This document shows positions 1 to 64,000 of a DNA stretch of 64,000 nt, piece after piece. A program made the position numbers and the translations under genes. The stretch is taken from the IMG/VR virus record IMGVR_UViG_3300045988_182866; one strand, written 5' to 3'. Under the pieces are notes generated by a model. The model was not told the origin of the DNA. It was given only the letters and a program-made list of their open reading frames with translations, and made no database searches. This stretch comes from a virus. The stretch's first letter is position 1, and each line of letters begins with the position of its first letter.

Positions 1-65
1 ACAAAAATTTCATTTTCATTTAAGGCATCTTCTAAAGCTTTGATGATATTTTCATTATTAAACAT
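1..65 (-). CDS. Possible 5' end of a minus-strand gene running off the window edge (MFNNENIIKALEDALNENEIF...)
   Basis: ATG at 65-63 on the minus strand, open to position 1. Too short to judge. Confidence 0.25.
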   Translation of the reverse strand, partial: MFNNENIIKALEDALNENEIF

Positions 66-119
66 ATACAATTAATTAAAGCCCTGGAACTGATTTAATT
101 CCTTTAAATATTAAACATA

Positions 120-1682
120 ATGATGAAAAGCTCTAATATTGGAGGCATAGCTGAAGAAATTTTCGCTGAAAGTTATGGTACAGTTGGTAATTTAGTACCT
201 GAAGAACCAATTACTAAGAAAATTCCTTGTCCTGAAAAGACTAAAAATAAAGTAAAAATTCCGCCTCGTTTCAAAGGTTCTCCTTTCGATTCTTCTGTTG
301 AAAAGGATTACTATAAAAATGAAACAAATTGTTTTGATGAAGACGAAGAGGACTTTGAAACAGATGATCAGGAAATTCAAGATGTTATTCTTCAGCAATA
401 TGAAGGTATTGGTCCTAGGACTAATGGAATGGCATTATCTGATATTCTCGGTTATTTCTCTGTTTCCGATGGAGTTTATCCTAAGAACGAAGTCATGCGA
501 GTTCTTCAAGATATGATTAATAAGAATATTCTTGAAATTGATCCTATCACCAAAAAGATCTTTAAATCTTTAGAAGAAGATGAAGAGGATGAATTTATTA
601 CTCCTGAAGAAATTACCGATGAAGAAAAAGGAAATGATTTAATTGATTCTGTTATTGACTATTTTGAACAATCTACTTCCGGTTCTGTAGGAGGTATTAA
701 CCTTTCTCAAATCTTAAAGGACGTAACCTCTAATACCGGAGCTTCCCGAGCTGAAGTAGTTCAGGCTATCAAAGACCTGCTTCAAAGTAATATTCTTAAA
801 AAGGGTGTTACTGAGGGTACTATCATTTTAAATTCTACTTCCAAAACAGATGAAGTAGAAGAAGATGCAGAAGGACCTATTCCAGTTATTAATCAAGAAA
901 CCCCCGAAACACTTCGAGCTAAAGGCTGGACGGAAACAGCACCTGGTATTTTTGTTGGTCCTGACGGCGTTCAAAAATATGCTTTAACTGGAGAATCATA
1001 TAACACTAAGCTAAATAAACATATGAGTAATTTTAACGATGATAATTTCAGCAAGTTATGCGAAGAATTTGAAAAAGAATTCGATAAGGTGGATGTGAGT
1101 CTTGACGATTCTACTGAAGGTCTTGATGAATTTGCTGATGAAACTGAAGTATCTGATGAAGAAGGCGAAACTATGACCATGGAAATTCCTCGTCACCTGG
1201 TTGATGCTATTACAGAACTTGCAGCTATTTTTAGTGATTCTGAAGATGAACCTGTCGATGATCTTGCTACTGATGAAGAAGCTACAATTGACCTTATGGA
1301 TGGAGACGGCGATGAAGCCGAAGTTTCTGTTGAAGAAACTGATGAAGATGAAGAAGGTTGCGAAGATGATGAAGAATTCAACTTTGACGAAGACGAAGAA
1401 ACCATTGCTGATACGGCTGGTTCTATCTTTGATGCTTCTTTTGGACCTAATGAAGGCGGAGCTTCTGTAACCAAGGCTTCTACTACTCTTCCGGAAAAAC
1501 GCCGTAAGCCGATTGAAGGAGCTTATAAGCCCAATGCCGGCGGACAAGCTTATGATGCTTCTACCCGCAATGGCGGTGCTTCTGTGACTAAGGCTACTCC
1601 TGCTTTTGATAAGTCTGGAAAGCCAGTTGCTTCTAAGGTAAGTCAGAAAGCCAAATCTAAGAATTCTATTTTTGATTTGTAA
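120..1682 (+). CDS. Highly acidic hypothetical protein (520 aa) with internal repeats and a basic C-terminal tail
   Basis: Long ORF in AT-rich DNA with Asp/Glu-rich tracts. It has two ~40-aa related segments (LSDILGYFSVSDG...NILEI and LSQILKDVTSNTG...NILKK) and two GGASVTKA repeats, and ends in a Lys-rich tail. Confidence 0.6.
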   Translation: MMKSSNIGGIAEEIFAESYGTVGNLVPEEPITKKIPCPEKTKNKVKIPPRFKGSPFDSSVEKDYYKNETNCFDEDEEDFETDDQEIQDVILQQYEGIGPRTNGMALSDILGYFSVSDGVYPKNEVMRVLQDMINKNILEIDPITKKIFKSLEEDEEDEFITPEEITDEEKGNDLIDSVIDYFEQSTSGSVGGINLSQILKDVTSNTGASRAEVVQAIKDLLQSNILKKGVTEGTIILNSTSKTDEVEEDAEGPIPVINQETPETLRAKGWTETAPGIFVGPDGVQKYALTGESYNTKLNKHMSNFNDDNFSKLCEEFEKEFDKVDVSLDDSTEGLDEFADETEVSDEEGETMTMEIPRHLVDAITELAAIFSDSEDEPVDDLATDEEATIDLMDGDGDEAEVSVEETDEDEEGCEDDEEFNFDEDEETIADTAGSIFDASFGPNEGGASVTKASTTLPEKRRKPIEGAYKPNAGGQAYDASTRNGGASVTKATPAFDKSGKPVASKVSQKAKSKNSIFDL

Positions 1683-1697
1683 TTTAAAAATAAAATT

Positions 1698-1735
1698 AAA
1701 AAGGGAGTAAGGATGTTTATCCTTACTCCCTTTTT
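1698..1735. terminator. Bidirectional intrinsic terminator hairpin (GGGAGTAAGGA / TCCTTACTCCC) between convergent genes
   Basis: 11-bp GC-containing stem with loop tgttta, flanked by an A-run on the left and a T-run on the right. Confidence 0.6.
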
Positions 1736-1741
1736 AATAAT

Positions 1742-1784
1742 TTGATTGCATAAACATGCACTTTTTATATGTTTATGCAATCAA
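1742..1784. promoter_or_regulatory. Perfect 16-bp inverted repeat TTGATTGCATAAACAT-N11-ATGTTTATGCAATCAA (hairpin or protein-binding palindrome) just downstream of the methyltransferase gene
   Basis: Read directly from the sequence. The arms are exact reverse complements and are followed by a T-rich tract on the + strand. Confidence 0.4.
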
Positions 1785-1793
1785 ATTATTTTA

Positions 1794-2402
1794 TTAATTA
1801 ATCCATCTAATTATTGGTTCATTTTTTATCTCCTTTTGCCACACATACATACAATAAGCAGCCGCACCACTATTTTTAAAATTATCGGTTCCTTTACCGC
1901 AACCTTGCCTGTTTACATATACATATACATATTTTGGTGGATATTTTTTAAAAAAATTATAACGTTTGGCTGATTCAAGAAAGGTGAGTTTCATAAACAT
2001 AATGACTAAACCATTATTTTTAACAGTTTTTATTGCTTTTTCTGTAATTTCAACTGCATATCTGTAAGGAGGATTTGTAAAAATACAATCAAATTGATTA
2101 TCCCATTTATTAGTTTTTAAAAAATCAATACCAGTTTCTTCCCCATATCCTCTGTCAATTAAATCAGAAGAATAAACTGAATATCCATTTTCTTTTAATA
2201 TTTTGGATATCGAACCTATACCACAGCATGGTTCTAAAATATTATTAGGAATTATTAAATTAGTATTTTTAGCTGCTTTTAAAAATAATTTTATTGATTC
2301 AGGATGAGTACAATAAAAATCATATTCTTCTACTTCAATCTCCTTTTTTCGATGATTTACTGAATAAAATCCTGAATTTCCGCCTGTCCAATCTTTAATC
2401 AT
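1794..2402 (-). CDS. Orphan DNA N6-adenine methyltransferase (small phage-type, motif I then motif IV)
   Basis: EPCCGIGSI (FxGxG-like AdoMet motif I) is followed ~45 aa later by the catalytic motif IV in FTNPPYRY. No restriction endonuclease partner is adjacent. Confidence 0.8.
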   Translation of the reverse strand: MIKDWTGGNSGFYSVNHRKKEIEVEEYDFYCTHPESIKLFLKAAKNTNLIIPNNILEPCCGIGSISKILKENGYSVYSSDLIDRGYGEETGIDFLKTNKWDNQFDCIFTNPPYRYAVEITEKAIKTVKNNGLVIMFMKLTFLESAKRYNFFKKYPPKYVYVYVNRQGCGKGTDNFKNSGAAAYCMYVWQKEIKNEPIIRWIN

Positions 2403-2424
2403 AAATGTATTTTAAATAATTTTT

Positions 2425-2907
2425 ATGAAATTATATGAAGTAAAAAAATTATCTTTAAAAGTATTAAAAGAATATGCTTCTAATGATGCTATTTTTACTT
2501 CTATTTCTGGTAAAAAAGGAATAAAAGGTTCTGGGAAAAAAGCCGATAATATTGCTTTAGGAACTACTCGGGCATATCAAGATAATACATATCTTACAAA
2601 ATATGAAAAACAATTGCCCCATTTATCTAAACTTACCCAACAATTAAAAATTGGAGAAAATTCTGGAGCGCTGGAAGTGATAGGGCCGGCATTGGAAGAA
2701 CTTCTTGTTCTGATTAAAGCTACAAAGCCGCTAACTTCTTATAAAGGCTTAGGATGGAAATTACCTCTTGGTGACAATATCTATTTGACTCAATCTGGTA
2801 AACAATACTTTATAAAGTATAATGGGCCTAAAGAAAAAGATCCTAATAAAAATGATTTAACCTCTACTGAACATCATGACAAAGCCATACTGTCCTCTCC
2901 TGCCTAA
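2425..2907 (+). CDS. Hypothetical protein (160 aa)
   Basis: ORF divergent from the methyltransferase gene. No recognisable motif. Confidence 0.45.
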   Translation: MKLYEVKKLSLKVLKEYASNDAIFTSISGKKGIKGSGKKADNIALGTTRAYQDNTYLTKYEKQLPHLSKLTQQLKIGENSGALEVIGPALEELLVLIKATKPLTSYKGLGWKLPLGDNIYLTQSGKQYFIKYNGPKEKDPNKNDLTSTEHHDKAILSSPA

Positions 2908-3697
2908 AGATTTACCGGAAGGTTCTTTGGATGAATCATTACCTTGGATGGATGTATCTGATGCTTGTAATGATTATAATAATTTAGAAAATTTAGGCGG
3001 CCAGCAAGTAGTTGTTGATTCTGCCTGGAAGGATCTTATTAATTCTGCGGGAATGCCGATTTATTATTTTGTTTATAAATTTAATATAAAGCGTTCTGAT
3101 AAAATTTGGGGTGAAGATATTCTTGCAGAATATGAAGAACCGTTTCAAATTAAAGCATATGTAGAAGTAAAAGATGTTCCTAAAATTTTAGGACCAATGG
3201 GCGGCTTCTTCGCTGATGATACGATTACGGCTTATATTCATATTAAAACCTTTAATCGAAAGACTAAAGGAATGAAAGTTTTTGAAGATTTAAAACTTAG
3301 ATATGAGCCTAAACCCTCTGATTTGATTCAAATTATTGAATTCGGATGTGACAGGCCTGGAGGAAGAGGGGCTAAACTATTTGAGGTTACAAATAAAGAA
3401 GACGAGTTAATCTCTCAAAATTTGAATATGGGATTTGCCCATTATGTCTGGAAAATAACTGCGAAAAGATTTCAGTATAGTTATCAGGATGGCGCAATTA
3501 CTCCTTTCGGAGAAGAAAAGAATTGTCAAGTTTACGATAATCGCGTAGCGGGAATAATTGATACTCCAGAAGAAGTCAGAGATATGAATGCTCCTTCTGA
3601 TAAGTCTTATGAATGGAATATTGATAAAAAATCCAAAGAAGAAATCTTTAATCAGAATGTAAATGACCAAACGGACATTTATGGTGGATATTATTAA
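2876..3697 (+). CDS. Hypothetical protein (273 aa)
   Basis: ORF overlapping the upstream gene by 32 nt in another frame. No recognisable motif. Confidence 0.5.
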   Translation: MTKPYCPLLPKDLPEGSLDESLPWMDVSDACNDYNNLENLGGQQVVVDSAWKDLINSAGMPIYYFVYKFNIKRSDKIWGEDILAEYEEPFQIKAYVEVKDVPKILGPMGGFFADDTITAYIHIKTFNRKTKGMKVFEDLKLRYEPKPSDLIQIIEFGCDRPGGRGAKLFEVTNKEDELISQNLNMGFAHYVWKITAKRFQYSYQDGAITPFGEEKNCQVYDNRVAGIIDTPEEVRDMNAPSDKSYEWNIDKKSKEEIFNQNVNDQTDIYGGYY

Positions 3698-3701
3698 AAT
3701 T

Positions 3702-3737
3702 AAAAAAGCTGAATCATTAATTTGATTCAGCTTTTTT
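3702..3737. terminator. Bidirectional terminator hairpin of the AAAAAAGCTGAATCA-ttaatt-TGATTCAGCTTTTTT family
   Basis: 15-bp stem flanked by A6 and T6. It sits between convergent genes and overlaps the stop codon of the 3717..4814 gene. Confidence 0.6.
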
Positions 3738-4814
3738 AATCGCTTCTTGAATTAAAAGTTTTATTTGATCTTTATTTTTCTTCCATTTACTTTCCCAAAT
3801 TTCTATCAATGTAATTCCCCTTTCAATACATTGATTTCTTTTATTTTCATGATAACCCAGATTTCGATCTTCGTGTAATTTATGCCAGTAATCTCCATTA
3901 TATTCAAAGGCTAATTTTAATTCAGGGAGATAAATATCAAGCTCTAATTGATTATCAAGTTGATTTCTAGAATTTTTTATAATTTTTCTTGAATATATCG
4001 AATTAATATATTCAAAAAGTTCTTTTTCACCTTTAGATCTTTTCGAAGCTTTTACACATTTAATACAGCCACTTCCATTTAAATGAATATATGCTCTTTG
4101 TCGAAAGACACCATGCCTTGGACAAATAATATTCACATAATCACGAGCACTTTTATATTCAACTCTTGAATAATCATATTTGTCTCCATGAACTTCTTGA
4201 GCTCTTTTAATAAATTCTTCAGTTGTTAAAAATTGCTTTTCTCTTTTACATTCTGGACATTCATTGCCTTGTAAATGTGACCCTGCATGTTGTCGAAATA
4301 ATCCATGCTTAGGACATATTATTGTTATATGATTTTTTACGCCATTATAAATCACTTTAGAATAATCATAATAATTTCCATGCACTTTTTTAGCTTTTTC
4401 AATAAACTCTTCTCTTGATAAAAGATCTTTTATTTTAGCACAATAAGGACATCCACTTCCATTTAAATGGCTGCCAGCCATTTGTTCAAATTTATGCCCG
4501 CATTTATTACAAATAATCCAAATTTTTGATTTACAATTTACGTATATCGATATTGAATAATTATACTTATCACCATGAACTTTTCTTGCTTTTTCTATAA
4601 ATTTTTCTGTTGTTAACTGTGCCGTGGGAATACATTTAGGACATCCACATCCTCTTAAATGTTCTGATGCTTTTTGCCAAAAATATCCATTCTCAGGACA
4701 ACCAATTTCTATTTTTGCAAGACTACTTTTATATTCAACTCTTGAATAATCATATTTGTCACCATGTATTTCTTTAGCCCTTTGTATAAATTCTTCAGTT
4801 GTTAGCTTTTTCAT
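3717..4814 (-). CDS. Free-standing homing-endonuclease-like protein: 4 tandem ~55-aa zinc-ribbon repeats plus a C-terminal Vsr/DUF559-like PD-(D/E)xK nuclease domain
   Basis: Four repeats of F(I)xxAxxxHGDKYDYSxVxY...IICPxHGxFxQxAxxHLxGxGCPxC. The C-terminus LDIYLPELKLAFEYNGDYWH matches the Vsr-like motif PDIVFPKYRLAIFVDGCFWH. It is a paralog of 8559..9908. Confidence 0.65.
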   Translation of the reverse strand: MKKLTTEEFIQRAKEIHGDKYDYSRVEYKSSLAKIEIGCPENGYFWQKASEHLRGCGCPKCIPTAQLTTEKFIEKARKVHGDKYNYSISIYVNCKSKIWIICNKCGHKFEQMAGSHLNGSGCPYCAKIKDLLSREEFIEKAKKVHGNYYDYSKVIYNGVKNHITIICPKHGLFRQHAGSHLQGNECPECKREKQFLTTEEFIKRAQEVHGDKYDYSRVEYKSARDYVNIICPRHGVFRQRAYIHLNGSGCIKCVKASKRSKGEKELFEYINSIYSRKIIKNSRNQLDNQLELDIYLPELKLAFEYNGDYWHKLHEDRNLGYHENKRNQCIERGITLIEIWESKWKKNKDQIKLLIQEAIKKAESN

Positions 4815-4921
4815 AACTAAACTTTAATTTTATATAATAATTCTCAATTTTATTTGGTACTAAATTAATAGTAAGTGTATTAATGATTTTTATACAATCT
4901 ATACGCTAATAAATAATTACT

Positions 4922-5410
4922 ATGAAAAAGTTTAAAGTAAAAGAACTTAGATTTTCTAATTTACTCGTTGAAGATATAAATGTTCCCAAAAATCTTATTG
5001 TTCGAATTAAGAATATTCCTAGATCTAAAAAGGCTTTACTTGAAGAAGTTGCTAAGAAAATTAGCGAAAAATATGGAAAAGATGTTAAACACTTTATTCT
5101 TGAAGATTTAGAAATAGAAGGGCCAAAGAATTTTGCTAAAAATCCTACTATTACAAAGCGTCTTCAAAAACGTCGAAAAGTTTTGAAAAACTATATTGAT
5201 GAAATAGGTGAAGAAGATAGTCAATTAAGTTATGAAGTTACAAAAGCTATTATAAATGTTTTTGGTGAAAAATTTTTAGACAAATATAGTGTTAATATTC
5301 GCGATCAAATTGAAAAATTTAGTAAAAAAATTGCGGGTCTTAAAACACTTGCTGATAGGCCAAAAGATGATCCTTATAAAAAGCGGTTGGATAACTGGAG
5401 GATTGGTTAA
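4922..5410 (+). CDS. Hypothetical basic protein (162 aa)
   Basis: ORF followed by terminator hairpins. Confidence 0.5.
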   Translation: MKKFKVKELRFSNLLVEDINVPKNLIVRIKNIPRSKKALLEEVAKKISEKYGKDVKHFILEDLEIEGPKNFAKNPTITKRLQKRRKVLKNYIDEIGEEDSQLSYEVTKAIINVFGEKFLDKYSVNIRDQIEKFSKKIAGLKTLADRPKDDPYKKRLDNWRIG

Positions 5411-5420
5411 CCTTTAAAAG

Positions 5421-5454
5421 AAAAAGCTAAGTCATTGATCTGACTTAGCTTTTT
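5421..5454. terminator. Terminator hairpin AAAAAGCTAAGTCA-ttgatc-TGACTTAGCTTTTT (variant of the recurring family with a compensatory stem change)
   Basis: Read from the sequence. Lies downstream of 4922..5410. Confidence 0.55.
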
Positions 5455-5492
5455 CTTTAAATTCTTCTAATGTTAATTTTCTCATATAAATT

Positions 5493-5527
5493 TTAAGGGT
5501 TTCCATAGAAAATATGGAAACCCTTAA
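5493..5527. terminator. Perfect 15-bp-arm palindrome TTAAGGGTTTCCATA-gaaaa-TATGGAAACCCTTAA, likely terminator of the tail sheath gene
   Basis: Read from the sequence. Lies between convergent gene ends. Confidence 0.5.
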
Positions 5528-5555
5528 AATTATTCGGTGTTAATTTAGTGCAGTA

Positions 5556-8402
5556 TTAAGCGCTAAATTCTGTTGAAATCACGCCAGATCTAGAAGCGGT
5601 CAAGTCAATGAGAATGCGTTCTGCACTACGCGTTGGAGCTGCATATGTTGAGATACGCATTACACCGGCATCGATCTCAGTTTCCGTATTATTCCTTTCA
5701 TCGCAAACAAGAACATAAGAATAGATTGCTCGTTGTTCTTGTAGTGCATCAAATGCTGGAGTTAACACATTTGTTACATTCAAACGGGTGTACAAGGTAT
5801 TACCTTCAAACAGCCATTGCTTGGCTGTATCACGCAACAGTTTAAGAATGTAAAGCATTGTTCTTCGGGCAGAAATTTGATCTAACGCTGAGTCGCGCTT
5901 TATCATAGTTCTAATTCCGTACAACATTGTTCCAGAAGAAGGAGATACGATAATCGGATTAAGAGAAATACGATATAAATCATCTCGTTGCTTTTGCTGA
6001 GTAGAGAAGGAAATATCAAGCACAGAACTTAATACACCATTATTCATGCCAGCGGCAGCTTGCCATGGACCATATAAGGCATCCGTAGCAGCAATCTTTT
6101 GAGCGACAAATCCAGAAGCAGGAGCCCAGAATTGAGTACTGTTTACAGGATCTTGTACCTTTAAGAAATACGGATAAACAGCCATATAAGAGGAAGCTAA
6201 TCCATCATATAAATGCCTGTTAGGCCAGTAGATTGAAGTCGAGAAAGAATGCTTAACATTATCCAGAGCAGTATAAGCTGCATTGACTAAGGGCATTCCA
6301 AATTGTTTTTCAATCTTGTTATCCTTGCCTTCGACGGAAATTTGACGAATTGTATCACCAATGAAGAATACATCGCCTCGTCCGCCTTCTTGCTGAGCAG
6401 AAGCTAATTTTAAGAAAGCCGATTGAATAGCTCGATGATTAGCGATCACTTGTTCAGCCGCGGAAGATAAGGTAGACTTACCAGTACGCATATCCGTTAC
6501 ACCTTGAATAACTTTGGTATCATCGAATAATGCAGCTTCTGGATCATATCCATTCGGATATTGCTCCTTAACTTTATCTTGTTCAGTTGTTTGGCCATCT
6601 CCACGATCGGTATCAGCCTTAATTGCAGCCTGGAGCTTTTCTTTATAGCTTCGATAAGCTGCATCCATAGCTCCAACATAGATAGTTCCCATGCCGCCTT
6701 CTAACAAAAGGTCAACGTCATAGAGTTCTTCATTTTCAACTAATTCAAGAGCAGCCTCGATTTTCTTGGGAAGATTACCAATGATTTTAGAAGCATTATT
6801 GGAACGGGCATATAAACCTAACGGATACATGGAATCACCCATTTCAAAGGTCGGATAATCAGTTGGAATACTTTGAAGAACAGCCTTTGAAATACCGGCC
6901 GGAGAAGCCATGATGTCTTCGATGGAACCCGCCATTTCATCATCAGTCAATGCAATGTCAAGCAATTGCTGGGCATAAATACGAACCTTAATCTTCGGAG
7001 AACCGTCAACATATAGTCCGCGAGAATTTAACGCTCCTGAGAAGTTCGGATTAACAAACATGCGAACTAAAGTATCATTAGCCGTTGTATTCTCAATAAA
7101 GAAGTTAACTGCAGATGTAGTATACTTGGAAGTAGTCTGTCGTCCATATTCTAAGGAAGCATTATATCCTTGAGTAATCAGGGCAGAAAGTTTAAGAGCA
7201 TCTCCAGAATTAGTAGCCTGGCGAACCTTAAAGACGCCTACATTTAATGTATCATTCCATTGAGCTCCGGAAATATCAAAATCAGTGATGGATTCTTCCA
7301 TAACCTGAGAGATACATCCTTTCAACGGAGAAGAAAGCTTAAAGTCAAGGCGTTCATTAGGAACAGTCGTATACTGAAGACCCGTAAGACCTTCTTCAAT
7401 AGAAGCAGGAAGCTGAGTTACAGTCTTAAGCTTGCGCACGGCCGCATAAGAAGTACCAGGATCAGAGAAAGCATTATCGGATAACGCAAGATAAAAACCT
7501 TCAAAAAGATCATTTGTTACCGTCTTGCCAAAGTTAAGAGCTAAGAAAGCAAACTGCCCCAAATCGGCAAGCTGAGTAGAAATAGTTTGAGGAATTGCAT
7601 CGGACCAGTTAAATTCTCCAGAACCATCCAAAGCTTGTCCATTTAAAAATCGATAATACTGTTCAATAGAAATATTAAACTGAACAGGTTCACCGATTAA
7701 AAATGTAGCGGAATCTTCATATTCACCTTTGATACCGGCGGAACCATCTGAATAATTCGTAATAGGCTTAAAGGAATTATTAGCAGATTGAACATAATAA
7801 GTTGCAAAGACAGCATTCTGAGTTGGAACATCTGTTACCTCAGTATATTCAGATCCATTCTTAGTATAGATCGTAACCTTATTGGTGAAATTAGTTAACG
7901 GAGTTCCGGCCTGGTCCATATAATATTGAACCTGCACTTTAGCAGCAATATCAGGAGAAACAGGAGTATAAGAAGTAGAACGGGTTACCTTGGTATAAAG
8001 CTGAACAGATGTATCAATACGTTGTTCAGGGGTAGCTTCATTATAAACTTCTTCAGAATCAATAGCATATCCAAGAGCCGGATAAGCAAGAATAGAAACG
8101 GAAGCAGATTTAGTATCTCCTAAGTCTACACCATAAGGAAGTCGGGAAACACTTACATAAGCAGCAGAATTTAATGCTGCGTCTACTGTTGCATAAGAAT
8201 AGCGCTCAGAACTTGTAACAGGTTCTCCGAATATTTCAACATATTCACTGATTGTCGAAACAGAAGTAACTTCAGAAGTAGGTCCTTGTTGGCTGAAAAT
8301 TGGTATAAAGACCGACGTTCCGGCAGACTGCGCCGCTCGTGTCGATTGGTCGCGTTCCAAAATTTCGACGCCCGGGCTGATAATTGTGGGTGTAATTGCC
8401 AT
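5556..8402 (-). CDS. Tail sheath protein (948 aa, T4 gp18-like)
   Basis: The N-terminus MAITPTIISPGVEILERDQS resembles the gp18 N-terminus (SPGIELKE...). The C-terminal region GIRTMIKRDSALDQISARRTMLYILKLLRD...LFEGN resembles the conserved sheath C-terminal domain (GRTL...VRRLVNYIEKSI). Confidence 0.8.
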   Translation of the reverse strand: MAITPTIISPGVEILERDQSTRAAQSAGTSVFIPIFSQQGPTSEVTSVSTISEYVEIFGEPVTSSERYSYATVDAALNSAAYVSVSRLPYGVDLGDTKSASVSILAYPALGYAIDSEEVYNEATPEQRIDTSVQLYTKVTRSTSYTPVSPDIAAKVQVQYYMDQAGTPLTNFTNKVTIYTKNGSEYTEVTDVPTQNAVFATYYVQSANNSFKPITNYSDGSAGIKGEYEDSATFLIGEPVQFNISIEQYYRFLNGQALDGSGEFNWSDAIPQTISTQLADLGQFAFLALNFGKTVTNDLFEGFYLALSDNAFSDPGTSYAAVRKLKTVTQLPASIEEGLTGLQYTTVPNERLDFKLSSPLKGCISQVMEESITDFDISGAQWNDTLNVGVFKVRQATNSGDALKLSALITQGYNASLEYGRQTTSKYTTSAVNFFIENTTANDTLVRMFVNPNFSGALNSRGLYVDGSPKIKVRIYAQQLLDIALTDDEMAGSIEDIMASPAGISKAVLQSIPTDYPTFEMGDSMYPLGLYARSNNASKIIGNLPKKIEAALELVENEELYDVDLLLEGGMGTIYVGAMDAAYRSYKEKLQAAIKADTDRGDGQTTEQDKVKEQYPNGYDPEAALFDDTKVIQGVTDMRTGKSTLSSAAEQVIANHRAIQSAFLKLASAQQEGGRGDVFFIGDTIRQISVEGKDNKIEKQFGMPLVNAAYTALDNVKHSFSTSIYWPNRHLYDGLASSYMAVYPYFLKVQDPVNSTQFWAPASGFVAQKIAATDALYGPWQAAAGMNNGVLSSVLDISFSTQQKQRDDLYRISLNPIIVSPSSGTMLYGIRTMIKRDSALDQISARRTMLYILKLLRDTAKQWLFEGNTLYTRLNVTNVLTPAFDALQEQRAIYSYVLVCDERNNTETEIDAGVMRISTYAAPTRSAERILIDLTASRSGVISTEFSA

Positions 8403-8517
8403 AATATATTTTTAAGTTAAATTATTAAATCTTAGAAAGTTTAACAAAAGATATTTACATTTATAACGGCTAGTTCAGGTTCTATTTTACTTCTTGGATA
8501 AATAAACACTCTTCAAT

Positions 8518-8546
8518 TTAGCACCAAAATAAAATCAGGATAAAAT
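8518..8546. repeat. 29-bp direct repeat copy 1 (TTAGCACCAAAATAAAATCAGGATAAAAT), 12 bp upstream of the HE-like gene start
   Basis: Exact match to 9883-9911. Confidence 0.8.
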
Positions 8547-8558
8547 AATATCCAATTT

Positions 8559-9908
8559 ATGGCAATTAAACGACTTACGACAGAAATTTTTATAGAAAGG
8601 GCCAAAGCAAAACACGGTATAGACAGGTATGATTACTCGGCAACCAATTATACCCATTGTAATAATAAAATTATAATCAAGTGTTTAATACATAATTTAA
8701 TATTTGAAACCTACCCCCATAATCATTTAAGAGGGAATGGAGGTTGCCCTCTATGTGCTAAAGAAGGACGATCTTTATCATGGCAATCTTTTTTAGAAAA
8801 AAGCATCGAAGCTCACGGGCAAAATCGATATGATTATTCATATGCTAAAAAAGAGTATAAAGGAACCAAATCAAAAATTACAATAATATGTAAAAAATGT
8901 GGACATAGATTTGTTCAATTACCTTCTAATCATATAAAAGGCCATGGTTGTATAAATTGTGTAAATTTAGCTAAATCATTTGATAAAAATTTCTTTATTA
9001 AAGAGGCAGAAAAGAAACATGGTATTGGGAGATATGATTACTCAAAAATAAAATATAAAAATTCATATACTCCCATTTATATTATTTGTAATAAATGTAA
9101 TAAAAAATTTTATCAGCAGCCACGAATACATTTAAAAGGAATTGGATGTTCTCATTGTTATTATAAAAGTAAAACATTAACTAAGGAAGAATTTATTAAA
9201 AGCGCTGAAGAAATACATGAAAAAGGAAAATATGATTATTCTAATGTAGAATATATACAGTCTAACATTAAGATTAAAATTAAATGTAATAAATGTAATA
9301 ATATTTTTTGGCAATATCCCCATGAACATTTAAAAGCCAAAGGATGCCGAATTTGTGCAATTAAAGATATTACTGATACAAAAGAAACATTTATTAAAAA
9401 GGCAAAGAAAGTTCATAAGGATTTTTATGATTATTCAAGTATAAAATATATAAATTCTCAAACTTTAATTTATATTAATTGTCCAAAACATGGTTTTTTC
9501 GCACAACGGCCAAATGCTCATCTAAGAGGTCATGGATGTCCGAATTGTGCACTCGCTGCACAAAGATCTCGAGGAGAAATAGAACTTGGAGAATTTATTA
9601 AATCAATTTATTCCAATAAAATTTTAAAAAATTCTAAAACACAACTTGGAAATAAAATGGAATTGGATATATATCTTCCTGAATTAAAACTCGCCATTGA
9701 GTATAATGGCGATTATTGGCATAATTTGAAAGAGGCCAAACATCCTGGCTGCCATGAAGATAAAAGAAACCGATGTAAAGAAAGAGGAATTAAACTTATT
9801 GAAGTTTTAGATACGGAATGGCAAAAGAATAAAGATCAAATTAAAGAATCTCTTAAAAAACAAATTGGAGAACTTATCAAAATTAGCACCAAAATAAAAT
9901 CAGGATAA
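8559..9908 (+). CDS. Free-standing homing-endonuclease-like protein: 5 tandem zinc-ribbon repeats plus a C-terminal Vsr/DUF559-like nuclease domain
   Basis: Five repeats of FIxxAxxxHGxxRYDYS...IxCxKCxxxFxQxPxxHLKGxGCxxC. The C-terminus ELDIYLPELKLAIEYNGDYWH is almost identical to that of 3717..4814. Confidence 0.65.
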   Translation: MAIKRLTTEIFIERAKAKHGIDRYDYSATNYTHCNNKIIIKCLIHNLIFETYPHNHLRGNGGCPLCAKEGRSLSWQSFLEKSIEAHGQNRYDYSYAKKEYKGTKSKITIICKKCGHRFVQLPSNHIKGHGCINCVNLAKSFDKNFFIKEAEKKHGIGRYDYSKIKYKNSYTPIYIICNKCNKKFYQQPRIHLKGIGCSHCYYKSKTLTKEEFIKSAEEIHEKGKYDYSNVEYIQSNIKIKIKCNKCNNIFWQYPHEHLKAKGCRICAIKDITDTKETFIKKAKKVHKDFYDYSSIKYINSQTLIYINCPKHGFFAQRPNAHLRGHGCPNCALAAQRSRGEIELGEFIKSIYSNKILKNSKTQLGNKMELDIYLPELKLAIEYNGDYWHNLKEAKHPGCHEDKRNRCKERGIKLIEVLDTEWQKNKDQIKESLKKQIGELIKISTKIKSG

Positions 9909-9911
9909 AAT
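9883..9911. repeat. 29-bp direct repeat copy 2, encoding the last residues and stop codon of the HE-like gene
   Basis: Exact match to 8518-8546. Confidence 0.8.
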
Positions 9912-9976
9912 GAATATATTTTAAAAAGTTAAAAACATACTTAACTAAGTGCGCAATATATATATATATTAATACT

Positions 9977-11440
9977 ATGAGTAATATTACTGAAGAACAA
10001 AAAGCTGAATTCCTGAAATATTATCCCGACCATGAAGATAAGCTAGAAGAAATTATCGAATACAATTGTTTATCTTCCTGCGAAGATGATCGTATATTTT
10101 GTTTTTATGATGTTAAATTTGATCCGAATAAGTCAACACTAGAAAAGGTTGATTATTTGAATCCAATGGGAATATATAGCAATTTAGTCTGTTATATTGA
10201 ACGAGGAGATATGAGGAGATCTGATAACTCTATCATCTCTTCTATTGAAGAATTAGTAAAAACTATTAAAGAATTTCCTTATGTTATTTTTGATGCAAAT
10301 ACTGCAGTTATTAAAATTCAAGGAGTTATAGAAAATAGTGAAGATCCTGACCTTAGCGGAATTAAAATTAACATTTATAAATTTGATAAAAAGAAAAATA
10401 AATTTATTAATGAACAAGCTGGATTTCATTCTTACCATCATGAATTAAATGATTTTATTGAATTCATTTATCAATTTGTAAATGATGCAATAAAAGAATA
10501 TGTTAGAGTTAGAGGTAAAGACGGTAATAATTATTTCATGCTTCATCCTAATGTCTATAAGAATAATGAAGAAAAACCTGAAAGCAATAATTCAAAATCT
10601 CTTAAATCTATTATAGACGAATGGAAACAGAAGGTTGATAAAGATCTCGTTATGATTGGAGGCGATCTAAGATTTAAGGATGAAATTAAAAATAAAATTG
10701 AGGAAGATAAATTATACCTTGAACGTCTTATTGCAGAAGCTGACCAGCAAAGGGAAGTAATAGAGGAAAATCCTGACAATGATATTGAAGAAAAAATAAA
10801 TCAAGCTATTATTAATGCTCGTAAGGAGCCTCCTGTTGATCTACCGGAAGAACTTCAAGAAGAGCTTATTGAAAGCATGAAAGATTATAACGATTATTTT
10901 CATAATCCAAATAATAAGCTTCGAGGAGAATATTTTGATGATTTAATCGAACAGCTTAATAATTCTAAAAAGAACTGCTGTTTAATGAAACTTAATAAAG
11001 ATACTGCTACTTGGCTTACCGTTACTGATTTCTTTGAAGAACAAGAAGATACGCTTTTAAGCAAGCTTCTTGAATTTGATCCGGTCATTGAAAAACATGA
11101 TGAAAATTATACGTTAATCAAATTTAAACGAGAAGTATTTGACCAGAATAAAGAAAAGATTGAGAAGATTCAACATCAGTATTTTGCCAGGGCTAATTCT
11201 TTTACTGATTTTGATTTTGACCTTGATTTTAAAATAGTTAGTTTAACCAAAGATGAACATAACTTTATCGTTAGTAATTTAAAGAAACATGCAATTATTT
11301 CCTCAAATGCAGAACCTGAATTTAAAGGATTTTTCAGGAATATTGTTCAGTATGCTCCTGAATTAGAAAATGAAGATATTGAATATATCTTTGAGATAAC
11401 TGATAAATGTTTGCCAACATCTGTTAAAAATAGACTTTAA
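9977..11440 (+). CDS. Hypothetical protein (487 aa), cargo gene inserted between the tail tube and sheath genes
   Basis: Long ORF with no recognisable motifs. It is co-oriented with the HE-like gene, on the strand opposite to the flanking structural genes. Confidence 0.55.
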   Translation: MSNITEEQKAEFLKYYPDHEDKLEEIIEYNCLSSCEDDRIFCFYDVKFDPNKSTLEKVDYLNPMGIYSNLVCYIERGDMRRSDNSIISSIEELVKTIKEFPYVIFDANTAVIKIQGVIENSEDPDLSGIKINIYKFDKKKNKFINEQAGFHSYHHELNDFIEFIYQFVNDAIKEYVRVRGKDGNNYFMLHPNVYKNNEEKPESNNSKSLKSIIDEWKQKVDKDLVMIGGDLRFKDEIKNKIEEDKLYLERLIAEADQQREVIEENPDNDIEEKINQAIINARKEPPVDLPEELQEELIESMKDYNDYFHNPNNKLRGEYFDDLIEQLNNSKKNCCLMKLNKDTATWLTVTDFFEEQEDTLLSKLLEFDPVIEKHDENYTLIKFKREVFDQNKEKIEKIQHQYFARANSFTDFDFDLDFKIVSLTKDEHNFIVSNLKKHAIISSNAEPEFKGFFRNIVQYAPELENEDIEYIFEITDKCLPTSVKNRL

Positions 11441-11565
11441 AAATATGATTAGTAAGAAATTACCACCTCTTTGGAAGCAACAACTCGTCTGGTGCTTATG
11501 TAAACTATTGAATATAAATTTTCGAATTTATCCAAATCGGCCCAAAGATGAAAAAGTTGATTAAT

Positions 11566-11600
11566 AAAAAAGCTGAGTCATTAATTTGACTCAGCTTTTT
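11566..11600. terminator. Bidirectional terminator hairpin AAAAAAGCTGAGTCA-ttaatt-TGACTCAGCTTTTT
   Basis: Near-identical to the 3702-3737 hairpin, with compensatory changes in the stem. Confidence 0.6.
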
Positions 11601-11627
11601 CTTTTGTTAGTTATGTAATAAAAACTA

Positions 11628-12194
11628 TTATTGAGCTACAGCAACATTAGATATTCCGTCACTTGTATCATAGTACACATAGGCAAAAGTAACGTCGCAA
11701 GTTACTAGCGCACCGCTCCCATCCTCATAGTTAAATGTGATTGGATTAACATTTCTTATGGAAGCATGACGCAAATTATATGTTACTAAAGGATTAAGTT
11801 TTGAGTCAATTGTACTTATCGACACGTATTGATCTGCGCTTGGAAATCTATAATCACCGGTAGATGTTGTATCATTGAAAGTGATTCGAGAAGCCCGTTC
11901 TAATTTCTGGCGCGCTGTTCCTTCGGCATCCATAAAAAATTTAATCGTATATTCAGAGCTGCCGGTATATTTTACCGAGCCTGGATAATGTACTTCAAGC
12001 CCCATGTATTGTTGCGTTTGATTTACAATTTGACGGGCTGGAAGTTGAGTCGCAGTACAATAAATTATTTCATCACTAGTCAAAGCCAAAGCATCAGTAT
12101 TAACGGCTACAAGACGAAAATTAAAGTCTCGTAAGAACTGGCGTTTTTGAGCTTGGGAAATGAAATCACGAATTCCTGGGATATTTCCGTTCAT
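11628..12194 (-). CDS. Tail tube protein (T4 gp19 family)
   Basis: IYCTATQLPARQIV matches gp19 FQCKATALPAGIV. The C-terminus VTCDVTFAYVYYD matches gp19 FEVTLALDYWE. The size is similar to gp19. Confidence 0.6.
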   Translation of the reverse strand: MNGNIPGIRDFISQAQKRQFLRDFNFRLVAVNTDALALTSDEIIYCTATQLPARQIVNQTQQYMGLEVHYPGSVKYTGSSEYTIKFFMDAEGTARQKLERASRITFNDTTSTGDYRFPSADQYVSISTIDSKLNPLVTYNLRHASIRNVNPITFNYEDGSGALVTCDVTFAYVYYDTSDGISNVAVAQ

Positions 12195-12230
12195 ATATCT
12201 CTATTTAGATCAACTAAATATTAAAACATA

Positions 12231-13205
12231 ATGGCTAAGAAGATAGGTCCAATTCCAAGTTTTCTCAATAAGATCTCTAATAATTGGGGTCTATCTTTTA
12301 TTTTTACTAAAATATGGGGAATTACTTTTCATCCGTCCAGAGGATTAAATTCTTTGGCTAGTTCCATTCAAAATGTTCTTACCAAATATGATGATATAAA
12401 TGATTTTCTTTCTTTTATCAATTCAGATGGAAACATTTATCGAAATATTTTAGGCAATAATGAGGCAATTTCAAATAGAATCGCTGAAATTGAAAGTTTT
12501 ATTTTAGCTAATAAAATTTCTATTCCGAATGAAAATGTCAGTATTTCATTCCCAGCTTCTGTTCAAATTCCTAATGCCGGAGGGTTAATTCAGGGAAGAG
12601 TAGGAGAAGGACGTCGTTCTAATTTTAACGATTTGTCTATTACATTCCTTGATACTAACCGAGAATTAGTTGAATATATTATTAAACCATGGATTATTGC
12701 CGTTGCACATCAAGGCTTAATTGAAGATCCGCAACTGGATAATTTAAAAGCAGATATTAAATGCTATTTCTTTGCAAAATCTTCTCCTAATTTTCAAGTA
12801 AAAAGAAATGGCGAACGATTAGTGCAAACTTCATTTTATCCTCAATATACCAATTCACAAAATTTGACTACTCAACCATATGTCTGGGGATCTAAGTCGA
12901 CGGAATATATGGTTTCGAAAGCCAATGAAGAACAGCCGTATCTTAGGAAAATTATTACTTTTAGAGGTTGTGTTCCGCTTTCAATTCCTGATAAATCTTA
13001 CAACTATGCAGGAGATATGGGAGCTGATGAAATGATGACTCCGATTAAATTTTCCTATGAATGGTATGAAGTTCAGGAAATGGCCGGAAAACCGTTTTCT
13101 TTAGGAGATGCTCTTGTTACTGAGGGGAAAACGACAACTTTGCCAACTATATATGATAATAGTATCGACCCCGAAACAAGTCTAAGAGGCGGAAATATAG
13201 TTTAA
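12231..13205 (+). CDS. Structural protein, possibly a gp19-family baseplate tail-tube initiator (gp48/gp54-like)
   Basis: First gene of the long + strand late operon. The C-terminus KFSYEWYEV weakly resembles the tube-family C-terminus. Confidence 0.35.
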   Translation: MAKKIGPIPSFLNKISNNWGLSFIFTKIWGITFHPSRGLNSLASSIQNVLTKYDDINDFLSFINSDGNIYRNILGNNEAISNRIAEIESFILANKISIPNENVSISFPASVQIPNAGGLIQGRVGEGRRSNFNDLSITFLDTNRELVEYIIKPWIIAVAHQGLIEDPQLDNLKADIKCYFFAKSSPNFQVKRNGERLVQTSFYPQYTNSQNLTTQPYVWGSKSTEYMVSKANEEQPYLRKIITFRGCVPLSIPDKSYNYAGDMGADEMMTPIKFSYEWYEVQEMAGKPFSLGDALVTEGKTTTLPTIYDNSIDPETSLRGGNIV

Positions 13206-13209
13206 CAGC

Positions 13210-14046
13210 ATGTTTAAATTTAAATGTAAGTTACCTTCCAAAAAGGTTGTTTATTGTGAAGAGATTACTAATGAAACTTATATTTCTCTTCACAAATATG
13301 TAATGAATAATGACCTTCTTGGATTTTATAAAGAATTAGATGGGCATATTGCAAAAACTGTACCTGAAATCTATTCCTTAAATTTATTAGATAAAGTTTA
13401 CATTTATTTGAGTATTCGAGCTTATTCTATTTCTGATGCTATTGAATTAAAAACAGATAATTTCTTCAATAAAGACTTATACAGTTTATTTGATACTTTA
13501 GATAATCTTCGAGAAACCTTTTTTGAACCTATTGAAACAATTATTGAAACCAAATCAGGGAATGCAAAATTTAAAATTAATTGTCCATTTCTATTTGAAG
13601 AAATAGATGATGAATTACTTCCTGATATTTTATCGGGAGTTAAAAATATTAATTTAAATTCACAAGAATTTTGTTTAAAAACTTCTAAAGATTTATTAGC
13701 TCTAAACTATCTTATTACTCCTGAAAATTATAATAAATTAAATGATTTAATTCTTCAGAAATACAATATTAATATTATTTTTGCTAAGGGTAAAATAGAA
13801 CTTCCTTTACTAAGCCATCTGACATATAGATTTATTGCTGAAAGCCTTTTCTTTAATGATTTAGACGGACTTTATACTCTTTCTTACTCTCTTTTAAGGC
13901 ATCTTAATTTATCTCTCTCGGATTTTAATAAAATGTCTCCCATTGAATCAACTATTTTTATGTCTAAGCTCATCAAAGAGAAAGAAGAAGAGAGAGAAGC
14001 TGAAGAAAAAAATAACTCAAATAATAAGAATGAGTTTATCTTTTAG
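13210..14046 (+). CDS. Hypothetical structural/assembly protein (278 aa)
   Basis: ORF in the operon. The C-terminus is Glu/Lys-rich. Confidence 0.45.
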   Translation: MFKFKCKLPSKKVVYCEEITNETYISLHKYVMNNDLLGFYKELDGHIAKTVPEIYSLNLLDKVYIYLSIRAYSISDAIELKTDNFFNKDLYSLFDTLDNLRETFFEPIETIIETKSGNAKFKINCPFLFEEIDDELLPDILSGVKNINLNSQEFCLKTSKDLLALNYLITPENYNKLNDLILQKYNINIIFAKGKIELPLLSHLTYRFIAESLFFNDLDGLYTLSYSLLRHLNLSLSDFNKMSPIESTIFMSKLIKEKEEEREAEEKNNSNNKNEFIF

Positions 14047-14063
14047 CTGATTAATTAAATCAT

Positions 14064-14861
14064 ATGGCACAACATTTATCCACTTTATTCAGTTCTCTTG
14101 AAAATATTAAAAAGACTACTGAATTAGATGAAAAGTATAAAATTTCTGAACTTACTCTTGCTCAACAACGGGAATTAATTGTTTCCGTTTTTGACCCCTT
14201 TGAAACTCCGGCGAAACTTGGAATTGCCTTTAATAATATTATTAATTCCTGTGTTGAAACAACTGACGGAACTAATAAAGATATTACTATTGTTGAAAAA
14301 CCGATGCTTCTTCGTGCACTTCGGGATTTAACAATCGGAGATAAGTTTACCAAAAAGGTTATCGATGATGAAGGAAATGAAAAAACTGAAAATTATCAGT
14401 TCAATACTCTTAATCCTAAAGCTTTTCATAAAATTAAAAAAGAAAAAGAGATTCGTTTAGATGGAGTTATCAAAATTACTCTTTGTGCTCCGACTCTTTC
14501 CCGCGATACTGAAGTTAATAAAACTATTATTCAGAAAATCAACAATTATCGAAGAAATATTGAAAGCAGACGTCATCAGCCTGACCCGGGAGAGATTGCG
14601 GCTCAATATCTTATTTGTGAATTAACAAAGTATATTAAGTCTATTCAAATCAATGAAGAAATTTTTAACTTTACTGATTTAATTGTTGATGAACAAATTA
14701 AAGTAATCAATAGCCTTCCTCAGGAACATATTAATAAAATTACTGATTTTATTGAAGAAGTTAAAAAGGGTGAAGAATTAGCTTTTACTGCTACTAATTT
14801 AGAGACCGGAAAACAAGAGAAAATCAGTATTGAACATAATATTTTCTCGAAGGAGCTCTAA
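14064..14861 (+). CDS. Hypothetical protein (265 aa)
   Basis: ORF in the operon. Confidence 0.45.
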   Translation: MAQHLSTLFSSLENIKKTTELDEKYKISELTLAQQRELIVSVFDPFETPAKLGIAFNNIINSCVETTDGTNKDITIVEKPMLLRALRDLTIGDKFTKKVIDDEGNEKTENYQFNTLNPKAFHKIKKEKEIRLDGVIKITLCAPTLSRDTEVNKTIIQKINNYRRNIESRRHQPDPGEIAAQYLICELTKYIKSIQINEEIFNFTDLIVDEQIKVINSLPQEHINKITDFIEEVKKGEELAFTATNLETGKQEKISIEHNIFSKEL

Positions 14862-14880
14862 GGTTTTCACCTTTAAATAA

Positions 14881-17109
14881 TTGCTAATACAGGCAATTAT
14901 CATGGCAGAAGCTCTTGAAATAAAACTTCCACAGTCTTTCTTTGATGCTCTTGAAGAAATTAAAGAAAGTTCTGAAGAAAGAAATGACAATAGAAGTGAT
15001 TCAGACTTTTATGCCAAAAATATTTTAAATGGTGGAAATATTCAAAAAGTTGCTCCAACTTTTACAAGTCAATTAGCTAAAGGTTATGAAGATATTGGTG
15101 CCGCTATTTTTAAAGGCGGTACTAAAATCTTTTTTGAATATTGGGATAAGATTAAAAAACAGGAGGAATATAAAAAAGTAGATAAATCTCCTGCAAAACA
15201 AATCAATCCCATCATCAATGTTAATCTTCCAAAGGAAAAAGTTCCTAAATTACCTCCGACTGGGTCATTGTCTGATCTTGCTCTTTTAGCCCTTTTATTA
15301 TTGGGATTAGCTGGAAGAACTGGTCCTCTTGGACAAATTGTTGAGTCTATTGCTTATCTCCCTGAAGCTTTAAGGGGATTAGTAGGAGCTAAATGGGTTA
15401 AAAGTATTATTGAAAAAATTAAAGAGCCTCTTAAAGCTTTTAAAAATGGCTTAAAAGCTATTCCTAAATTTTTTGAAAGTTTTGGTAAGTTAGGAAACTT
15501 TATTGGTAAAACTATTAGTAGGCTGGGTAAAATCACTGGAAATATTTTTTCATTATTGGGAAAAACCGGAATAGGTATTATTACTAAAACAGTTGGGCCC
15601 TTCTTAAAAAAGCTTCCTTTAATCGGAACAGTAATGTCATTATATCAGGCTTATCTTCGATATAATGAAGGAAACTATAGCCAGGCAATTATGGAATTAT
15701 TTGCCGGGATTTTACCATTCTTCGGACCGGTTGGTGCCGGGGTAGCAATAGGTATTAATGTACTTCAAATGCTTTGGGATGGTAATGTTGGGGGAAGCGG
15801 AGTTGCAAAAGCCGCATTAAAGGGTGGAGCAACACTTGCTCGGAATTTTATATCGATGTTTCCGAAAACCCTTGTCAAGCTATTAAAGCCAGTAAGTACC
15901 GCACTTAGAAGAATTCCAATTTTTGGTGGCTTAATAGGTCTTGGATTTGCTATTAATGATTTTAAAAATGGCAATAATTTATCCGGAGCATTAAATTTAG
16001 TCTCAGGTATTGCAACATTTCTTGACTTATTAATTCCTGGTTTGGGAACAGGTATTGCTATTGGAATAGATGCAATAAATTATTGGGTTAATAATACTGA
16101 AAGTGGTAAAAATTTTACCAATAATACTTCTGATTGGTTGGGAAAAGCCTGGACTTGGATGAAAGATCTTTCCAAATATATCTGGGATGGTATTTTAGCT
16201 GGCTATAAATGGCTCGAAGATATTTTAGGAAAAGCCTGGCAAGGTATTAAATCTTTCTTTAATGATATTATTAATTGGTATAAAGACGCATTTAAAATTA
16301 TCGGTAAGAAATTAGATGATACCTGGAATTTTATTTTAGGTTCCGTTAAAAAATCTATTTCTAATACTATTGATACTGTTAAAAGCGGATTTGATAGAAT
16401 AACTGAAACTTTTAATACTGTTAAAGGTTTTGTTAATGATAAAATTATTAAGCCGTTTAAATCTTTAGTAAATCATGTTCTTATTCCTGTTCTTAAACTT
16501 AAGGATAAGATTATGGGAACTAGTACAGCTGAAGAATATCAAAAAAGCTTAAATCAATTTTCTGCTGAAATTAAGTCTGTCTCTGATTTAGATACTCAAC
16601 AATTAAGAGCTTTGCAAATTGCTCGAGCCGAAGCTTTTAAAAAGTTTGGTACCGATTCGTTAAACGATTCTTCCAAGAAATATAAAGAAGCAATGGAGTA
16701 TATTAAAGCCAGACAGGCTGAGCTTAATAATACTTCTGCTGATAGTCTTAGTAAGATTCAATCTGATTTAGAAAAAAGTTCTACCACTACTGTTATTGAT
16801 AAACGCTTGGAAAAAGCTAATGTTAATACAAAGATTGAATTAGAAAATACCAAAACAACTTTAGATGCTCAAAAGATTTCTCTTCAAGAAGCTTTAAAGA
16901 AAAACAACCTGCAAACTAATAACATTGCTACTGACCAAGCTACATATATGAATAAACTTCTTTCGGGAATTGACCGTTTAATTGATACGGTCAAGGATAA
17001 ACCTGTTGCTTTTGCTAATCTTAATATGCCTCAGGTAAATGTTAATAATATAGGTAATGGAGGTTCTTATCAAGGAGCTTCCGATCCTAGATATGGATAT
17101 AGGTATTAA
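14881..17109 (+). CDS. Putative tail tape measure protein (742 aa)
   Basis: Gly-rich hydrophobic segments (GLAGRTGPLG, FFGPVGAGVAIGINV, IPGLGTGIAIGIDAI), a Trp-periodic segment (WLGKAWTWMKD...WLEDILGKAW...) and a C-terminal predicted coiled coil. It lies near the tube and baseplate genes. Confidence 0.45.
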   Translation: MLIQAIIMAEALEIKLPQSFFDALEEIKESSEERNDNRSDSDFYAKNILNGGNIQKVAPTFTSQLAKGYEDIGAAIFKGGTKIFFEYWDKIKKQEEYKKVDKSPAKQINPIINVNLPKEKVPKLPPTGSLSDLALLALLLLGLAGRTGPLGQIVESIAYLPEALRGLVGAKWVKSIIEKIKEPLKAFKNGLKAIPKFFESFGKLGNFIGKTISRLGKITGNIFSLLGKTGIGIITKTVGPFLKKLPLIGTVMSLYQAYLRYNEGNYSQAIMELFAGILPFFGPVGAGVAIGINVLQMLWDGNVGGSGVAKAALKGGATLARNFISMFPKTLVKLLKPVSTALRRIPIFGGLIGLGFAINDFKNGNNLSGALNLVSGIATFLDLLIPGLGTGIAIGIDAINYWVNNTESGKNFTNNTSDWLGKAWTWMKDLSKYIWDGILAGYKWLEDILGKAWQGIKSFFNDIINWYKDAFKIIGKKLDDTWNFILGSVKKSISNTIDTVKSGFDRITETFNTVKGFVNDKIIKPFKSLVNHVLIPVLKLKDKIMGTSTAEEYQKSLNQFSAEIKSVSDLDTQQLRALQIARAEAFKKFGTDSLNDSSKKYKEAMEYIKARQAELNNTSADSLSKIQSDLEKSSTTTVIDKRLEKANVNTKIELENTKTTLDAQKISLQEALKKNNLQTNNIATDQATYMNKLLSGIDRLIDTVKDKPVAFANLNMPQVNVNNIGNGGSYQGASDPRYGYRY

Positions 17110-17111
17110 TT

Positions 17112-18344
17112 ATGGCCCTTACACCTCAAGAAGAAGCTGGAATTCGTAAAAGAGCTGCCATTGCAGTAGCCGAGGCAGAAGCAGCAAAAGAAAAAGCAGC
17201 TAAGTCAAAAACTCAGGCTGCTGCAAATACTATCCCAAAAACATCTAATGGGGTACAAGAAAAAAATTCAGCTCGGTATTCTCAAATGGAGAATACTTAT
17301 AATGAACTTCTTTCAAATGTTACTTCTGATGTTAAAAATGATATTAAGAATGGAGATATTGTTAATATTTTAAAGGATTATGACTGGATTGTCAATAAGG
17401 CAAAAACAGAAGATCTTTTACCGTGTGCCTATGTTAGAGAATTTCGCCAAAATGTCTCTACATTTGCAATGTCCATGAAATGGCTGCTAAACAATGTTTC
17501 AACAGGATTTATTGATACTTTTGCTAAAGTTGTCGGGCAATTTAGCGAAGCTGGAGGAGAAGCTTTAAAAAAAATAGGAAATAGTTTAGGAGATGCTGTA
17601 TCAAATGCAACTTCCAGTACAAATATCTATAATACTATTGTTACAGGAAATAATCATCTGAGTCCATATGAAAATATGTATTCGTATGATACTACTAATT
17701 GTTTAAAATATGTATTTCCATATTTTGATAATGATTATATCAGTCTTTCTAATTCATTTTCTGATTCTCCTCAAACTAGATCATGGTTTCAGACATCTTT
17801 AGCAAATAACCTTGATGTTATTGCTGGTATTTCTGGTAATCTGCAAGGAGCTTCTAATGTCGGTGATATGATCGGTAATATGCTCAATAAAGATAATAGC
17901 TTTACTTGGTCAAATGACGGAATTTATCTTGAAAAACCAAAATATTTCCAATATGAAAGCTCTCAGGATGCAGTAGCTATTAATTTTATTCTTTATAATA
18001 CGGTTAATCATGGAGGTTTAGAAGATACTGCTTGGAAGAAAAATTATCGATTTATCAAGAATATTGCTCTTAAAAATCTTCCATACAGGTTAGATGCTTT
18101 CAAATATAAAACTCCAGCTCTCTATGAAGTGTCAGTTCCGGGAACAAAATATTTCCCAGTCTCTTTTGTCTCTAAATTAGAAGTTAAAAATTTAGGTACA
18201 AGAAGATTTCTCCAATATAAAACTAATCAAAAAGTATTAGTTCCGGACGCCTGGCAAATAACTATTGTTTTTCAATCATTATTGTATAAATCAGCTAACC
18301 TTTATGCAACAGCATTAGAAAAAGGTCCAACTATCATAAAGTAA
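17112..18344 (+). CDS. Hypothetical structural protein (410 aa)
   Basis: ORF in the operon, translationally coupled to its neighbours. Confidence 0.45.
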   Translation: MALTPQEEAGIRKRAAIAVAEAEAAKEKAAKSKTQAAANTIPKTSNGVQEKNSARYSQMENTYNELLSNVTSDVKNDIKNGDIVNILKDYDWIVNKAKTEDLLPCAYVREFRQNVSTFAMSMKWLLNNVSTGFIDTFAKVVGQFSEAGGEALKKIGNSLGDAVSNATSSTNIYNTIVTGNNHLSPYENMYSYDTTNCLKYVFPYFDNDYISLSNSFSDSPQTRSWFQTSLANNLDVIAGISGNLQGASNVGDMIGNMLNKDNSFTWSNDGIYLEKPKYFQYESSQDAVAINFILYNTVNHGGLEDTAWKKNYRFIKNIALKNLPYRLDAFKYKTPALYEVSVPGTKYFPVSFVSKLEVKNLGTRRFLQYKTNQKVLVPDAWQITIVFQSLLYKSANLYATALEKGPTIIK

Positions 18345-18347
18345 ACC

Positions 18348-18659
18348 ATGTTATATTCTTCAATTTTTAATACATATTATACTCAGGATAATGTACCTTT
18401 TTATAATATTCTGAAGAAAATTCAGTTGCCAGAAGATAAGACAAGTGAATTATATACAACATATATTGTTCCTTACAGCATGCCCTGGACAACATTAAGT
18501 TATCTAATCTATGGCGATTTAACTTATTATTGGTTAATTTTATTGGCAAATACTAATAAAAAGTTAAATCCAATGTATGCCAGTGTAAGCGATAAGATTT
18601 TTATTGTTAAACCCGAATATCTGTCAATGGTTGTTGAAGCTATTGAAAATGAACCATGA
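18348..18659 (+). CDS. Hypothetical protein (103 aa)
   Basis: ORF with an ATGA start/stop overlap with the next gene. Confidence 0.4.
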   Translation: MLYSSIFNTYYTQDNVPFYNILKKIQLPEDKTSELYTTYIVPYSMPWTTLSYLIYGDLTYYWLILLANTNKKLNPMYASVSDKIFIVKPEYLSMVVEAIENEP

Positions 18660-20254
18660 GAATTATTAAGTCAAATCCTAATATTATAGAAAATATTGAA
18701 ATTCAGACCATTAACGGGGCTGATTACAGGATTGGTTTATTCTTTGAGTCGAAAGATGATAAAAATGCTTTTATGGTAATTCCATGGGGGATTATTAATA
18801 GTTTTACCTATGCAGATGATATTCGTAATGTCGGATTAACTGGAGAAATTATTCTTGATAACATTTCTAATGTTTTTGATCCAATTCTTAATAATACTAA
18901 TAAATTTTATTTGGGATTTTATTCTTATAATACCTATACAAATTATGAAGAAAATGTTTATTTTAGCATTTTCTCTTCATCAATGATTGGCAATAAAACA
19001 TCTTCTACTTCTTCTATCTATTCTTTAAAAATTGAAGAAGCTTTTATGGTAGAAGGAGCTAATAGAAATCTTAGTACTTTAAGTTTGGCTAATGGAGGGT
19101 CAAATCTTACGACAACTCCCGCTCCTATTAGAACTACTGATAATCTTCAAATTACTACGCCGGTTCCTAAAGCTGAAATAACATCTACCACTCTTGAAGA
19201 TTTAATTGAATTTGCTTATGACTTTTTGTTATTAGATTTAAAAATTGCAGAAAGCGGAGAATCTACAAATAGTTTATATACGGTTGCATCTAAATCAACT
19301 CCCAGAATTATTGATGTAGATAAACATTCATTTGAATATTTTAAATCTAATTGTCCTTCTGGACAAATTGGAGAAGCGATTTATAAAAATATTGATGATA
19401 CTACATCTGTTACAATACTGCTTAATACTATTAACAAGAACGTTTACTTTCCAAAAGCTATTGAGCATGATGGAGGAAAAACTACCAAAGTAGACCTGTT
19501 AATTGGAGATGTCGGTACAGCTCGTTCTGAAAATTTATCTTTTATTAAAACAAATAATAAAAACATTTATAAAAATGATGTTTTGTTTGGAGAACGAAAA
19601 ATAACTATTCGTAATATTAAAGATACTTTTACCGCCTGTTTTCAGGATAATCAAATTTATGAAGCAATAATTAACCAGACAGATAGGACCGTTCCAAATG
19701 ATATTGCAAAACCTGCTTTCTATAGTCCGTCATTTATCTATAATGTTCAGACATTTCCGGTCACTACCATTTTGATTAATAATGAATGGTGTGATTGTGT
19801 AGTGGCTCCAATTAACCAACCTGATACGTTTTCAACTACCCTTTATAAGTTTAATGATCTGGTTGAAACATTTGAGAAGGAATATCTCCATCAAAAAACA
19901 AAATCTAATATTTCTATTTCAACTGCCGAAAGTCGGGGAATTACTAGAAAAGTACCTCCCTTTAATGATAATAATGTAAATTTTGCAGTATCAGCAAGAC
20001 TCATTAGAACAATGTTTACAATGAATAAGTCTATTCAATTATCATTACCGGGCAATTCATATCGAAAGGCAAATGAAATCATTTATGTCGATAAAAATTT
20101 AGTTTCAGCAAATAATGATAAAAATGGTACGCAAACAATTTTTTCTAATTTAATTGAGAGTAACTATTATTTTGTTACTCGAGTTGTTCATACCTTTAAA
20201 GGCCAACAATATAGTAATGAACTATTTCTAAGCTCTTTCTGTAATCCTCTATAA
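18656..20254 (+). CDS. Hypothetical structural protein (532 aa)
   Basis: ORF with a Thr/Pro-rich linker (TTPAPIRTTDNLQITTPVPK). Confidence 0.45.
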   Translation: MRIIKSNPNIIENIEIQTINGADYRIGLFFESKDDKNAFMVIPWGIINSFTYADDIRNVGLTGEIILDNISNVFDPILNNTNKFYLGFYSYNTYTNYEENVYFSIFSSSMIGNKTSSTSSIYSLKIEEAFMVEGANRNLSTLSLANGGSNLTTTPAPIRTTDNLQITTPVPKAEITSTTLEDLIEFAYDFLLLDLKIAESGESTNSLYTVASKSTPRIIDVDKHSFEYFKSNCPSGQIGEAIYKNIDDTTSVTILLNTINKNVYFPKAIEHDGGKTTKVDLLIGDVGTARSENLSFIKTNNKNIYKNDVLFGERKITIRNIKDTFTACFQDNQIYEAIINQTDRTVPNDIAKPAFYSPSFIYNVQTFPVTTILINNEWCDCVVAPINQPDTFSTTLYKFNDLVETFEKEYLHQKTKSNISISTAESRGITRKVPPFNDNNVNFAVSARLIRTMFTMNKSIQLSLPGNSYRKANEIIYVDKNLVSANNDKNGTQTIFSNLIESNYYFVTRVVHTFKGQQYSNELFLSSFCNPL

Positions 20255-20260
20255 AGCAAC

Positions 20261-21931
20261 ATGTTCATTTATAAGCTAAATTCAATCGAAAAATTATTAA
20301 CCGTAGCTAAAAATCGGGAATATGTACAAAATAATCCTGAACTTTGTAAGCTGCTTGAAAATCCTTTAATTAAGGATGATACTGAATTAGCTATTCATTA
20401 TAATGAATATAAGTTGAATTATCCTAATTCAGCTAAAAAGTTTGTAGATTATTTTTATATGCACGGGCCTGAACTTGATGTTGGGTCCTTGGATGAATGG
20501 CGTACCATTATTCAAAATGATCCTGAACTTTTAGAGGAAGCAAATAAGAATGATTGTCGAATTGACGAGATTTGGGCTGAAAAACAAGCAGATAAAGAAA
20601 AGAATTATTCTTGGTCAACATTAGCAGATTTATATGACTGCTTATCTAAGCCATGTCAATATACTAATATGATTTCTCCTTCTATTGGTACAATTGGAGA
20701 TAATCAGCCAAAATATAATCTTAAAAATACAAGTGGTTCTGATGAAGCAACTACTTTATTAGGTATTCCGGCATATATGATTAATAAAATGCCCCGGTAT
20801 TTGCTTCAAGGTATTACCCAGTTAACTGACATGATTTCTTTGCAGTCTTCTGATATTTTTAATAAGATATTAGGCAGTAAAAAAGCTGTTAAAGAGGACC
20901 CATATATTCTTAAAGATGTTGAAACTATTGGAGGAGACGTACTTGGTACTATTGCTTCAAGGATGGGTGATTGCTTCCGTCTTTATGAATATAAAAGACG
21001 TTATAACCCATATGATTATGAACAAAATATGACCAGATCTGACCGATTTGGTACAGTAGTTTATGATGAGAATGGTAATCCCCATGTAAAAACACCAAAT
21101 GGCAATAGTATGGAAAGTAAAACTGCCATTTTCTCGGATAATAGTCGTCTTAATCCAAATGTGAGCATAAACGATATTCGATTAAAAAATATTGGAGAAG
21201 TATCTCAGGATAATACTCTTCCAATAAAAATTACTGCTTATAATCCTATCTTTCTTCCGGACGGGCGTTATTATATTGATGCTAATACTTCTAATTATGA
21301 TAATGTTGGAATAGTCAGTGGAACTAATGAATCTGGAGTACGTCTTTTGCCGAATAGTGCATCTGGTATTGAACAATTGTCTAAAGAAAATAAAATACTT
21401 CACGTCGGGTGTGCAACGCGTCCTAGAGATGTGATAAAATATTATCAGGCTTTTCTTATTAAAAATTATCCAAATCTTTCTCTTCCAAAGAACTTCTCAA
21501 CATTAGTATCAAGAGCAATCAAATATTCTGATTTAAATGTTGTTCTTTTCTTCCCTAATGGACAACGTGTACTTCCAGTTTTTGATACTGGTGGTGGCCA
21601 ACCTGAATCTCCTTGGATTGATATAACTGCCCAATATTTCTTTACTAAAGAAGGATGGGGGTTAGCTACACTCTATGATTCTTCCGGTAAAGCTATAACA
21701 AGCGATGCCAATAATCCGATGCCAGAATTATTGGCATCTTCTGAACTTTCTAAAGCTAAGATTCAGCCTTATAAAATTAAGGCAATGAAGATTAACGGTG
21801 CTCCTAATAATAATGGGATAATTAACGGAAAATATTTCTTTTCTGAAAGTTTCTGCCAAACTAATGGATTAGATCCTCAAGTATATGCTCAAGTTGATCA
21901 GGGAGCTCGCTTGGCTGGACTTCAAACTTAA
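20261..21931 (+). CDS. Hypothetical structural protein (556 aa)
   Basis: ORF in the operon. Confidence 0.45.
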   Translation: MFIYKLNSIEKLLTVAKNREYVQNNPELCKLLENPLIKDDTELAIHYNEYKLNYPNSAKKFVDYFYMHGPELDVGSLDEWRTIIQNDPELLEEANKNDCRIDEIWAEKQADKEKNYSWSTLADLYDCLSKPCQYTNMISPSIGTIGDNQPKYNLKNTSGSDEATTLLGIPAYMINKMPRYLLQGITQLTDMISLQSSDIFNKILGSKKAVKEDPYILKDVETIGGDVLGTIASRMGDCFRLYEYKRRYNPYDYEQNMTRSDRFGTVVYDENGNPHVKTPNGNSMESKTAIFSDNSRLNPNVSINDIRLKNIGEVSQDNTLPIKITAYNPIFLPDGRYYIDANTSNYDNVGIVSGTNESGVRLLPNSASGIEQLSKENKILHVGCATRPRDVIKYYQAFLIKNYPNLSLPKNFSTLVSRAIKYSDLNVVLFFPNGQRVLPVFDTGGGQPESPWIDITAQYFFTKEGWGLATLYDSSGKAITSDANNPMPELLASSELSKAKIQPYKIKAMKINGAPNNNGIINGKYFFSESFCQTNGLDPQVYAQVDQGARLAGLQT

Positions 21932-21967
21932 TATAGTCATCTATTATCAAATTAAAAAGAGGAAAAT

Positions 21968-22465
21968 TTATTCATCTTCCTCTTTTTCTTCATTTTCAGG
22001 AGTTACTGTCCTTATTTCAGGAATAATATCATCGTCCAATAACTTCATAACTTCTTCTCGTGTCATTGGGGGACGAGTCATAGACATATTAATCTGTTGA
22101 AGCTTAGCCGCCTGTTTAAATTCTTCAAGTTCTTTTGCTTGTTTTAATTTTTCATTATTAAGAAAGATCTTTGTTAAATTTTCTACTGCTTTAGTCTTAG
22201 AACCAATCATTTCTGCAACAGATGTAATTAATTCTGCATCGGGAGTAGATCTAATTTGCTGCAGTAAAACATTAATAATATCTTGAGTAGTAGATACAGT
22301 TTCTACACCACTTTTAATAATGTAATCTTCCAATTGTTCCCTATCTAAATGTTCAATTTCTTGATTTTCAATTTTAGCTGGAACTAAACTAGGTTGAGCT
22401 GATTCTTTGGATAATTCATCCAGAATCATTTGTAAAGAATCATCAGCATAATCTTGATTTAACAT
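21968..22465 (-). CDS. Acidic hypothetical protein (165 aa)
   Basis: ORF on the opposite strand, divergent from the clamp-loader gene. The C-terminus is EEKEEDE. Confidence 0.4.
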   Translation of the reverse strand: MLNQDYADDSLQMILDELSKESAQPSLVPAKIENQEIEHLDREQLEDYIIKSGVETVSTTQDIINVLLQQIRSTPDAELITSVAEMIGSKTKAVENLTKIFLNNEKLKQAKELEEFKQAAKLQQINMSMTRPPMTREEVMKLLDDDIIPEIRTVTPENEEKEEDE

Positions 22466-22540
22466 TATTGATAGTTAATAGTGCACCTTTTAAAATTAAG
22501 AAATTAATTACAAATCTATTAAAAGAATATATTATAAATT

Positions 22541-23500
22541 ATGGAGGATATAGATTATACTGATGATATTTTTGACAATCTTTGGATTAAAAAATATGCG
22601 CCAAAAAGTATTAGTGAAATGGTTCTTTCTGAAGAAAATAGAACCAAGGTAGAGGGATATATTAGAGATAATGATATTCCTTCATTATTATTTTGCGGTA
22701 AACCTGGTCAAGGTAAGACTACTTTAGCCACTCTTCTTTGTAAAGAAATTGATGCAACTACATTAATGATTAATGCCAGTTTTGATAATGGTATTGATGT
22801 AATTCGCGGACGAATTAATAATTTTGTCCAAACAATGTCACCAACTGGCTCATTAAAGGTTGTTATTCTCGATGAAGCTGATCGTTTGTCTCCTTCTTCC
22901 CAAGATGCCCTTAGGGGAATGATTGAAGATAATGCGGAACATACTCGTTTTATTTTAACTGCAAACGAACAGGCGAGAATTTCTGATGCTTTGCAATCTC
23001 GTTGTATTTCTTTGAATATTACTCCTCCGAAAGCAGGATTTGCACAATATGTGATGGGAATCCTTAAAAAAGAACGAGTAGTCGTCCCTAAAGAACATTT
23101 TTCTGGATTAAAAACTGTTTTAGAGCAGTATTATCCAGATCTTCGTAAAACAATTGGTATTATTCAATCTAATATTACCAATAATACTCTTATCATTGAA
23201 AACAAACTTATCAATAATGAATTCATTAAAAGCATTTATGAAAAGTTTGATGAAATGAATCCTATCGATCTTCGTGAAGTATGGATAAAATCTGAAAATG
23301 AATTTCAAGGAGATTATGTTTATCTTCTTAAAAGCTTCCATGAATTTATCTATAAAAAAGATGATATTAGTCCGAATGAACGAGCTAATATCATCTTAGA
23401 GATTGCGAACGGTCTGCGAGATAGTGTGTTTGTAATAGATCAGGAGATTAACTTTTATGCAACCATTCTCAGAATTTTAAAGCAACTTGGAAAGTTTTAA
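22541..23500 (+). CDS. Sliding-clamp loader AAA+ subunit (T4 gp44 / RFC small-subunit-like)
   Basis: Walker A GKPGQGKTT, Walker B VILDEAD and sensor-1 QSRC are present. TATAAATT and GGAGG lie immediately upstream of the ATG. Confidence 0.8.
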   Translation: MEDIDYTDDIFDNLWIKKYAPKSISEMVLSEENRTKVEGYIRDNDIPSLLFCGKPGQGKTTLATLLCKEIDATTLMINASFDNGIDVIRGRINNFVQTMSPTGSLKVVILDEADRLSPSSQDALRGMIEDNAEHTRFILTANEQARISDALQSRCISLNITPPKAGFAQYVMGILKKERVVVPKEHFSGLKTVLEQYYPDLRKTIGIIQSNITNNTLIIENKLINNEFIKSIYEKFDEMNPIDLREVWIKSENEFQGDYVYLLKSFHEFIYKKDDISPNERANIILEIANGLRDSVFVIDQEINFYATILRILKQLGKF

Positions 23501-24120
23501 GCTTTAGCTTTTGTATCTACTTTGCCTCTAAGCTCCATCTTAGATTTGATAGCCTTTTTAGGATCAATCTCAGTTGGAGCTTTTTCATTTCCTAATTTAT
23601 TATCTTTGACAGGCATTTTATGAACAGGCTGCTTAGTAGGAACTGCCTTTACATCTTCGCCTTCTTCATCTTCAGTATCTACTACTTCATGAACGTCAGG
23701 TTCATTAGAATAGGTAAATTTACGATTTGCTGGAATAGTATCAGGAAGATTAATACCGTCATTATTAATTCGTTCAATTTCCTTAATCATTGGGCCTGGG
23801 AGAGTAAGAACAGTCAAATAACGGCCTCCCCCTCCGTCTAAGCCAATATCAAAAGACATCGGAATAGCTTCTGGAGATCCTTGTATAAATGGAGTTTGAT
23901 TAATAGAAACAATTTTAACTATAGCATCTCCATTTCTTTGTTGATTAATAATATCCTGAAGAATTTCCTTTTCAGTTACAGGAAGATTCTTAAAAATTTC
24001 ACTTTTTTCAATCGAATCTAAGAATCTGATTTGATCACCAACTAAGAAGCTACCTAAGCGGTAACGAGTCATTAACGATTCAAATAGAACATCTAGTTTA
24101 GAGTCTTTAAGCATAAGCAT
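23497..24120 (-). CDS. Hypothetical protein (207 aa)
   Basis: ORF on the opposite strand inside the structural operon, with a Gly4 tract and a charged C-terminus. Confidence 0.4.
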   Translation of the reverse strand: MLMLKDSKLDVLFESLMTRYRLGSFLVGDQIRFLDSIEKSEIFKNLPVTEKEILQDIINQQRNGDAIVKIVSINQTPFIQGSPEAIPMSFDIGLDGGGGRYLTVLTLPGPMIKEIERINNDGINLPDTIPANRKFTYSNEPDVHEVVDTEDEEGEDVKAVPTKQPVHKMPVKDNKLGNEKAPTEIDPKKAIKSKMELRGKVDTKAKA

Positions 24121-24147
24121 ATTTAATGTCCATTAAATAAATGAGAC

Positions 24148-24678
24148 GTGGCCAATATTAAGTTATCAAACTTAGCCAAGACTTTTGAAGATAAAACGGC
24201 AAAAAATCCTTCAGACCTTTCTAACTTTGAAAAGTCTGTTAATACATTATACAAGGATATAAAGTTTGACCTTACTGATATTAATAACTCCGGCATTTTT
24301 ACCGATAATTCTATCAATAGCAATCTTTCAGCTAAAGATATTGAAGTATGTATCAATGAAAATGCAATTTATAATTCTTTAAAAAACTGGTTCAGGACAA
24401 GTGAATGTTCTCGTCTTTTAAATCCTGATTTAAAATTTGATTTACGTTCCTATTTGTTTGAAGGAATTAATGAATATACTGCATACTTTCTCGGCCTTGA
24501 ATTAATGCAAAAATTGCCTTATTTTGAGCCGAGAATTAATGTTGAAGACTGCCAAATTCAATTAGACTATCTAAATGATGCTTATATTATTAATATGACC
24601 TTAACTATTCCATCTTTAAATAACAAAACTATTAACTTAAAAGAAATTTTAAATTCTTCTGGATATACTACTCTTTAG
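24148..24678 (+). CDS. Baseplate wedge protein, GPW/gp25 family
   Basis: The segment DIEVCINENAIYNSLKNWFRTSECSRLLNPDLKFDLRSYLFEG...YFEPRINVEDCQIQLDY...IINMTLTI follows the gp25-family pattern (FGxxL...LFEP...EPRI.V..V.V). GTG start. Confidence 0.55.
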   Translation: MANIKLSNLAKTFEDKTAKNPSDLSNFEKSVNTLYKDIKFDLTDINNSGIFTDNSINSNLSAKDIEVCINENAIYNSLKNWFRTSECSRLLNPDLKFDLRSYLFEGINEYTAYFLGLELMQKLPYFEPRINVEDCQIQLDYLNDAYIINMTLTIPSLNNKTINLKEILNSSGYTTL

Positions 24679-24682
24679 TTCC

Positions 24683-26482
24683 ATGGCTATTACTTCTAAT
24701 ACAACCCCTAGTGACCAAAATTTCGCTTTATTTGAAGGTAGTTCAATTAAACAATTTATAATTGAACAACTCAATAAAGGAGGAATTTTTATTGACCAGC
24801 AATATCTTGGATCTAATTTAAATGCCTTTATTGATATTATTGCAGTTATGCTTCAACAGCTGCAATTCCATTTTAATACCTCTGCCACTGAAAATACTTT
24901 TGCTACGGCGAGCTTATATGAAAATATGAATAAGCTTGTAAGTTTGTTTAATTATAAGCCTAATGGTAAACAGACTTCTATTCTTCCTATTTCCATTTTA
25001 GCTTCTTTAAGCTCTAATAATAAAATTGGAACTTTTCTTATTCCCCGATATTCATTTATCAATTATAATAAATCTTTTATTTTAAGGAATGATTTAGTTT
25101 TTTCTTCTTTATTAAACGAAGAAACAGAAATTAATGATATTCTTTATCAAGGTTCATTAACAGAATCTGATATTTTCTTAACCTCCGGAGAAGAATTTCA
25201 AGTCATTACCTTAATAGATAATAATATCAAAACTGATAACGGTCGATTTATTACTGATAATTTCTTTGATGTTTATGTTAAGGAGCCTAATGGCAAATGG
25301 GTTCAATATGAAGAAGTAAAATCTTTATTCGAATCTAAGGGTAATGATAAAGTTTTTGAGCGGAGACTTAATGAAAATTATAATTATGAATTTAAATTTG
25401 GTAATAATATCAATGGCTATAAACCTGTAGAAAATTCTGAAATTATTATTTTTTATGTAATTTCAGATGGTTCTTCTGCTGAAGTTGGTGACTGGCTTAT
25501 TAATAATACTGAATTATTTTTGTATAACTCTACAAAATTTCAGGAAATTATTATGGACACAACAACTGGTATTTTTGATATATTACCAGCCTATATCACT
25601 CCAAATGATTTAAAGTATATTAAAGTTTCTAATACTGGTTATTCAACTCCGGTTTCTGCAGTTGAATCTGTTGACATTATTAGAAATAATGTCCCTAAAA
25701 TCTTTGCTTCTCAGAATCGTTTATTAAACGAACAAGACTATATCACTTATATCAACAAAATGTTTAATAATTTTGTTAAAGATTGTTATGTCTTTTCTAA
25801 TTCTGAGTATACTGGTTCCTATTTGAAATATTTTTATAATATTGGTTTGGATGCACCAAATGATGATCCTCGTGTTGCCCTTAACCAAGTAACCTTTCAA
25901 TCTTCCTGTGGATTTAACAACGTTTACGTGGCTCTCCTCCCTCTTATTAATACTATTATTAATGATAAAATACCGAATTATGTGAATACTAATCTTAAAC
26001 AATATATTGTTGAAGGATTAAATTCTTATAAAGATATTGCACATAATATTGCACCGATTGACCCAATTTATAAAGCCGTTTCTTTTGGGATTATCCGGGC
26101 AGATAATAATAGTTTACCAGAACATTTTGAAGATGTCCAATTAGTATTAGTAAGAGACAAATATAGTAACTTTAATAGTGATTATATTACTTCTCAAGCA
26201 ACTAGTGTCTTTAATAACTTTTTCAATAATGTTAAGCTGGGAGCAACTATCGATATTTCATTGCTTTCTGCCCAACTTGCCCAAATCCCAGGCGTAATTG
26301 ATATTAAAATGCAGGATGGGACTAATGAAACCGATAAATTAACATTTATTGTCTGGAATCCTCTTTATGAAGAAAATGATTTTACAATAACCCAGCAAAA
26401 TATTCTTCTTTCTCCATTTATGTTCCCTTATTTTTATGATTTAAGGAACATTAACTCTAAAATGATTGTCATAAATGAGTAA
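24683..26482 (+). CDS. Putative baseplate wedge protein (gp6/baseplate J-like, 599 aa)
   Basis: Assigned from its position directly after the gp25-like gene, as in T4-like baseplate modules. No strong motif was read. Confidence 0.35.
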   Translation: MAITSNTTPSDQNFALFEGSSIKQFIIEQLNKGGIFIDQQYLGSNLNAFIDIIAVMLQQLQFHFNTSATENTFATASLYENMNKLVSLFNYKPNGKQTSILPISILASLSSNNKIGTFLIPRYSFINYNKSFILRNDLVFSSLLNEETEINDILYQGSLTESDIFLTSGEEFQVITLIDNNIKTDNGRFITDNFFDVYVKEPNGKWVQYEEVKSLFESKGNDKVFERRLNENYNYEFKFGNNINGYKPVENSEIIIFYVISDGSSAEVGDWLINNTELFLYNSTKFQEIIMDTTTGIFDILPAYITPNDLKYIKVSNTGYSTPVSAVESVDIIRNNVPKIFASQNRLLNEQDYITYINKMFNNFVKDCYVFSNSEYTGSYLKYFYNIGLDAPNDDPRVALNQVTFQSSCGFNNVYVALLPLINTIINDKIPNYVNTNLKQYIVEGLNSYKDIAHNIAPIDPIYKAVSFGIIRADNNSLPEHFEDVQLVLVRDKYSNFNSDYITSQATSVFNNFFNNVKLGATIDISLLSAQLAQIPGVIDIKMQDGTNETDKLTFIVWNPLYEENDFTITQQNILLSPFMFPYFYDLRNINSKMIVINE

Positions 26483-28853
26483 TACTTTTAAAGGTAGGAT
26501 TACAATTACTAATGATTTAACAAATCAAGAATATAACCCTGTTTCTGATGTAATTTTTACAGTTTCAGGGTCTACAGTTACTTTATCTTTTAATGATAAT
26601 CAAATTGTAGAGACTTCTGACTTAGATGAATCTGGTAATCCTATCTCTTACCAGATTTTTAAAAAATTTGACCGAGAAATTTTATGGGATTTTGGAGATG
26701 GGACTAAAATTAAAGGATTAACAGCTACCCATACCTATAAAAATCCTGGCTCCTATAGTGTAACTTGTACATGTTTTGATGCTGATGAAAATCCTTACAA
26801 AAACAGTTATCCCAAAGCTGAGCAAACAATCAAAGTCGTGGATATTCTCCCGACTATTATCTCTTATACTTCTGCATACCTTAAAAAAGTTGAAGCTGGA
26901 CTTTTAAAAAATGTATATGCCGGACAACAAATAGAAGTTGCTGAAGTTATTGCCACTTTAGACAAAAGTATTACAAATAAAGTACCAATTAAATGTCATG
27001 CTGTTAAAGCTGGAGCAACCAATATTTTTGATCTTCCGCCTAATAATCCTTATCAGCATTTACTCCCTTATAATACTTTCTTAGATGAAGATAATGAACC
27101 GACATTATCTATTATCCCAGAATATAAAGATGTCTATGTAGTTTTTGATTATTCAAATGATTCTGGATTGATTCTTAATTTGTATATTATTAATCCAGAA
27201 ATGACTGCTTTAACTGAAGTTGAACCTTTAATAGTAGATTCATCCATCAAATATATCTGTAATACTTTAATGGTTCCTTCATTAGATTCTATTTCTACTT
27301 TAAATTATTACCATATTGGTCAAAGCGGAAAAACTTCTATTAAATTTCAAGATGATTTACCTTCTTCCCAGGATGAATTAACTTTTGTGCTTGATACTGA
27401 TTATTTTCCTGATGATAATGTCCTTTTAGGAAAAAATACTATCAATCTTGTTTCGATTGGAACCAGTTTGGAAATTAAACAAAATAATCCTGATAAACTC
27501 AATATATTCATTTCTACAAACGGCTTAACAACTGCGGATAATTCAGATGAGCATCCTATTATAGATATTTCTTTAGAAAATAATACATTTAGTTTTTGTA
27601 GGGCAAAATATCTAGGTATAGATTCACCATTTGTAATACGTTTAATAGCAGATAATTATGGATATTACTTTATTAAAGATATTGCCATTAAAGAAATAAT
27701 TGGTAATTGTGAAAATGCCTCTGTTGAGTTTTATACCGGATTAGAATCTGTATTGGGTACTCCCTATATGTCTATGGGTTCTTGCTTCGGCACTCTAAGG
27801 CCATTGGTGGAAACGGATGAACTTACTTCCACATTTAATTTATCTGTATCATGGGAAGGAACATCTCTTCAAAAATCAGATTTAAGCGTAGATAATTTAA
27901 CTTTTATTGATCTCAAAAGCTTTTCTAATAAGGATTCAAAATATTATTTGGATCCTAAGCAGGATTATACTGAATATTCAGCCAAAGAAATCTGGAATAT
28001 CTATAAAACTCATCCTGTTTTTGAAAATCTTCCATTTTTAGACCAATATATGCTTGGTATTTTTGAATCAGATAACTTTTTGGAAAAAGTTATTAATAAA
28101 GGTAATAATTTTGTTAATGATTTTGGGAATATCAATACTTGCTCTATTATTAGCCTTATTTCTATCTGCGAAAGTCTAAATCTTACTTTAGACTTGTATA
28201 ATAATGAAAATTTCTCTCAGCCTGAAAGTATTAATCAGCTTTTAAAAATTCTTTCCATTAACCATTCCAGATTAATTGGTACCAAGTTTAAAGTTAAAGA
28301 TGAATTTGAGACACTTGATAAGCTTCCGGGTAAAAATCGAGGTCCTCAATATGATTTAACTGAAAAAATCTATATTAAAACTGTAAATGGCAAGCGAATT
28401 TGGCCAATAATTGTTTGTTATGATAGATTTGCTAAGCAATATTTTCTTCTTAATACTGCTCTTTTAGAAAAAGTGAGAAAATCTCCTATTAAAACCGATG
28501 AACAAGGAGAGTATTTTCAATTAATTGAGTATTTTAAGACCTGGGGATGGAATTTGTTATTAGGAGATTTCGAAAAAGAGCTTTTTAATATCATTTCCCC
28601 CAATAAAAACCTTTATCAAATGCTTAATCTTTTAGCTTCTAAACCAATTGAAGATAAAGCTCGAGAACAATTAAACAAATTTTATTACTTCTATCAGTAT
28701 ATTGATACTAATGAGACAGATATTCACAATTCTTATCTGAAACCAGAGACTATTTCTGATAATATTAAAGATTATAATACCTGGTATAAAGCTGATGGTT
28801 CTATTGACCGATTACTTTATAAAACCTTGATTGAGAATCTTGGACTCAATTAG
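26475..28853 (+). CDS. Baseplate/fiber structural protein with a PKD-like Ig domain (792 aa)
   Basis: WDFGDGTKIKGLTATHTYKNPGSYSVTCTCFDADEN matches the PKD-domain signature (WxFGDG...HxY...GxYxV). Confidence 0.5.
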   Translation: MSNTFKGRITITNDLTNQEYNPVSDVIFTVSGSTVTLSFNDNQIVETSDLDESGNPISYQIFKKFDREILWDFGDGTKIKGLTATHTYKNPGSYSVTCTCFDADENPYKNSYPKAEQTIKVVDILPTIISYTSAYLKKVEAGLLKNVYAGQQIEVAEVIATLDKSITNKVPIKCHAVKAGATNIFDLPPNNPYQHLLPYNTFLDEDNEPTLSIIPEYKDVYVVFDYSNDSGLILNLYIINPEMTALTEVEPLIVDSSIKYICNTLMVPSLDSISTLNYYHIGQSGKTSIKFQDDLPSSQDELTFVLDTDYFPDDNVLLGKNTINLVSIGTSLEIKQNNPDKLNIFISTNGLTTADNSDEHPIIDISLENNTFSFCRAKYLGIDSPFVIRLIADNYGYYFIKDIAIKEIIGNCENASVEFYTGLESVLGTPYMSMGSCFGTLRPLVETDELTSTFNLSVSWEGTSLQKSDLSVDNLTFIDLKSFSNKDSKYYLDPKQDYTEYSAKEIWNIYKTHPVFENLPFLDQYMLGIFESDNFLEKVINKGNNFVNDFGNINTCSIISLISICESLNLTLDLYNNENFSQPESINQLLKILSINHSRLIGTKFKVKDEFETLDKLPGKNRGPQYDLTEKIYIKTVNGKRIWPIIVCYDRFAKQYFLLNTALLEKVRKSPIKTDEQGEYFQLIEYFKTWGWNLLLGDFEKELFNIISPNKNLYQMLNLLASKPIEDKAREQLNKFYYFYQYIDTNETDIHNSYLKPETISDNIKDYNTWYKADGSIDRLLYKTLIENLGLN

Positions 28854-31698
28854 TCCTTTAAATATCTCCAAGGTAATGATAAACTTTGAAATTAATTCAA
28901 TTATTAATTCTAATAGTGTTCCGTCTGAAGTTAAGGACACTATTAAACCTTATACATTTATTGAATTTATTTCAAAAACTTCTTTTGAAAATGATAAAGA
29001 AGTCTTTTTGACTTATTATAAAGAATATCTTACTGAATGGGCCAAAGTTAAAAATGATGACCATCAAATTATTGAGACTAAAGAATTAATTCAGTCTCAG
29101 ATTATTGATTTACTTAAAATTATTACTGTTTCTTATGCTACCTTTGAAGAACAGGTCTTTTTATCTAATCTAAATTGGAATTTTAATTCATTAGAAGATC
29201 CTAATGAGAAATTAAAGGCCAAAAATGCGATTTACTCAGCATTACCTATCTTTGTTTCCAGAATTAAAGATATTGCCGCTTTTTATAGAAATAAACGTAC
29301 CGAAGCAACTTTTGTAATTGAACGAAATAAGATTAAAGGTACTCAACTTTCTGTAGAAAAGATTATTTTTGATAAAATTTTAAGTTTTCTTTTTAATGAA
29401 AATCCTGAACAAGTAAATTATGTTCAAAATTATTTGAATGTCTCTATCGATAACTTTGTAGACATTTATTCTGATTATTTTGATATTGACCGGGCTTCAT
29501 CGCTTTCTTGTGACTATAACGATATTGATTCTTCTCTTTATTTTGAGTTAGAAAATATATTAAGAGACATGATCTTTGATGGAAATGTCTATCTTCGGGA
29601 AATTCCATTAATTGCCCAGCTTAGTCTCGACTTATCTCAGGATTGTGTTGGAGATAAACTTACGTTAAAGAATGAATTGCTGGAAAGCAGTAAAGTTTCT
29701 CTAATATCCAATGATGAAAAAATTAATATTAGAAAGAAACTTTATAAAAAGTACATTGGCGTTGATTTTTATTACTTGATTAAGGATTCCGAAGGTAATA
29801 TTACTACTGATGTATTCATTAAAGCTGATAATCCTTCAAACAATCTTCTAAACCAGCAAACTGTTGATACTCCATTTACTGAATCCAAACAATTAGAACT
29901 TCTCAAAAATATCGGTTTATTCTTTAAACCGGATAAAACAAGTTTACTTAGAGTTAATACAACTAACTTTGATTATTCTATTGATGAAAGTAAAGTGGAG
30001 CCTAATAAGGTTTACATTTTTCCTGATCCAAAAATTTATGGTAATGTAGCATTTAATCGACAAAAAGATTATCCTTATATTATTGAATATTCTTTAACTG
30101 AATATTCTAAAAACTTTAACTTTGGCTGGGCTGCTAACGATCCATTGGTTGTCAGTGATGCTCAGGCAATGTTTGCCTACTATTCTAAAGAACAAGATGT
30201 TGACAAGCTCAATAAAAATAATATTGTTTCTTTAAATTTCTATGAACTTTTTAATAAAGGATTTATAAGTTCCTTTAAATCTGACTTATATGGCAATAAA
30301 TTTGCTATTTTTAAAGAAAAAAATGGTAAATTTGCCCGAGATTGGAATTTTACTCCATTTATTCCTCAGCCCGAAGTAGAAGAAAAGTTTTTATTAGTCG
30401 ATGGAGGCGTTTTAGGAGTTGATGATGTAGGAGTTTCTACTGAAGTTTCGGCAGATAAAATTACATGGACTCCTGAAAATCATTATTATTCTTACTTTAT
30501 TGAAGGAGGTATAAGCACTCTTCTTCCAGCTTATTTCCGTGCTTATATTCCTAATGGTACAACAATTGGCAATGGTGATTTGACTCTTGCTATTGAAGAT
30601 ATTTTAAATGAACCATTTAGTGCTGTAATAGACGGCAAGTTTATTACAACTGACTATAACGAAATTATCGATAACAATCAGTTTACTTTACCTAAAATTT
30701 ATTATCAGAATGAAGAATATAAGACAGAGCCTCTTCCTGATTATCTAAAACCTGATTATGAAAAAAATAAGGAAAAGACTTATTTTGAAATTCTTGAAGA
30801 AAAAGGTACAATCTTAATTTCTATTACTGGATTAGGACAAATTACTGATATATATTCAGCATTTCCCTGGTGGCAAACTTCTGCCGATAATGAAATTTAT
30901 AATTTCTTTATTGAGAATGCTATTGATATTGATGTTATTGAGAATATATTCATCATTAAAGCTAAAAATCCAGCGACAGGAGCGGTTCATTTATTATTTG
31001 AAGGCATTAAATTTAATCCTCTGACTAATAAATTTGAGCAGCTCTTTACCAATAAACAAGCAATTTTCTTTAATAATGAAAATTCTTTGATTAAAGCTTC
31101 TTATTTTGATGCCTTTAATTACAAGAGTTTTGAACTTATTAATCCTGCTTTCTTTTCTGGAAATGCAAATATTTGTGATAAAGGTTCTGATATTTTCTAT
31201 ATTGAGAAGCTTCATAAATGTTATTTTGCAGTAATGAATGTTTCCATTAGTGAAAAATATGTCGATGGAACAAAAATTGAATTTCCTGTTTATTATCCGG
31301 ACATTTATGAAATTGATTTAATTAATTTTACCGTTAAAAAATATTATTTTCATACTGAAGAGCAAAAAGCTGAATCTTTCCAAATTCCTTCTTCTCTCTT
31401 TAAAAATGGATCAGTAATGATTCAAAAGGCTGGAAATCCATGCTTAACTTATTCATTCGATACAAATACATTTATGCTTTCTTATGTCTTATATGATGTG
31501 AATATGTGCCCTTATGTTTATAAACATTTCTTCCAATTAAGCGTATCTGGAGTTGAATTATTTGGAGAAATAGATCCAGATTCTTTAGACTCGACCGTTT
31601 ATAGTCCGGCATTTACCGGACAGGAATCTGTCATTACGCCAGGAGATAAAACAACGACTCTTTATCTGAATTTTAATACCAACTTTATTGTATCTTAA
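28831..31698 (+). CDS. Large structural protein (955 aa)
   Basis: ORF in the operon, overlapping its neighbours. Confidence 0.45.
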   Translation: MRILDSISPLNISKVMINFEINSIINSNSVPSEVKDTIKPYTFIEFISKTSFENDKEVFLTYYKEYLTEWAKVKNDDHQIIETKELIQSQIIDLLKIITVSYATFEEQVFLSNLNWNFNSLEDPNEKLKAKNAIYSALPIFVSRIKDIAAFYRNKRTEATFVIERNKIKGTQLSVEKIIFDKILSFLFNENPEQVNYVQNYLNVSIDNFVDIYSDYFDIDRASSLSCDYNDIDSSLYFELENILRDMIFDGNVYLREIPLIAQLSLDLSQDCVGDKLTLKNELLESSKVSLISNDEKINIRKKLYKKYIGVDFYYLIKDSEGNITTDVFIKADNPSNNLLNQQTVDTPFTESKQLELLKNIGLFFKPDKTSLLRVNTTNFDYSIDESKVEPNKVYIFPDPKIYGNVAFNRQKDYPYIIEYSLTEYSKNFNFGWAANDPLVVSDAQAMFAYYSKEQDVDKLNKNNIVSLNFYELFNKGFISSFKSDLYGNKFAIFKEKNGKFARDWNFTPFIPQPEVEEKFLLVDGGVLGVDDVGVSTEVSADKITWTPENHYYSYFIEGGISTLLPAYFRAYIPNGTTIGNGDLTLAIEDILNEPFSAVIDGKFITTDYNEIIDNNQFTLPKIYYQNEEYKTEPLPDYLKPDYEKNKEKTYFEILEEKGTILISITGLGQITDIYSAFPWWQTSADNEIYNFFIENAIDIDVIENIFIIKAKNPATGAVHLLFEGIKFNPLTNKFEQLFTNKQAIFFNNENSLIKASYFDAFNYKSFELINPAFFSGNANICDKGSDIFYIEKLHKCYFAVMNVSISEKYVDGTKIEFPVYYPDIYEIDLINFTVKKYYFHTEEQKAESFQIPSSLFKNGSVMIQKAGNPCLTYSFDTNTFMLSYVLYDVNMCPYVYKHFFQLSVSGVELFGEIDPDSLDSTVYSPAFTGQESVITPGDKTTTLYLNFNTNFIVS

Positions 31699-32288
31699 TG
31701 GATTCAAATGCTAAAGAAATTAGACCAGCAATCGAACTAGACAATCTTTTAGTCTGGGATGAGGCATCTTTGCCTGAATATCCTTCCGGAGAAAATATTT
31801 TAGTAGAAAATAATTCAGAAGTATTTCTTAATTTTTATTATACAAATTTTCATGCAATGCCTCCACTTTTTAGCCAGGGAGGAACAGTTACTAATAAAAT
31901 TACTAAAATTATTGTTGATTGGGGCGATGGTCAATCAAATGAATATAATTACCAGATCGACACCTTGAATATTAATTGGCTTAGAGATATTAGTACCTGG
32001 TTAGCTGAGATCGGTCCGCATCGATATAGCTTTCCTACGGGAGAAGAAGGCGAGAAATCAATAATTATTAAATTTTATGATTCTGCCAACTATTTTTATG
32101 GGCTTAAAATTAATTTAGATATTCTTTCTAAATCATTTTATAATTTAAAGTTTGAATTAGATGTACAGAAAGCAGTCTTTAATTCAGAACAATCTTCTGT
32201 GATTTTTAAAATTAATAAATCACAAGCTCCTGGTGAAATTCCTAATGATTTAGATGCTCAAATTCCCATAGTCTCGATTCTTAATTGA
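31698..32288 (+). CDS. Small structural protein with a PKD-like segment (196 aa)
   Basis: VDWGDGQSNEYNY...HRYSFPTGEEGEKSIIIKFYDSAN. TAATG overlap with the upstream gene. Confidence 0.4.
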   Translation: MDSNAKEIRPAIELDNLLVWDEASLPEYPSGENILVENNSEVFLNFYYTNFHAMPPLFSQGGTVTNKITKIIVDWGDGQSNEYNYQIDTLNINWLRDISTWLAEIGPHRYSFPTGEEGEKSIIIKFYDSANYFYGLKINLDILSKSFYNLKFELDVQKAVFNSEQSSVIFKINKSQAPGEIPNDLDAQIPIVSILN

Positions 32289-32304
32289 GCTTTAAATATC
32301 CTCA

Positions 32305-35300
32305 ATGAGTATCAGGCCTTTAAAGTCAAAGCCATTTAGTGAAATTAAAAATTTAGAATTATCTTATTTGGATAATTCTTTAGAGTTTCTTAATACCTCT
32401 TACTCAACTTCTGAATCTTTTAATTTTAATCTTTATAATGCCCTTAAAAATATAAATGATCTTACGGTCAATAATTATTCTTATTTTTTCCTGGGTAAAA
32501 AAGATTTATACACTAACTGGTTAAAGGCTAATATTAAAGAAAATGAAACAAATGGTTATATTACTCCTATTACTTTCATTTTAGAAGGTAAACCTGCTTT
32601 TCTATACCTTAATCAACAAAATATTAGTCTTACACCGGACCATAAATTAACTTGGGATACCGATTTTACTCTTTATTCAGTTGAAACAGTTTTAGCCCAG
32701 GGAATTGATCCTGCTATTCAACAAAATTATCTGTTTATTATTGAATATATTGAGGGGACTAATAAATGTTATATTAAACATATTAACGGTAAAACTGACT
32801 ATTATCTCATTAACAGAAAATGGGACTATAGGCTAAACCAGTATACTGGGGGGCCTTGTGATGATCTTTGGTTCTCTTCTCAAAAAGATTTAGCCGAAGT
32901 ATTCGGTCAGTTTAACTTTATTAAAACTGGAGATACTTTTCTTTTTTATCTTGCTTGTACTGATGATTATAAAGTACAAAGGCAAGACGGCACATATATG
33001 TGGGTTTCTGCCAAATATAATTTGGAATATGAAGCTTCGGAAAATAATTATAAGTTGAAAGTTCCTCAAACTTCTCCAGAAAACCTTCTTTATTATATTG
33101 ATCCACAATATATTGGTCAAATTGTCCAACTTGACAGCTATAATGGAAGATTAAGAAGTCTTGGTCCTGATTCTATGAACGATACTAAACTTACTTTGGT
33201 ATCTAATCCAGACCTTGCTCCATTGGTTAATTATAATGGAAAAAACTACAATGTAATTTCAACAATTACTGATAAATTTACTGATTTAACAGATTATATC
33301 AATACTTCCTGGATTTCTTATAAAGATAGGAACTTTGCTAATGTAAATGTAGAAAAATCTGCGTATAATTTAGAGAGCCAATGCCTTTTTCATCTTCAAT
33401 ATAACAATATTGATGATAAATTTTCCACAACACTCAATATTATTCCTTTAAAAAATCATCTTTCTCCTAAAAACTTCGCAATAAGAGGAGATTATCTTAA
33501 TACGGGAACAAATAATGATCCTAATGTAGATTTTCGCGAATATACATCATTAGAAACAGGTACAAATCAAGAATTTGGCAATTCTACTGTTACTTTAAAT
33601 TATATTTTCTATGATATTGAATATATTATCAATCCTGGGGAAGATTTAGCCTTTTCTATTGGTGCAAATGAAGATAATGATAGAGGAGTTGCTTTATATC
33701 CCTTCCAAAAACTTAATATCAATGATACCAAATTTGTTAAAAACGGATCTTTTGGCTCTACTAACCCATTTTTATCTGACAAAGTTAAAAAGTTACAAAC
33801 CAATTCTGTTTTTTCAAATAATGGAAGGTATCTTCATACATGGTTATACCAGTCTAAATCAAATCCATACGGTATTTGGCTAGACCGTTATTATTATCCT
33901 AATATTATCTCCAAGCAAGATGCTTTAAAGGGCAAAGTTAATTTTGATCCTGCCTCTTTTAATGACATTATTGACAAAGATTATATTCAATCTGATGAAT
34001 TATTCTATTCATATATTCAGGACGCACCTTACTTTGACAAGCAAAGCGACCTGATGTTTGAACAAAATGGACAATATGTCTATTCCAGGGTGGGAAAAGA
34101 TCAAGTTAATGCGATTATTTCTAATATTTCTGATGCCAAAGAATATGAATTATCTTCTTATTCCAGTAATGAAGAAGTAGTAACAATTAATAATCTCAAT
34201 ATTAAAAATTCTGGTATTTTGGACCTGAATTTTGATATATATCTTGATTCAGATAAAGTTTATGGGCTTGATTTATTTGCAAATTCTTCCACTAATGGAT
34301 TAAGCATCAGTAATCTTAATGATGTTACCCCATTTCTTTATACTTTTGACAATTACTATGATTCTAATAATAATTTGTCAAATGCTATTGTAACATTACA
34401 TAATACTAATTTTGATATTATTAAGCAACTTGATATTCAACATTTATACAAAAATAATGAGGAAATTTTAGGTTTAGCCCTTAATATTCCCTATGAAGAT
34501 TTTGCTATTATTGGTTCAGAATATGTCTATATTGTTTCTTATGACTTGATTCTCAAAGAACGAATTAAGCTTGTTAACGAGAATGAAGTTCTTAAAAAAG
34601 TTAATATTATTAATAATAAACTTTTTTATCTTATTGACAAGCAATATAAATTTAATCTTCCTGATAATCAAACAGATATTTTTAGGCATTTTTATGTTCT
34701 TGATCTTGATAGAACAACAGATGAAGTATCTGAATTAATGGCATATATTCCCGGAACTTCAAGATTAGTTTATAAAGTTACTGATTTAACTCAAAATAAA
34801 CTTTATCCGGTATATTATTCTTCATCAGCCGGTGAAAATGATAATAATATTGTTTTCGACCATATTGATTTAAACGGAAAACAGGTATATCGTACACAAA
34901 ATTCCGACATCGCTCCTTTACCAGAAGGATTATTAGAAAGTACATATGTTTATCTGTTAGATGATACAGGATTTAGTAAAGAGCAAAATTATTATTGTCC
35001 GGATTTAAGAGTAGCTGAATCTTTATTGACAGTTACTTCTCAGGGTGTTAATTCAATCTTTATTGATAAAGATGATACGGCATACGCTTTCCCGTATATT
35101 CAAGTTACTAAGCAAAATATAGAAGATGGCTTGTTTGGTATTCGAGAACGTGTGCCAGATGCTCTTTATCAGATTGAAAATATTGATTTAAATGATTATA
35201 AGCAAAGGGTTATTGATTTACCGGATGCTAATATCATCTTTACTTCTTACAATAGGATATTTGATATTTCAGTCAATGATTTAAATCAATTTGCCTGTTT

Positions 35301-36267
35301 AAAATACCAAAGCAACAAAACCAGTGATTCTAAAAAGTTGGAATTACAACTTTTTGACCGGGCAAAACGTCCGCAAAGATCTATAATTGTGGGCGATTTG
35401 TACGATAATGCTTTTGGATTAGATGCTCTCAAAATTTATAATAAAGGAAACCTTGAAAATGATTTTGTTCTTTTTACTTCAAAATATGATAAAGAATTTG
35501 AGGTTACTAATTATTATGTATTAATAGTTGACCAAAATTATCAGTCGTCTGAGCATCAATTAACTTTCGAAGTAAGCCCTGATTTAACTTCTTGTACAAA
35601 TTATTCTCAAATTATTACTACTCGGGATATTAATGTTCTTAATTTTTCATTAAACCTTCCCAAGAGTTCTTTAATAAATGATAAATTTGTTTATAGCTTT
35701 GCTTTAGATGAAATTATTGCAGGATGGTATAATTTCCGAGTTATTATTGATCTTAATAATGGAGTATTTGAAGTTTATGAAAATGAACAACTTCTTCCCA
35801 TTAAAAGAAAAATTACTATCAATCCTAATGTTTATAATTTAAAGAATGTTTTTAATTATCCATTTATTTTAGGAACGGCATCTTATAAAAATGCAGTAAC
35901 TTTAAATGACTTTTTAGGATTTAAAGATGAAAAGTCTTTTAATGCGGTTAATTTTAGAATTAAAAACTTTTTACTTTATTCTAAATTATTATCTGAAGAT
36001 GAAAGACAAGCCCTTCTTTTATCTTTTTCTGATTTAGAGCCTCTAACTATTACTTTACCAGGCGGACAACGTAATAATTTTGAAGAAATTATTCGTTATT
36101 TCAAATATAATCCGCCTGCTAATATGTCCAATACCATAAGAATTAATATTAAAAATTCCGGTATTACTAAATTAAGTGACCAGCAAAATCTTTCTTTGGA
36201 TATTCTTAGAAAGATCAATGAAGAACTTGCAGTTCCATTAAACATTAAAGAAATTAAATTTATCTAA
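32305..36267 (+). CDS. Very large structural protein, likely a fiber/baseplate component (1320 aa)
   Basis: Longest ORF in the window, inside the late operon. Confidence 0.5.
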   Translation: MSIRPLKSKPFSEIKNLELSYLDNSLEFLNTSYSTSESFNFNLYNALKNINDLTVNNYSYFFLGKKDLYTNWLKANIKENETNGYITPITFILEGKPAFLYLNQQNISLTPDHKLTWDTDFTLYSVETVLAQGIDPAIQQNYLFIIEYIEGTNKCYIKHINGKTDYYLINRKWDYRLNQYTGGPCDDLWFSSQKDLAEVFGQFNFIKTGDTFLFYLACTDDYKVQRQDGTYMWVSAKYNLEYEASENNYKLKVPQTSPENLLYYIDPQYIGQIVQLDSYNGRLRSLGPDSMNDTKLTLVSNPDLAPLVNYNGKNYNVISTITDKFTDLTDYINTSWISYKDRNFANVNVEKSAYNLESQCLFHLQYNNIDDKFSTTLNIIPLKNHLSPKNFAIRGDYLNTGTNNDPNVDFREYTSLETGTNQEFGNSTVTLNYIFYDIEYIINPGEDLAFSIGANEDNDRGVALYPFQKLNINDTKFVKNGSFGSTNPFLSDKVKKLQTNSVFSNNGRYLHTWLYQSKSNPYGIWLDRYYYPNIISKQDALKGKVNFDPASFNDIIDKDYIQSDELFYSYIQDAPYFDKQSDLMFEQNGQYVYSRVGKDQVNAIISNISDAKEYELSSYSSNEEVVTINNLNIKNSGILDLNFDIYLDSDKVYGLDLFANSSTNGLSISNLNDVTPFLYTFDNYYDSNNNLSNAIVTLHNTNFDIIKQLDIQHLYKNNEEILGLALNIPYEDFAIIGSEYVYIVSYDLILKERIKLVNENEVLKKVNIINNKLFYLIDKQYKFNLPDNQTDIFRHFYVLDLDRTTDEVSELMAYIPGTSRLVYKVTDLTQNKLYPVYYSSSAGENDNNIVFDHIDLNGKQVYRTQNSDIAPLPEGLLESTYVYLLDDTGFSKEQNYYCPDLRVAESLLTVTSQGVNSIFIDKDDTAYAFPYIQVTKQNIEDGLFGIRERVPDALYQIENIDLNDYKQRVIDLPDANIIFTSYNRIFDISVNDLNQFACLKYQSNKTSDSKKLELQLFDRAKRPQRSIIVGDLYDNAFGLDALKIYNKGNLENDFVLFTSKYDKEFEVTNYYVLIVDQNYQSSEHQLTFEVSPDLTSCTNYSQIITTRDINVLNFSLNLPKSSLINDKFVYSFALDEIIAGWYNFRVIIDLNNGVFEVYENEQLLPIKRKITINPNVYNLKNVFNYPFILGTASYKNAVTLNDFLGFKDEKSFNAVNFRIKNFLLYSKLLSEDERQALLLSFSDLEPLTITLPGGQRNNFEEIIRYFKYNPPANMSNTIRINIKNSGITKLSDQQNLSLDILRKINEELAVPLNIKEIKFI

Positions 36268-38681
36268 TGACTAAAAAATATTATTCTACTAATGAATATT
36301 TTCTAATTGATCCGATTACAAAAGAACAAATACCTTATGAAGGCTATGTTCTTGTAGAAAATAATATTCCTTATACATTCGATGATAAAAAAGAACTAGT
36401 CATAGGTAATAATTATACAACAAAGATTAATTTATCTAATGATTTCTTTGATAGATTGTTAGATGTTGATCTTAAATTGCCTTATAATTTAGCTGATTGT
36501 ACTTTTGCAGCTAACGATTTCCTTAAAGCATCTGTTATTAATAAAATTATTAATAATTTAGAAGCAAATAACACCTATATCTTTAAAAATTGTCTTATTG
36601 CTCAAAATGACTTGCCTTTAAGCGAAAAAATCCCAGTTTTATCTCCCCATAGACCATTTGCTTCTGAAGATAAAACTGAATTTGGCCCGGTAGACGGATG
36701 GTTTTATTCCAACATATCTTATAGTACTCCCCAAAATATTTGGAATAAATTAGATTGGCCTGATACTGTTGAGGGTTATAATTGGGGAACTGAAGATATT
36801 ATTGATAGTATTGTTGTTCCAACTAATAAATTTACTGATAAGAAAGATGCCGATGGAAACCCAATGAAACTATATGCTGTTTTTATTGGAAGATCTACTT
36901 CTATTCAGCTGATGAACCTTTACTTATTTCCTTATGATGAATTACAGCAAAGTTCAGATCCTTTATTAAATGAAGGAGACCATGCTGAAGAATTAAATCA
37001 ACGAATGTTTGAAGAAATCTCTTCAATTAATAATCAAAATATTAGTGGTTCTAATGTCAATAATTTGAATATCTTTACATTTTCTAAAATTGATCCAAAT
37101 AACATTGACTCAGCTTCATTTAAAAATATTTCTGGAATAGCTTTAGATGGAAATTACTTGTATGTAATTGATAATCAGTTAAATGGTCTTTTTAAATATG
37201 ATATTTCCAAATGTTTATCTGATCGAGGAGCTGCAACAAATAGAATAATGCTTGTTGACCAAATTCAAGGTTTTGGAGATTTAAATCAGCCTTATCGATT
37301 TAATAATCCACAATCTATTGCGGCATTTGATAATACAATCACTGTCTTCGATAAAGGAAATAATGTAATCAAAGTTCTCGATAACTTCTTCAACCATAAA
37401 TTTACCATTCGTTCAGGCGGATTTATTCGTCAAAATACAAGAACAGTGTCAATTTGCCCTTATGAATTTATTCTTAATGAAGAAACTATAGAAAAAGGTT
37501 CAATTTGGGTAATTACTGAAGCTGCAGATAAAATTATTATTAATATTTTCTCTAATAAAGGAGAATACTTGGGTGATTATCAAGTTCTTTATCTTGAACT
37601 ACTTAAAACTTACTGGTATAATCCTGAAGATGGACAACCTTCTTCAGATGAGCCAATCTATAATCAAGAAATCGTTAAAAAAATTGATTTCTCATATAAT
37701 AATTCAAATTATTTCTATATTGTTACTAATAAACGAATTGTTAAATTTCAGCTGTCTAAATTAACTTATCCGATTGGAATTATTTCTTATTATTACCGTT
37801 CAATTACTCTCGACGATTTAGTTTGGGAAAATGTTTACATGCCCTGGGAAAATGTTCAAGACTTAGGGAATAATTTAATTCCTTGGGATTATGATCGTTC
37901 TACAGAATTATCCGCTTATCCTCAAAATGTTTGTTTTTCCATAACAGGAACTCCTGAATTAAATGAAGATGTTATTTTTAATATCATTGATAATAGAAGT
38001 TATTATGGACAAGGAAAGTTGCAAAGAGTAGATAATTACACAGATAATAAACTACTTTATTATGATAAGAACAGGAACTATACCTATCTTAAAATAAATC
38101 CGGAGGGAGGGGCTAACCCACCAGTTTTAGTGAATACAGGTGATATTGTAGATGAATACCGTCCTTCTGCTCAAAATACCCCGGAAAAAGTTGAAGGTAA
38201 AACATTTGTTATTAAAGAAGAGGAAGTTATTTCTAAGCTCCATAAGAATGTTATCCTTTTCTTTAAAGAACCGAATATTTTAAAGTCTTCTTTATTAAAA
38301 TCTGATATTAACGTTTATTCTGAAGAAGAATTAAGCTTTAAAGATAATCAAGAATACTATAATGTCCTTACATTTAATAAAATTCTTTATAAACTTTTCT
38401 TTAACTTATCAGAAATTAAGAAATATATCTTCGGAACATTTGTTGGAGGTTATAGTATTGACGGGTTGATGACTTATGACCATGTTAAGCCTGATTCATC
38501 TTTTCAGGAATTAGGTTCTGATAAAGAAAATTTCTTCATGGGAGAGAATGAGTTAACATCAATTATCCTTAATAGATGCTTTACCTCAATCTATAATACT
38601 CAAGTAAATATCATCAAGAAAATGCAGACTAGTTTTATTAGTACGCTTAACTATAACATTAATTCTTACCGAATCATCTAA
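36267..38681 (+). CDS. Large structural protein with beta-propeller-like repeats (804 aa)
   Basis: NHL/YVTN-like repeats (GIALDGNYLYVIDNQLNGLFKYD, AFDNTITVFDKGNNVIKVLD). TAATG overlap with the upstream gene. Confidence 0.45.
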   Translation: MTKKYYSTNEYFLIDPITKEQIPYEGYVLVENNIPYTFDDKKELVIGNNYTTKINLSNDFFDRLLDVDLKLPYNLADCTFAANDFLKASVINKIINNLEANNTYIFKNCLIAQNDLPLSEKIPVLSPHRPFASEDKTEFGPVDGWFYSNISYSTPQNIWNKLDWPDTVEGYNWGTEDIIDSIVVPTNKFTDKKDADGNPMKLYAVFIGRSTSIQLMNLYLFPYDELQQSSDPLLNEGDHAEELNQRMFEEISSINNQNISGSNVNNLNIFTFSKIDPNNIDSASFKNISGIALDGNYLYVIDNQLNGLFKYDISKCLSDRGAATNRIMLVDQIQGFGDLNQPYRFNNPQSIAAFDNTITVFDKGNNVIKVLDNFFNHKFTIRSGGFIRQNTRTVSICPYEFILNEETIEKGSIWVITEAADKIIINIFSNKGEYLGDYQVLYLELLKTYWYNPEDGQPSSDEPIYNQEIVKKIDFSYNNSNYFYIVTNKRIVKFQLSKLTYPIGIISYYYRSITLDDLVWENVYMPWENVQDLGNNLIPWDYDRSTELSAYPQNVCFSITGTPELNEDVIFNIIDNRSYYGQGKLQRVDNYTDNKLLYYDKNRNYTYLKINPEGGANPPVLVNTGDIVDEYRPSAQNTPEKVEGKTFVIKEEEVISKLHKNVILFFKEPNILKSSLLKSDINVYSEEELSFKDNQEYYNVLTFNKILYKLFFNLSEIKKYIFGTFVGGYSIDGLMTYDHVKPDSSFQELGSDKENFFMGENELTSIILNRCFTSIYNTQVNIIKKMQTSFISTLNYNINSYRII

Positions 38682-40321
38682 TGGCTCAACAATTTTCATC
38701 TCTTATTAAATTTCGTCGTGGTTTAAAAGAACAGCGATTAAAAACTTCTTTCCAAGAAGGCGAACCTGTTTATGAAACAGATACAAAACGTTTATTCATT
38801 GGAGTAGGAGATAATAATGAAGCTTCTGTTGGTCCTGAAACAGTCGGTGGTATTATTACATCTAATTTAACTTTTATTGGGCCTGCTTCCAGTGATCCTT
38901 CTCCTGATACTGAGCCGCGGTCTTATTCCGGAGACTTAATGTATGCCAATAATAAGCTTTGGAGAATGGGAGACTCTAATTGGGAAGATATTTCTCCTAA
39001 AGTAGATGGGATTACTTTAGCATATAATGCAAATAATGAACTTCAGGTTCTTTCCGGAGCATTTTCTGTTACTGCCGGGAATGGTATCTCTATTACCTCA
39101 GGAAATACTGTCAATATTAAGAATTCTCCTCAAAATATTCTTCAAATTGTTAATGGTGAATTAACAATTCCTCAAGGAAGTATAACCGCCGATTATTTTT
39201 CTACTGAAACTTTTAGTTCTGACTATTTCACAATTATTGGATCTCTTATCCAAATTAATTTAGATCCTAATTATTTTTCTACGACTGGAAATATTAAAAT
39301 TACTAAAGTTCCAGCCGGTGAAAAGAATGATACATTAACAACTGTTGATAATAAACAAGTCGGTACTGTAAATGCTGTCATTACCAATCGTTTAGGAGAA
39401 AGTTCCGGTGGTATTACTCTTGATTCTAATTTAAATCTTCAAATTGATCCTCAAGTAACAGTCATTAATGATGAAACTAATCAAATCACAGGGTTAAAAC
39501 CTGGTATTGGTGATGTTTTAGCAGTGAATGATTCCACCTCTAAAGCCTATAATGGATCTATCTCTGATTATTTTGATGAAGATATTAAATGGACTGGTCA
39601 TGAAAGAACTGAAATAAGTCTTTTTGAAGAAGACCGGTTAAATGCACCCAATCCGATGACCGTTTTTTCTGGCGGCATGATTTTAATGGATATGGGGACT
39701 ACAAAAACCGGAAAAGGATATAAGCGGTATGCCGTCCCGGTTTTTGAATTACCGGAACCACCTGAAATTTATCATATTGAATTGGGAAGTGACAATACTC
39801 CAGGAAGTATTATCGGTGATAACCTTGGAGGAATTCGAGTATGGACCATAGAATCAAATACCAAGCCCATAGAAAATATAGTAGCAGGCAGTAGTATTGA
39901 TTTACTGCATGGGACAAATAGGTTAGAATTAACTTCACCTATTTCTATTCCTCCAGATGGACAAGTTATTGCTAAAAATTATATTGGTACACTTAATTTA
40001 GCGGATTATACTGCCAATAATCCAATTATTCGCCAGGTAACTTATGAAGGCTCAGGAACTCCTGTCACCAGTATTTCAATTGATATATTCAATGTTAATT
40101 CTACTAAAGCCAATTTTACAAAGGTAGAATATGCTTTAGTTTCAGCTCCTGAAACAAATATTAATATTCCAACATTTGATGTACAAGAGAATTCAGAATA
40201 TCCTGGAATTAATAGTTTTGTTAATGTATCAACTTGGCCTTCCGGAGCTCCTAACTGGGAAGATATTTCTTCTGTTACTGTAACTTACAGTGGAACAGTT
40301 ATCAAATATACTATTCACTAA
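38681..40321 (+). CDS. Tail fiber protein with the conserved fiber N-terminal motif
   Basis: N-terminus IKFRRGLKEQRLKTSFQEGEPVYETDTKRLFIGVGD matches the widespread phage-fiber N-terminus (lRRGt...GEPgYetDTgklkIGDG). Confidence 0.6.
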   Translation: MAQQFSSLIKFRRGLKEQRLKTSFQEGEPVYETDTKRLFIGVGDNNEASVGPETVGGIITSNLTFIGPASSDPSPDTEPRSYSGDLMYANNKLWRMGDSNWEDISPKVDGITLAYNANNELQVLSGAFSVTAGNGISITSGNTVNIKNSPQNILQIVNGELTIPQGSITADYFSTETFSSDYFTIIGSLIQINLDPNYFSTTGNIKITKVPAGEKNDTLTTVDNKQVGTVNAVITNRLGESSGGITLDSNLNLQIDPQVTVINDETNQITGLKPGIGDVLAVNDSTSKAYNGSISDYFDEDIKWTGHERTEISLFEEDRLNAPNPMTVFSGGMILMDMGTTKTGKGYKRYAVPVFELPEPPEIYHIELGSDNTPGSIIGDNLGGIRVWTIESNTKPIENIVAGSSIDLLHGTNRLELTSPISIPPDGQVIAKNYIGTLNLADYTANNPIIRQVTYEGSGTPVTSISIDIFNVNSTKANFTKVEYALVSAPETNINIPTFDVQENSEYPGINSFVNVSTWPSGAPNWEDISSVTVTYSGTVIKYTIH

Positions 40322-41181
40322 TGTATAATCCCTTAAAATTACAATCCCCGGTAATTTTACCTCCGGAATCGATAAGTCAAAATTGGATTTCTAAAGAAAA
40401 TTTTGACTTAAAGGAAAACCTTACATTTTCATTTAAACTTAAATCTAGTAATACTTCAGATAAAGAATTGGGATTTTCTATTTTTCTTGTTAATTCTTCT
40501 AATACCGAATCTTTTGGAGCCAGCACAATTAGGTCTGGCTTGACCGATTATTCTACAAAAGGAGAAATTGGAGAAGGATTTAATAAAAATAATGAAAAAT
40601 TGTCCTTAAGATATAATAATATTCAATATGATTTTCTTTTGGACCATGTTTATCCTTATTCAATAAATGATTTGGCTTCTAACCAAAAACCATTTAATAC
40701 AGAAGAATTTCAAAATAATAATATTTTTAGTATTTTATTTGATTCCACAAAAGAATTTTATAAAAACCAGCTTGATTTTTATAAAAATGTTTATTTTGAT
40801 GAAGTACAAGTTAAAGATATTGTTACGGACCAAATTGTAGATCCTTCTACTTATAATTGTCCTATCTTTATTCAAGCTCTGCAAGATTTATATGTAGCCG
40901 AGTTTAAAACAGATCAAAATTTTGATATACTAAATTTAAATTCTGTAACAATTCGATTTTCTTTTGAAAATTATGGTAAATTGTTCAGAATGGATGTTCT
41001 TGAAGCTAATAGTACAGAATATAAAAATGTATGTTTAAAATATTTTGACCTTAATATGAGGCAATATCGTAATCTTAAGCTCGGATATGGAATTGCCAGT
41101 CCAATAATGACTTATAATACTGAAAATATTGCTGATTTTACTATTGATACTTTCCATATTCAAGGTAAGTTGAGAGAGTGA
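40321..41181 (+). CDS. Hypothetical fiber-associated protein (286 aa)
   Basis: Last gene of the + operon. Its TGA stop lies in a GAGAGAG run immediately before the left inverted repeat. Confidence 0.45.
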   Translation: MYNPLKLQSPVILPPESISQNWISKENFDLKENLTFSFKLKSSNTSDKELGFSIFLVNSSNTESFGASTIRSGLTDYSTKGEIGEGFNKNNEKLSLRYNNIQYDFLLDHVYPYSINDLASNQKPFNTEEFQNNNIFSILFDSTKEFYKNQLDFYKNVYFDEVQVKDIVTDQIVDPSTYNCPIFIQALQDLYVAEFKTDQNFDILNLNSVTIRFSFENYGKLFRMDVLEANSTEYKNVCLKYFDLNMRQYRNLKLGYGIASPIMTYNTENIADFTIDTFHIQGKLRE

Positions 41182-41420
41182 AGGTACTTATACTATTCCT
41201 GCTCACGCTCCTCTTGATATAGAGGATCCTCAGACTAACCCATACAATAGTAAACTTATAATTGATGGAATGTCAGGAACTTTCTTCTGTTCTATCTATC
41301 AAGCTAATCCTCAAGCAATCGGATGTTTTCAACTTGTTAATACTTTTAACGAAACAGGCCATAAAAGATATAACGAAGCATTACAGTATGCAACCTATAA
41401 ATTAAACTTTAGTGGCTAAA
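41174..41420 (+). pseudogene. Promoterless, start-less alternative tail-fiber C-terminal cassette
   Basis: It encodes ESEGTYTIPAHAPLDIEDPQTNPYNSKLIIDGMSGTFFCSIYQANPQAIGCFQLVNTFNETGHKRYNEALQYATYKLNFSG*. The frame opens just after an in-frame TGA (41171-41173) and has no ATG. The first 23 aa duplicate the collar segment of the minus-strand fiber. Confidence 0.5.
41177..41245. repeat. Left copy of a 69-bp inverted repeat, encoding SEGTYTIPAHAPLDIEDPQTNPY on the + strand
   Basis: By-eye alignment to the reverse complement of 41820-41888 gives 62/69 identities. Confidence 0.75.
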
Positions 41421-41502
41421 TAAATCAAAGTAATATGACTCCATGAGAAACTAGATCTTATTGCATATCTCTTTCTTATTTGATTAAAATAACTTTAAAT
41501 TT

Positions 41503-41536
41503 AAAAAAGCGGTGAGAACGTTCTCACCGCTTTTTT
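41503..41536. terminator. Bidirectional terminator, GC-rich perfect palindrome GCGGTGAGAACGTTCTCACCGC flanked by A6/T6
   Basis: Read from the sequence. Its T-run overlaps the stop codon of the fiber gene. Confidence 0.65.
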
Positions 41537-43718
41537 ATTTAATTTTAATAAGATAGGTTAAAGATATGTTATAAGGTCTAGTTTCTTTGGGGGCAATAGG
41601 TCCTATTAGGTTACTTAGGTTTAATTCATATTGAACATTAGCAAAAGCCCAATGGTAATCTCTATGTTGTGATAAAAAGTTCGCTTCACTTAGATAAGTT
41701 TGAGAAAAAGCACCAGTTCCACCGACATATAATGGATAACGCTGTCCCCAATTTTGAGAACGAACACAAGTTTTAAAAGTACTTTTGGTTCCTCCTTCTC
41801 CTGAAAGGGAACTTAAGACATATGGATTAGTTTGAGGATCTTCTATATCAAGAGGAGTATGAGCAGGAATAGTATATGTACCTTCACTTGTAATAGTAGA
41901 AGATGTAGTGGAAGCACCTCGAATAAATCTATTTCTTAAGTCTGGCAAATTAAATTGTCCGCCTCCCCCAATTACTGTTAAATGTGAAGTAACTGGATGA
42001 GCCGTAGTATTAAAAGTAATTATAGCTAATCCTTGGCTTAATCGTAAAAATGGAATTCGCCATGGATTAGAATCAGACTCTAACCACCACTTAGACGGTA
42101 CATGGATGTTATAATATCCATCATTTTGAATAGTATAAGTATTTTGCTCATTAATGGTAGCTAACAGTGTACTATTTGTATAGATAGTAACAGGCAATGG
42201 TGTTCTTATGCCGTTCAATACAATACCAAGGCCTTGAGCAGTAATTACTGTTCCCTTCTTCAAATATAAAGACGGTTCATAATCATAAGCAGATTCGCCG
42301 CTTCTATTAATATTAAAGGGGGCAATATTTGTTGTTAATATTCCTTCAAGAACCAATGGTATATCGTTATAAGGCAAACTAGTTCCATCCAATACAAGGT
42401 AAAAATGCCTTTTAACACCTTCATTATCTGGATTCCAAGATTGCCAAACATCTAAATTAATTGATGTAATAGTATTAAAATTAAAAGTATATTGACCGCT
42501 TACAAATTGAGCTGTGTTAGTAACTTCTTCCGGACAATATAAAATATAATTAACATAGCCTTCAGAAAGTTCTACATATGTCCTAGCATTAGAACTATAT
42601 TTGGCATCTATAGTACATTCCATTTCAGGAACTGTTACATTTATTTTTGGTAATTGCTGAAATGTATTATTACCAGTAGCGGGAATCCATAAACAATAAA
42701 TTCCATCCTCGGGAATAATATAAGATCTGTTATCAACAGTAGAAATTAAAGGGCTACCGTCAACTCCAAAAGTTGATAAATTTAATTTTTCTTTATTATA
42801 GATATAAGCTTCGGATGCCCCGGCATTTCCAGCTAAAGTATATCGGGCTCCCTGAATTTGAACAACTGTGTTAGCGGGCAAATAGGCATATTCTGCGTGG
42901 GCAGCCTGATTTGGACTTTGCTCATAATTAATAGTTCTACCAGTTTGCCGCCAACTAATTTTTACAGATGGATTTTCAAATGTATCAGTAGTATTAAATT
43001 CAATATTACTAAATTGGAGTTCATTTTTAACTAGTTCAAAATCTAAATCTCCTTGAGCCTGTAAAGAATTTATTTCTAATTTGGTCAAAGTAGTAATATT
43101 ATTTTCATGAAATAAAGATGCTGCAATAATAGGAAGGCTTAGCCTTAATCTTTTATAAGATAATCTACTTGTACCGACTACCATTCGGTACAAATCAGGG
43201 AAATTATCAAAATTATATTCTTGCCCAGTTAATGAATGCCGATTTTGGCCATCGGCAAAATCATAATAATCCCTGAATCGCTGAGGAAGCAAATTAAGAT
43301 CTTTTTGGGCAATTGCAACCGGAATAACAGTGCCCACTGGAACAGTTTGCTCCATAATTTGATTATCGGTAACAAACTGTTTAATAATTTCAATTAAATC
43401 CTGATGCTCATAATTTCCGGCATTATCGCCGATGAGAATATTATTTTTAGCAGGAGCAACAGTAGGAACATTAGTTTGAGTGCCAAATGTAATCTTATCT
43501 CTTAATTGAGTTTGGCTGACAATTTCTTTTTGAACTTCAATATGTTCAGTACCAATAGACAATGCAGAATTATTACCCATTGAATCAGCAACAGGAACGG
43601 GTGTTAATCCAATACCAGTATCTGAACCGTCATCGGCCGGAGAAACACGTAAAATTCCTCGGAAAGATTTTGAAATTGGCTTTTTTGCTACGTCTCTATT
43701 GTTTTGTTCTGTTGCCAT
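41535..43718 (-). CDS. Tail fiber / receptor-binding protein with a phage tail-collar motif (727 aa), on the strand opposite to the structural operon
   Basis: FNLPDLRNRFIRG...TIPAHTPLD matches the tail-collar domain pattern (FxLPDLRGRF...P.H.H), which lies just upstream of the variable C-terminal tip. Confidence 0.65.
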   Translation of the reverse strand: MATEQNNRDVAKKPISKSFRGILRVSPADDGSDTGIGLTPVPVADSMGNNSALSIGTEHIEVQKEIVSQTQLRDKITFGTQTNVPTVAPAKNNILIGDNAGNYEHQDLIEIIKQFVTDNQIMEQTVPVGTVIPVAIAQKDLNLLPQRFRDYYDFADGQNRHSLTGQEYNFDNFPDLYRMVVGTSRLSYKRLRLSLPIIAASLFHENNITTLTKLEINSLQAQGDLDFELVKNELQFSNIEFNTTDTFENPSVKISWRQTGRTINYEQSPNQAAHAEYAYLPANTVVQIQGARYTLAGNAGASEAYIYNKEKLNLSTFGVDGSPLISTVDNRSYIIPEDGIYCLWIPATGNNTFQQLPKINVTVPEMECTIDAKYSSNARTYVELSEGYVNYILYCPEEVTNTAQFVSGQYTFNFNTITSINLDVWQSWNPDNEGVKRHFYLVLDGTSLPYNDIPLVLEGILTTNIAPFNINRSGESAYDYEPSLYLKKGTVITAQGLGIVLNGIRTPLPVTIYTNSTLLATINEQNTYTIQNDGYYNIHVPSKWWLESDSNPWRIPFLRLSQGLAIITFNTTAHPVTSHLTVIGGGGQFNLPDLRNRFIRGASTTSSTITSEGTYTIPAHTPLDIEDPQTNPYVLSSLSGEGGTKSTFKTCVRSQNWGQRYPLYVGGTGAFSQTYLSEANFLSQHRDYHWAFANVQYELNLSNLIGPIAPKETRPYNISLTYLIKIK
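41820..41888. repeat. Right copy of the 69-bp inverted repeat, inside the fiber gene (collar region)
   Basis: Reverse complement encodes SEGTYTIPAHTPLDIEDPQTNPY. Confidence 0.75.
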
Positions 43719-43821
43719 GTTATAAAGCTTTCTTGTTTGAATATTTATTGAGATCCTCTACTGATTTAAATTTAAAATTAAATTCTAAATTAATCTTTAA
43801 AAATTAATATTAGAATAAAAG

Positions 43822-43853
43822 AAAAGACTCTGGAAATTTATCCAGAGTCTTTT
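43822..43853. terminator. Terminator hairpin AAAAGACTCTGGA-aattta-TCCAGAGTCTTTT
   Basis: Lies downstream of the 43864..44211 minus-strand gene. Confidence 0.55.
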
Positions 43854-43863
43854 AAAAATCATT

Positions 43864-44211
43864 TTAGAAATTATTTTCAAGAATTAAATCTTGTAATCCT
43901 GCAAAATATCTCTCATCAATATATTTTTTAATAGCTTTATGCGGTTTAGCTTTCTTAACGATATTATCAACTGTAAATTCCATATCTCGTTCATAATATT
44001 CGTCGCAAATTAAATTAATCGCTTCAATTAATAAAGCCCATCTTGTCAATAAAGGAAGAGTCATCTGAGTTCCGTCGTTAAATGTTACAACTTGTTTCTC
44101 TCTGGCCTCTAATTCTGCACCGGTCAATTTCTTATTTTTCATCTGAGTTAAACTTTTTAGTTGTTTTATATTTCTCAGATAATAAATCATACATATTATG
44201 TTCATCAACAA
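43864..44211 (-). CDS. Hypothetical small protein (the true start is possibly the ATG at 44142, giving MKNKKLTGAE..., 92 aa)
   Basis: The annotated start overlaps the upstream gene by 80 nt. An internal ATG just past the upstream stop is the more plausible start. Confidence 0.4.
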   Translation of the reverse strand: MLMNIICMIYYLRNIKQLKSLTQMKNKKLTGAELEAREKQVVTFNDGTQMTLPLLTRWALLIEAINLICDEYYERDMEFTVDNIVKKAKPHKAIKKYIDERYFAGLQDLILENNF

Positions 44212-44569
44212 TTTTTCCCTTTAATACTGGGAACATGTTGATATTAACGCGATATTCATTTTTACATTCAGGGCAAACAAATGTATTTTCTTCCTTGGAT
44301 AAATCAATAGGAACCGCGATTGTATTATGATTACAAGGACAATCAAAAACTACAGTATTCAGAGCTTGAATTTCTTCAACTCGCTGAGCTAGCTCTTCAT
44401 CAAGTTCTTTATATTTCTGTACAAACTCATTAATAGACTCCTCTTCTTCCTGCTCGAATTCTTCTCGTTCTTTATTGAGAAGGTTTACTTTCCGCTTGAT
44501 AAAGAAATAATAAACGGCAATATCCGCAATGAAAAGAAAAACGATTAATGATATGAATAATTCAGTCAT
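44132..44569 (-). CDS. Membrane-anchored protein with a coiled-coil and a C-terminal zinc ribbon (145 aa)
   Basis: N-terminal hydrophobic helix LFISLIVFLFIADIAVYYFFI, then an acidic coiled-coil segment, then CPCNH...CPEC. Confidence 0.5.
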   Translation of the reverse strand: MTELFISLIVFLFIADIAVYYFFIKRKVNLLNKEREEFEQEEEESINEFVQKYKELDEELAQRVEEIQALNTVVFDCPCNHNTIAVPIDLSKEENTFVCPECKNEYRVNINMFPVLKGKIVDEHNMYDLLSEKYKTTKKFNSDEK

Positions 44570-44583
44570 AATTTATTATCTGA

Positions 44584-44952
44584 TTATTTTCCTAACTCAT
44601 CAATCATCGGAATAATTTTTCCAACAATTACCGAGTTAAGCTTATCCACTATTTTTATCATTTTCCTTAATTCGTCCAGGTGCATTTTATCCAGCCCAGG
44701 TAAAGCTAAAGTTTCATTTAACTTATTGCGAATATTGGACATATTAGTAAACAAACCAATAAAATCTCCAGATAAACTATCTAAATTGCCGATTAATTGC
44801 TTATGCTGATTGTTTAAAGCTTCCAATTCTCCCCTGATTCCTAAAAATTCTTGCATTCTTCTAGGGGAATTATCAAATTCAAACCCAGGATTAACAGATA
44901 ATTTAAAAGGGGAAGGAGCTTTTCCTACGGAATATTGATTTCCCTGTGACAT
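44584..44952 (-). CDS. Hypothetical protein (122 aa)
   Basis: ORF. Confidence 0.45.
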   Translation of the reverse strand: MSQGNQYSVGKAPSPFKLSVNPGFEFDNSPRRMQEFLGIRGELEALNNQHKQLIGNLDSLSGDFIGLFTNMSNIRNKLNETLALPGLDKMHLDELRKMIKIVDKLNSVIVGKIIPMIDELGK

Positions 44953-44991
44953 GCTGTGGAATATTTAAAGTACACTTAAATAAAGTTACGC

Positions 44992-45459
44992 ATGAAAAAT
45001 CTTTATAAAGATACGTTTAGGACTTTATTGGAAGCTGAATTGAATATTGACTTAGCTAAGGATATAGAAAATAATCTTGATAAAACTCCGGGTGAAGATA
45101 GTGTAGAAAATTCTGAAACCGATGCTTTAGCTTCTACTCTTGATTCTGATGTAACCCCTGCTGATTATCTTTCTGATCCTGCTACGGACAAGGCTCTTCA
45201 ACAGCAGATTGAACAGCGAAATAAGGAAATTGCTTCTGTGATTGAAGGATGGGCTCGTAAAATTGATGATTTTGTCGAATTCCTTAATGGAGCTGGACCT
45301 GATTCTCTCCAAACGATTCTGTCTAAAGCACAACCTGGTACCCTTTTTGCTAAAGTTCAGAGCAATGTCACGCGCAAACTGGCGAACAATGCGGCCGAAT
45401 TAGCTGCGACAGCTGAAACACTTCGTTCTTTTGTTGGTCAGAAAGCTATTACCCGTTAA
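44992..45459 (+). CDS. Hypothetical protein (155 aa)
   Basis: ORF divergent from 44584..44952, only ~40 bp apart. Confidence 0.45.
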   Translation: MKNLYKDTFRTLLEAELNIDLAKDIENNLDKTPGEDSVENSETDALASTLDSDVTPADYLSDPATDKALQQQIEQRNKEIASVIEGWARKIDDFVEFLNGAGPDSLQTILSKAQPGTLFAKVQSNVTRKLANNAAELAATAETLRSFVGQKAITR

Positions 45460-45465
45460 TTTATT

Positions 45466-45858
45466 ATGAAATTGCTTAATGAAGATTATTTGGACAATGT
45501 TCCAGATATGTCTGGTCCTTCTCCTTTCAAATCTGATGGAACAAGAAAAGATGACTGGTTCTTGATTCGTATTCCCGCAGAAAAAGTAGGCCAAAAAGAT
45601 CGCTGGTTGAGAAAGACTATTGATTTCTGGGAAACACCAAGGCAACATTATAAATCTTCTTATAATTACTATGCAATTCAGCTGGAAGATGGAGAAGTAA
45701 CTTATGTCAAGGCTCCGGCTGCAATGGATAAGCATAAATTATTGGAAAAGATTGAAATGTTTCTCAAAGATGAATTCGGATATGATGGAATGTGGGAAAT
45801 TAAAGGTTTTATTAATAAGAAAGTAGCACAAGATAAATCAGAATGGAGGCCAGCTTAA
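45466..45858 (+). CDS. Hypothetical protein (130 aa)
   Basis: ORF. Confidence 0.45.
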   Translation: MKLLNEDYLDNVPDMSGPSPFKSDGTRKDDWFLIRIPAEKVGQKDRWLRKTIDFWETPRQHYKSSYNYYAIQLEDGEVTYVKAPAAMDKHKLLEKIEMFLKDEFGYDGMWEIKGFINKKVAQDKSEWRPA

Positions 45859-46079
45859 TGCAAACACCAATTAAAGTTTCAAATATTAAATCAAGTGATC
45901 TTTTGACTGAATCTTTATATGATATTAAAGATCAAGAATTTACTTTAGTAGAAAATAAAGATAATCCAATGTCTTTAGCCGTTAAAAAAGATTTAATCAA
46001 AATTGTTTTGGAAGATATTCTAAAAATGCCGATTAAATCTTTCAGTGTAAAGAAAATGAAAAAAGCTGAGTCAAACTAA
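45843..46079 (+). CDS. Hypothetical small protein (78 aa) ending inside a terminator hairpin (..KKAESN*)
   Basis: ORF whose last codons are the left arm of the 46059-46093 hairpin. Confidence 0.4.
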   Translation: MEASLMQTPIKVSNIKSSDLLTESLYDIKDQEFTLVENKDNPMSLAVKKDLIKIVLEDILKMPIKSFSVKKMKKAESN

Positions 46080-46093
46080 TGACTCAGCTTTTT
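46059..46093. terminator. Bidirectional terminator hairpin AAAAAAGCTGAGTCA-aactaa-TGACTCAGCTTTTTT
   Basis: Same stem as the 11566-11600 hairpin with a different loop. Confidence 0.6.
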
Positions 46094-46112
46094 AATTTCA
46101 AATTTTAACTAG

Positions 46113-46178
46113 GTTTGACTTTAAATTATATCTATGGTGAAACTACAAAAGCCAAGATAATAAAGTTAAAGTCAAACT
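46113..46178. ncRNA. Candidate structured element: long hairpin GGTTTGACTTTAA-N40-TTAAAGTCAAAC in a 290-bp region between convergent gene ends
   Basis: 12-13-bp inverted repeat read from the sequence. There is no ORF, and it is not tRNA-like. Confidence 0.2.
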
Positions 46179-46367
46179 TAGCCGATAATTCATCCTCAGA
46201 AAAAGATCTTAAGAAGGAATTAAAGAAACGAAAGTTAATTTAGTTCCATAAAGGATAACGACCATGAAATCCAAATTAATAATTTAAATTACTTTCACTT
46301 TTTATTTACCAAATTTCCTGAAAATGAAGAGGTGATCTATTGTATGATTAACCAAGTATATAGTTTA

Positions 46368-47447
46368 TCATTTTATCTGGGCCAGTTTTATTAAACCAGA
46401 GATACCAGATACGGTATTTTCCAATATAAAAGATTCTGAAATTTCTTTTAACTTTTTTGCAATAGCAATATCATTAAAATCTTTATATTTTTCTCCATAT
46501 TCTTTTGGCCAAAGGAAAACTTGTTCATTTTCTTCTAATAAAATTCGACTTTTTTCCCGAGCTGCCTCATCTTGATATTGAGAATCAAGTACCCAAATTC
46601 GATTTAATAATAAAATCTTATCTAATTGCTCTTCTTGAATACCTGAAAAAAGTGTGCGAGAAGTAGTAATACCTCCTATAGCTAAACCATTCTTAACAAA
46701 ACATGAATCAAATGGCCCCTCAAAAATATAATAATTTTCTTTATTATAATCAAGGTTTCCCAGATTAAAAACAGATTTAACTCCGTTTAATTTGGACAAA
46801 TATCTTATATTAGAAGTTCCTGTTACATCTCGAGATTGATAATATGCTATCTTTTGCTTTTCATCATAATATGGAATAATCAATCTCCCGTAATGAATCT
46901 TATCCTTTAATGAAGTAAACCAAGATTTTGGCCGATTAATTGCTTTATAAAGATTCCGATTAATCAAATAATGTAAACAAGTCTTAACAACTAAATTATT
47001 TCGATAATAACCTATTTGTTGAGGATCACAAAGATCAATAGGATCTTTAGGCAATGAATCATCCTCCGGAACTATCTCTTCAATAATATCTTTAACTTTA
47101 TTTTCAAAATATCCGCCGCCTAAATCAAGATAATCGTAATCATTACTTCTTATTTCATCAAAAATCTCATAAGAAGTCATTCCCGATACTTCTTTAATCC
47201 ATTTTAATGGGCGAGATGACCAGCCGCATCGATGACAATAAATTAAATTCTTATCCGGAAGATAAAAACAACGTTTTACTTTACCTATTCCAGTATCGCC
47301 TTCTCTACAAATTGGGCAGGAACAAGAATAATTATTATTCCCTTGATTATATTGGGCAAAATATCCTAAATCAAAAAACTTCTTAATAACATACTCTTGC
47401 GGGAGTTCATTATTCTGTTTCGAAGTCGAAGAGGGAGGAAATAACAT
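46368..47447 (-). CDS. DNA primase (T4 gp61-like: CHC2 zinc finger plus TOPRIM)
   Basis: CSCPICREGDTGIGKVKRCFYLPDKNLIYCHRCGWSS is a CHC2 Zn finger. YYIFEGPFDSCF is a TOPRIM E..G..D motif. Confidence 0.7.
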   Translation of the reverse strand: MLFPPSSTSKQNNELPQEYVIKKFFDLGYFAQYNQGNNNYSCSCPICREGDTGIGKVKRCFYLPDKNLIYCHRCGWSSRPLKWIKEVSGMTSYEIFDEIRSNDYDYLDLGGGYFENKVKDIIEEIVPEDDSLPKDPIDLCDPQQIGYYRNNLVVKTCLHYLINRNLYKAINRPKSWFTSLKDKIHYGRLIIPYYDEKQKIAYYQSRDVTGTSNIRYLSKLNGVKSVFNLGNLDYNKENYYIFEGPFDSCFVKNGLAIGGITTSRTLFSGIQEEQLDKILLLNRIWVLDSQYQDEAAREKSRILLEENEQVFLWPKEYGEKYKDFNDIAIAKKLKEISESFILENTVSGISGLIKLAQIK

Positions 47448-48351
47448 CTGTAATGTCTAATCGATTAGCTAAAGTAGAGTACCAATAGTCAATTTTTCTG
47501 TAAATATTCCAGAATTCAAGTTCTTTTATAAGAAGAGTAAAATTTTCCTTATTTGCCTCAGGTGTTTCACTAATACATTTTTCATAATGCTCTTCCTCTT
47601 CAGTAGAAATAAGATTATAATCAAATTTCATCATCTTTAAATTATGTTTAAAAATTTCTAATTCTTCTTCCTTTAATAGGGAAGAATCCTTAAGAGAATC
47701 TATATCATAATCAATCTTAAGAAGAGAAATAATATCTTGAATCCTGGTTGACCTAATTCCCTTAACACCGCTAATATTATCTGCTCGGTCACCCCTGAGA
47801 GCTTTGAAAATTATGTATTCAAAACCATTATTAACATTATAATAATCTTTAAGATATAATTCAGTTATAGACTGTTTCTTTTTAGGATTATAAATGATAT
47901 TTCCTGGAAAATCTGAGCCAATTAACTGATAAAAATCAGTATCAGTTGAAACTACAATACTTTGGTTGGGATATTTTTTCATCGCTAACCAAAAAATAAT
48001 ATCATCCGCTTCTAAATTAATAGGATTGATTTGAATAATGCCCAAAGAATTCAACAATTCCATAATTACTGGCATATATTCATATACTTCTTTATTCTTA
48101 ATTTCATCCCGCTGAGCTTTGTACTCAGAATCTAGCATTTTTCTAAAATTATAGCAGTCTTCTTTTCTATAATCCCATACACAAATAACTTTTTTAGGAG
48201 AAAATAATTCAACTAAAGATTTAAGAGAATTAAGAAATAGATAAATGTGAGAAGTTGGTGTAGATTTTTCTAATACTTTTGAAACATGGAAAACTCTATG
48301 CAACAAATTATTAGCATCAATTATTAAGTTCTTCTGTGTAGAATTTCTCAT
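47410..48351 (-). CDS. 5'-3' exonuclease / flap endonuclease (T4 RNase H-like)
   Basis: LIIDANNLLHRVFHV, ICVWDYRKEDCYNFRK, EADDIIFWLA and STDTDFYQL parallel the T4 RNase H motifs (LCIDN..SGYWRRDF, EADDHIA, SSDGDFTQL). Confidence 0.75.
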   Translation of the reverse strand: MRNSTQKNLIIDANNLLHRVFHVSKVLEKSTPTSHIYLFLNSLKSLVELFSPKKVICVWDYRKEDCYNFRKMLDSEYKAQRDEIKNKEVYEYMPVIMELLNSLGIIQINPINLEADDIIFWLAMKKYPNQSIVVSTDTDFYQLIGSDFPGNIIYNPKKKQSITELYLKDYYNVNNGFEYIIFKALRGDRADNISGVKGIRSTRIQDIISLLKIDYDIDSLKDSSLLKEEELEIFKHNLKMMKFDYNLISTEEEEHYEKCISETPEANKENFTLLIKELEFWNIYRKIDYWYSTLANRLDITDVISSLFDFETE

Positions 48352-48394
48352 AAAATTTATTATACATTATCCTCAATAATCGACGGTGAAATTA

Positions 48395-48718
48395 TTATTT
48401 TCTATTAGCAAATAAATCGTTTATAAAGTTCTTTTTATTTTTTTCTGTTTCTAAAAATTGTAATTTAATAACCTCAAATACTTCGTCTGGCAATTTCTCG
48501 ACAAAAGTAATATAAGGCTCTACTACAAAATCTGTAGCTTTATCAAGAATAGTCTCTTCCTTTGCTTTTTCTAAATCTTTCTTATCCAAAATAAGAATTT
48601 TAAAAGAACCGGGAATTACAAGAAATTCATTGTATCTGCCATTTTTTCTGACAAATACAATGAATTTCCCAGTATATTTTCCTCGATTTATTGCGTAACA
48701 ATTACCTGGAAGTTCCAT
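48395..48718 (-). CDS. Hypothetical protein (107 aa)
   Basis: ORF in the replication module. Confidence 0.4.
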   Translation of the reverse strand: MELPGNCYAINRGKYTGKFIVFVRKNGRYNEFLVIPGSFKILILDKKDLEKAKEETILDKATDFVVEPYITFVEKLPDEVFEVIKLQFLETEKNKKNFINDLFANRK

Positions 48719-49058
48719 AAAGCTTATCTAATTTTTCTTGAAAGAACGGATTGTCTTTATTATAAGAGGCAATTCCTTTTTCGATTAATTGATATAATAT
48801 CACTTCAACAGATTTAGTCTTTAAAAAGAAATTCTTTGGCCAATTTTGCCCTCCATCATTAAATTCAAAAGAAACATCTCCTACATCTGGGTAATTCTCA
48901 TAACAAGTAACAAAAATTGAGGCTCCGGCAGGATCAATCATTATTGTCCATCGTCTGGGATCACTATCACTGAACTTATTAAAAAGCCTAATAGCAATAA
49001 AGCCGCTTTGCCTTAATCTTTTTAAGAGATAACCAGGAGTATCAATTTTATTTGCCAT
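48702..49058 (-). CDS. Hypothetical protein (118 aa)
   Basis: ORF in the replication module. Confidence 0.4.
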   Translation of the reverse strand: MANKIDTPGYLLKRLRQSGFIAIRLFNKFSDSDPRRWTIMIDPAGASIFVTCYENYPDVGDVSFEFNDGGQNWPKNFFLKTKSVEVILYQLIEKGIASYNKDNPFFQEKLDKLYGTSR

Positions 49059-49829
49059 TTAATTCTTTAAAGATTGAATAAGATAATTATGTTCCAGATT
49101 TTCAGACAATTGACGAATAAAAAGAATATTATAAGTTAATGACTTTCTCTTAACAACAGATACATCAAAAATTACTTCATCATTAAAATAATCAAGCAAT
49201 GTCCATACATCAAATTTAATTGGAATTCTTCCAATAAGTTGCCCAGTATAATCTGTTCCTAAAGATACCCTAAAAGAATCTGTTGTATCAGATTGATAAT
49301 CTGTTAATTCTCCATAAAGTACCCCGTCTTCAACATAGAAATAAACCTTTGTATTCCCGGAATTATCTCGAATAAAGGAAAATCCTTTTTCCAATTGAAT
49401 AAGTTTATCCCTGTTAAGCTTAATAGAAAAAGAAATAGGAAATGCCCTAAATTTATCTGGTGTTACCTGGGGAGGAAGAGGAATAATACTCTTTTCAGCC
49501 AAATAAAACTTTAATCTAATATAATCATTTTTATATTTGATTAAATTATCATTAATTTCAAGAATAATAGTTTCTTCGATTGCAAAATCGCAAATCTTAA
49601 GAAGCTTAGAAATATCATTAATAGGTAATTCTAGATCAACATTATTATCTCCTTCATCAGGTAAAATAAAGGAGGATAACATAATAATGTTACCCCCCTC
49701 GGAAGTTGTTAAAACCTCCATTTTTTTATCTTTAAGCTTGATAATAATGGACTCAGTAATCTTTGAAATACTTTTAAGAAATAATTTAAATTCTTTTGTC
49801 GGAATATGAAGCTTAATCTTGTTTGCCAT
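49059..49829 (-). CDS. Putative sliding clamp (gp45-like, 256 aa)
   Basis: Its size, position in the replication module and weak N-terminal resemblance to gp45 support this. It is not motif-proven. Confidence 0.4.
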   Translation of the reverse strand: MANKIKLHIPTKEFKLFLKSISKITESIIIKLKDKKMEVLTTSEGGNIIMLSSFILPDEGDNNVDLELPINDISKLLKICDFAIEETIILEINDNLIKYKNDYIRLKFYLAEKSIIPLPPQVTPDKFRAFPISFSIKLNRDKLIQLEKGFSFIRDNSGNTKVYFYVEDGVLYGELTDYQSDTTDSFRVSLGTDYTGQLIGRIPIKFDVWTLLDYFNDEVIFDVSVVKRKSLTYNILFIRQLSENLEHNYLIQSLKN

Positions 49830-50502
49830 CTGTTTCTATTTCGTCTAAAGGGTCAAGCTCTTTAAGCTCCTCCCCCGTTTCAAATGTTTCTTCTAATGAA
49901 CTATCATAATTTGTCCGGGCTGTCCCTGAAGACAAAATATCAATAAGTTTTAATAAATTATTATTGATTTCTGTAAAATGATAGGTGAAAAAGAATTTTG
50001 CATCCTCATCTAATGAAGTTAGATTGGAATTATTAATATACTCATTAGAATCCCAATTTTGGCCTTGATAAAATTCAGGCTGAGGCTGAGGTTGTTGTAC
50101 TGGGGGCTGCCAATTGTTTTGAACCGGGGGCGGCTGAGAAACAGGCTGCTGTTGCCATTGATTCTGCTGAAATTGATGCTGTTGAGCTCTTTGAGGATTA
50201 AATCCAGCCATTTGTTTAAATTGAGCCATTGCAGCATCTTTTTCAGCCTGAACCTGCTGTTCAGCTAATTGGCGGTTAATTTCAATTGCTTGTTGAGCTA
50301 ATTTCTGCCTTTCCTGAATCAAATATCTGTCCTCTTCAGTTAAACCTGCTCTTGGATCAAACTTAATTGCCCCAAGATTCTTAACAAGTCCTGCCGTAAA
50401 TTGAGCAAGAAGAGGATTGGGTCGCCCGTCAGGAAGACGGGCGAATTGATTAACGACATAAGAAGGAACAGACTGACTTTGTTGTTGCTGATTATAATTC
50501 AT
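49813..50502 (-). CDS. Gln/Pro-rich low-complexity protein with an acidic C-terminus (229 aa)
   Basis: QQNQWQQQPVSQPPPVQNNWQPPVQQPQPQPE tract. The C-terminus is ELDPLDEIETDGKQD. It lies immediately downstream of the ssDNA-binding protein gene. Confidence 0.45.
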   Translation of the reverse strand: MNYNQQQQSQSVPSYVVNQFARLPDGRPNPLLAQFTAGLVKNLGAIKFDPRAGLTEEDRYLIQERQKLAQQAIEINRQLAEQQVQAEKDAAMAQFKQMAGFNPQRAQQHQFQQNQWQQQPVSQPPPVQNNWQPPVQQPQPQPEFYQGQNWDSNEYINNSNLTSLDEDAKFFFTYHFTEINNNLLKLIDILSSGTARTNYDSSLEETFETGEELKELDPLDEIETDGKQD

Positions 50503-50504
50503 CT

Positions 50505-51455
50505 TTAGTTAAGATCAGCGGTTTGTCCATTCAAATAAGCTTCAAGCTCATTCAAGTCAACTTCAGTTGGTTCAGTTGGTTCAGTCGATTCAGAAGAACT
50601 AATTGTCTCAGTCTTGACTGGTTCTTCTCGAGTAAAAGAAGGAATCGGATCCATGCCAACAACAGAAGTAGGAGCAGAAATAGGAGCTACTTTAGCCGTA
50701 GTATCTGGATTAGCCCCCAAGAAAGTTGTCATAAACAACTTCTCAAGTTCAGAAACTTCCATATTTCGTTCAATAGCAGTCAAATCATGTGCTTGCTGAA
50801 GAATCGTATCAATATCAGCCTCACTCAAACCAAGATCACGCTTACGACGAACAAAAGTGGAAGATTTATAAGAAGTAAAATCACCTTGAGGTTCAGCATT
50901 AATATTAAGATTAATACCATCGGCAGAAAGGTCAAAAATTGCCTTCCTCATATCCTCAACATCAAATTCTTCAACAAATTTTTCCTTCTTCTTAGGATCA
51001 TCAGAACAAGCTTCTTCAATAATGTTCTGAAGTTGACGTCCGGCTTGAAGAATCTTAACCTTACCATTATTTTCAGGATTTACTGGATCATTTACAACAT
51101 AAACATTATAATACCAGGATTCCTTATAGTTAAGGCGCTTATCAACATCCTTAAACAAGGCTTCATTACCAGAATTCTTTACCTTAAAATAATATTCAGT
51201 AATAGGGCAAGCTTCGCCATAGGTGCGAGGAGAAAGAACATAAGTCCAGCGACCATCCTTAATAGACCTCCAAGAATACTGGAAAAAATGGAAAATAGAC
51301 TTATGATAGCCAGCACGTCCTTCCTTTACATAAGGAAGAAGACGAACAAGATATTCATTACCAGCTTTAAAAGAAAGCTTTTCAGTATAAAGGCCTTTTT
51401 TAGTATTAGAAGCAAAAAGTTCAGCCGAGGATTGGAAAAAATCATTTAGATTCAT
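50505..51455 (-). CDS. ssDNA-binding protein (T4 gp32-like)
   Basis: WYYNVYVVNDPVNPENNGKVKIL matches gp32 [23 protein letters not shown]. RLLP matches RFLP. There is an acidic C-terminal tail. Confidence 0.8.
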   Translation of the reverse strand: MNLNDFFQSSAELFASNTKKGLYTEKLSFKAGNEYLVRLLPYVKEGRAGYHKSIFHFFQYSWRSIKDGRWTYVLSPRTYGEACPITEYYFKVKNSGNEALFKDVDKRLNYKESWYYNVYVVNDPVNPENNGKVKILQAGRQLQNIIEEACSDDPKKKEKFVEEFDVEDMRKAIFDLSADGINLNINAEPQGDFTSYKSSTFVRRKRDLGLSEADIDTILQQAHDLTAIERNMEVSELEKLFMTTFLGANPDTTAKVAPISAPTSVVGMDPIPSFTREEPVKTETISSSESTEPTEPTEVDLNELEAYLNGQTADLN

Positions 51456-51473
51456 AGATTTATTTTTTTTAAT

Positions 51474-52106
51474 TTAATTTTGTTTAATTTCGTTTAATTT
51501 ATTGCCAATATTTTTTAATCTTTTCGAATAATTGTATTGTCTTTGTGTTTCGAAGAACTTCTTTTTGAAATCCTCCAAGTATATATTTAATATCTCATCT
51601 TCATATAAGTCACTTAATTTCAAGTGAAAAGCATGTAAATGATATAATGAAATATATTGCTTCTTCAAATGAATCAGATATTGAAAAATACCTTTATCAT
51701 TTGTTATTTTCGGATAATCATGTAACTTAATTTTATTTTCTCGGACAAAATTAATAATAAACTTTAATCCTTCAATAAAATCATTTACCGATTCATCTGA
51801 ATCTATAAAAGTATTATACCGTTCTTTTATGAACTTTGAATAACTTTTAACCGCAATATAAGTATGAAAAAATCCTAAGTGAAGGTAGGTGTTCGTCAAA
51901 TTTGCAAAACCTGATTTAAAGAACAAATCCTCATTAATCTCTGGATTTCGTTGAAAGAAAAGATCTAACTTGACTAAATCAGTTTTTATATCATCAGAAA
52001 TATTAGAAAAGTCCTTCCGCTTATTATATGGTCTATTTTGACTTAGAGCTAAATGTTTAAGATATAAATTATAAATCTTTTGTTGATTTTCAGTTAATTC
52101 TTCCAT
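51474..52106 (-). CDS. Hypothetical protein, possible helicase-loader (gp59-like) by position (210 aa)
   Basis: It sits between the helicase and gp32-like genes, and its size is close to gp59. Sequence resemblance is weak. Confidence 0.3.
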   Translation of the reverse strand: MEELTENQQKIYNLYLKHLALSQNRPYNKRKDFSNISDDIKTDLVKLDLFFQRNPEINEDLFFKSGFANLTNTYLHLGFFHTYIAVKSYSKFIKERYNTFIDSDESVNDFIEGLKFIINFVRENKIKLHDYPKITNDKGIFQYLIHLKKQYISLYHLHAFHLKLSDLYEDEILNIYLEDFKKKFFETQRQYNYSKRLKNIGNKLNEIKQN

Positions 52107-52368
52107 TCAAATATTGAAGTATCAATTTAGATTTTACTAAACTTGGATCAATTTCTAAAAGATATTTGCAAATCTCTATATCAGAGTCAAGTCCGGTAAT
52201 TTCCTTTGCTATATGATTAAATCGCTTGTCAGTTAAAACTAAAATAAAAACATTTTGAAAATTAATTTTCTTTCCGCTCATTAAAGTCAATAATGTAGCC
52301 AACTGATAAAGAGAATTAATTATTTCACTATCCTCTAAAGATAAAAGATCTGCATCATCTAAGCTCAT
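52090..52368 (-). CDS. Hypothetical protein (92 aa)
   Basis: ORF. Confidence 0.35.
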   Translation of the reverse strand: MSLDDADLLSLEDSEIINSLYQLATLLTLMSGKKINFQNVFILVLTDKRFNHIAKEITGLDSDIEICKYLLEIDPSLVKSKLILQYLNGRIN

Positions 52369-52373
52369 TTGTT

Positions 52374-53711
52374 TTAGTTATTATCTGAAACTAAAAATGC
52401 CGATAAAGAATCTTCTACAGTTTCTTCTAAAGTAGATTTATATGATCCTTCTTGCTCCAAATCTTCAATTTTTAAAGTATCGTATGCTATTTTCATTACT
52501 ATACTAAAATCTACAGGACCATATCTATTCTTGGCAAAACCTAATCTGATAAAATTCATTACCGAATCTTCTTCATTCTTAAAAATTTCCCAAATAACAT
52601 CTGCAGTCGCAGAAACACCTGTTGATTCAGAAATAGAGTTCAATCCACTCATTTTTTTACCATCTGCGCTGCGATTTTGCTGGGTCAATGACACTACTGG
52701 CGCCGATAACCAATAACTTAACGCTCTTGTATGTTCAGCAATTCCTTTAAGTTTTTCATATAGATTATTGCCAGGTCCATCAAAAAGATTAATATAATCG
52801 ATACAAAGTGCATCAATTTTTATTCCTTTTTCTACTATATGCTTTTTAATCCATCCCTTTAATTCAGGAACAGTAATAGTTGACGGTGGAAATTCTTTAA
52901 TAATAATCTTTCCTGGCTTATTCTTCATCTTTTCCTTCACTTCATCTGTTCTCAAATGCAGCTCAGCAAATGGAATTGCTGTTTGTTGAGAACAAAAGCG
53001 AGAAGCGTAAGCTAATTCTGACATTTCAAGAGTAATGAGGAGAACTGTCTTTCCCTGATTGGCAATATTACATGCAATATTTCCTAAAAATAATGATTTA
53101 CCCTTATTCGGAGGAGCCATAAACAAATATAAAGCTTTTCCATCTTCATAAAAGCCTCCATCAATATACTTGTCCAAAGATTTAAATCCGGTAGAAATAG
53201 TTCTCTTCTTTTCCTTTAATGCAGTAAGGATATTACCAATATCTTCATATAAATCTAACCCTTTTTCATTATCAAGGGTAATATTGCAAACCTGTTCAAA
53301 CTTTTCAAGAACTTTAGAAGAATTAATTTCTCCTTTTTCCAATTCTCCGGCAACAGAGATCATAGTTTGAATAATTCCGCGTTCCTTAATGAATCTTTCT
53401 GCAGATTTCAGGAATAAATCTTTATCCATTCCTTCATAGTCAATATGTTCAATCTCATTAAAGACAGAATCTATTGCATGTTTATATTCTTTCTTGTTCA
53501 AGAAGAGAATAAGCTCATCTTTCGTCGGTAATTTTTCTCTTTTTTCAAAGAAAAACTTATAAAAATTAACAACTAAAGCATAATTCTCATTTTTAAAAAA
53601 TAATTTTGGATTTGTTAAGAACCTTCCCAAAGTTGATAAGACCATTACATCAGAAACAATACCCTTAACAAGAAAAGGTTCAAAATCGTCTAAATCAAAC
53701 TTTTCAAACAT
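52374..53711 (-). CDS. Replicative DNA helicase (DnaB family, T4 gp41-like)
   Basis: GFKSLDKYIDGGFYEDGKALYLFMAPPNKGKSLFLGNIACNIA (Walker A) and LLITLEMS are present. The size is typical for DnaB-like helicases. Confidence 0.85.
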   Translation of the reverse strand: MFEKFDLDDFEPFLVKGIVSDVMVLSTLGRFLTNPKLFFKNENYALVVNFYKFFFEKREKLPTKDELILFLNKKEYKHAIDSVFNEIEHIDYEGMDKDLFLKSAERFIKERGIIQTMISVAGELEKGEINSSKVLEKFEQVCNITLDNEKGLDLYEDIGNILTALKEKKRTISTGFKSLDKYIDGGFYEDGKALYLFMAPPNKGKSLFLGNIACNIANQGKTVLLITLEMSELAYASRFCSQQTAIPFAELHLRTDEVKEKMKNKPGKIIIKEFPPSTITVPELKGWIKKHIVEKGIKIDALCIDYINLFDGPGNNLYEKLKGIAEHTRALSYWLSAPVVSLTQQNRSADGKKMSGLNSISESTGVSATADVIWEIFKNEEDSVMNFIRLGFAKNRYGPVDFSIVMKIAYDTLKIEDLEQEGSYKSTLEETVEDSLSAFLVSDNN

Positions 53712-53750
53712 TGTTATTCCATTTTATTTTAGTCCTGAAAAAAGATAAGT

Positions 53751-53764
53751 GCACCTATAGGTGC
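53751..53764. promoter_or_regulatory. 14-bp perfect palindrome GCACCTATAGGTGC in the divergent promoter region, followed by a late-promoter-like AATAAATA at 53774-53781
   Basis: Read from the sequence. It lies between the helicase gene start and the 842-aa gene start. Confidence 0.35.
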
Positions 53765-53787
53765 TCAATACTCAATAAATACCATAA

Positions 53788-56316
53788 ATGATTAAGATAG
53801 ATACTTATCGAGATTTAATGACCCGCCCAATTTTGGAGGCATTAATTGAAAAAAGAAAAACAAAAAGCGATGAAACTGAGCAGCGTCCAGTAGTTAATAC
53901 TCGAACTAAGCTGGAAAATCGCGGAAAAGGCGAAGAAAGCTCTTATGTATTTGATTTACCCGAAAAATCAACCTTTAGAAATACTGCCGGAAGAGGATTG
54001 CTTGAATTAGCTGCAGATGAGCAGGATGTTCAATATATGATTGCTCAAATTACTCTTTCTAACTTAGGCCTTATTCCTAAAGTTTATCGCTCCAGGAGAA
54101 TTAACGTTAATCCATCTAATGTTTCCAAGATTAATAAGATTAAAACTCTCCTTACTCAATTATTTTCTCATACCGTTTTAGATGATGATGCTCCTGCCGG
54201 GGTCCTTAAGACACTTTTGGCCAATCCTAAAATGGAAATTGACAATAAAGTTGGCTTTAATACTTTTGATTTGCTTAATCGAGTTAAAAGTTGGGACCAG
54301 GTTCTTGACAATTTAAAGAAAAATGTAGCCCGTAGCATTGCAGGTTTATCGGGAAGAGCAGAAAAAACCCATAAAATCTCTCAAGACTTCCATGATCGTA
54401 TTGGTAAAGCTGATTGGAGTGATACTGTAGATGCCCCCCAAACTGTTGCTGATGTAGCTAAAAATATTTTTGGTGAATCTGTTGATGAAATTCCTGAAAC
54501 ATTGACTCAAGAGGAAAAAGAAAAGATGTTTGTTAATGCTTACTCTATTCTTAAACCTCTTTATGAAGCTGCTTCCAAATCCGGATTAAGTCCTGCCGGC
54601 TATCTTAAATTCCAGCAAAACCTCGACCGAGTTGCCGGGGCACTTAAAACTAATGAAATCAGCAAATATATCAATGAAATTGAGGCAAAGCGTCAACCAA
54701 GAACAGTTGAGGACTATAAAGATGTCTTAATTGAAGCATTAGCACGAGCCGTTAGGGGCGATGATTCCAAAATGCAGGTTAGTAATCTTATTTCCAAGCA
54801 AGCTACTACCGCTTTACGCTGGTTAACTCGGCATTTAACCAAACTTGGCTATACTGGCGGTTTAAAGATTGCTAATGTTCTCGATTATATTAAAAATGGG
54901 GATGATGAATATGCTAATGATGCCCGTTATTATCTGGAAAACATCTATAATATTACTCCGGATCAATTAACTGTACAAAATTTCCCATCCTTTAAAAAGT
55001 TTGTTAATACTTTATATCAAAACTTTGAAAAAGTAATGGGTTCTTATAAAGCTCTTAAAGATCGCCCAAAAGCATCTCAACGCCTTAATCTTAAAAATCC
55101 TGATAAGCCGATGGTTACTGACCGAAAAGGCGGTATCGGCCAATCTATCCCGGCTATTAAAAAATCTATCGAAGCTTCAGAAAAACTTCTGGCTAATTTT
55201 GATGAAAAAAATGAGCGGTTACAAAAGGCTATTGAATTCGATAAAGAATGGAAAGCTGGTAAAGCTAAGATGTATGTAGCCGTTACTGCCGGTACCCTTG
55301 GCTTGGGAGGTCGAACTGATACTTCTCCTGTAATTGAATTTGGCGAAGTAACTCGGCCAGAACTTAACAAGATGACCGCCGATAACCTTGCTAATGGTTA
55401 TATTGATCTTGTTACTCCAAAATATAAAGAAGCATATAAAAATCTTCTTGAATCTGATCCTGAATTACCTAAAAAGATTAGGAATCACATTATTAAGCAG
55501 AAGAATGTTGCTCCTAGCAAAGTTGCTAACCAACTTCGATTTGACCTTGGCAAAACTTTGAATAAAGACGGCTCTTCTAACCGTCAATGGTATATTGATC
55601 GAATCAATAAGTTTAAAGAACAACTTGCCGCTGTTTCTGGAAAAAAAGTTGAAAAAGAAACTGTCGAACGTAAGAAGCTTTCCGATTTCTCCGATGAAGG
55701 AGTTGAGGGTGATATTGATATGCCTTATACAATCTTTAAAGTTGATGAAACAGCTCCTCGCCTTATTAGCCCAATTATTGTTGCCCTCAAGAAAACACTT
55801 GAAAAATATAATGCAACAGTTGACTGGTCTACTAACTTTGAAGATGAAGAAGGATATATTACTATCTATTATCCGGAAAATGGCAAGTTCTTTAATGCTA
55901 AAGATCCTAAAAAGCTTGTCGAAGACCTTCGTAAATCTATTCAAACCATGGCAGCTCGCCTTGGATATGATTATGTAGATATTACAACTTATTCTTATGA
56001 ATTTGCTAAAGACCAATATGATTCTTCCGGATTTGTAATACCTCAAGATGATGAAGATTCCGAAGAAGATATTGAAATAAACAATGATAGTGAATCAGCT
56101 GAAATAGAATCTGAATTTGAAAGTGAAGATGAAGAAGAAACTGATGATCCTCTTGTATCGATGGCGCTTGATGCAATCGAACATAAAAAAGATGATTGCG
56201 AATCTGCCTCTAAAAAACCTGTTAAACGAGAAGTAAAATTCATTCCCAATAAGGACAGATACCCTAGGGAACGAATTCAAAATCAATGGCGAAAGAGCTA
56301 TTTCTGGAACCAATAA
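53788..56316 (+). CDS. Large hypothetical protein (842 aa) on the opposite strand inside the replication module
   Basis: Long ORF with no recognised catalytic motif. It ends in an acidic Ser/Glu/Asp-rich C-terminus, is followed by a terminator, and is preceded by a T4-late-like AATAAATA. Confidence 0.55.
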   Translation: MIKIDTYRDLMTRPILEALIEKRKTKSDETEQRPVVNTRTKLENRGKGEESSYVFDLPEKSTFRNTAGRGLLELAADEQDVQYMIAQITLSNLGLIPKVYRSRRINVNPSNVSKINKIKTLLTQLFSHTVLDDDAPAGVLKTLLANPKMEIDNKVGFNTFDLLNRVKSWDQVLDNLKKNVARSIAGLSGRAEKTHKISQDFHDRIGKADWSDTVDAPQTVADVAKNIFGESVDEIPETLTQEEKEKMFVNAYSILKPLYEAASKSGLSPAGYLKFQQNLDRVAGALKTNEISKYINEIEAKRQPRTVEDYKDVLIEALARAVRGDDSKMQVSNLISKQATTALRWLTRHLTKLGYTGGLKIANVLDYIKNGDDEYANDARYYLENIYNITPDQLTVQNFPSFKKFVNTLYQNFEKVMGSYKALKDRPKASQRLNLKNPDKPMVTDRKGGIGQSIPAIKKSIEASEKLLANFDEKNERLQKAIEFDKEWKAGKAKMYVAVTAGTLGLGGRTDTSPVIEFGEVTRPELNKMTADNLANGYIDLVTPKYKEAYKNLLESDPELPKKIRNHIIKQKNVAPSKVANQLRFDLGKTLNKDGSSNRQWYIDRINKFKEQLAAVSGKKVEKETVERKKLSDFSDEGVEGDIDMPYTIFKVDETAPRLISPIIVALKKTLEKYNATVDWSTNFEDEEGYITIYYPENGKFFNAKDPKKLVEDLRKSIQTMAARLGYDYVDITTYSYEFAKDQYDSSGFVIPQDDEDSEEDIEINNDSESAEIESEFESEDEEETDDPLVSMALDAIEHKKDDCESASKKPVKREVKFIPNKDRYPRERIQNQWRKSYFWNQ

Positions 56317-56333
56317 TTAATAAAGCTAAATTG

Positions 56334-56366
56334 AAAAACCCGAAGGATTAAATCCTTCGGGTTTTT
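56334..56366. terminator. Bidirectional terminator AAAAACCCGAAGG-attaaat-CCTTCGGGTTTTT
   Basis: Read from the sequence. Confidence 0.65.
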
Positions 56367-56394
56367 CTTTTGTCAATATTTCATAAAAATATTC

Positions 56395-57177
56395 TTAACC
56401 TAAATATGGCCGGCAATAATCATAATTATTAGAGTCTGCTTGGTTAGGCATCTCAGGATCACCTGCACAACCAGGACATTGAAGGACTCCAGAACATCCA
56501 GAACACATTATTACTTCTGAGTTCTCATTTCCTCCCTCACAGTCACAATCTTGACATTCACTTTCTTCAGCACAAGTAGTAGAAATATCTTCTTCACAGT
56601 CACAATATTCACTGGCTAAGAAGAAAAGCTTAGAATCATTATACTTCAGCCATTCGTTATATTCATTCATACTGAATAAGTCTTGGTCTACATTCTTAAA
56701 ATATTCAGTAAACTTCTTATCAGTAATATCTTTGCCATAAGAAAGGCATGGAAATCTAAGGCTGAAATAGACATCCTGAAACTTAACACCATAATCATTT
56801 GCCTGCTTCTTAATTAAATCAATAATATCAGAAGAAATTCCTTCATACCAGGAATCAACAGCTACAGTGACTGTAAGCTTATTATAATTATACCGATGTC
56901 CTTTTCCGTTAGGTTCCAAAACAGTTTGTGTTCCTGTATTGAAATCCACATAAACTACATGAGGTTTCTTAATACTACAAAGTCGCTTCGATTCATATTC
57001 ACGACGATTTTCTGTATAATCAAGCTTAAAACCCCGCTTTTTAAGTGCCTCATCTTCTACAAGAAATGTAATGCTGGATGGATGCTTTTCATAAATTTCT
57101 CCACCCAAAAATTCACACATTTCAATGGCCTTGTTCAGGTCATCACTACAATCAAGTTTTTTCGTTACAAAAATCAT
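56395..57177 (-). CDS. Hypothetical protein with a Cys-rich, metal-binding-like C-terminus (260 aa)
   Basis: CDCEEDISTTCAEESECQDCDCEGG...MCSGCSGVLQCPGCAG. Confidence 0.45.
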   Translation of the reverse strand: MIFVTKKLDCSDDLNKAIEMCEFLGGEIYEKHPSSITFLVEDEALKKRGFKLDYTENRREYESKRLCSIKKPHVVYVDFNTGTQTVLEPNGKGHRYNYNKLTVTVAVDSWYEGISSDIIDLIKKQANDYGVKFQDVYFSLRFPCLSYGKDITDKKFTEYFKNVDQDLFSMNEYNEWLKYNDSKLFFLASEYCDCEEDISTTCAEESECQDCDCEGGNENSEVIMCSGCSGVLQCPGCAGDPEMPNQADSNNYDYCRPYLG

Positions 57178-57182
57178 ATAAA

Positions 57183-58295
57183 TTATTCTTCAATTAATTC
57201 TTCTTCAGTTTCTTCCTCTGGAATATCATGGGCTGAATAACCCCATGCTTCAGGTAAGCGTCGTTCAATTTCAGGATAAATTTTTTCATCCCAAAGCTCT
57301 TTCTTCTTTCGGAAAGCTTTAGCATAACCAAGAGATGTTCCGTCATAAAGATCATAAACACTTCCCCGACGTTCGATAACACCAAGGTTGATTGCTAATT
57401 CAAGTGTTCCATATTCTTCATCCAAACCAGTCTTCCAGCTAAGGTACATAGAACCCTCAATCATTGGACGAATGAAACGATTCTTAACACACATACAACG
57501 CATTTCAATACCAGCAATTCCCTTACCAACTTCATCCTTTTCACCAGAATCTTTTTCTTTAAGATTCTTTTTAGCAAGCTGGACAACTACAGAAGGAAGA
57601 TAACGGCAAGCTTTGCCGCCATTCATGCACTTAACCAAATCTGGGTACATTTCATTTGGATTATCATAAATATGGTTAGTAACCACAAATGTAGTTTTGG
57701 TTAAGCCCCCGTATGTTGTACAAGTTTTCAATAAAGATTTAATTGCCTTTGCAATTGTACCCATATCTGCGGAAGTAGAATCTTTATCCATTCTCTTTGT
57801 TTCCATTTCAGAAAGCATATTTGCAAGAGAATCAATAACTACAAGAAACTTTCCTTCCATGTGTGTTTCTTCAATCTTTTGAAGAAGAGCAAAAATTGCA
57901 TTTCGAACTTGCTCAATGGATTTAGCTGGGAAATACTTAATCTTCTTTGGATCGGCTCCAAGAGATTCAACCATTCTAGCATCAATAGCATTTTCAGTAT
58001 CGAATACTACAGTATACATTCCCATTTTCTGAGCATTTCCCACAATTTTTTGAGCGATAAAGCTCTTACCAGATGCGCTTTCCCCGGCTAAAAGGGTTAC
58101 GCGCCCTTTTGGAATTCCTCCATATAATGATCCAGAAATTACTGCGTTAAGCATCTTGCTTCCTGTATCAATCCACTCATCTACATTAGAAAGAGTGGAT
58201 TGATCTAAGAAAGAAGAATAAGGACTATAATCATCCAATACATCAAAAACTTTTGATGCAAGTTTATTAATATCAACTTTTTCTTCTTCTGCCAT
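57183..58295 (-). CDS. RecA-family recombinase (T4 UvsX-like)
   Basis: Walker A GESASGKSF sits in a RecA-like core (LYGGIPKGRVTLLAGESASGKSFIAQ). The size is typical of UvsX/RecA. Confidence 0.8.
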   Translation of the reverse strand: MAEEEKVDINKLASKVFDVLDDYSPYSSFLDQSTLSNVDEWIDTGSKMLNAVISGSLYGGIPKGRVTLLAGESASGKSFIAQKIVGNAQKMGMYTVVFDTENAIDARMVESLGADPKKIKYFPAKSIEQVRNAIFALLQKIEETHMEGKFLVVIDSLANMLSEMETKRMDKDSTSADMGTIAKAIKSLLKTCTTYGGLTKTTFVVTNHIYDNPNEMYPDLVKCMNGGKACRYLPSVVVQLAKKNLKEKDSGEKDEVGKGIAGIEMRCMCVKNRFIRPMIEGSMYLSWKTGLDEEYGTLELAINLGVIERRGSVYDLYDGTSLGYAKAFRKKKELWDEKIYPEIERRLPEAWGYSAHDIPEEETEEELIEE

Positions 58296-58297
58296 AA

Positions 58298-58624
58298 TTA
58301 AAGACTTTGAGTAATTTCCTTATACTGCTTAACAAGCGGAGATTCTTGATTTTCAGTAATCATATGAGGAAACTTACTAAGTTTATCGATACTCAATTCA
58401 AAGTCATTCCCAAGATATTCTTTAAAGAGGTAAGGTACAAGATCTACCTTAAACTTAGTCTTAGCAGCCCGAGGGTCATTAGGATTACAAGGAGCCCCAT
58501 CTTCTGTAACCGTATATTGCATATTAACAATCATATACGGATTTTCAATTATCTTTTCAGAAGAATTAAGAACCCCAACAGATGTTACTCCTCCATCTAC
58601 CCAAATATAATATTGATTTTCCAT
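58298..58624 (-). CDS. Hypothetical protein (108 aa)
   Basis: ORF. Confidence 0.4.
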   Translation of the reverse strand: MENQYYIWVDGGVTSVGVLNSSEKIIENPYMIVNMQYTVTEDGAPCNPNDPRAAKTKFKVDLVPYLFKEYLGNDFELSIDKLSKFPHMITENQESPLVKQYKEITQSL

Positions 58625-58636
58625 TTTTTATTAAAT

Positions 58637-59446
58637 TTAATTTTGTTCTGATTTTTTATTGGTGCCAGTTTTTGTTGATTTTCGAGCAGTGGCAGCTTTT
58701 CTAGTATTAGCCGAAGATGTACTTTTCTTTTTAGCAGAAGTTGTTTTTGCTTTAGCTTTGGCCTTTTCAGCCTCAGCTTGTTTCTTTGCTGTTTCAGCTA
58801 ATTGTTTTTTAATTTCTGCTTCGATTGCTTCAAGATCTTCTTCCTCTTCTATTTCATCTTCAGGCGCAGCTTCATTTTTTAAATTATCCATTGGATCTGG
58901 ATCATTATATTCCGGAATGCCAAATGCAGACTTAGGAATTGGCTTGGGCTTTGCCATATGATGAATTCGAAGCGGCTTAGGTTCTTCTTCCTTGGGTTGC
59001 TCCTCTTCATTATCTTTTCCATAAGGAATTCTACGATATAAGAATGTATCAATAATAGAACCTCTCTTTAATTCTAAATCTTGTTCAATACCGAGCCAAA
59101 ATTTACAAAAGGTAGCTTCAATATTAATTCTAGAAGGAGCAATATTACAATAAGATTTCATAACAGCAAATGCCTTAGCTACATATTTCATTGCAATATT
59201 CAAGAATTTACAATAATCCGGAAGAGGGGGAAGAGCTTTAAATTCATCAATTCTGGCATATAATGCTAATTTTAATCTGTTCTCAAAATCATCAAGAACA
59301 AATTTAACTCCCGCCTGATAACCTTTTTGATAAGACTCATCAATCTTTTGCTGAAGATGATAATAAAATGGAGTTCCCGGAATAGGATTTCCATTTGAGT
59401 CAAAGAAATTTTCTCCGGTTAATGACGATTTATGAAGTAAACTCAT
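58637..59446 (-). CDS. Hypothetical protein with a Lys/Ala/Thr-rich basic C-terminal tail (269 aa)
   Basis: C-terminus KKQAEAEKAKAKAKTTSAKKKSTSSANTRKAATARKSTK. Confidence 0.45.
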   Translation of the reverse strand: MSLLHKSSLTGENFFDSNGNPIPGTPFYYHLQQKIDESYQKGYQAGVKFVLDDFENRLKLALYARIDEFKALPPLPDYCKFLNIAMKYVAKAFAVMKSYCNIAPSRINIEATFCKFWLGIEQDLELKRGSIIDTFLYRRIPYGKDNEEEQPKEEEPKPLRIHHMAKPKPIPKSAFGIPEYNDPDPMDNLKNEAAPEDEIEEEEDLEAIEAEIKKQLAETAKKQAEAEKAKAKAKTTSAKKKSTSSANTRKAATARKSTKTGTNKKSEQN

Positions 59447-59527
59447 ATGATTTATTATACTCTAAACATTAACTTTTTCAATTATTTCTTTTATTAAAGT
59501 TTTCTTTTGTAAATCGTTTTGACATTA

Positions 59528-62125
59528 CTATTCTTCTCCGAATAAATCAAATAATTCAAATTCATATTCATCTGTTACATTAGGAGGAGTCCAGTTTGCC
59601 ACTTTATAAAGGCTGGCAATGCAAGCATAAAATGGCTTTTCAAATATTCTTCGATAGTCAATCTCAAATAATTCAAGAAATTCAGGAGGCATATACCCGT
59701 CTCGAATAGCAATCGAGTCAATCCTATACTTATTATTGGGCTTTAATGCAATAACCTGTATTGTATCTCCTTCTCTAATAGGCTGAACTCCATGGATTTT
59801 TTCCTTTTCTATAATAAGATTATAATAATATGCAGCTCTAATATGAGCTTGCATGCCTTTCATAGTCTGAAAACCAGAAGAACCGTCAGAATATTTGTTA
59901 AATGTTTTAACTCGGGCAATCTTGCAAATAGTTGTCAATGGAAGTTTTTTAAATTCTTCATATGCCTCTCTTAGCCTTTTATCGGTTTCATACTTATTCT
60001 GATGAAGAATCATAGGCTCAATAACTTTTTTACCAATTTCTTTAATCGGCTTACTCATAATACTTTTAGCCAGTTCAACACCAGTATATTTCCAAGAGAT
60101 TTTGAGATTACCCTCGAGGTCTACTTCACCTTCATTATCAACACAATGTAAAACGTAATTCTTCTTTTTGCGGTACAAACCATAGTCGCAAATCTTTTCA
60201 CGTTTAAAATGAAGGATTGTTCTCTTAGTATTAAACGTTTCAGTTACAAACTTATTGAGTTCTCTATCAATGTAATCATTAAGTTCATCAATAAGTTTAT
60301 ATCCTTCTGGAGTAACTTTAGAATCTTTACAAATTATAATCCCGGCAACTCCATGAAGAGAAACGCCAACTGAGTCAGTATCATTAAAGATAATATGCTC
60401 CTCGGCAACTTCTTCAGTCATCCCGGGAGTTTTCATCATAATAAAATCTTTGACAATTCTATTAACCTGTTTAATAGTGCATTGTCCAGTTAAAGTAATT
60501 GAATTTCCTATTGAATCATGGCCCAAAGGACTCGTCTTAGAAGTCAAAGCTCCATAACAGCTGTTAATACAAAGTTTCTTTGTATATTGCGCAATTTGAA
60601 GCTGCTTAATTTTTAATTCAATCTTTTCTTTCTCCTCTTTAGGAAGATCTTTCTTTAATTCTTCTTCAAGCCTAACAATTTCCTTTCTGTCTTTCTTTCG
60701 AGAATCAAAGACACTTTCCATAAATTCTGGATAAATGCCCTGTTTCTTTTGTGAGAATAATACATTTGCAGGAGTCCTAATTAGCTCAGTATTCTTTACA
60801 AATTCATTAAACTTTTGTTCTGTTAAAGTATATTGTTTTCCAGAAGTTAATGTCAAATGAATATTTCCATCTCCCAATTCCACAAATTCACCAACCATTG
60901 TTTCAATGGAAATATTATTCGTAATGGCGCAAGAAGGGTATAGCGATGCAGCATCATACGTTATTAGATCTTTTACAAGACCTGGTTTTACGCTTACATA
61001 TCCGCCTTCATTCTTACCTTCAAGGACTTCTCGTTTTGGAGTAAAAAGGATTTGTCCCCGAGATCTTGCTTTTAGAGCAATTGCTCCGGAAACATATGCA
61101 ACTACGCCTAATCCATCTTCAAAATTCGTTAATCCAAGAGTAGCGAGATACCTTAAAAGAGCGAAATAATTAGTCTTCTTATCAATCTTTACAAGAAGTT
61201 CAACATCTCGAATATTATAAAGAACGAAATCATTCCAATTATTTTTTTGGAAATCTCCAATGGGTCCTTCATACTCAAGTTTTTGTTCTCCTACTTCTAT
61301 TGAACCAATGTGGTCCAGCTTATAAGAATCTTGAAGTTTTACCTTTAGTTTCTTATAAACATCAATATAGTCAATAATAAGCATTCCAGGAGTAATATAT
61401 TTTGTATATTCTCTTGGAGGATTATCCTTTGTTTTACCAATGCCCATATTGAATATTCCCAAAGGACTTAATCTTTTTAATTCATCCTGTCCTAAAACTT
61501 TAGTAATCCGATTGACCAAATAAGGCATATCGAAAAAATTTGAGTTCCAGGCAGAAAGAATATCAGGATGGTCTTTTTCAATATATCTTAAAAATGATTC
61601 AAGGAGTTCATATTCATCTTCGCAATGAATATAAAATACCTTCAGGTCATTAGGTAATTCTCCGGTAAATTCTTTTGTACCGAATGTAGTATATTCATTA
61701 GTCAAAGAATCATGAATAGTAATAAGACTAATCGGAGCTCTTGCCTCTTCCGGTGCTGGGAATTCATTATAAGGAAGTGGCTCAGTTTCAATATCGAAAA
61801 AACAAATCTTCAAAGGATTCTTAGAAAAATCTTCAGAATCCTGCATTCCTCCATATTCATCCATTAAGAATTGCTGAGCCGGTTTAAAATTCTCAAATAA
61901 CCTTGTTATTTTTGAATCCTTAATGAATTCACTTCTTTCCCATGAATTCTTAAAAATCTTTTTGGACAAAGGAGTACCAAAAATAGAAGTATACTTCCCA
62001 TTTGAATCCTCAATATACAAATATGGAGAATAAGGACGGTCAACCATAATTCGGTCGCCGTCCTTATTCCAAGTAAACAATTTGATATTTTTATCTCGTC
62101 CGTCCCAATAAGCGAATCGGTACAT
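59528..62125 (-). CDS. DNA polymerase, family B (T4 gp43-like)
   Basis: Exo I FFDIETE, motif A DAASLYPS and motif C NDTDSV are all present. Confidence 0.9.
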   Translation of the reverse strand: MYRFAYWDGRDKNIKLFTWNKDGDRIMVDRPYSPYLYIEDSNGKYTSIFGTPLSKKIFKNSWERSEFIKDSKITRLFENFKPAQQFLMDEYGGMQDSEDFSKNPLKICFFDIETEPLPYNEFPAPEEARAPISLITIHDSLTNEYTTFGTKEFTGELPNDLKVFYIHCEDEYELLESFLRYIEKDHPDILSAWNSNFFDMPYLVNRITKVLGQDELKRLSPLGIFNMGIGKTKDNPPREYTKYITPGMLIIDYIDVYKKLKVKLQDSYKLDHIGSIEVGEQKLEYEGPIGDFQKNNWNDFVLYNIRDVELLVKIDKKTNYFALLRYLATLGLTNFEDGLGVVAYVSGAIALKARSRGQILFTPKREVLEGKNEGGYVSVKPGLVKDLITYDAASLYPSCAITNNISIETMVGEFVELGDGNIHLTLTSGKQYTLTEQKFNEFVKNTELIRTPANVLFSQKKQGIYPEFMESVFDSRKKDRKEIVRLEEELKKDLPKEEKEKIELKIKQLQIAQYTKKLCINSCYGALTSKTSPLGHDSIGNSITLTGQCTIKQVNRIVKDFIMMKTPGMTEEVAEEHIIFNDTDSVGVSLHGVAGIIICKDSKVTPEGYKLIDELNDYIDRELNKFVTETFNTKRTILHFKREKICDYGLYRKKKNYVLHCVDNEGEVDLEGNLKISWKYTGVELAKSIMSKPIKEIGKKVIEPMILHQNKYETDKRLREAYEEFKKLPLTTICKIARVKTFNKYSDGSSGFQTMKGMQAHIRAAYYYNLIIEKEKIHGVQPIREGDTIQVIALKPNNKYRIDSIAIRDGYMPPEFLELFEIDYRRIFEKPFYACIASLYKVANWTPPNVTDEYEFELFDLFGEE

Positions 62126-62129
62126 ATTT

Positions 62130-62681
62130 TTATTTTATGTCTAGTCTGGCTTTAATAATTGACAAGGCTAAATCATATCCTCCTTGATCTCCGGAAATCC
62201 TATGAGGCTTAATATTAAGATCTCCTAAAAACTTTTCAAGGTCTTTAGCTATTTTATCTGATTCTTCTTCGGTTTGATGCCTTCCAATTGGATTATAAGG
62301 CTTAACCCTGTTGATAAAAAAGTTTAAATTATCATATTGATGATGAGTCTTAACAATCAGCTGAGTTCTTTCGTAAGCACAATTATCATTGCTATAATAA
62401 GCGCTTAGCAATAACGGACTATCGGTAATAATTGCATCAACTTTTCCGTTAACTCTGGATAATTTGAAAGATTGTTTGCCAAAAATATAATTTTGATCTT
62501 CAAAAACTGATTTATTCTCTTCCCATACTTTATCCTTGGCAAATTCGCTGACATATTCACAATTAACACCTAAGCATTTTAAGTTATAAAACAAATATGC
62601 CGCACCCGTTGACTTACCTGCACCAGGTTGTGCAAACAAATTAACCACTAAAGTTCTTTTCACGTTTTCTTTATTTTGCAT
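62130..62681 (-). CDS. P-loop kinase (AAA_33 / polynucleotide-kinase-like kinase domain, or dNMP kinase)
   Basis: Walker A AQPGAGKST plus AIITDSPLL, similar to T4 Pnk GCPGSGKST...IISDTNL. There is no phosphatase domain. Confidence 0.5.
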   Translation of the reverse strand: MQNKENVKRTLVVNLFAQPGAGKSTGAAYLFYNLKCLGVNCEYVSEFAKDKVWEENKSVFEDQNYIFGKQSFKLSRVNGKVDAIITDSPLLLSAYYSNDNCAYERTQLIVKTHHQYDNLNFFINRVKPYNPIGRHQTEEESDKIAKDLEKFLGDLNIKPHRISGDQGGYDLALSIIKARLDIK

Positions 62682-62692
62682 TTTTCTTAAAG

Positions 62693-64000
62693 TTAAATGG
62701 TGATTCTTTTTGTAATACCATTATGCTTGTCTAATTGAATAATTTCACCGATTCCAGCTTTAAAGAAATCAGGCTTATGAGAAATGAGATAAATCGCCTG
62801 GTCTTCTTTCTGGGCAAATTCTTCTAAAATATTACAAACAATTTCCGAGTTAGTTTTATCCAAAGAAGAATCAAGAATTTCATCATAAAAAGAAACGTTG
62901 TAACTTACGGAACCTTGCAATTTAAGAATATCTCTAAATGCCCATATACAAGCTAAGTCTAGCATTTTAGATTCAGCACCGGAAAGATTTCCATAACTTA
63001 CCATAATTCCTCTTTTATTGAGAATTTCTTCTTCAAATACTTCATTAAATGATAATGAATATTGAGAATTCTGCTTAGTGAGATAATACTTGATTCTAAA
63101 ATTCAGTAAATCAAGAAGCTTTTTAATAATATAAGCCCTGATACCTTCTTCAGAAAGAATAAATCTTGCAATTTCAAATTTAGCTAAAGAAGCATTAATG
63201 TCTTTAATAACTTCTTCTTTTTTGGCTTTTTCTTTTTCGGCTTTTTCAATTAAATCTTTGAATATATCTTTTTCTTCAGATTCCTTCTCATGAACCTGGT
63301 ATTGTTTTAAAAGATCTTCTTTTAATTTTAAAGTATCAGTCTCAGCTTTAATGGCTGACTTATTATTGCTAATTTCCCATTCTAAATCCCTTAACTGGTT
63401 TAACTCTTTTTGCTTCTTTTGCTGAATATCCTGAGCTAGGGCAATAAGTTTGTTTAATTTTTCTTTTTCTTCTTCTTTCTTTAGAAGTTTATCTTGAAGT
63501 TCTTTAATAGAATGTTTAATTTCAATTTGATCTTTATCAGTAAATGGGCGGTTACATTCGGCACAAACTGGACCAAACTTTAATAAGGTATCAATTTTTT
63601 CAGATATAGTCTTTTTTTCATTCTTAATAGCTCCTAAATCAGCAGCTATTCTTATTTGGGCTTCCCGAGTCTTTCCTATATCATTTTTAATAGCATTTAA
63701 AATACTCTCGGAAACCTTTATTTTAGAAAGTCTAGCTTCCTCTTCCTTTAATTTAGAAATCTTTAAGGAAATTTTATGAATATCTTTTTCAATAATTTGT
63801 TTCTCAAGTTCTTTCTTTTGTTTTTGATTGGCAATTCTCTCCAACTCTTTCCTTTGTTTAGAAGTATAATCAAAAATATTAGAATTAATTTGTTCTACAA
63901 GTTTAGATTCTATGTCAAGTTCTCTTTTAGAGATATTAATATCATCCTTAACAAGCTTAAACATTTGAGTTACTACATCAAGATTAAAAAGACTTTCAAT
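62693..64000 (-). CDS. Rad50/SbcC-like recombination ATPase (T4 gp46-like), C-terminal part. The gene probably starts beyond the window end
   Basis: CAEC zinc hook, ABC signature LSGAESKML, Walker B FYDEILD and a D-loop/H-loop (ISHKPDF) are present. The ORF is open to the window edge, so the M at 63964 is probably internal. Confidence 0.7.
   Translation of the reverse strand: MESLFNLDVVTQMFKLVKDDINISKRELDIESKLVEQINSNIFDYTSKQRKELERIANQKQKKELEKQIIEKDIHKISLKISKLKEEEARLSKIKVSESILNAIKNDIGKTREAQIRIAADLGAIKNEKKTISEKIDTLLKFGPVCAECNRPFTDKDQIEIKHSIKELQDKLLKKEEEKEKLNKLIALAQDIQQKKQKELNQLRDLEWEISNNKSAIKAETDTLKLKEDLLKQYQVHEKESEEKDIFKDLIEKAEKEKAKKEEVIKDINASLAKFEIARFILSEEGIRAYIIKKLLDLLNFRIKYYLTKQNSQYSLSFNEVFEEEILNKRGIMVSYGNLSGAESKMLDLACIWAFRDILKLQGSVSYNVSFYDEILDSSLDKTNSEIVCNILEEFAQKEDQAIYLISHKPDFFKAGIGEIIQLDKHNGITKRITI

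Follow-up and report, generated by a model that had tools for sequence, protein, structure and literature searches.

A homing-endonuclease-like gene between perfect 29-bp direct repeats in the tail module of a human-gut T4-like phage: a probable duplication of the insertion site

The HE2 gene and the repeats that bracket it

We analysed a 64-kb stretch of viral DNA, referred to here as the window, whose source is an uncultured human-gut T4-like phage of the lytic type. Next to the tail sheath gene, the window carries an insertion of unique DNA holding a single gene, HE2, which codes for a free-standing homing-endonuclease-like protein (Table 1). The first-pass annotation had placed this gene between the sheath and tube genes. 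The sheath gene is indeed on its left, but ORF487 sits between HE2 and the tail tube gene. No GenBank phage gave a nucleotide match to positions 5000-12500 of the window and the sheath protein shares only 28-35% identity with T4-like sheaths; therefore, no annotated relative could be used.

Table 1 Features of the HE2 locus and of the paralogous gene HE1 (positions in the window).
Feature	Position	Strand	Remarks
HE1, paralogue of HE2, 365 aa	3717-4814	-	Insertion absent in L019; negative control
Tail sheath gene	5556-8402	-	Left neighbour of the insertion site
Left repeat copy	8518-8546	+	Continuous with the native sheath-side spacer; with one 1-nt gap, similarity over 8515-8551
Unique inserted DNA, 1336 bp	8547-9882	+	Single gene, no transposase, no integrase
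HE2, homing-endonuclease-like gene, 449 aa	8559-9908	+	Pfam, PHROG and nuclease-domain profile
Allele-specific interior of HE2	8639-9822	+	About 50% amino acid identity to the version in relatives
Right repeat copy	9883-9911	+	Continuous with the native ORF487-side spacer; with one gap, similarity over 9880-9917
ORF487, 487 aa	9977-11440	+	Right neighbour of the insertion site
Tail tube gene	11628-12194	-	Beyond ORF487

According to Pfam, HE2 consists of five treble-clef zinc-finger modules (DUF4379/DUF723) followed by a C-terminal Vsr-like (EDxHD-type) nuclease domain. The protein matches PHROG 559/681/3339, annotated as endonuclease or homing endonuclease, with E = 1e-78, and the profile of its nuclease domain found only one match in the PDB, I-Bth0305I (3r3p, E = 3e-6). 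In the alignment with this enzyme, the active-site Asp, Asn and His correspond to the D of ELD, the N of EYNG and the H of YWH. The family profile presents invariant D40, E51, G54 and H58, an N53 conserved in more than 90% of the members and a variable final Asp; conserved residues match positions D196A and H213A in the I-Bth0305I crystal construct. Some of the 1125 HE2 homologues are named very-short-patch-repair endonuclease. Neither terminal inverted repeats, nor a strand-transfer enzyme, nor a methyltransferase was found in the insert, and an integrase was found neither there nor in the adjacent genes.

The sequence TTAGCACCAAAATAAAATCAGGATAAAAT, hereafter the 29-mer, occurs exactly twice in the window, both times on the + strand, and these two copies are its sole matches at up to 3 mismatches; the rest of the 64 kb does not share even a 12-mer with it. 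The exact direct repeat reported around this gene by the first-pass annotation was thus confirmed, as was its placement: the left copy is separated by 12 nt from the ATG at 8559, and the right copy supplies the codons I-S-T-K-I-K-S-G, the TAA stop (9906-9908) and 3 nt beyond it. HE2 lacks a stop codon of its own: its reading frame continues for 27 nt in the duplicated spacer before it terminates, so that its last eight codons and its stop come from that spacer. Among the 120 homologues listed, the tail ISTKIKSG is present only in proteins of this locus, and the distance from the E.NG..WH motif to the C-terminus is 69 aa in HE2 compared to 58-65 aa in the other members.

None of 100 dinucleotide-preserving shuffles produced such a pair, in agreement with the earlier view that chance would hardly create it. 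Since both copies are exact in 21 loci that were independently sampled and assembled, the repeat is not an assembly artefact. Viral contigs of 107-127 kb contain two copies each and the 185,579 reference genomes of GTDB contain none; the 29-mer is, therefore, not the dispersed repeat that the first-pass annotation had kept in mind as an alternative.

The repeat reaches 32 nt with one mismatch and 37/38 nt with one 1-nt gap. Nevertheless, the 30-nt flanks of the two copies are not more similar than expected by chance (shuffle test, p = 0.58 and 0.83), and a longer duplication that has since decayed was rejected on this basis. Regarding the imperfect matches previously noted beyond the repeat, what stands is about 5 nt on each side, which in one genome (L016, see below) behave as part of it. 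No stem-loop and no internal inverted-repeat arms were found within the 29-mer. A role as phage late promoter was rejected, as TTTAAATA, the motif found enriched upstream of genes, is absent from the 29-mer. The complete lack of TATAAATA in the window, striking at first, was also set aside, only 1.9 copies being expected under a maximal-order Markov model.

The empty site, the alleles and exchange between the copies

An empty site with a single copy, as predicted by the first-pass annotation, is present in the 195-kb relative L009, in which a lone 29-mer joins the two flanks seamlessly, with nothing else between them. The insert plus one repeat copy makes 1365 bp, exactly the length missing at this site. 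In the outgroup (L019-L021), a single diverged homologue (TTTGCACCTAATTTTTTCAAGGAAATTTATATATT/GAATATAT) is found in a 198-bp spacer that aligns on both sides, and in empty-site genomes the ATG of ORF487 lies about 200 bp from that of the sheath gene. Considering that L009 and L019 have a single copy, the 29-mer is native spacer DNA that was duplicated on insertion; this demonstrates that the ancestral spacer between the sheath gene and ORF487 carried one copy.

A precise deletion would leave the junction ...CTCTTCAAT[29-mer]GAATATATTTT..., and a circle or tandem would contain ...CTTATCAAAA[29-mer]AATATCCAATTTATGG... (ATCAAAA[29-mer]AATATCC); a circle or tandem junction was not found in IMG/VR. 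L009 is the only ingroup genome found with an empty site, and none of the 24 + 9 contigs sharing the exact ORF487 or sheath protein of the window carries an empty variant. The window-type genome occurs, for instance, in ERR636373 / ERZ918900, and the phage is present in roughly 650 or more assemblies.

Comparison of L016 with L003 showed an identity of 93.4% in the HE2 gene and of 94.3-94.4% in the flanks. Since gene and flanks have diverged to the same degree, HE2 was inserted long ago and passed on vertically, and an independent re-insertion in L016 was rejected for the same reason. In four flank trees the empty-site genome L009 is nested within occupied genomes. These phylogenies do not polarise gain versus loss, because recombination has mixed alleles A and B, and with the trees scrambled in this way the L009 site could be a retained ancestral allele. 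The T>C change 8 nt to the right of the repeat in L009 was rejected as a target-site 'resistance' mutation of the empty allele, since the occupied genomes L011 and L032 share it.

Three alleles are found at the HE2 site, with units of 1365, 1149 and 954 bp, in each case equal to the spacing of the copies. The first ~80 nt and the last ~90 nt of the ORF are common to them, together with both repeats, while B and C encode 377 and 312 aa, respectively; a nonsense-mutated copy and a frameshifted tail also belong to the locus. The HE2 interior has since been exchanged for that of other family members and has lost zinc-finger modules, and the gene is knocked out in some genomes. In L016 the DNA of the right repeat is read in another frame, giving LAPK and a stop, from which the HE2 tail is judged to be dispensable. 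The presence of empty, occupied and decayed states in the population is consistent with homing and site-specific cleavage by HE2.

In L016, moreover, each copy is preceded by TCAAT and followed by an identical T>C change, neither of which occurs in the other 20 loci, and the perfect repeat of this genome is 34 bp long. This parallel change of the two copies, seen in a single lineage, points to gene conversion between them. Together with the empty-site genome nested among occupied ones, it lends indirect support to the earlier proposal that the repeat is a recombination substrate, one that can probably also delete HE2 cleanly.

The same genomes offer other indels for comparison. Neither the flanks of HE1, whose site is empty in L019, nor those of a methyltransferase-like gene (1794-2402, absent in L009 and L014) present a long duplication, and consequently the duplication is not a hallmark of the endonuclease family or of the phage. 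At HE2 it looks like a one-off event. Next door, a paralogue was deleted through short repeats: its 5' stub remains at 5445-5496 and the gene is intact in L011, L025 and L027.

Origin of the duplication

Taken together, we consider it likely (a probability of roughly 80%) that the two 29-mers go back to one stretch of native intergenic DNA, duplicated in a single insertion of HE2 and now serving as a recombination substrate. In the ancestor of this group of human-gut T4-like phages, a Vsr-like (EDxHD-type) gene would have been inserted once between the sheath gene and ORF487. The duplication would trace to an isolated event, illegitimate or of break repair, with its two junctions at least 29 bp apart on the target, and the origin of the duplication would be neither ordinary homing, by which no duplication is left, nor the cut of the enzyme itself; a 2-nt homing-type cut does not account for it. 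The perfect repeats would now serve the phage recombination system, by which they may undergo gene conversion and may delete HE2 precisely, yielding an empty site open to re-invasion.

Alternatively, HE2 together with one 29-mer could be a cassette able to leave the genome as a 1365-bp circle and to return to a single-copy site by homologous (Campbell-type) recombination at the 29-mer, the repeats being the product of integration, as in the mini-circles of PeSL (promoter-early stem-loop) cassettes. This possibility, which we hold to be unlikely though it deserves weight, overlaps in part with the explanation above and differs in making the repeat the vehicle of mobility. In the circle, the ORF would be completed by the only 29-mer present, which would at the same time lie 12 nt ahead of the start codon. 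In 20 loci no variation was seen in either core, whereas about 12 of 65 columns are substituted in the adjacent right spacer; the two copies do exchange sequence, and PeSL-flanked genes are known to give mini-circles without a dedicated recombinase (PMC2839356). The 29-mer, moreover, exactly spans a sigma-70-like pattern, TTAGCA-N17-TAAAAT, but this match is only a lead, promoter-like matches being common in the AT-rich DNA of the window (18 found, 12.2 expected) and the spacing of TTAGCA and TAAAAT not being preserved in the outgroup. As the 29-mer is not dispersed, such a circle would have only one place to integrate, and the origin of the first duplication would be left unexplained. The lack of a circle or tandem junction in IMG/VR and the divergence of the gene in step with its flanks, which speaks against frequent re-insertion, also count against it.

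A staggered break is improbable. Here, the strands would be nicked about 29 nt apart by the endonuclease or by another enzyme, the gene joined and the overhang duplicated by fill-in, as for transposons, casposons and the duplication of CRISPR repeats. The sharp edges of the duplication, with flanks past the core not significantly similar, would agree with this, as would the five DNA-binding modules of HE2, which might cover a long site, and the nicking activity of the Vsr parent fold; at most sub-optimal sites, I-Bth0305I made a nick in just one strand (PMC3239194). However, cleavage by the characterised member of the family leaves a 2-nt 5' overhang at the insertion site (PMC3239194), and HE1 was inserted without a long duplication. 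The insert has neither terminal inverted repeats nor a strand-transfer enzyme, and the 34-bp repeat of L016 indicates that the length is not fixed. A target-site duplication of the transposon type does not fit, given the missing transposase and terminal inverted repeats and a repeat that varies from 29 to 34 bp. The term target-site duplication proposed by the first-pass annotation is correct as a description, the empty site carrying one copy, while a transposase-style staggered cut is unlikely.

We give very little credence to attL/attR cores left by a site-specific recombinase encoded elsewhere in the phage or host. Identical cores in direct repeat, of which the empty site holds only one, are the classical signature of att sites, and such sites are among the classes to exclude according to Furuta et al. 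(PMC2853133). Integration at an att core is nevertheless disfavoured: a cognate integrase was not found in the insert or in the adjacent genes, the core has no internal inverted-repeat arms and the element is a single 1.3-kb gene, whose three alleles share the ORF termini, a better fit to homologous exchange than to the integration of a cassette. Hardly credible at all is a gene-derived left copy, the remnant 3' end of a deleted upstream tandem endonuclease gene: deleted-paralogue stubs such as 5445-5496 do exist in the genome and paralogues are prone to unequal recombination, but nothing resembling a gene was found upstream of the left copy, the single homologous copy of the outgroup is embedded in a spacer aligning on both sides and the HE2 tail is unique to the locus.

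Relation to known systems and significance

The closest known pattern is the 'insertion with long target duplication' of restriction-modification genes (Nobusato et al. 2000, as cited in Furuta et al. 2010, PMC2853133). The cases of Furuta et al. concern restriction-modification systems in bacterial chromosomes, with a threshold of >30 bp and repeats of 46-423 bp in the tables; a start or stop codon frequently falls within the repeats, which are proposed to permit later amplification or loss, a DNA break being the suspected trigger (PMC2853133). Similarly, HE2 is a nuclease gene free of transposase and integrase, placed between genome-unique direct repeats of which the related empty site holds one copy. 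Its repeats align to one empty-site sequence (L009, L019) and its insert is a single endonuclease ORF. Compared with the >30 bp of that class, the HE2 repeat measures 29 bp when perfect, 32-38 bp with a mismatch or gap and 34 bp, perfect, in L016. In contrast to that class, HE2 is a lone homing-endonuclease-like gene in a lytic-type phage, and the likeness is one of pattern and not of cargo.

The PeSL cassettes of T4-type phages (Arbiol et al. 2010, PMC2839356; Comeau et al. 2014, PMC4122927) also present short direct repeats around optional genes in T4-like genomes, and at HE2 the repeat coincides with a sigma-70-like promoter pattern. Their recombination deletes genes or gives mini-circles with no dedicated recombinase (PMC2839356, PMC4122927); at HE2, an empty site and conversion between the copies are seen, and no circle junction in IMG/VR. 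PeSLs are, however, a dispersed family of promoter and terminator stem-loops present at many loci, mainly in hyperplastic regions, whereas the 29-mer is found at one site, without a stem-loop, in the conserved tail module, where it duplicates the local target. Membership of the 29-mer in this family was rejected, as it is not dispersed.

The nuclease domain of HE2 is homologous to that of the I-Bth0305I / EDxHD (Vsr-like) family, which includes the free-standing Hef-type genes of T4-like phages (Taylor et al. 2011, PMC3239194). As in this family, HE2 is a free-standing phage gene with presence/absence polymorphism. Unlike I-Bth0305I, it and its relatives carry 3-5 tandem treble-clef zinc fingers (DUF4379/DUF723) in the N-terminal region instead of NUMOD/HTH motifs, and the final Asp of the motif varies within the HE2 family.

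The usual view is that free-standing homing-endonuclease genes spread through scarless break repair, and classical homing leaves no flanking duplication, in contrast to what is found at HE2. In the Goddard-Burt model, their life cycle runs through invasion, fixation, decay and loss, the precise loss being normally a rare and slow step. In line with this cycle, one population holds empty sites, intact genes, a nonsense-mutated gene and a frameshifted tail. It departs from the cycle in that a perfect direct repeat would make the loss of HE2 easy and scarless.

A bolder proposal, to which we give little credit, is that HE2 and the 29-mer are a self-contained, recombinase-free cassette, integrating into and excising scarlessly from any genome that has the single-copy spacer, through the 1365-bp circle, or, in a radical variant, that the zinc-finger/Vsr family is itself the source of long target duplications, through nicks placed tens of bases apart on the two strands. 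If so, the same 29 bp would, in the circle, close the reading frame and provide a promoter-like upstream element. A homing-endonuclease gene would then have a second route of mobility beside break-induced homing, and the 'precise loss' step of the homing cycle would become a built-in property of the element.

The HE2 locus does not reveal a new kind of element, and its novelty is modest, though its documentation is solid. It is a clean natural case, documented in over 20 independent assemblies, of a selfish nuclease gene between perfect target duplications, and one abundant human-gut phage population contains the gene in intact, swapped, truncated and frameshifted form as well as empty sites. 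It extends the pattern of long target duplication from bacterial restriction-modification genes to a homing-type nuclease gene in a phage, and it provides a simple system in which to ask whether short repeats let selfish nuclease genes excise from genomes and re-enter them.

The 29-bp repeat and its single-copy state

The phage, uncultured, T4-like and of 31% G+C in contigs of ~195-210 kb, is widespread in human-gut metagenomes. The exact ORF487 of the window is indexed in 654 blocks of the metagenome collection, and a search of this collection with the sheath N-terminus yielded eight close relatives; none was found among 50,697 GenBank phage records.

The exact 29-mer on both sides of HE2, an endonuclease-like gene, was confirmed as the first-pass annotation had described it. 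It gave two matches only in the 64-kb window, even with up to 3 mismatches; none of its 12-mers recurred elsewhere in the 64-kb window, and it did not occur in 100 dinucleotide-preserving shuffles of the window. Allowing 1 mismatch, the repeat reaches 32 nt (repeat family D11), and allowing one 1-nt gap it covers 8515-8551 versus 9880-9917. In the 30-nt flanks beyond this extended repeat, similarity did not exceed the level seen after shuffling (p = 0.58 and 0.83). Between the left copy and the HE2 ATG there are 12 nt, and the right copy encodes the final eight residues (ISTKIKSG) and the TAA stop, with three bases to follow. Both cores are exact at all 21 occupied loci fetched, four locus ids being repeat fetches of the same IMG/VR contigs. 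The left junction gives rise to a small hairpin at 8539-8554 (GGATA-aaataa-TATCC), separated by 4 nt from the start codon of HE2, one half coming from the 29-mer and the other from the insert.

Features of the HE2 neighbourhood and alleles at the HE2 site
Feature	Position	Strand	Size	Basis or remark
29-mer TTAGCACCAAAATAAAATCAGGATAAAAT, left copy	8518-8546	+		exact match
29-mer TTAGCACCAAAATAAAATCAGGATAAAAT, right copy	9883-9911	+		exact match
HE2, endonuclease-like ORF	8559-9908	+	449 aa	Pfam, PHROGs, PDB profile match
HE1, HE2 paralogue	3717-4814	-		homology to HE2
Tail sheath gene, left neighbour of HE2	5556-8402	-
ORF487, function unassigned, right neighbour of HE2	9977-11440	+	487 aa
Methyltransferase-like gene, PHROG 799	1794-2402	-	202 aa	own hairpin
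Allele A (window's allele)			449 aa	1365-bp repeat spacing
Allele B	e.g. L003 6700-7668		377 aa	1149-bp repeat spacing
Allele C	L023 4000-4938		312 aa	954-bp repeat spacing; allele B minus one zinc-finger module

The annotation had read the repeat as a target-site duplication left by insertion of the endonuclease gene, or as a recombination substrate, and had proposed to look for a single copy at an empty site. This test supports its interpretation: the ingroup contig L009 (195,065 bp, with 95-97.5% identity to the window over the neighbourhood) holds one 29-mer, window 8403-8546 being joined straight to 9912 onward, and the absent segment is exactly 1365 bp, i.e. the unique insert plus one repeat copy. 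In the outgroup L019-L021, where the ORF487 homologue is 74% and the flanking DNA 81-86% identical, the gap between sheath and ORF487 homologue is 198 bp, and the spacer, alignable on both sides, has the region once, in a diverged form, TTTGCACCTAATTTTTTCAAGGAAATTTATATATT then GAATATAT. Considering the single copy in L009 and the single diverged outgroup version, the 29-mer is native spacer sequence, whose single-copy state is older than the phage group, the second copy having come with the insertion.

The HE2 gene, its 3' end and its alleles

HE2 presents five tandem modules of the pattern '...F(I/L)xxAxxxHGxxYDYS...C.xC....H..G.GC..C', which are treble-clef zinc fingers by Pfam (DUF4379; DUF723 in relatives), followed by a C-terminal domain bearing ELDIYLP...AIEYNGDYWH. 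The PHROGs families into which the protein falls (E = 1e-78) carry the annotation endonuclease or homing endonuclease. For the C-terminal domain, a profile built from 23 homologues had as its only PDB match the catalytic domain of I-Bth0305I (3r3p, E = 3e-6), and its invariant Asp and His coincide with both residues mutated in the I-Bth0305I crystal construct (PMC3239194). The family is large (1125 matches at E <= 1e-20), some members being labelled very-short-patch-repair endonuclease. Rightward, the gene order is HE2, ORF487 and then the tail tube gene.

Among the best 120 homologues, the tail ...ISTKIKSG is found only in two clusters, both from this locus, and the stop lies 69 residues after the E.NG..WH motif in HE2 versus 58-65 in other members. 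L016 differs by 1 nt immediately upstream of the right copy; the frame is shifted as a result, and the 29-mer is read L-A-P-K-stop. As the same 29-mer is read there in another frame, the HE2 tail is incidental: lacking its own stop codon, the inserted gene takes the first one in the duplicated spacer. Near-identical members of a terminator-like hairpin family, AAAAAAGCTGAaTCAttaattTGAtTCAGCTTTTTT, lie at 3701-3736, 5419-5454 and 11565-11600. One hairpin arm encodes the 3' end of HE1 and that of an extra L011 paralogue (tail ...KKAESN-stop), so that both genes, too, have their ends within a flanking element.

Alleles A and B are identical to ~8638 and from ~9823, with ~50% protein identity in between (8639-9822). 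Identical ends around such interiors show that the interior was swapped by recombination inside motifs conserved among paralogues; at this fixed locus, the alleles represent cassette-like allelic replacement. In L032 (2501-3514, corresponding to window 8559-9908), allele A carries a CGA>TGA nonsense change at codon 338, a single C>T upstream of the nuclease domain, which is lost. The truncated protein of this type forms a cluster of 32 sequences, thus a decaying copy is circulating in the population. The site therefore occurs in empty, intact, replaced, truncated and frameshifted states, which coexist as would be expected of a selfish endonuclease gene.

Age of the insertion and origin of the duplication

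By its left flank L016 is the most divergent ingroup genome, and it shares 93.4% identity with L003 in allele B and 94.3-94.4% in the flanks. Since the gene is as diverged as the flanks, it was inherited with them since before the deepest sampled split. In L016, TCAAT precedes the right copy as it does the left one, making the repeat 34 bp perfect, and after both copies there is a C at the third base of the AATAT that follows the core (AACAT and GAACAT). At the other 20 occupied loci the right copy follows TCAAAA, and the post-core base is T after both copies. Given vertical descent, these paired changes are best explained by gene conversion between the copies, an indirect sign that the repeats recombine. 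The empty L009 is nested among occupied genomes in 4/4 flank trees and has the right-flank variant GAATATACTTT in common with the occupied L011 and L032. Its position fits a secondary precise deletion and, because alleles A and B are intermixed in the same flank trees, equally an empty allele that was kept while its flanks recombined. The window has 6 nt more in the (AT)n run upstream of ORF487 (9955-9970) than L003, L004 and L009 have, and the spacer bearing this run is far more variable than the adjoining invariant 29-mer.

Next door, the stub of a deleted paralogue (5' end only, 5445-5496, minus strand, MRKLTLEEFKEKAKSDQ-stop) is fused to the ORF162 terminator hairpin. At its position, L011, L025 and L027 have an intact gene of ~490 aa, and L019 has a version of 439 aa. 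The deletion has its junction within a shared run of ~10 nt, TTAGCTTTTT; a repeat-mediated loss of this paralogue is visible here. ORF162 (4922-5410; region 4815-5444) is missing in L014 and L016, in which one endonuclease gene combines the HE1 body with the upstream region of the stub paralogue, as if two tandem paralogues had recombined unequally.

For the duplication itself, we infer a one-off illegitimate or break-repair origin. Within a pool of replicating phage genomes, a single such event would insert HE2 with its left and right junctions at target positions separated by at least 29 bp, which would yield the duplication. The locus resembles the 'insertion with long target duplication' that Furuta, Kobayashi and colleagues named for restriction-modification genes (PMC2853133): unique direct repeats, in which a start or stop codon is often included, one copy at the empty site and no other mobility gene. 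The authors of that class suspect DNA breakage as the common cause (PMC2853133). A live rival is PeSL-type circle integration (PMC2839356), although it leaves the first duplication unexplained. No transposase, integrase or terminal inverted repeats were found in the insert. In ordinary homing the gene is copied by break repair and no duplication is left. Cleavage by I-Bth0305I, the characterised member of the family, leaves a 2-nt 5' overhang (PMC3239194), from which a 29-bp duplication cannot arise.

The methyltransferase-like gene, which has a terminator on one side and a TTTAAATA motif on the other, occurs in the window and L016, and is replaced by 46 bp in L009 and L014 (window 1695-2408), with no flanking duplication found. 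Neither was a long duplication found at the HE1 insertion, whose site is empty in L019. As both were inserted without one, the long duplication is probably a feature of the one HE2 event and not of the family or the phage.

Promoter-like sequence and significance of the locus

The ends of the 29-mer coincide exactly with a sigma-70-like TTAGCA-N17-TAAAAT, and its cores are invariant in 20 loci, with ~12/65 columns substituted in the adjacent right spacer. If it were a promoter, the duplication would give one copy each to the endonuclease gene and ORF487. Against this, promoter-like matches are common in this DNA (18 versus 12.2 expected), the sigma-70-like spacing is not kept in the outgroup, and the 29-mer is without TTTAAATA, the motif enriched upstream of genes here. 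We regard a promoter function as a lead only.

Additionally, TTTAAATA (often CTTTAAATA) is ~23-fold enriched upstream of genes, with sites at 103, 2411, 14872, 24615, 28857, 32291 (+) and 44969 (-). Seven of 8 copies are intergenic, six of them 6-22 nt and the seventh 60 nt before a start codon. The T4 late-promoter motif TATAAATA is absent from the window, and no Shine-Dalgarno sequence is visible at its start codons. TTTAAATA is a candidate replacement for TATAAATA as late promoter, which would imply very short leaders.

The finding is an insertion scar, well documented, that surrounds a Vsr-like endonuclease gene of the free-standing type; this analysis gave no evidence of a novel type of mobile element at the HE2 locus. 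The pattern is known from other nuclease genes, and what is new is its instance in a phage with a homing-type gene. The HE2 locus offers a tractable system for asking whether flanking repeats make such genes reversibly excisable.

Follow-up and report, generated by a model that had tools for sequence, protein, structure and literature searches.

Background

The closest described systems are the tail-fibre switches of temperate phages, namely the G segment of Mu inverted by Gin and its counterparts P1 C/Cin, e14 P/Pin and p15B Min, in which inverted repeats mark the point where the constant part of the fibre gene gives way to the variable part. Inversion places an alternative C-terminal receptor-binding part on the same body and silences the other, and both orientations are found in natural populations. 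To our knowledge every well-studied tail-fibre switch is invertase-driven. Known invertase genes adjoin their segment, and the hix/gix/cix-type sites are 26-bp dyad-symmetric sequences with an AAACC..GGTTT core and one fixed crossover dinucleotide; the repeats of the P1 C segment are also long. Inversion does not always depend on a recombinase of this kind, as the isomers of herpes simplex virus and the plastid inverted repeats arise by recombinase-independent flip-flop through the general recombination and replication machinery. In T-even phages the adhesins of the long tail fibres are reportedly swapped when conserved motifs recombine, an observation credited to Tetart et al. in 1998. The Mu, P1, e14 and p15B switches are described as using the invertases Gin, Cin, Pin and Min in the available portions of two recent reports (bioRxiv 10.64898/2026.02.14.705889; PMC9881135). 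Gene-altering programmed inversions in bacteria are intragenic and swap the variable parts of specificity proteins, including prophage tail fibres and tail-collar proteins, according to the accessible part of a survey (Milman et al. 2023, PMC9881135). In the Anabaena cyanophages A-1(L), N-1 and Elbi a region of about 30 kb flanked by inverted repeats of 400-700 nt is invertible, and in the available text of that preprint both isomers occur among close relatives, uncorrelated with phylogeny, and no recombinase is assigned (bioRxiv 10.64898/2026.02.14.705889).

We analysed a 64-kb stretch of viral DNA (the window), the source of which is a distant T4-like phage with a genome of roughly 200 kb that is very common in the human gut. 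A tail-fibre locus within it shares with the Mu group the position of the inverted repeats, the exchange of the C-terminal part on a constant body and the presence of both orientations in nature. Unlike the 3-kb segment of Mu, the invertible segment is about 0.7 kb overall and holds two partial cassettes and a terminator with no U/U'-type assembly gene; no invertase was found within about 131 kb and no gix/hix-like site in the repeat, the phage resembles T4 and yielded no integrase in that 131 kb, and variants of the repeat suggest variable crossover points. As in T-even adhesin swapping, short conserved coding motifs around a variable segment would provide substrates for phage homologous recombination; the T-even exchange takes place between genomes, whereas here both alleles lie in one genome in inverted arrangement, so that recombination would give a reversible switch. 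The 69-bp repeat is close to the minimal efficient homology of T4, which is said to be about 50 bp (a value attributed to Singer et al., 1982). Inversion by general machinery with mixed isomers, as proposed here, would resemble that of herpes simplex virus and plastids, although their repeats are kilobases long and without coding effect while the present ones span 69 bp and their recombination is predicted to change a receptor-binding domain. The Anabaena region, as far as the preprint's available text describes it, is a 30-kb multi-gene module with no coding splice, in contrast to a 0.7-kb intragenic cassette that rewrites a C-terminus, and the examples in the accessible part of the bacterial survey come from bacterial chromosomes and prophages (PMC9881135). 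We consider it likely that the locus represents a minimal host-range cassette that inverts, probably by general homologous recombination, and is locked in the lineage of the window.

Organisation of the locus

The constant part of a 727-aa gp12-like tail-fibre gene, recognised as an ORF, comprises codons 1-610 (41889..43718, minus strand) and matches phrog_523 'tail collar fiber protein' with an E-value of 1e-6. It is joined to the tip by 23 codons encoded by the right, fibre-side arm of a 69-bp inverted repeat (41820..41888, minus strand; SEGTYTIPAHTPLDIEDPQTNPY), beyond which lies the variable tip expressed now, a W-type allele of 94 codons plus stop (41535..41819, minus strand; …QNWGQRYPLYVGG…ETRPYNISLTYLIKIK*). 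The left arm (41177..41245, plus strand) contains the stop codon (41179-41181) of a 286-aa gene (40321..41181, plus strand), which ends a translationally coupled chain of structural genes, borders the switch and gave no match in the family search. A silent alternative tip cassette follows the left arm (41246..41499, plus strand) and is a pseudogene in the window, its relatives encoding an intact 83-aa tip. The two C-terminal cassettes are convergent, homologous but diverged, and are separated mid-segment by a predicted bidirectional intrinsic terminator hairpin common to both (41502..41537; A6-stem-loop-stem-T6). Folding gave -24.3 and -23.6 kcal/mol on its two strands (z -8.0 and -7.7), in line with an earlier reading made from the sequence alone, which had expected the terminator to serve either orientation; the hairpin is predicted to fold equally well on both strands.

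The arms at 41177-41245 (plus) and 41820-41888 (minus) are identical at 62 of 69 positions and are the only two copies of the repeat in the 64-kb window. The probability of a chance match at 62 or more of 69 positions is 1.5e-26, or ~3e-17 when multiplied by all position pairs of the window. Six of the seven differences between them (T/A, C/T, G/A, G/A, G/A, C/T and C/T) are synonymous third-position changes and the remaining one exchanges Ala and Thr. Recomputation returned the same figures as the sequence-only reading for the repeat and its differences, and likewise for the 94-codon expressed tip and the 574 bp between the arms. Homology extends beyond the 69 nt: the entire stretch 41177-41499 repeats the final ~117 codons of the fibre in inverted, in-frame and diverged form. 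It includes an inner repeat arm of 54 nt (41446..41499, plus strand; partner 41533-41586, 76 %) that encodes, like its partner, the conserved beta-strand with which the collar fold ends, the two products being ETRSYCISLSYLIKI and ETRPYNISLTYLIKIK. Inspection of the 69-nt repeat revealed no hix/gix-like AAACC..GGTTT dyad.

Resemblance to T4 gp12

The fibre contains both a collar-type LPDLRGRF motif and a C-terminal ETRPxNISLxYxIKxK strand. In phmmer/hmmsearch comparisons with T4 gp12 (PDB 1OCY and 5IV5) the LPDLRNRFIRGAS motif of the fibre aligned to LPDMRGLFVRGSG and its C-terminus ETRPYNISLTYLIKIK to ETRPWNISLNYIIKVK, these being weak matches (E about 2e-3 to 4e-3) over two short motifs. The two conserved elements bracket the variable tip, whereas the 610-aa body of the fibre is unrelated in sequence to T4 gp12, which is without an alternative cassette. 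The Pfam family S_tail_recep_bd (PF14928) scored 18.3 bits, under its cut-off of 23.8, Collar (PF07484) was not reported, and an AlphaFold2 monomer model (mean pLDDT 40, pTM 0.29) was too poor for a fold search. In the domain layout of gp12 ascribed to Thomassen et al. in 2003 a 'head' is reportedly inserted in the collar. By analogy with that layout the swapped cassettes correspond to the receptor-binding 'head' of gp12 together with the last collar strand, and a flip is predicted to change receptor specificity, probably by exchanging these parts.

Both orientations occur among related genomes

Related genomes carry the locus in the opposite orientation, as had been suspected from the window alone: 12 of the 36 classifiable loci were flipped and 24 normal, a count that includes the same contigs fetched twice (L001/L007 and L002/L008). 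Public gut metagenomes yielded 117 full-length fibres, encoded on contigs as long as 205 kb, and of these 72 ended in the normal tip, 44 in the alternative tip in frame and 1 in a third type. All eight flipped loci that held both junctions were reciprocal, with the normal tip silent behind the 286-aa gene. That gene does not change with orientation: L009 and L010, which are flipped, encode the same 286-aa product. Flipped-state fibres were complete at 712-719 aa in many long contigs, that of L010 being an intact 718-aa protein that ends in the alternative tip, and they bear out the proposal that inversion fuses the alternative tip in frame. The length first assigned to that tip requires amendment: the plus-strand reading through to KLNFSG* was correct, but the 57 aa do not represent a working tip; they are the truncated product of a copy of an 83-aa tip disabled by nonsense codons.

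Eight pairs of alternative and normal fibres shared identical 613-aa bodies with opposite tips, tips were mixed within body clusters at 0.5 % divergence, and both tips occurred on all three body types. The flipped locus L025 and the unflipped L038 had 0 mismatches in 2400 + 2103 nt of flank and their 580-nt cores were exact reverse complements, by which comparison the inversion between them is both precise and recent. Comparison between genomes thus shows that both orientations exist in natural populations and are related by precise inversion, and we infer that flipping is recurrent within lineages. Judged from these relatives, the switch appears to be active in the wider family.

Decay of the silent cassette and selection on the tips

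Over its full length the silent cassette is homologous to the fibre tip. In the window a TGA (41171-41173) two codons ahead of the repeat shuts its frame, the cassette is interrupted by an in-frame TAA (41417-41419) and TGA (41444-41446), and its native stop is lost. Cassettes with in-frame stops were found in the window, L005 and L001, and intact cassettes in L002, L009, L010, L013, L015, L017 and L018. The decay is nested, with the TGA only in P0007/P0011, TAA and TGA in the window and L005, and an additional TAG inside the repeat in L001. Because of the two in-frame stops the switch in the window's lineage is, by its predicted translation, functionally locked on the 94-aa tip, and inversion there would give a truncated fibre without the conserved last strand. 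A frozen relic, one of the options previously raised, therefore fits the lineage of the window but not the wider family with its apparently active switch. The full-length homology and the nonsense-disabled state of the window's silent cassette are new here.

For the alternative cassette dN/dS was 0.09-0.35 in divergent pairs, reaching 1.1 in close pairs with few substitutions. The normal tip gave 0.02-0.13, obtained with the B-type allele of relatives whereas the window carries the W-type. These ratios show purifying selection on both tips, the divergence of which between strains reached a dS of up to 0.4.

Recombination genes and the mechanism of inversion

Neither the 64-kb window nor the adjoining 57 kb to its left and 10 kb to its right contained a match to the Resolvase, Phage_integrase, Recombinase or transposase families, in agreement with the earlier impression that no invertase lies nearby. 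PF00239, PF07508 and PF00589 were likewise without match among the ORFs of the window and about 67 kb of flanking genome, a scan covering about 131 kb of the roughly 200-kb genome. No serine invertase gene was found beside the segment and no integrase in the scanned region, and 185,579 representative bacterial genomes gave no match to the phage.

The window does encode a UvsX-like RecA-family recombinase (57183..58295, minus strand; PF00154 RecA, E 1e-17), a candidate trans-acting factor, as well as a gp32-like single-stranded-DNA-binding protein (50505..51455, minus strand; PF08804, E 2e-14) and, truncated where the window ends, the C-terminal two-thirds of a gp46/Rad50-like protein (62693..64000, minus strand). 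The orthologue of the latter in L060/L061 is 602 aa long and matches AAA_23/SMC_N. A gp47/Mre11-like gene lies just beyond the window end, its 345-aa counterpart beside the gp46-like gene in L060/L061 matching Metallophos.

We also considered whether the fibre could be an Mtd-like target of a diversity-generating retroelement. In such targets the differences between template and variable repeats are confined to template adenines and fall mostly on the first two codon positions, whereas the arms differ mostly at synonymous third positions, and no reverse transcriptase family was found in about 131 kb; this candidate was rejected.

The arms were 69/69 identical in many genomes. Repeat haplotypes were mosaic with breakpoints inferred in several different intervals, including three crossovers between repeat positions 40 and 48 (L009, L010) and one, implied by L034, between positions 57 and 63, and haplotype H4 was seen with all four flank combinations. 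The relative L040 (72 % fibre identity) has the same architecture, its repeat measuring 75 nt and its tip being of a third type. Its arms differ from each other at 2/66 positions and from main-clade arms at 6-9/66, and being closer to each other they point to concerted evolution. Mosaic and homogenised arms favour general homologous recombination, which we infer to be the flipping mechanism, although a host-encoded or highly divergent recombinase may be the enzyme responsible. The mosaic haplotypes could also have their source in recombination between co-infecting strains instead of inversion crossovers. Among fibre arms, amino-acid variation at positions 31 and 40 of the repeat goes with body type more than with tip, a pattern that would also be expected if crossovers occurred preferentially in the repeat's inner third.

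The alternative that survives best, although we regard it as rather unlikely, is classical site-specific inversion, in which a serine or tyrosine invertase encoded in the remaining ~65-70 kb or by the host would act at a site inside the repeat, the homogenised and mosaic arms being a side effect of unrelated homologous recombination. Precedent is on its side in the invertases of Mu, P1, e14 and p15B and in the long repeats of the P1 C segment, and both the tracking of body type by positions 31/40 and the L009/L010 crossovers at 40-48 would suit an inner point near the GAGGATCCTC palindrome. Such an enzyme is however missing from the recombinase families searched for in about 131 kb around the locus, no invertase gene adjoins the segment as known ones do, and the repeat is without a hix/gix-like dyad. 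The L034 crossover at positions 57-63 falls elsewhere, and one fixed crossover point cannot by itself account for the occurrence of H4 with every one of the four flank combinations.

With general homologous recombination, reciprocal exchange between the 69-bp arms would invert the segment so that the fibre ends in the other cassette, and the displaced cassette would come to lie behind the 286-aa gene but out of its frame, lacking both a promoter and a start codon. Flipping would probably be carried out by phage UvsX/gp32/gp46/gp47-type machinery or by host RecA and not by a dedicated invertase. A broader reading, which we advance tentatively as quite possible, is that a strictly lytic and very prevalent T4-like gut phage possesses a programmed, reversible, invertase-free switch of its receptor-binding domain driven by its own recombination-dependent replication. 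If so, a minority of each burst would display the other gp12-like head domain, and the locus would represent a recombinase-free minimal 'G segment' that gene conversion homogenises and nonsense decay abolishes in some lineages, that of the window among them.

Other explanations of the two orientations

The two orientations might instead be old stable alleles, derived from one or a few ancient inversions, spread by flanking double crossovers and maintained through balancing selection. Recombination is free among T4-like phages, and mosaicism between strains is indeed visible in the fibre body, the repeat and the tips. We find this improbable, however, given that L025 and L038 have no flank mismatch over 4.5 kb and an exactly reverse-complementary core: with between-strain tip dS of up to 0.4, an imported segment would rarely be identical. 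The eight identical-body pairs with opposite tips also speak against it, the concerted evolution of the arms requires exchange within a genome, and the silent cassette is open and under purifying selection in most lineages.

It is very improbable that the plus-strand copy is merely what is left of a partial inverted duplication or old cassette exchange, decaying and functionless in every lineage. The 2-3 in-frame stops in the window, L005 and L001 (one of them inside the repeat in L001) are what such a remnant would show, but the cassette is intact in most relatives, its dN/dS is well below 1 in divergent pairs and it forms the C-terminus of 44 natural full-length fibres. At family level the remnant reading is contradicted by these comparisons and holds for the window's lineage only.

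The sequence-only reading had also allowed that the cassette might be fused to the 286-aa gene by a frameshift, and a +1 (or -2) shift would let both tips be displayed on two carriers. Whatever the genome or orientation, the cassette does begin 2 nt ahead of the TGA that ends the 286-aa gene and is in that gene's +1 frame. All genomes examined nevertheless have a conserved stop (TGA or TAA) in the cassette's frame two codons upstream, which leaves GAG-AGT alone for the shift; this junction has no slippery sequence and reads differently in L040 (AGA AGC TGA), the 286-aa protein is without the LPDLR half of the collar, and it is simply the silent tip of the two that sits at this place. The frameshift is accordingly a highly improbable route to expression.

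Least probable of all is that assembly or library preparation produced the flipped state as an artefact of the inverted repeat. Identical 69-bp arms can mislead assemblers at k < 69 and L004 at 0.36x coverage could be a chimera, but misassembly is unlikely as the source of flipped contigs that come from many samples and several assemblers, with MEGAHIT k119/k141 contigs spanning the 69-nt repeat, non-identical arms in L009 and L010 with SNPs linking the flanks, and 44 distinct alternative-tip fibres on record. Hints of mixed orientation within a sample come from L004, a flipped contig of 663 nt at low coverage (0.36), and from contigs L006 and L014, which end at or in the repeat.

Inverted repeats and a silent cassette at the fibre terminus

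We confirmed two inverted copies of a 69-nt repeat in the window (G+C about 30 %), together with the cassettes that they border. One arm lies at the end of a 286-aa ORF (40321-41181, + strand) and the other within the gene for a 727-aa gp12-like tail fibre (41535-43718, - strand). A repeat finder placed the arms at 41177-41244 and 41821-41888 (68 nt, 91 %); counted as 69 nt they are identical at 62/69 positions, with a chance expectation of about 3e-17 over all position pairs, and no further copies of the repeat were found within the 64-kb window. This direct count agrees with the sequence-only reading, as does a codon comparison of the arms, in which the differences comprise six synonymous third positions and one Ala/Thr exchange.

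The stretch 41177-41499 is an inverted and diverged, in-frame copy of the fibre's final ~117 codons, as seen on aligning the + strand at 41160-41540 with the reverse-complemented 3′ end of the fibre gene. Translated, the cassette frame reads SEGTYTIPAHAPLDIEDPQTNPY…KLNFSG*INQSNMTP*ETRSYCISLSYLIKIT… and is interrupted in the window by a TAA at 41417 and a TGA at 41444. Since the frame continues beyond both stops, the alternative tip described earlier as 57 aa long is a longer cassette broken by stops: the + strand cassette stands, its proposed length does not. A second inverted pair (41446-41499 and 41533-41586; 54 nt, 76 %) encloses a hairpin (41502-41537) that folds equally well on either strand, in line with the suggestion of a terminator usable in both orientations. 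Nucleotide diversity (pi) was 0.058 in the repeat versus 0.077 in the 69 nt upstream, a value not clearly lower; farther windows were unalignable without gaps, and we claim no extra DNA-level conservation for the repeat.

Both orientations occur among related phages

We scanned a metagenome collection for the repeat core and classed each copy by its outer flank (286-aa gene end or fibre body) and inner flank (alternative or normal tip). Two contigs, L009 (79.9 kb) and L010 (19.9 kb), were flipped: in both, the repeat connects the fibre body with the alternative tip, and the tip behind the 286-aa gene is the normal one; the L010 fibre is complete at 718 aa. As a protein query this fibre retrieved 120 homologues among the matches listed, while the alternative tip alone retrieved just small ORF calls of 58-96 aa and missed the full-length alternative-tip fibres. 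The full-length set, consisting of those listed homologues, the database protein P0009 and the window's own fibre, held 72 fibres with the normal tip, 44 with the alternative tip and one with a third tip. Tips were mixed within body clusters at 0.5 % divergence, eight alternative/normal pairs had identical 613-aa bodies and each of three body types was found with both tips, so tip state does not track body phylogeny.

Loci were fetched around five proteins from the comparison of identical bodies with opposite tips, and all flipped genomes holding both junctions were reciprocal. The flanks of the flipped locus L025 and the normal locus L038 agree without a single mismatch over 2400 + 2103 nt, and the 580-nt core of one is the exact reverse complement of the other's. 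The prediction that inversion would fuse the alternative tip in frame to the fibre is borne out by this pair, by the 718-aa fibre of L010 and by the 44 alternative-tip fibres, and a search of related genomes for the opposite orientation found it in L009, L010, L025 and other reciprocal loci. The interpretation as an invertible switch is thus supported at the family level. An assembly artefact is unlikely as a general explanation because several flipped contigs were assembled by MEGAHIT at k119/k141, with k-mers that span the 69-nt repeat, and because the arms of L009 and L010 are non-identical, their SNPs linking the flanks.

Two contigs end at the repeat, L006 (IMGVR_UViG_3300045988_182131) 41 nt into the left arm and L014 (ERZ780223 NODE-6684) precisely where the fibre arm ends on its inner side; these ends may reflect branches in the assembly graph where orientations or strains were mixed. 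In the ENA gene calls P0005 and P0008 the TGA two codons 5′ of the repeat was read as Trp (code-4-style), giving artificial ORFs that join the 3′ end of the 286-aa gene to the cassette, and it was through these miscalls that the flipped junction first came to light among database proteins.

Decay of the cassette in the lineage of the window

The window's own copy is a disabled version of the switch. IMG/VR holds two fibre relatives, of which L002 (fibre identity 89 %) has the same layout with an intact cassette, a 106-codon frame ending …ETRPYNISLAYLIKVK*, whereas L001 (99 %) keeps both window stops and adds a third, TAG, within the repeat; cassette decay is therefore limited to the window's lineage. 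The proteins P0007 and P0011 carry the TGA alone, an earlier stage of decay. If the segment flipped in the window, the fibre would terminate in …KLNFSG* and lack the final strand, the one conserved with gp12. Few of the arms seen diverge as much as those of the window (7 differences versus 0 in many genomes), and in this lineage the switch is most likely locked with the 94-aa tip in place. A 663-nt contig (L004, ena:ERZ15185080 NODE_320775, coverage 0.36) joins the 286-aa gene end to the normal tip in a window-type (W-allele) strain, a type whose alternative cassette has the same TAA and TGA stops. It may record flipping in the window's lineage as a rare, probably dead-end event with a truncated fibre, or it could be a chimeric contig. 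As a usable switch partner, the alternative tip proposed from the sequence therefore holds at the family level and fails in the window, where two in-frame stops disable it, and the genomes compared form a natural series in which an active switch grades into a locked pseudogene.

Selection on both cassettes and conserved architecture

The normal tip gave dN/dS ratios of 0.02-0.13 and the alternative tip 0.09-0.35 in divergent pairs (dS up to 0.37) from the clade with intact cassettes, close pairs with few substitutions being noisier, at up to 1.1. Ratios were alike for expressed and silent cassettes. The architecture is the same in the more distant L040 (fibre identity 72 %): its repeat is 75 nt long, its fibre bears a third, longer tip, and a tip of the normal type lies silent behind the 286-aa gene, so the repertoire of cassettes exceeds two alleles. 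The third tip (on protein P0118, L040 3001-5190) is longer and alternative-like (LMNQVLKVSGSGTFECVTGSDGGGPTW…). The conserved layout, the selection on both cassettes and the frequent occurrence of both states argue for the locus as a putative selected switch of the receptor-binding end, which would be expected to change receptor specificity.

Relation of the fibre to gp12 and affiliation of the phage

The fibre C-terminus gave weak but specific matches to phrog_523 'tail collar fiber protein' (1e-6) and to the T4 short tail fibre gp12 (PDB 1OCY, 5IV5), and a match below cut-off to Pfam S_tail_recep_bd. Two elements align with gp12, fibre LPDLRNRFIRGAS with gp12 LPDMRGLFVRGSG and fibre ETRPYNISLTYLIKIK with gp12 ETRPWNISLNYIIKVK, and bracket the variable part in normal-tip and alternative-tip fibres alike. 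Going by the domain layout reported in the gp12 structure papers, the swapped segment would therefore correspond to the gp12 head domain plus closing collar strand. An AlphaFold2 model built for the fibre on an alignment of 11 sequences was too poor to use (pLDDT 40), and neither the 286-aa protein nor the 81-aa cassette read-through had a match in searches of Pfam, PHROG and PDB. A second collar-like motif lies near fibre residue 116 (VTDNQIMEQTVPVGTVIP, similar to gp12 VTQNEIDRTIPVGAIMM). The fibre body (window 41889-43718, roughly aa 200-580; alignment A5) comprises at least three divergent types, recombining independently of the tip.

The window encodes a T4-type baseplate protein, sheath, clamp loader, PolB, DnaB-like helicase, and gp32-like and RecA/UvsX-like proteins. 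Its DNA polymerase shares just 28-30 % identity with those of T4-like phages and cyanomyoviruses, and blastn of the locus against 50,697 GenBank phage records returned nothing, so a cultured relative for comparison is absent. The phage is T4-like but distant, and uncultured. Related contigs come from human-gut metagenomes and measure 195-205 kb. An exact look-up of a 183-aa AAA_28-like protein (62130-62681, - strand) lists 4247 blocks of the public assembly collection, which makes the phage very widespread in sequenced samples; exact look-ups of two window-edge proteins gave no record. The repeat pattern had no match in 185,579 bacterial and archaeal species (one genome per species) and therefore yielded no prophage copy and no host clue.

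Mechanism of inversion

Profile searches bear out the remark that no invertase or integrase is in sight. Resolvase, Recombinase, Phage_integrase and transposase families were not detected among the window ORFs, in 65 ORFs encoded by ~57 kb more of this phage, which we reached along IMG/VR contig 3300045988_182131, or in ~10 kb beyond the right-hand window end, where one genome has TnpB-like genes. The scan covered about two-thirds of the genome, about 131 of roughly 200 kb. The phage encodes UvsX-like, gp32-like, gp46/Rad50-like and gp47/Mre11-like recombination proteins. There are four main repeat haplotypes, and one of these, H4, was seen with all four flank combinations. L009 has reciprocal recombinant arms, the breakpoints implied in L010, L028 and L034 fall in different intervals, identical arms recur in many genomes, and the arms of L040 show 2/66 differences mutually versus 6-9/66 from main-clade arms. 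Because the repeat variants behave in these respects like recombining sequence, we favour general homologous recombination between the 69-bp repeats as the somewhat probable means of flipping. Reportedly, Singer et al. found in 1982 that ~50 bp of homology is sufficient in T4, and the 69-bp repeat is just above this. Some of the repeat mosaics could stem from between-strain recombination.

We consider it rather unlikely that an undetected site-specific enzyme performs the inversion: on fibre arms, positions 31 and 40 of the repeat vary with the body and not with the tip, which would fit a preferred inner crossover point, but the scanned two-thirds of the genome revealed none of the recombinase families. 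A frameshifted fusion with the 286-aa gene, raised earlier as an alternative, was rejected in view of a conserved cassette-frame stop two codons 5′ of the repeat and a junction without slippery sequence, and a DGR was rejected as no reverse transcriptase was found within about 131 kb and the arm mismatches are not adenine-specific.

For temperate phages and plasmids (Mu, P1, e14, p15B), invertible tail-fibre switches are textbook material, and all of these switches are described as relying on a dedicated serine invertase. This locus shares the splice-by-inversion logic of the Mu G-segment type but is smaller (0.7 kb), belongs to a T4-like phage's gp12-like fibre and apparently does without a dedicated invertase. 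Searching the literature brought up related concepts and no account of this gp12-like-fibre inversion system. If general recombination does the flipping, lytic phages could hedge host range with just a short inverted coding repeat, such switches would escape recombinase-anchored searches for invertible segments, and orientation ratios in gut metagenomes could report the receptor variant displayed by the host population.

Other genes and repeats

A 546-aa structural ORF (38681-40321, + strand) has a weak match at residues 9-43 to Mtd_N (PF18454, major tropism determinant N-terminal), and no reverse transcriptase was found near it. A 49-nt inverted repeat (80 %; 4763-4811 and 9171-9219) lies inside two oppositely oriented ORFs and brackets a 948-aa ORF in a stretch with G+C of 0.40 versus about 0.30. 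Two window ORFs, probably those holding this repeat, match DUF4379 (treble-clef zinc finger), and the repeat-bearing ORFs may be homing-endonuclease-like genes. The contig L061 (ena:ERZ28565712 scaffold_78) has two TnpB-like (Cas12f1-like_TNB) genes at 2658-3770 and 6998-8098, near gp46/gp47-like genes; these are absent at the corresponding place in L060, which has a SegE-type GIY-YIG gene nearby. The rest of the genome (L042 138-779, L045-L056; IMGVR_UViG_3300045988_182131) encodes an auxiliary gene set that is unrelated to the switch, including a PAS-domain protein, a GroEL-like chaperonin, NAMPT, NADAR, a Macro domain, two RNA ligases, ThyA and DHFR.
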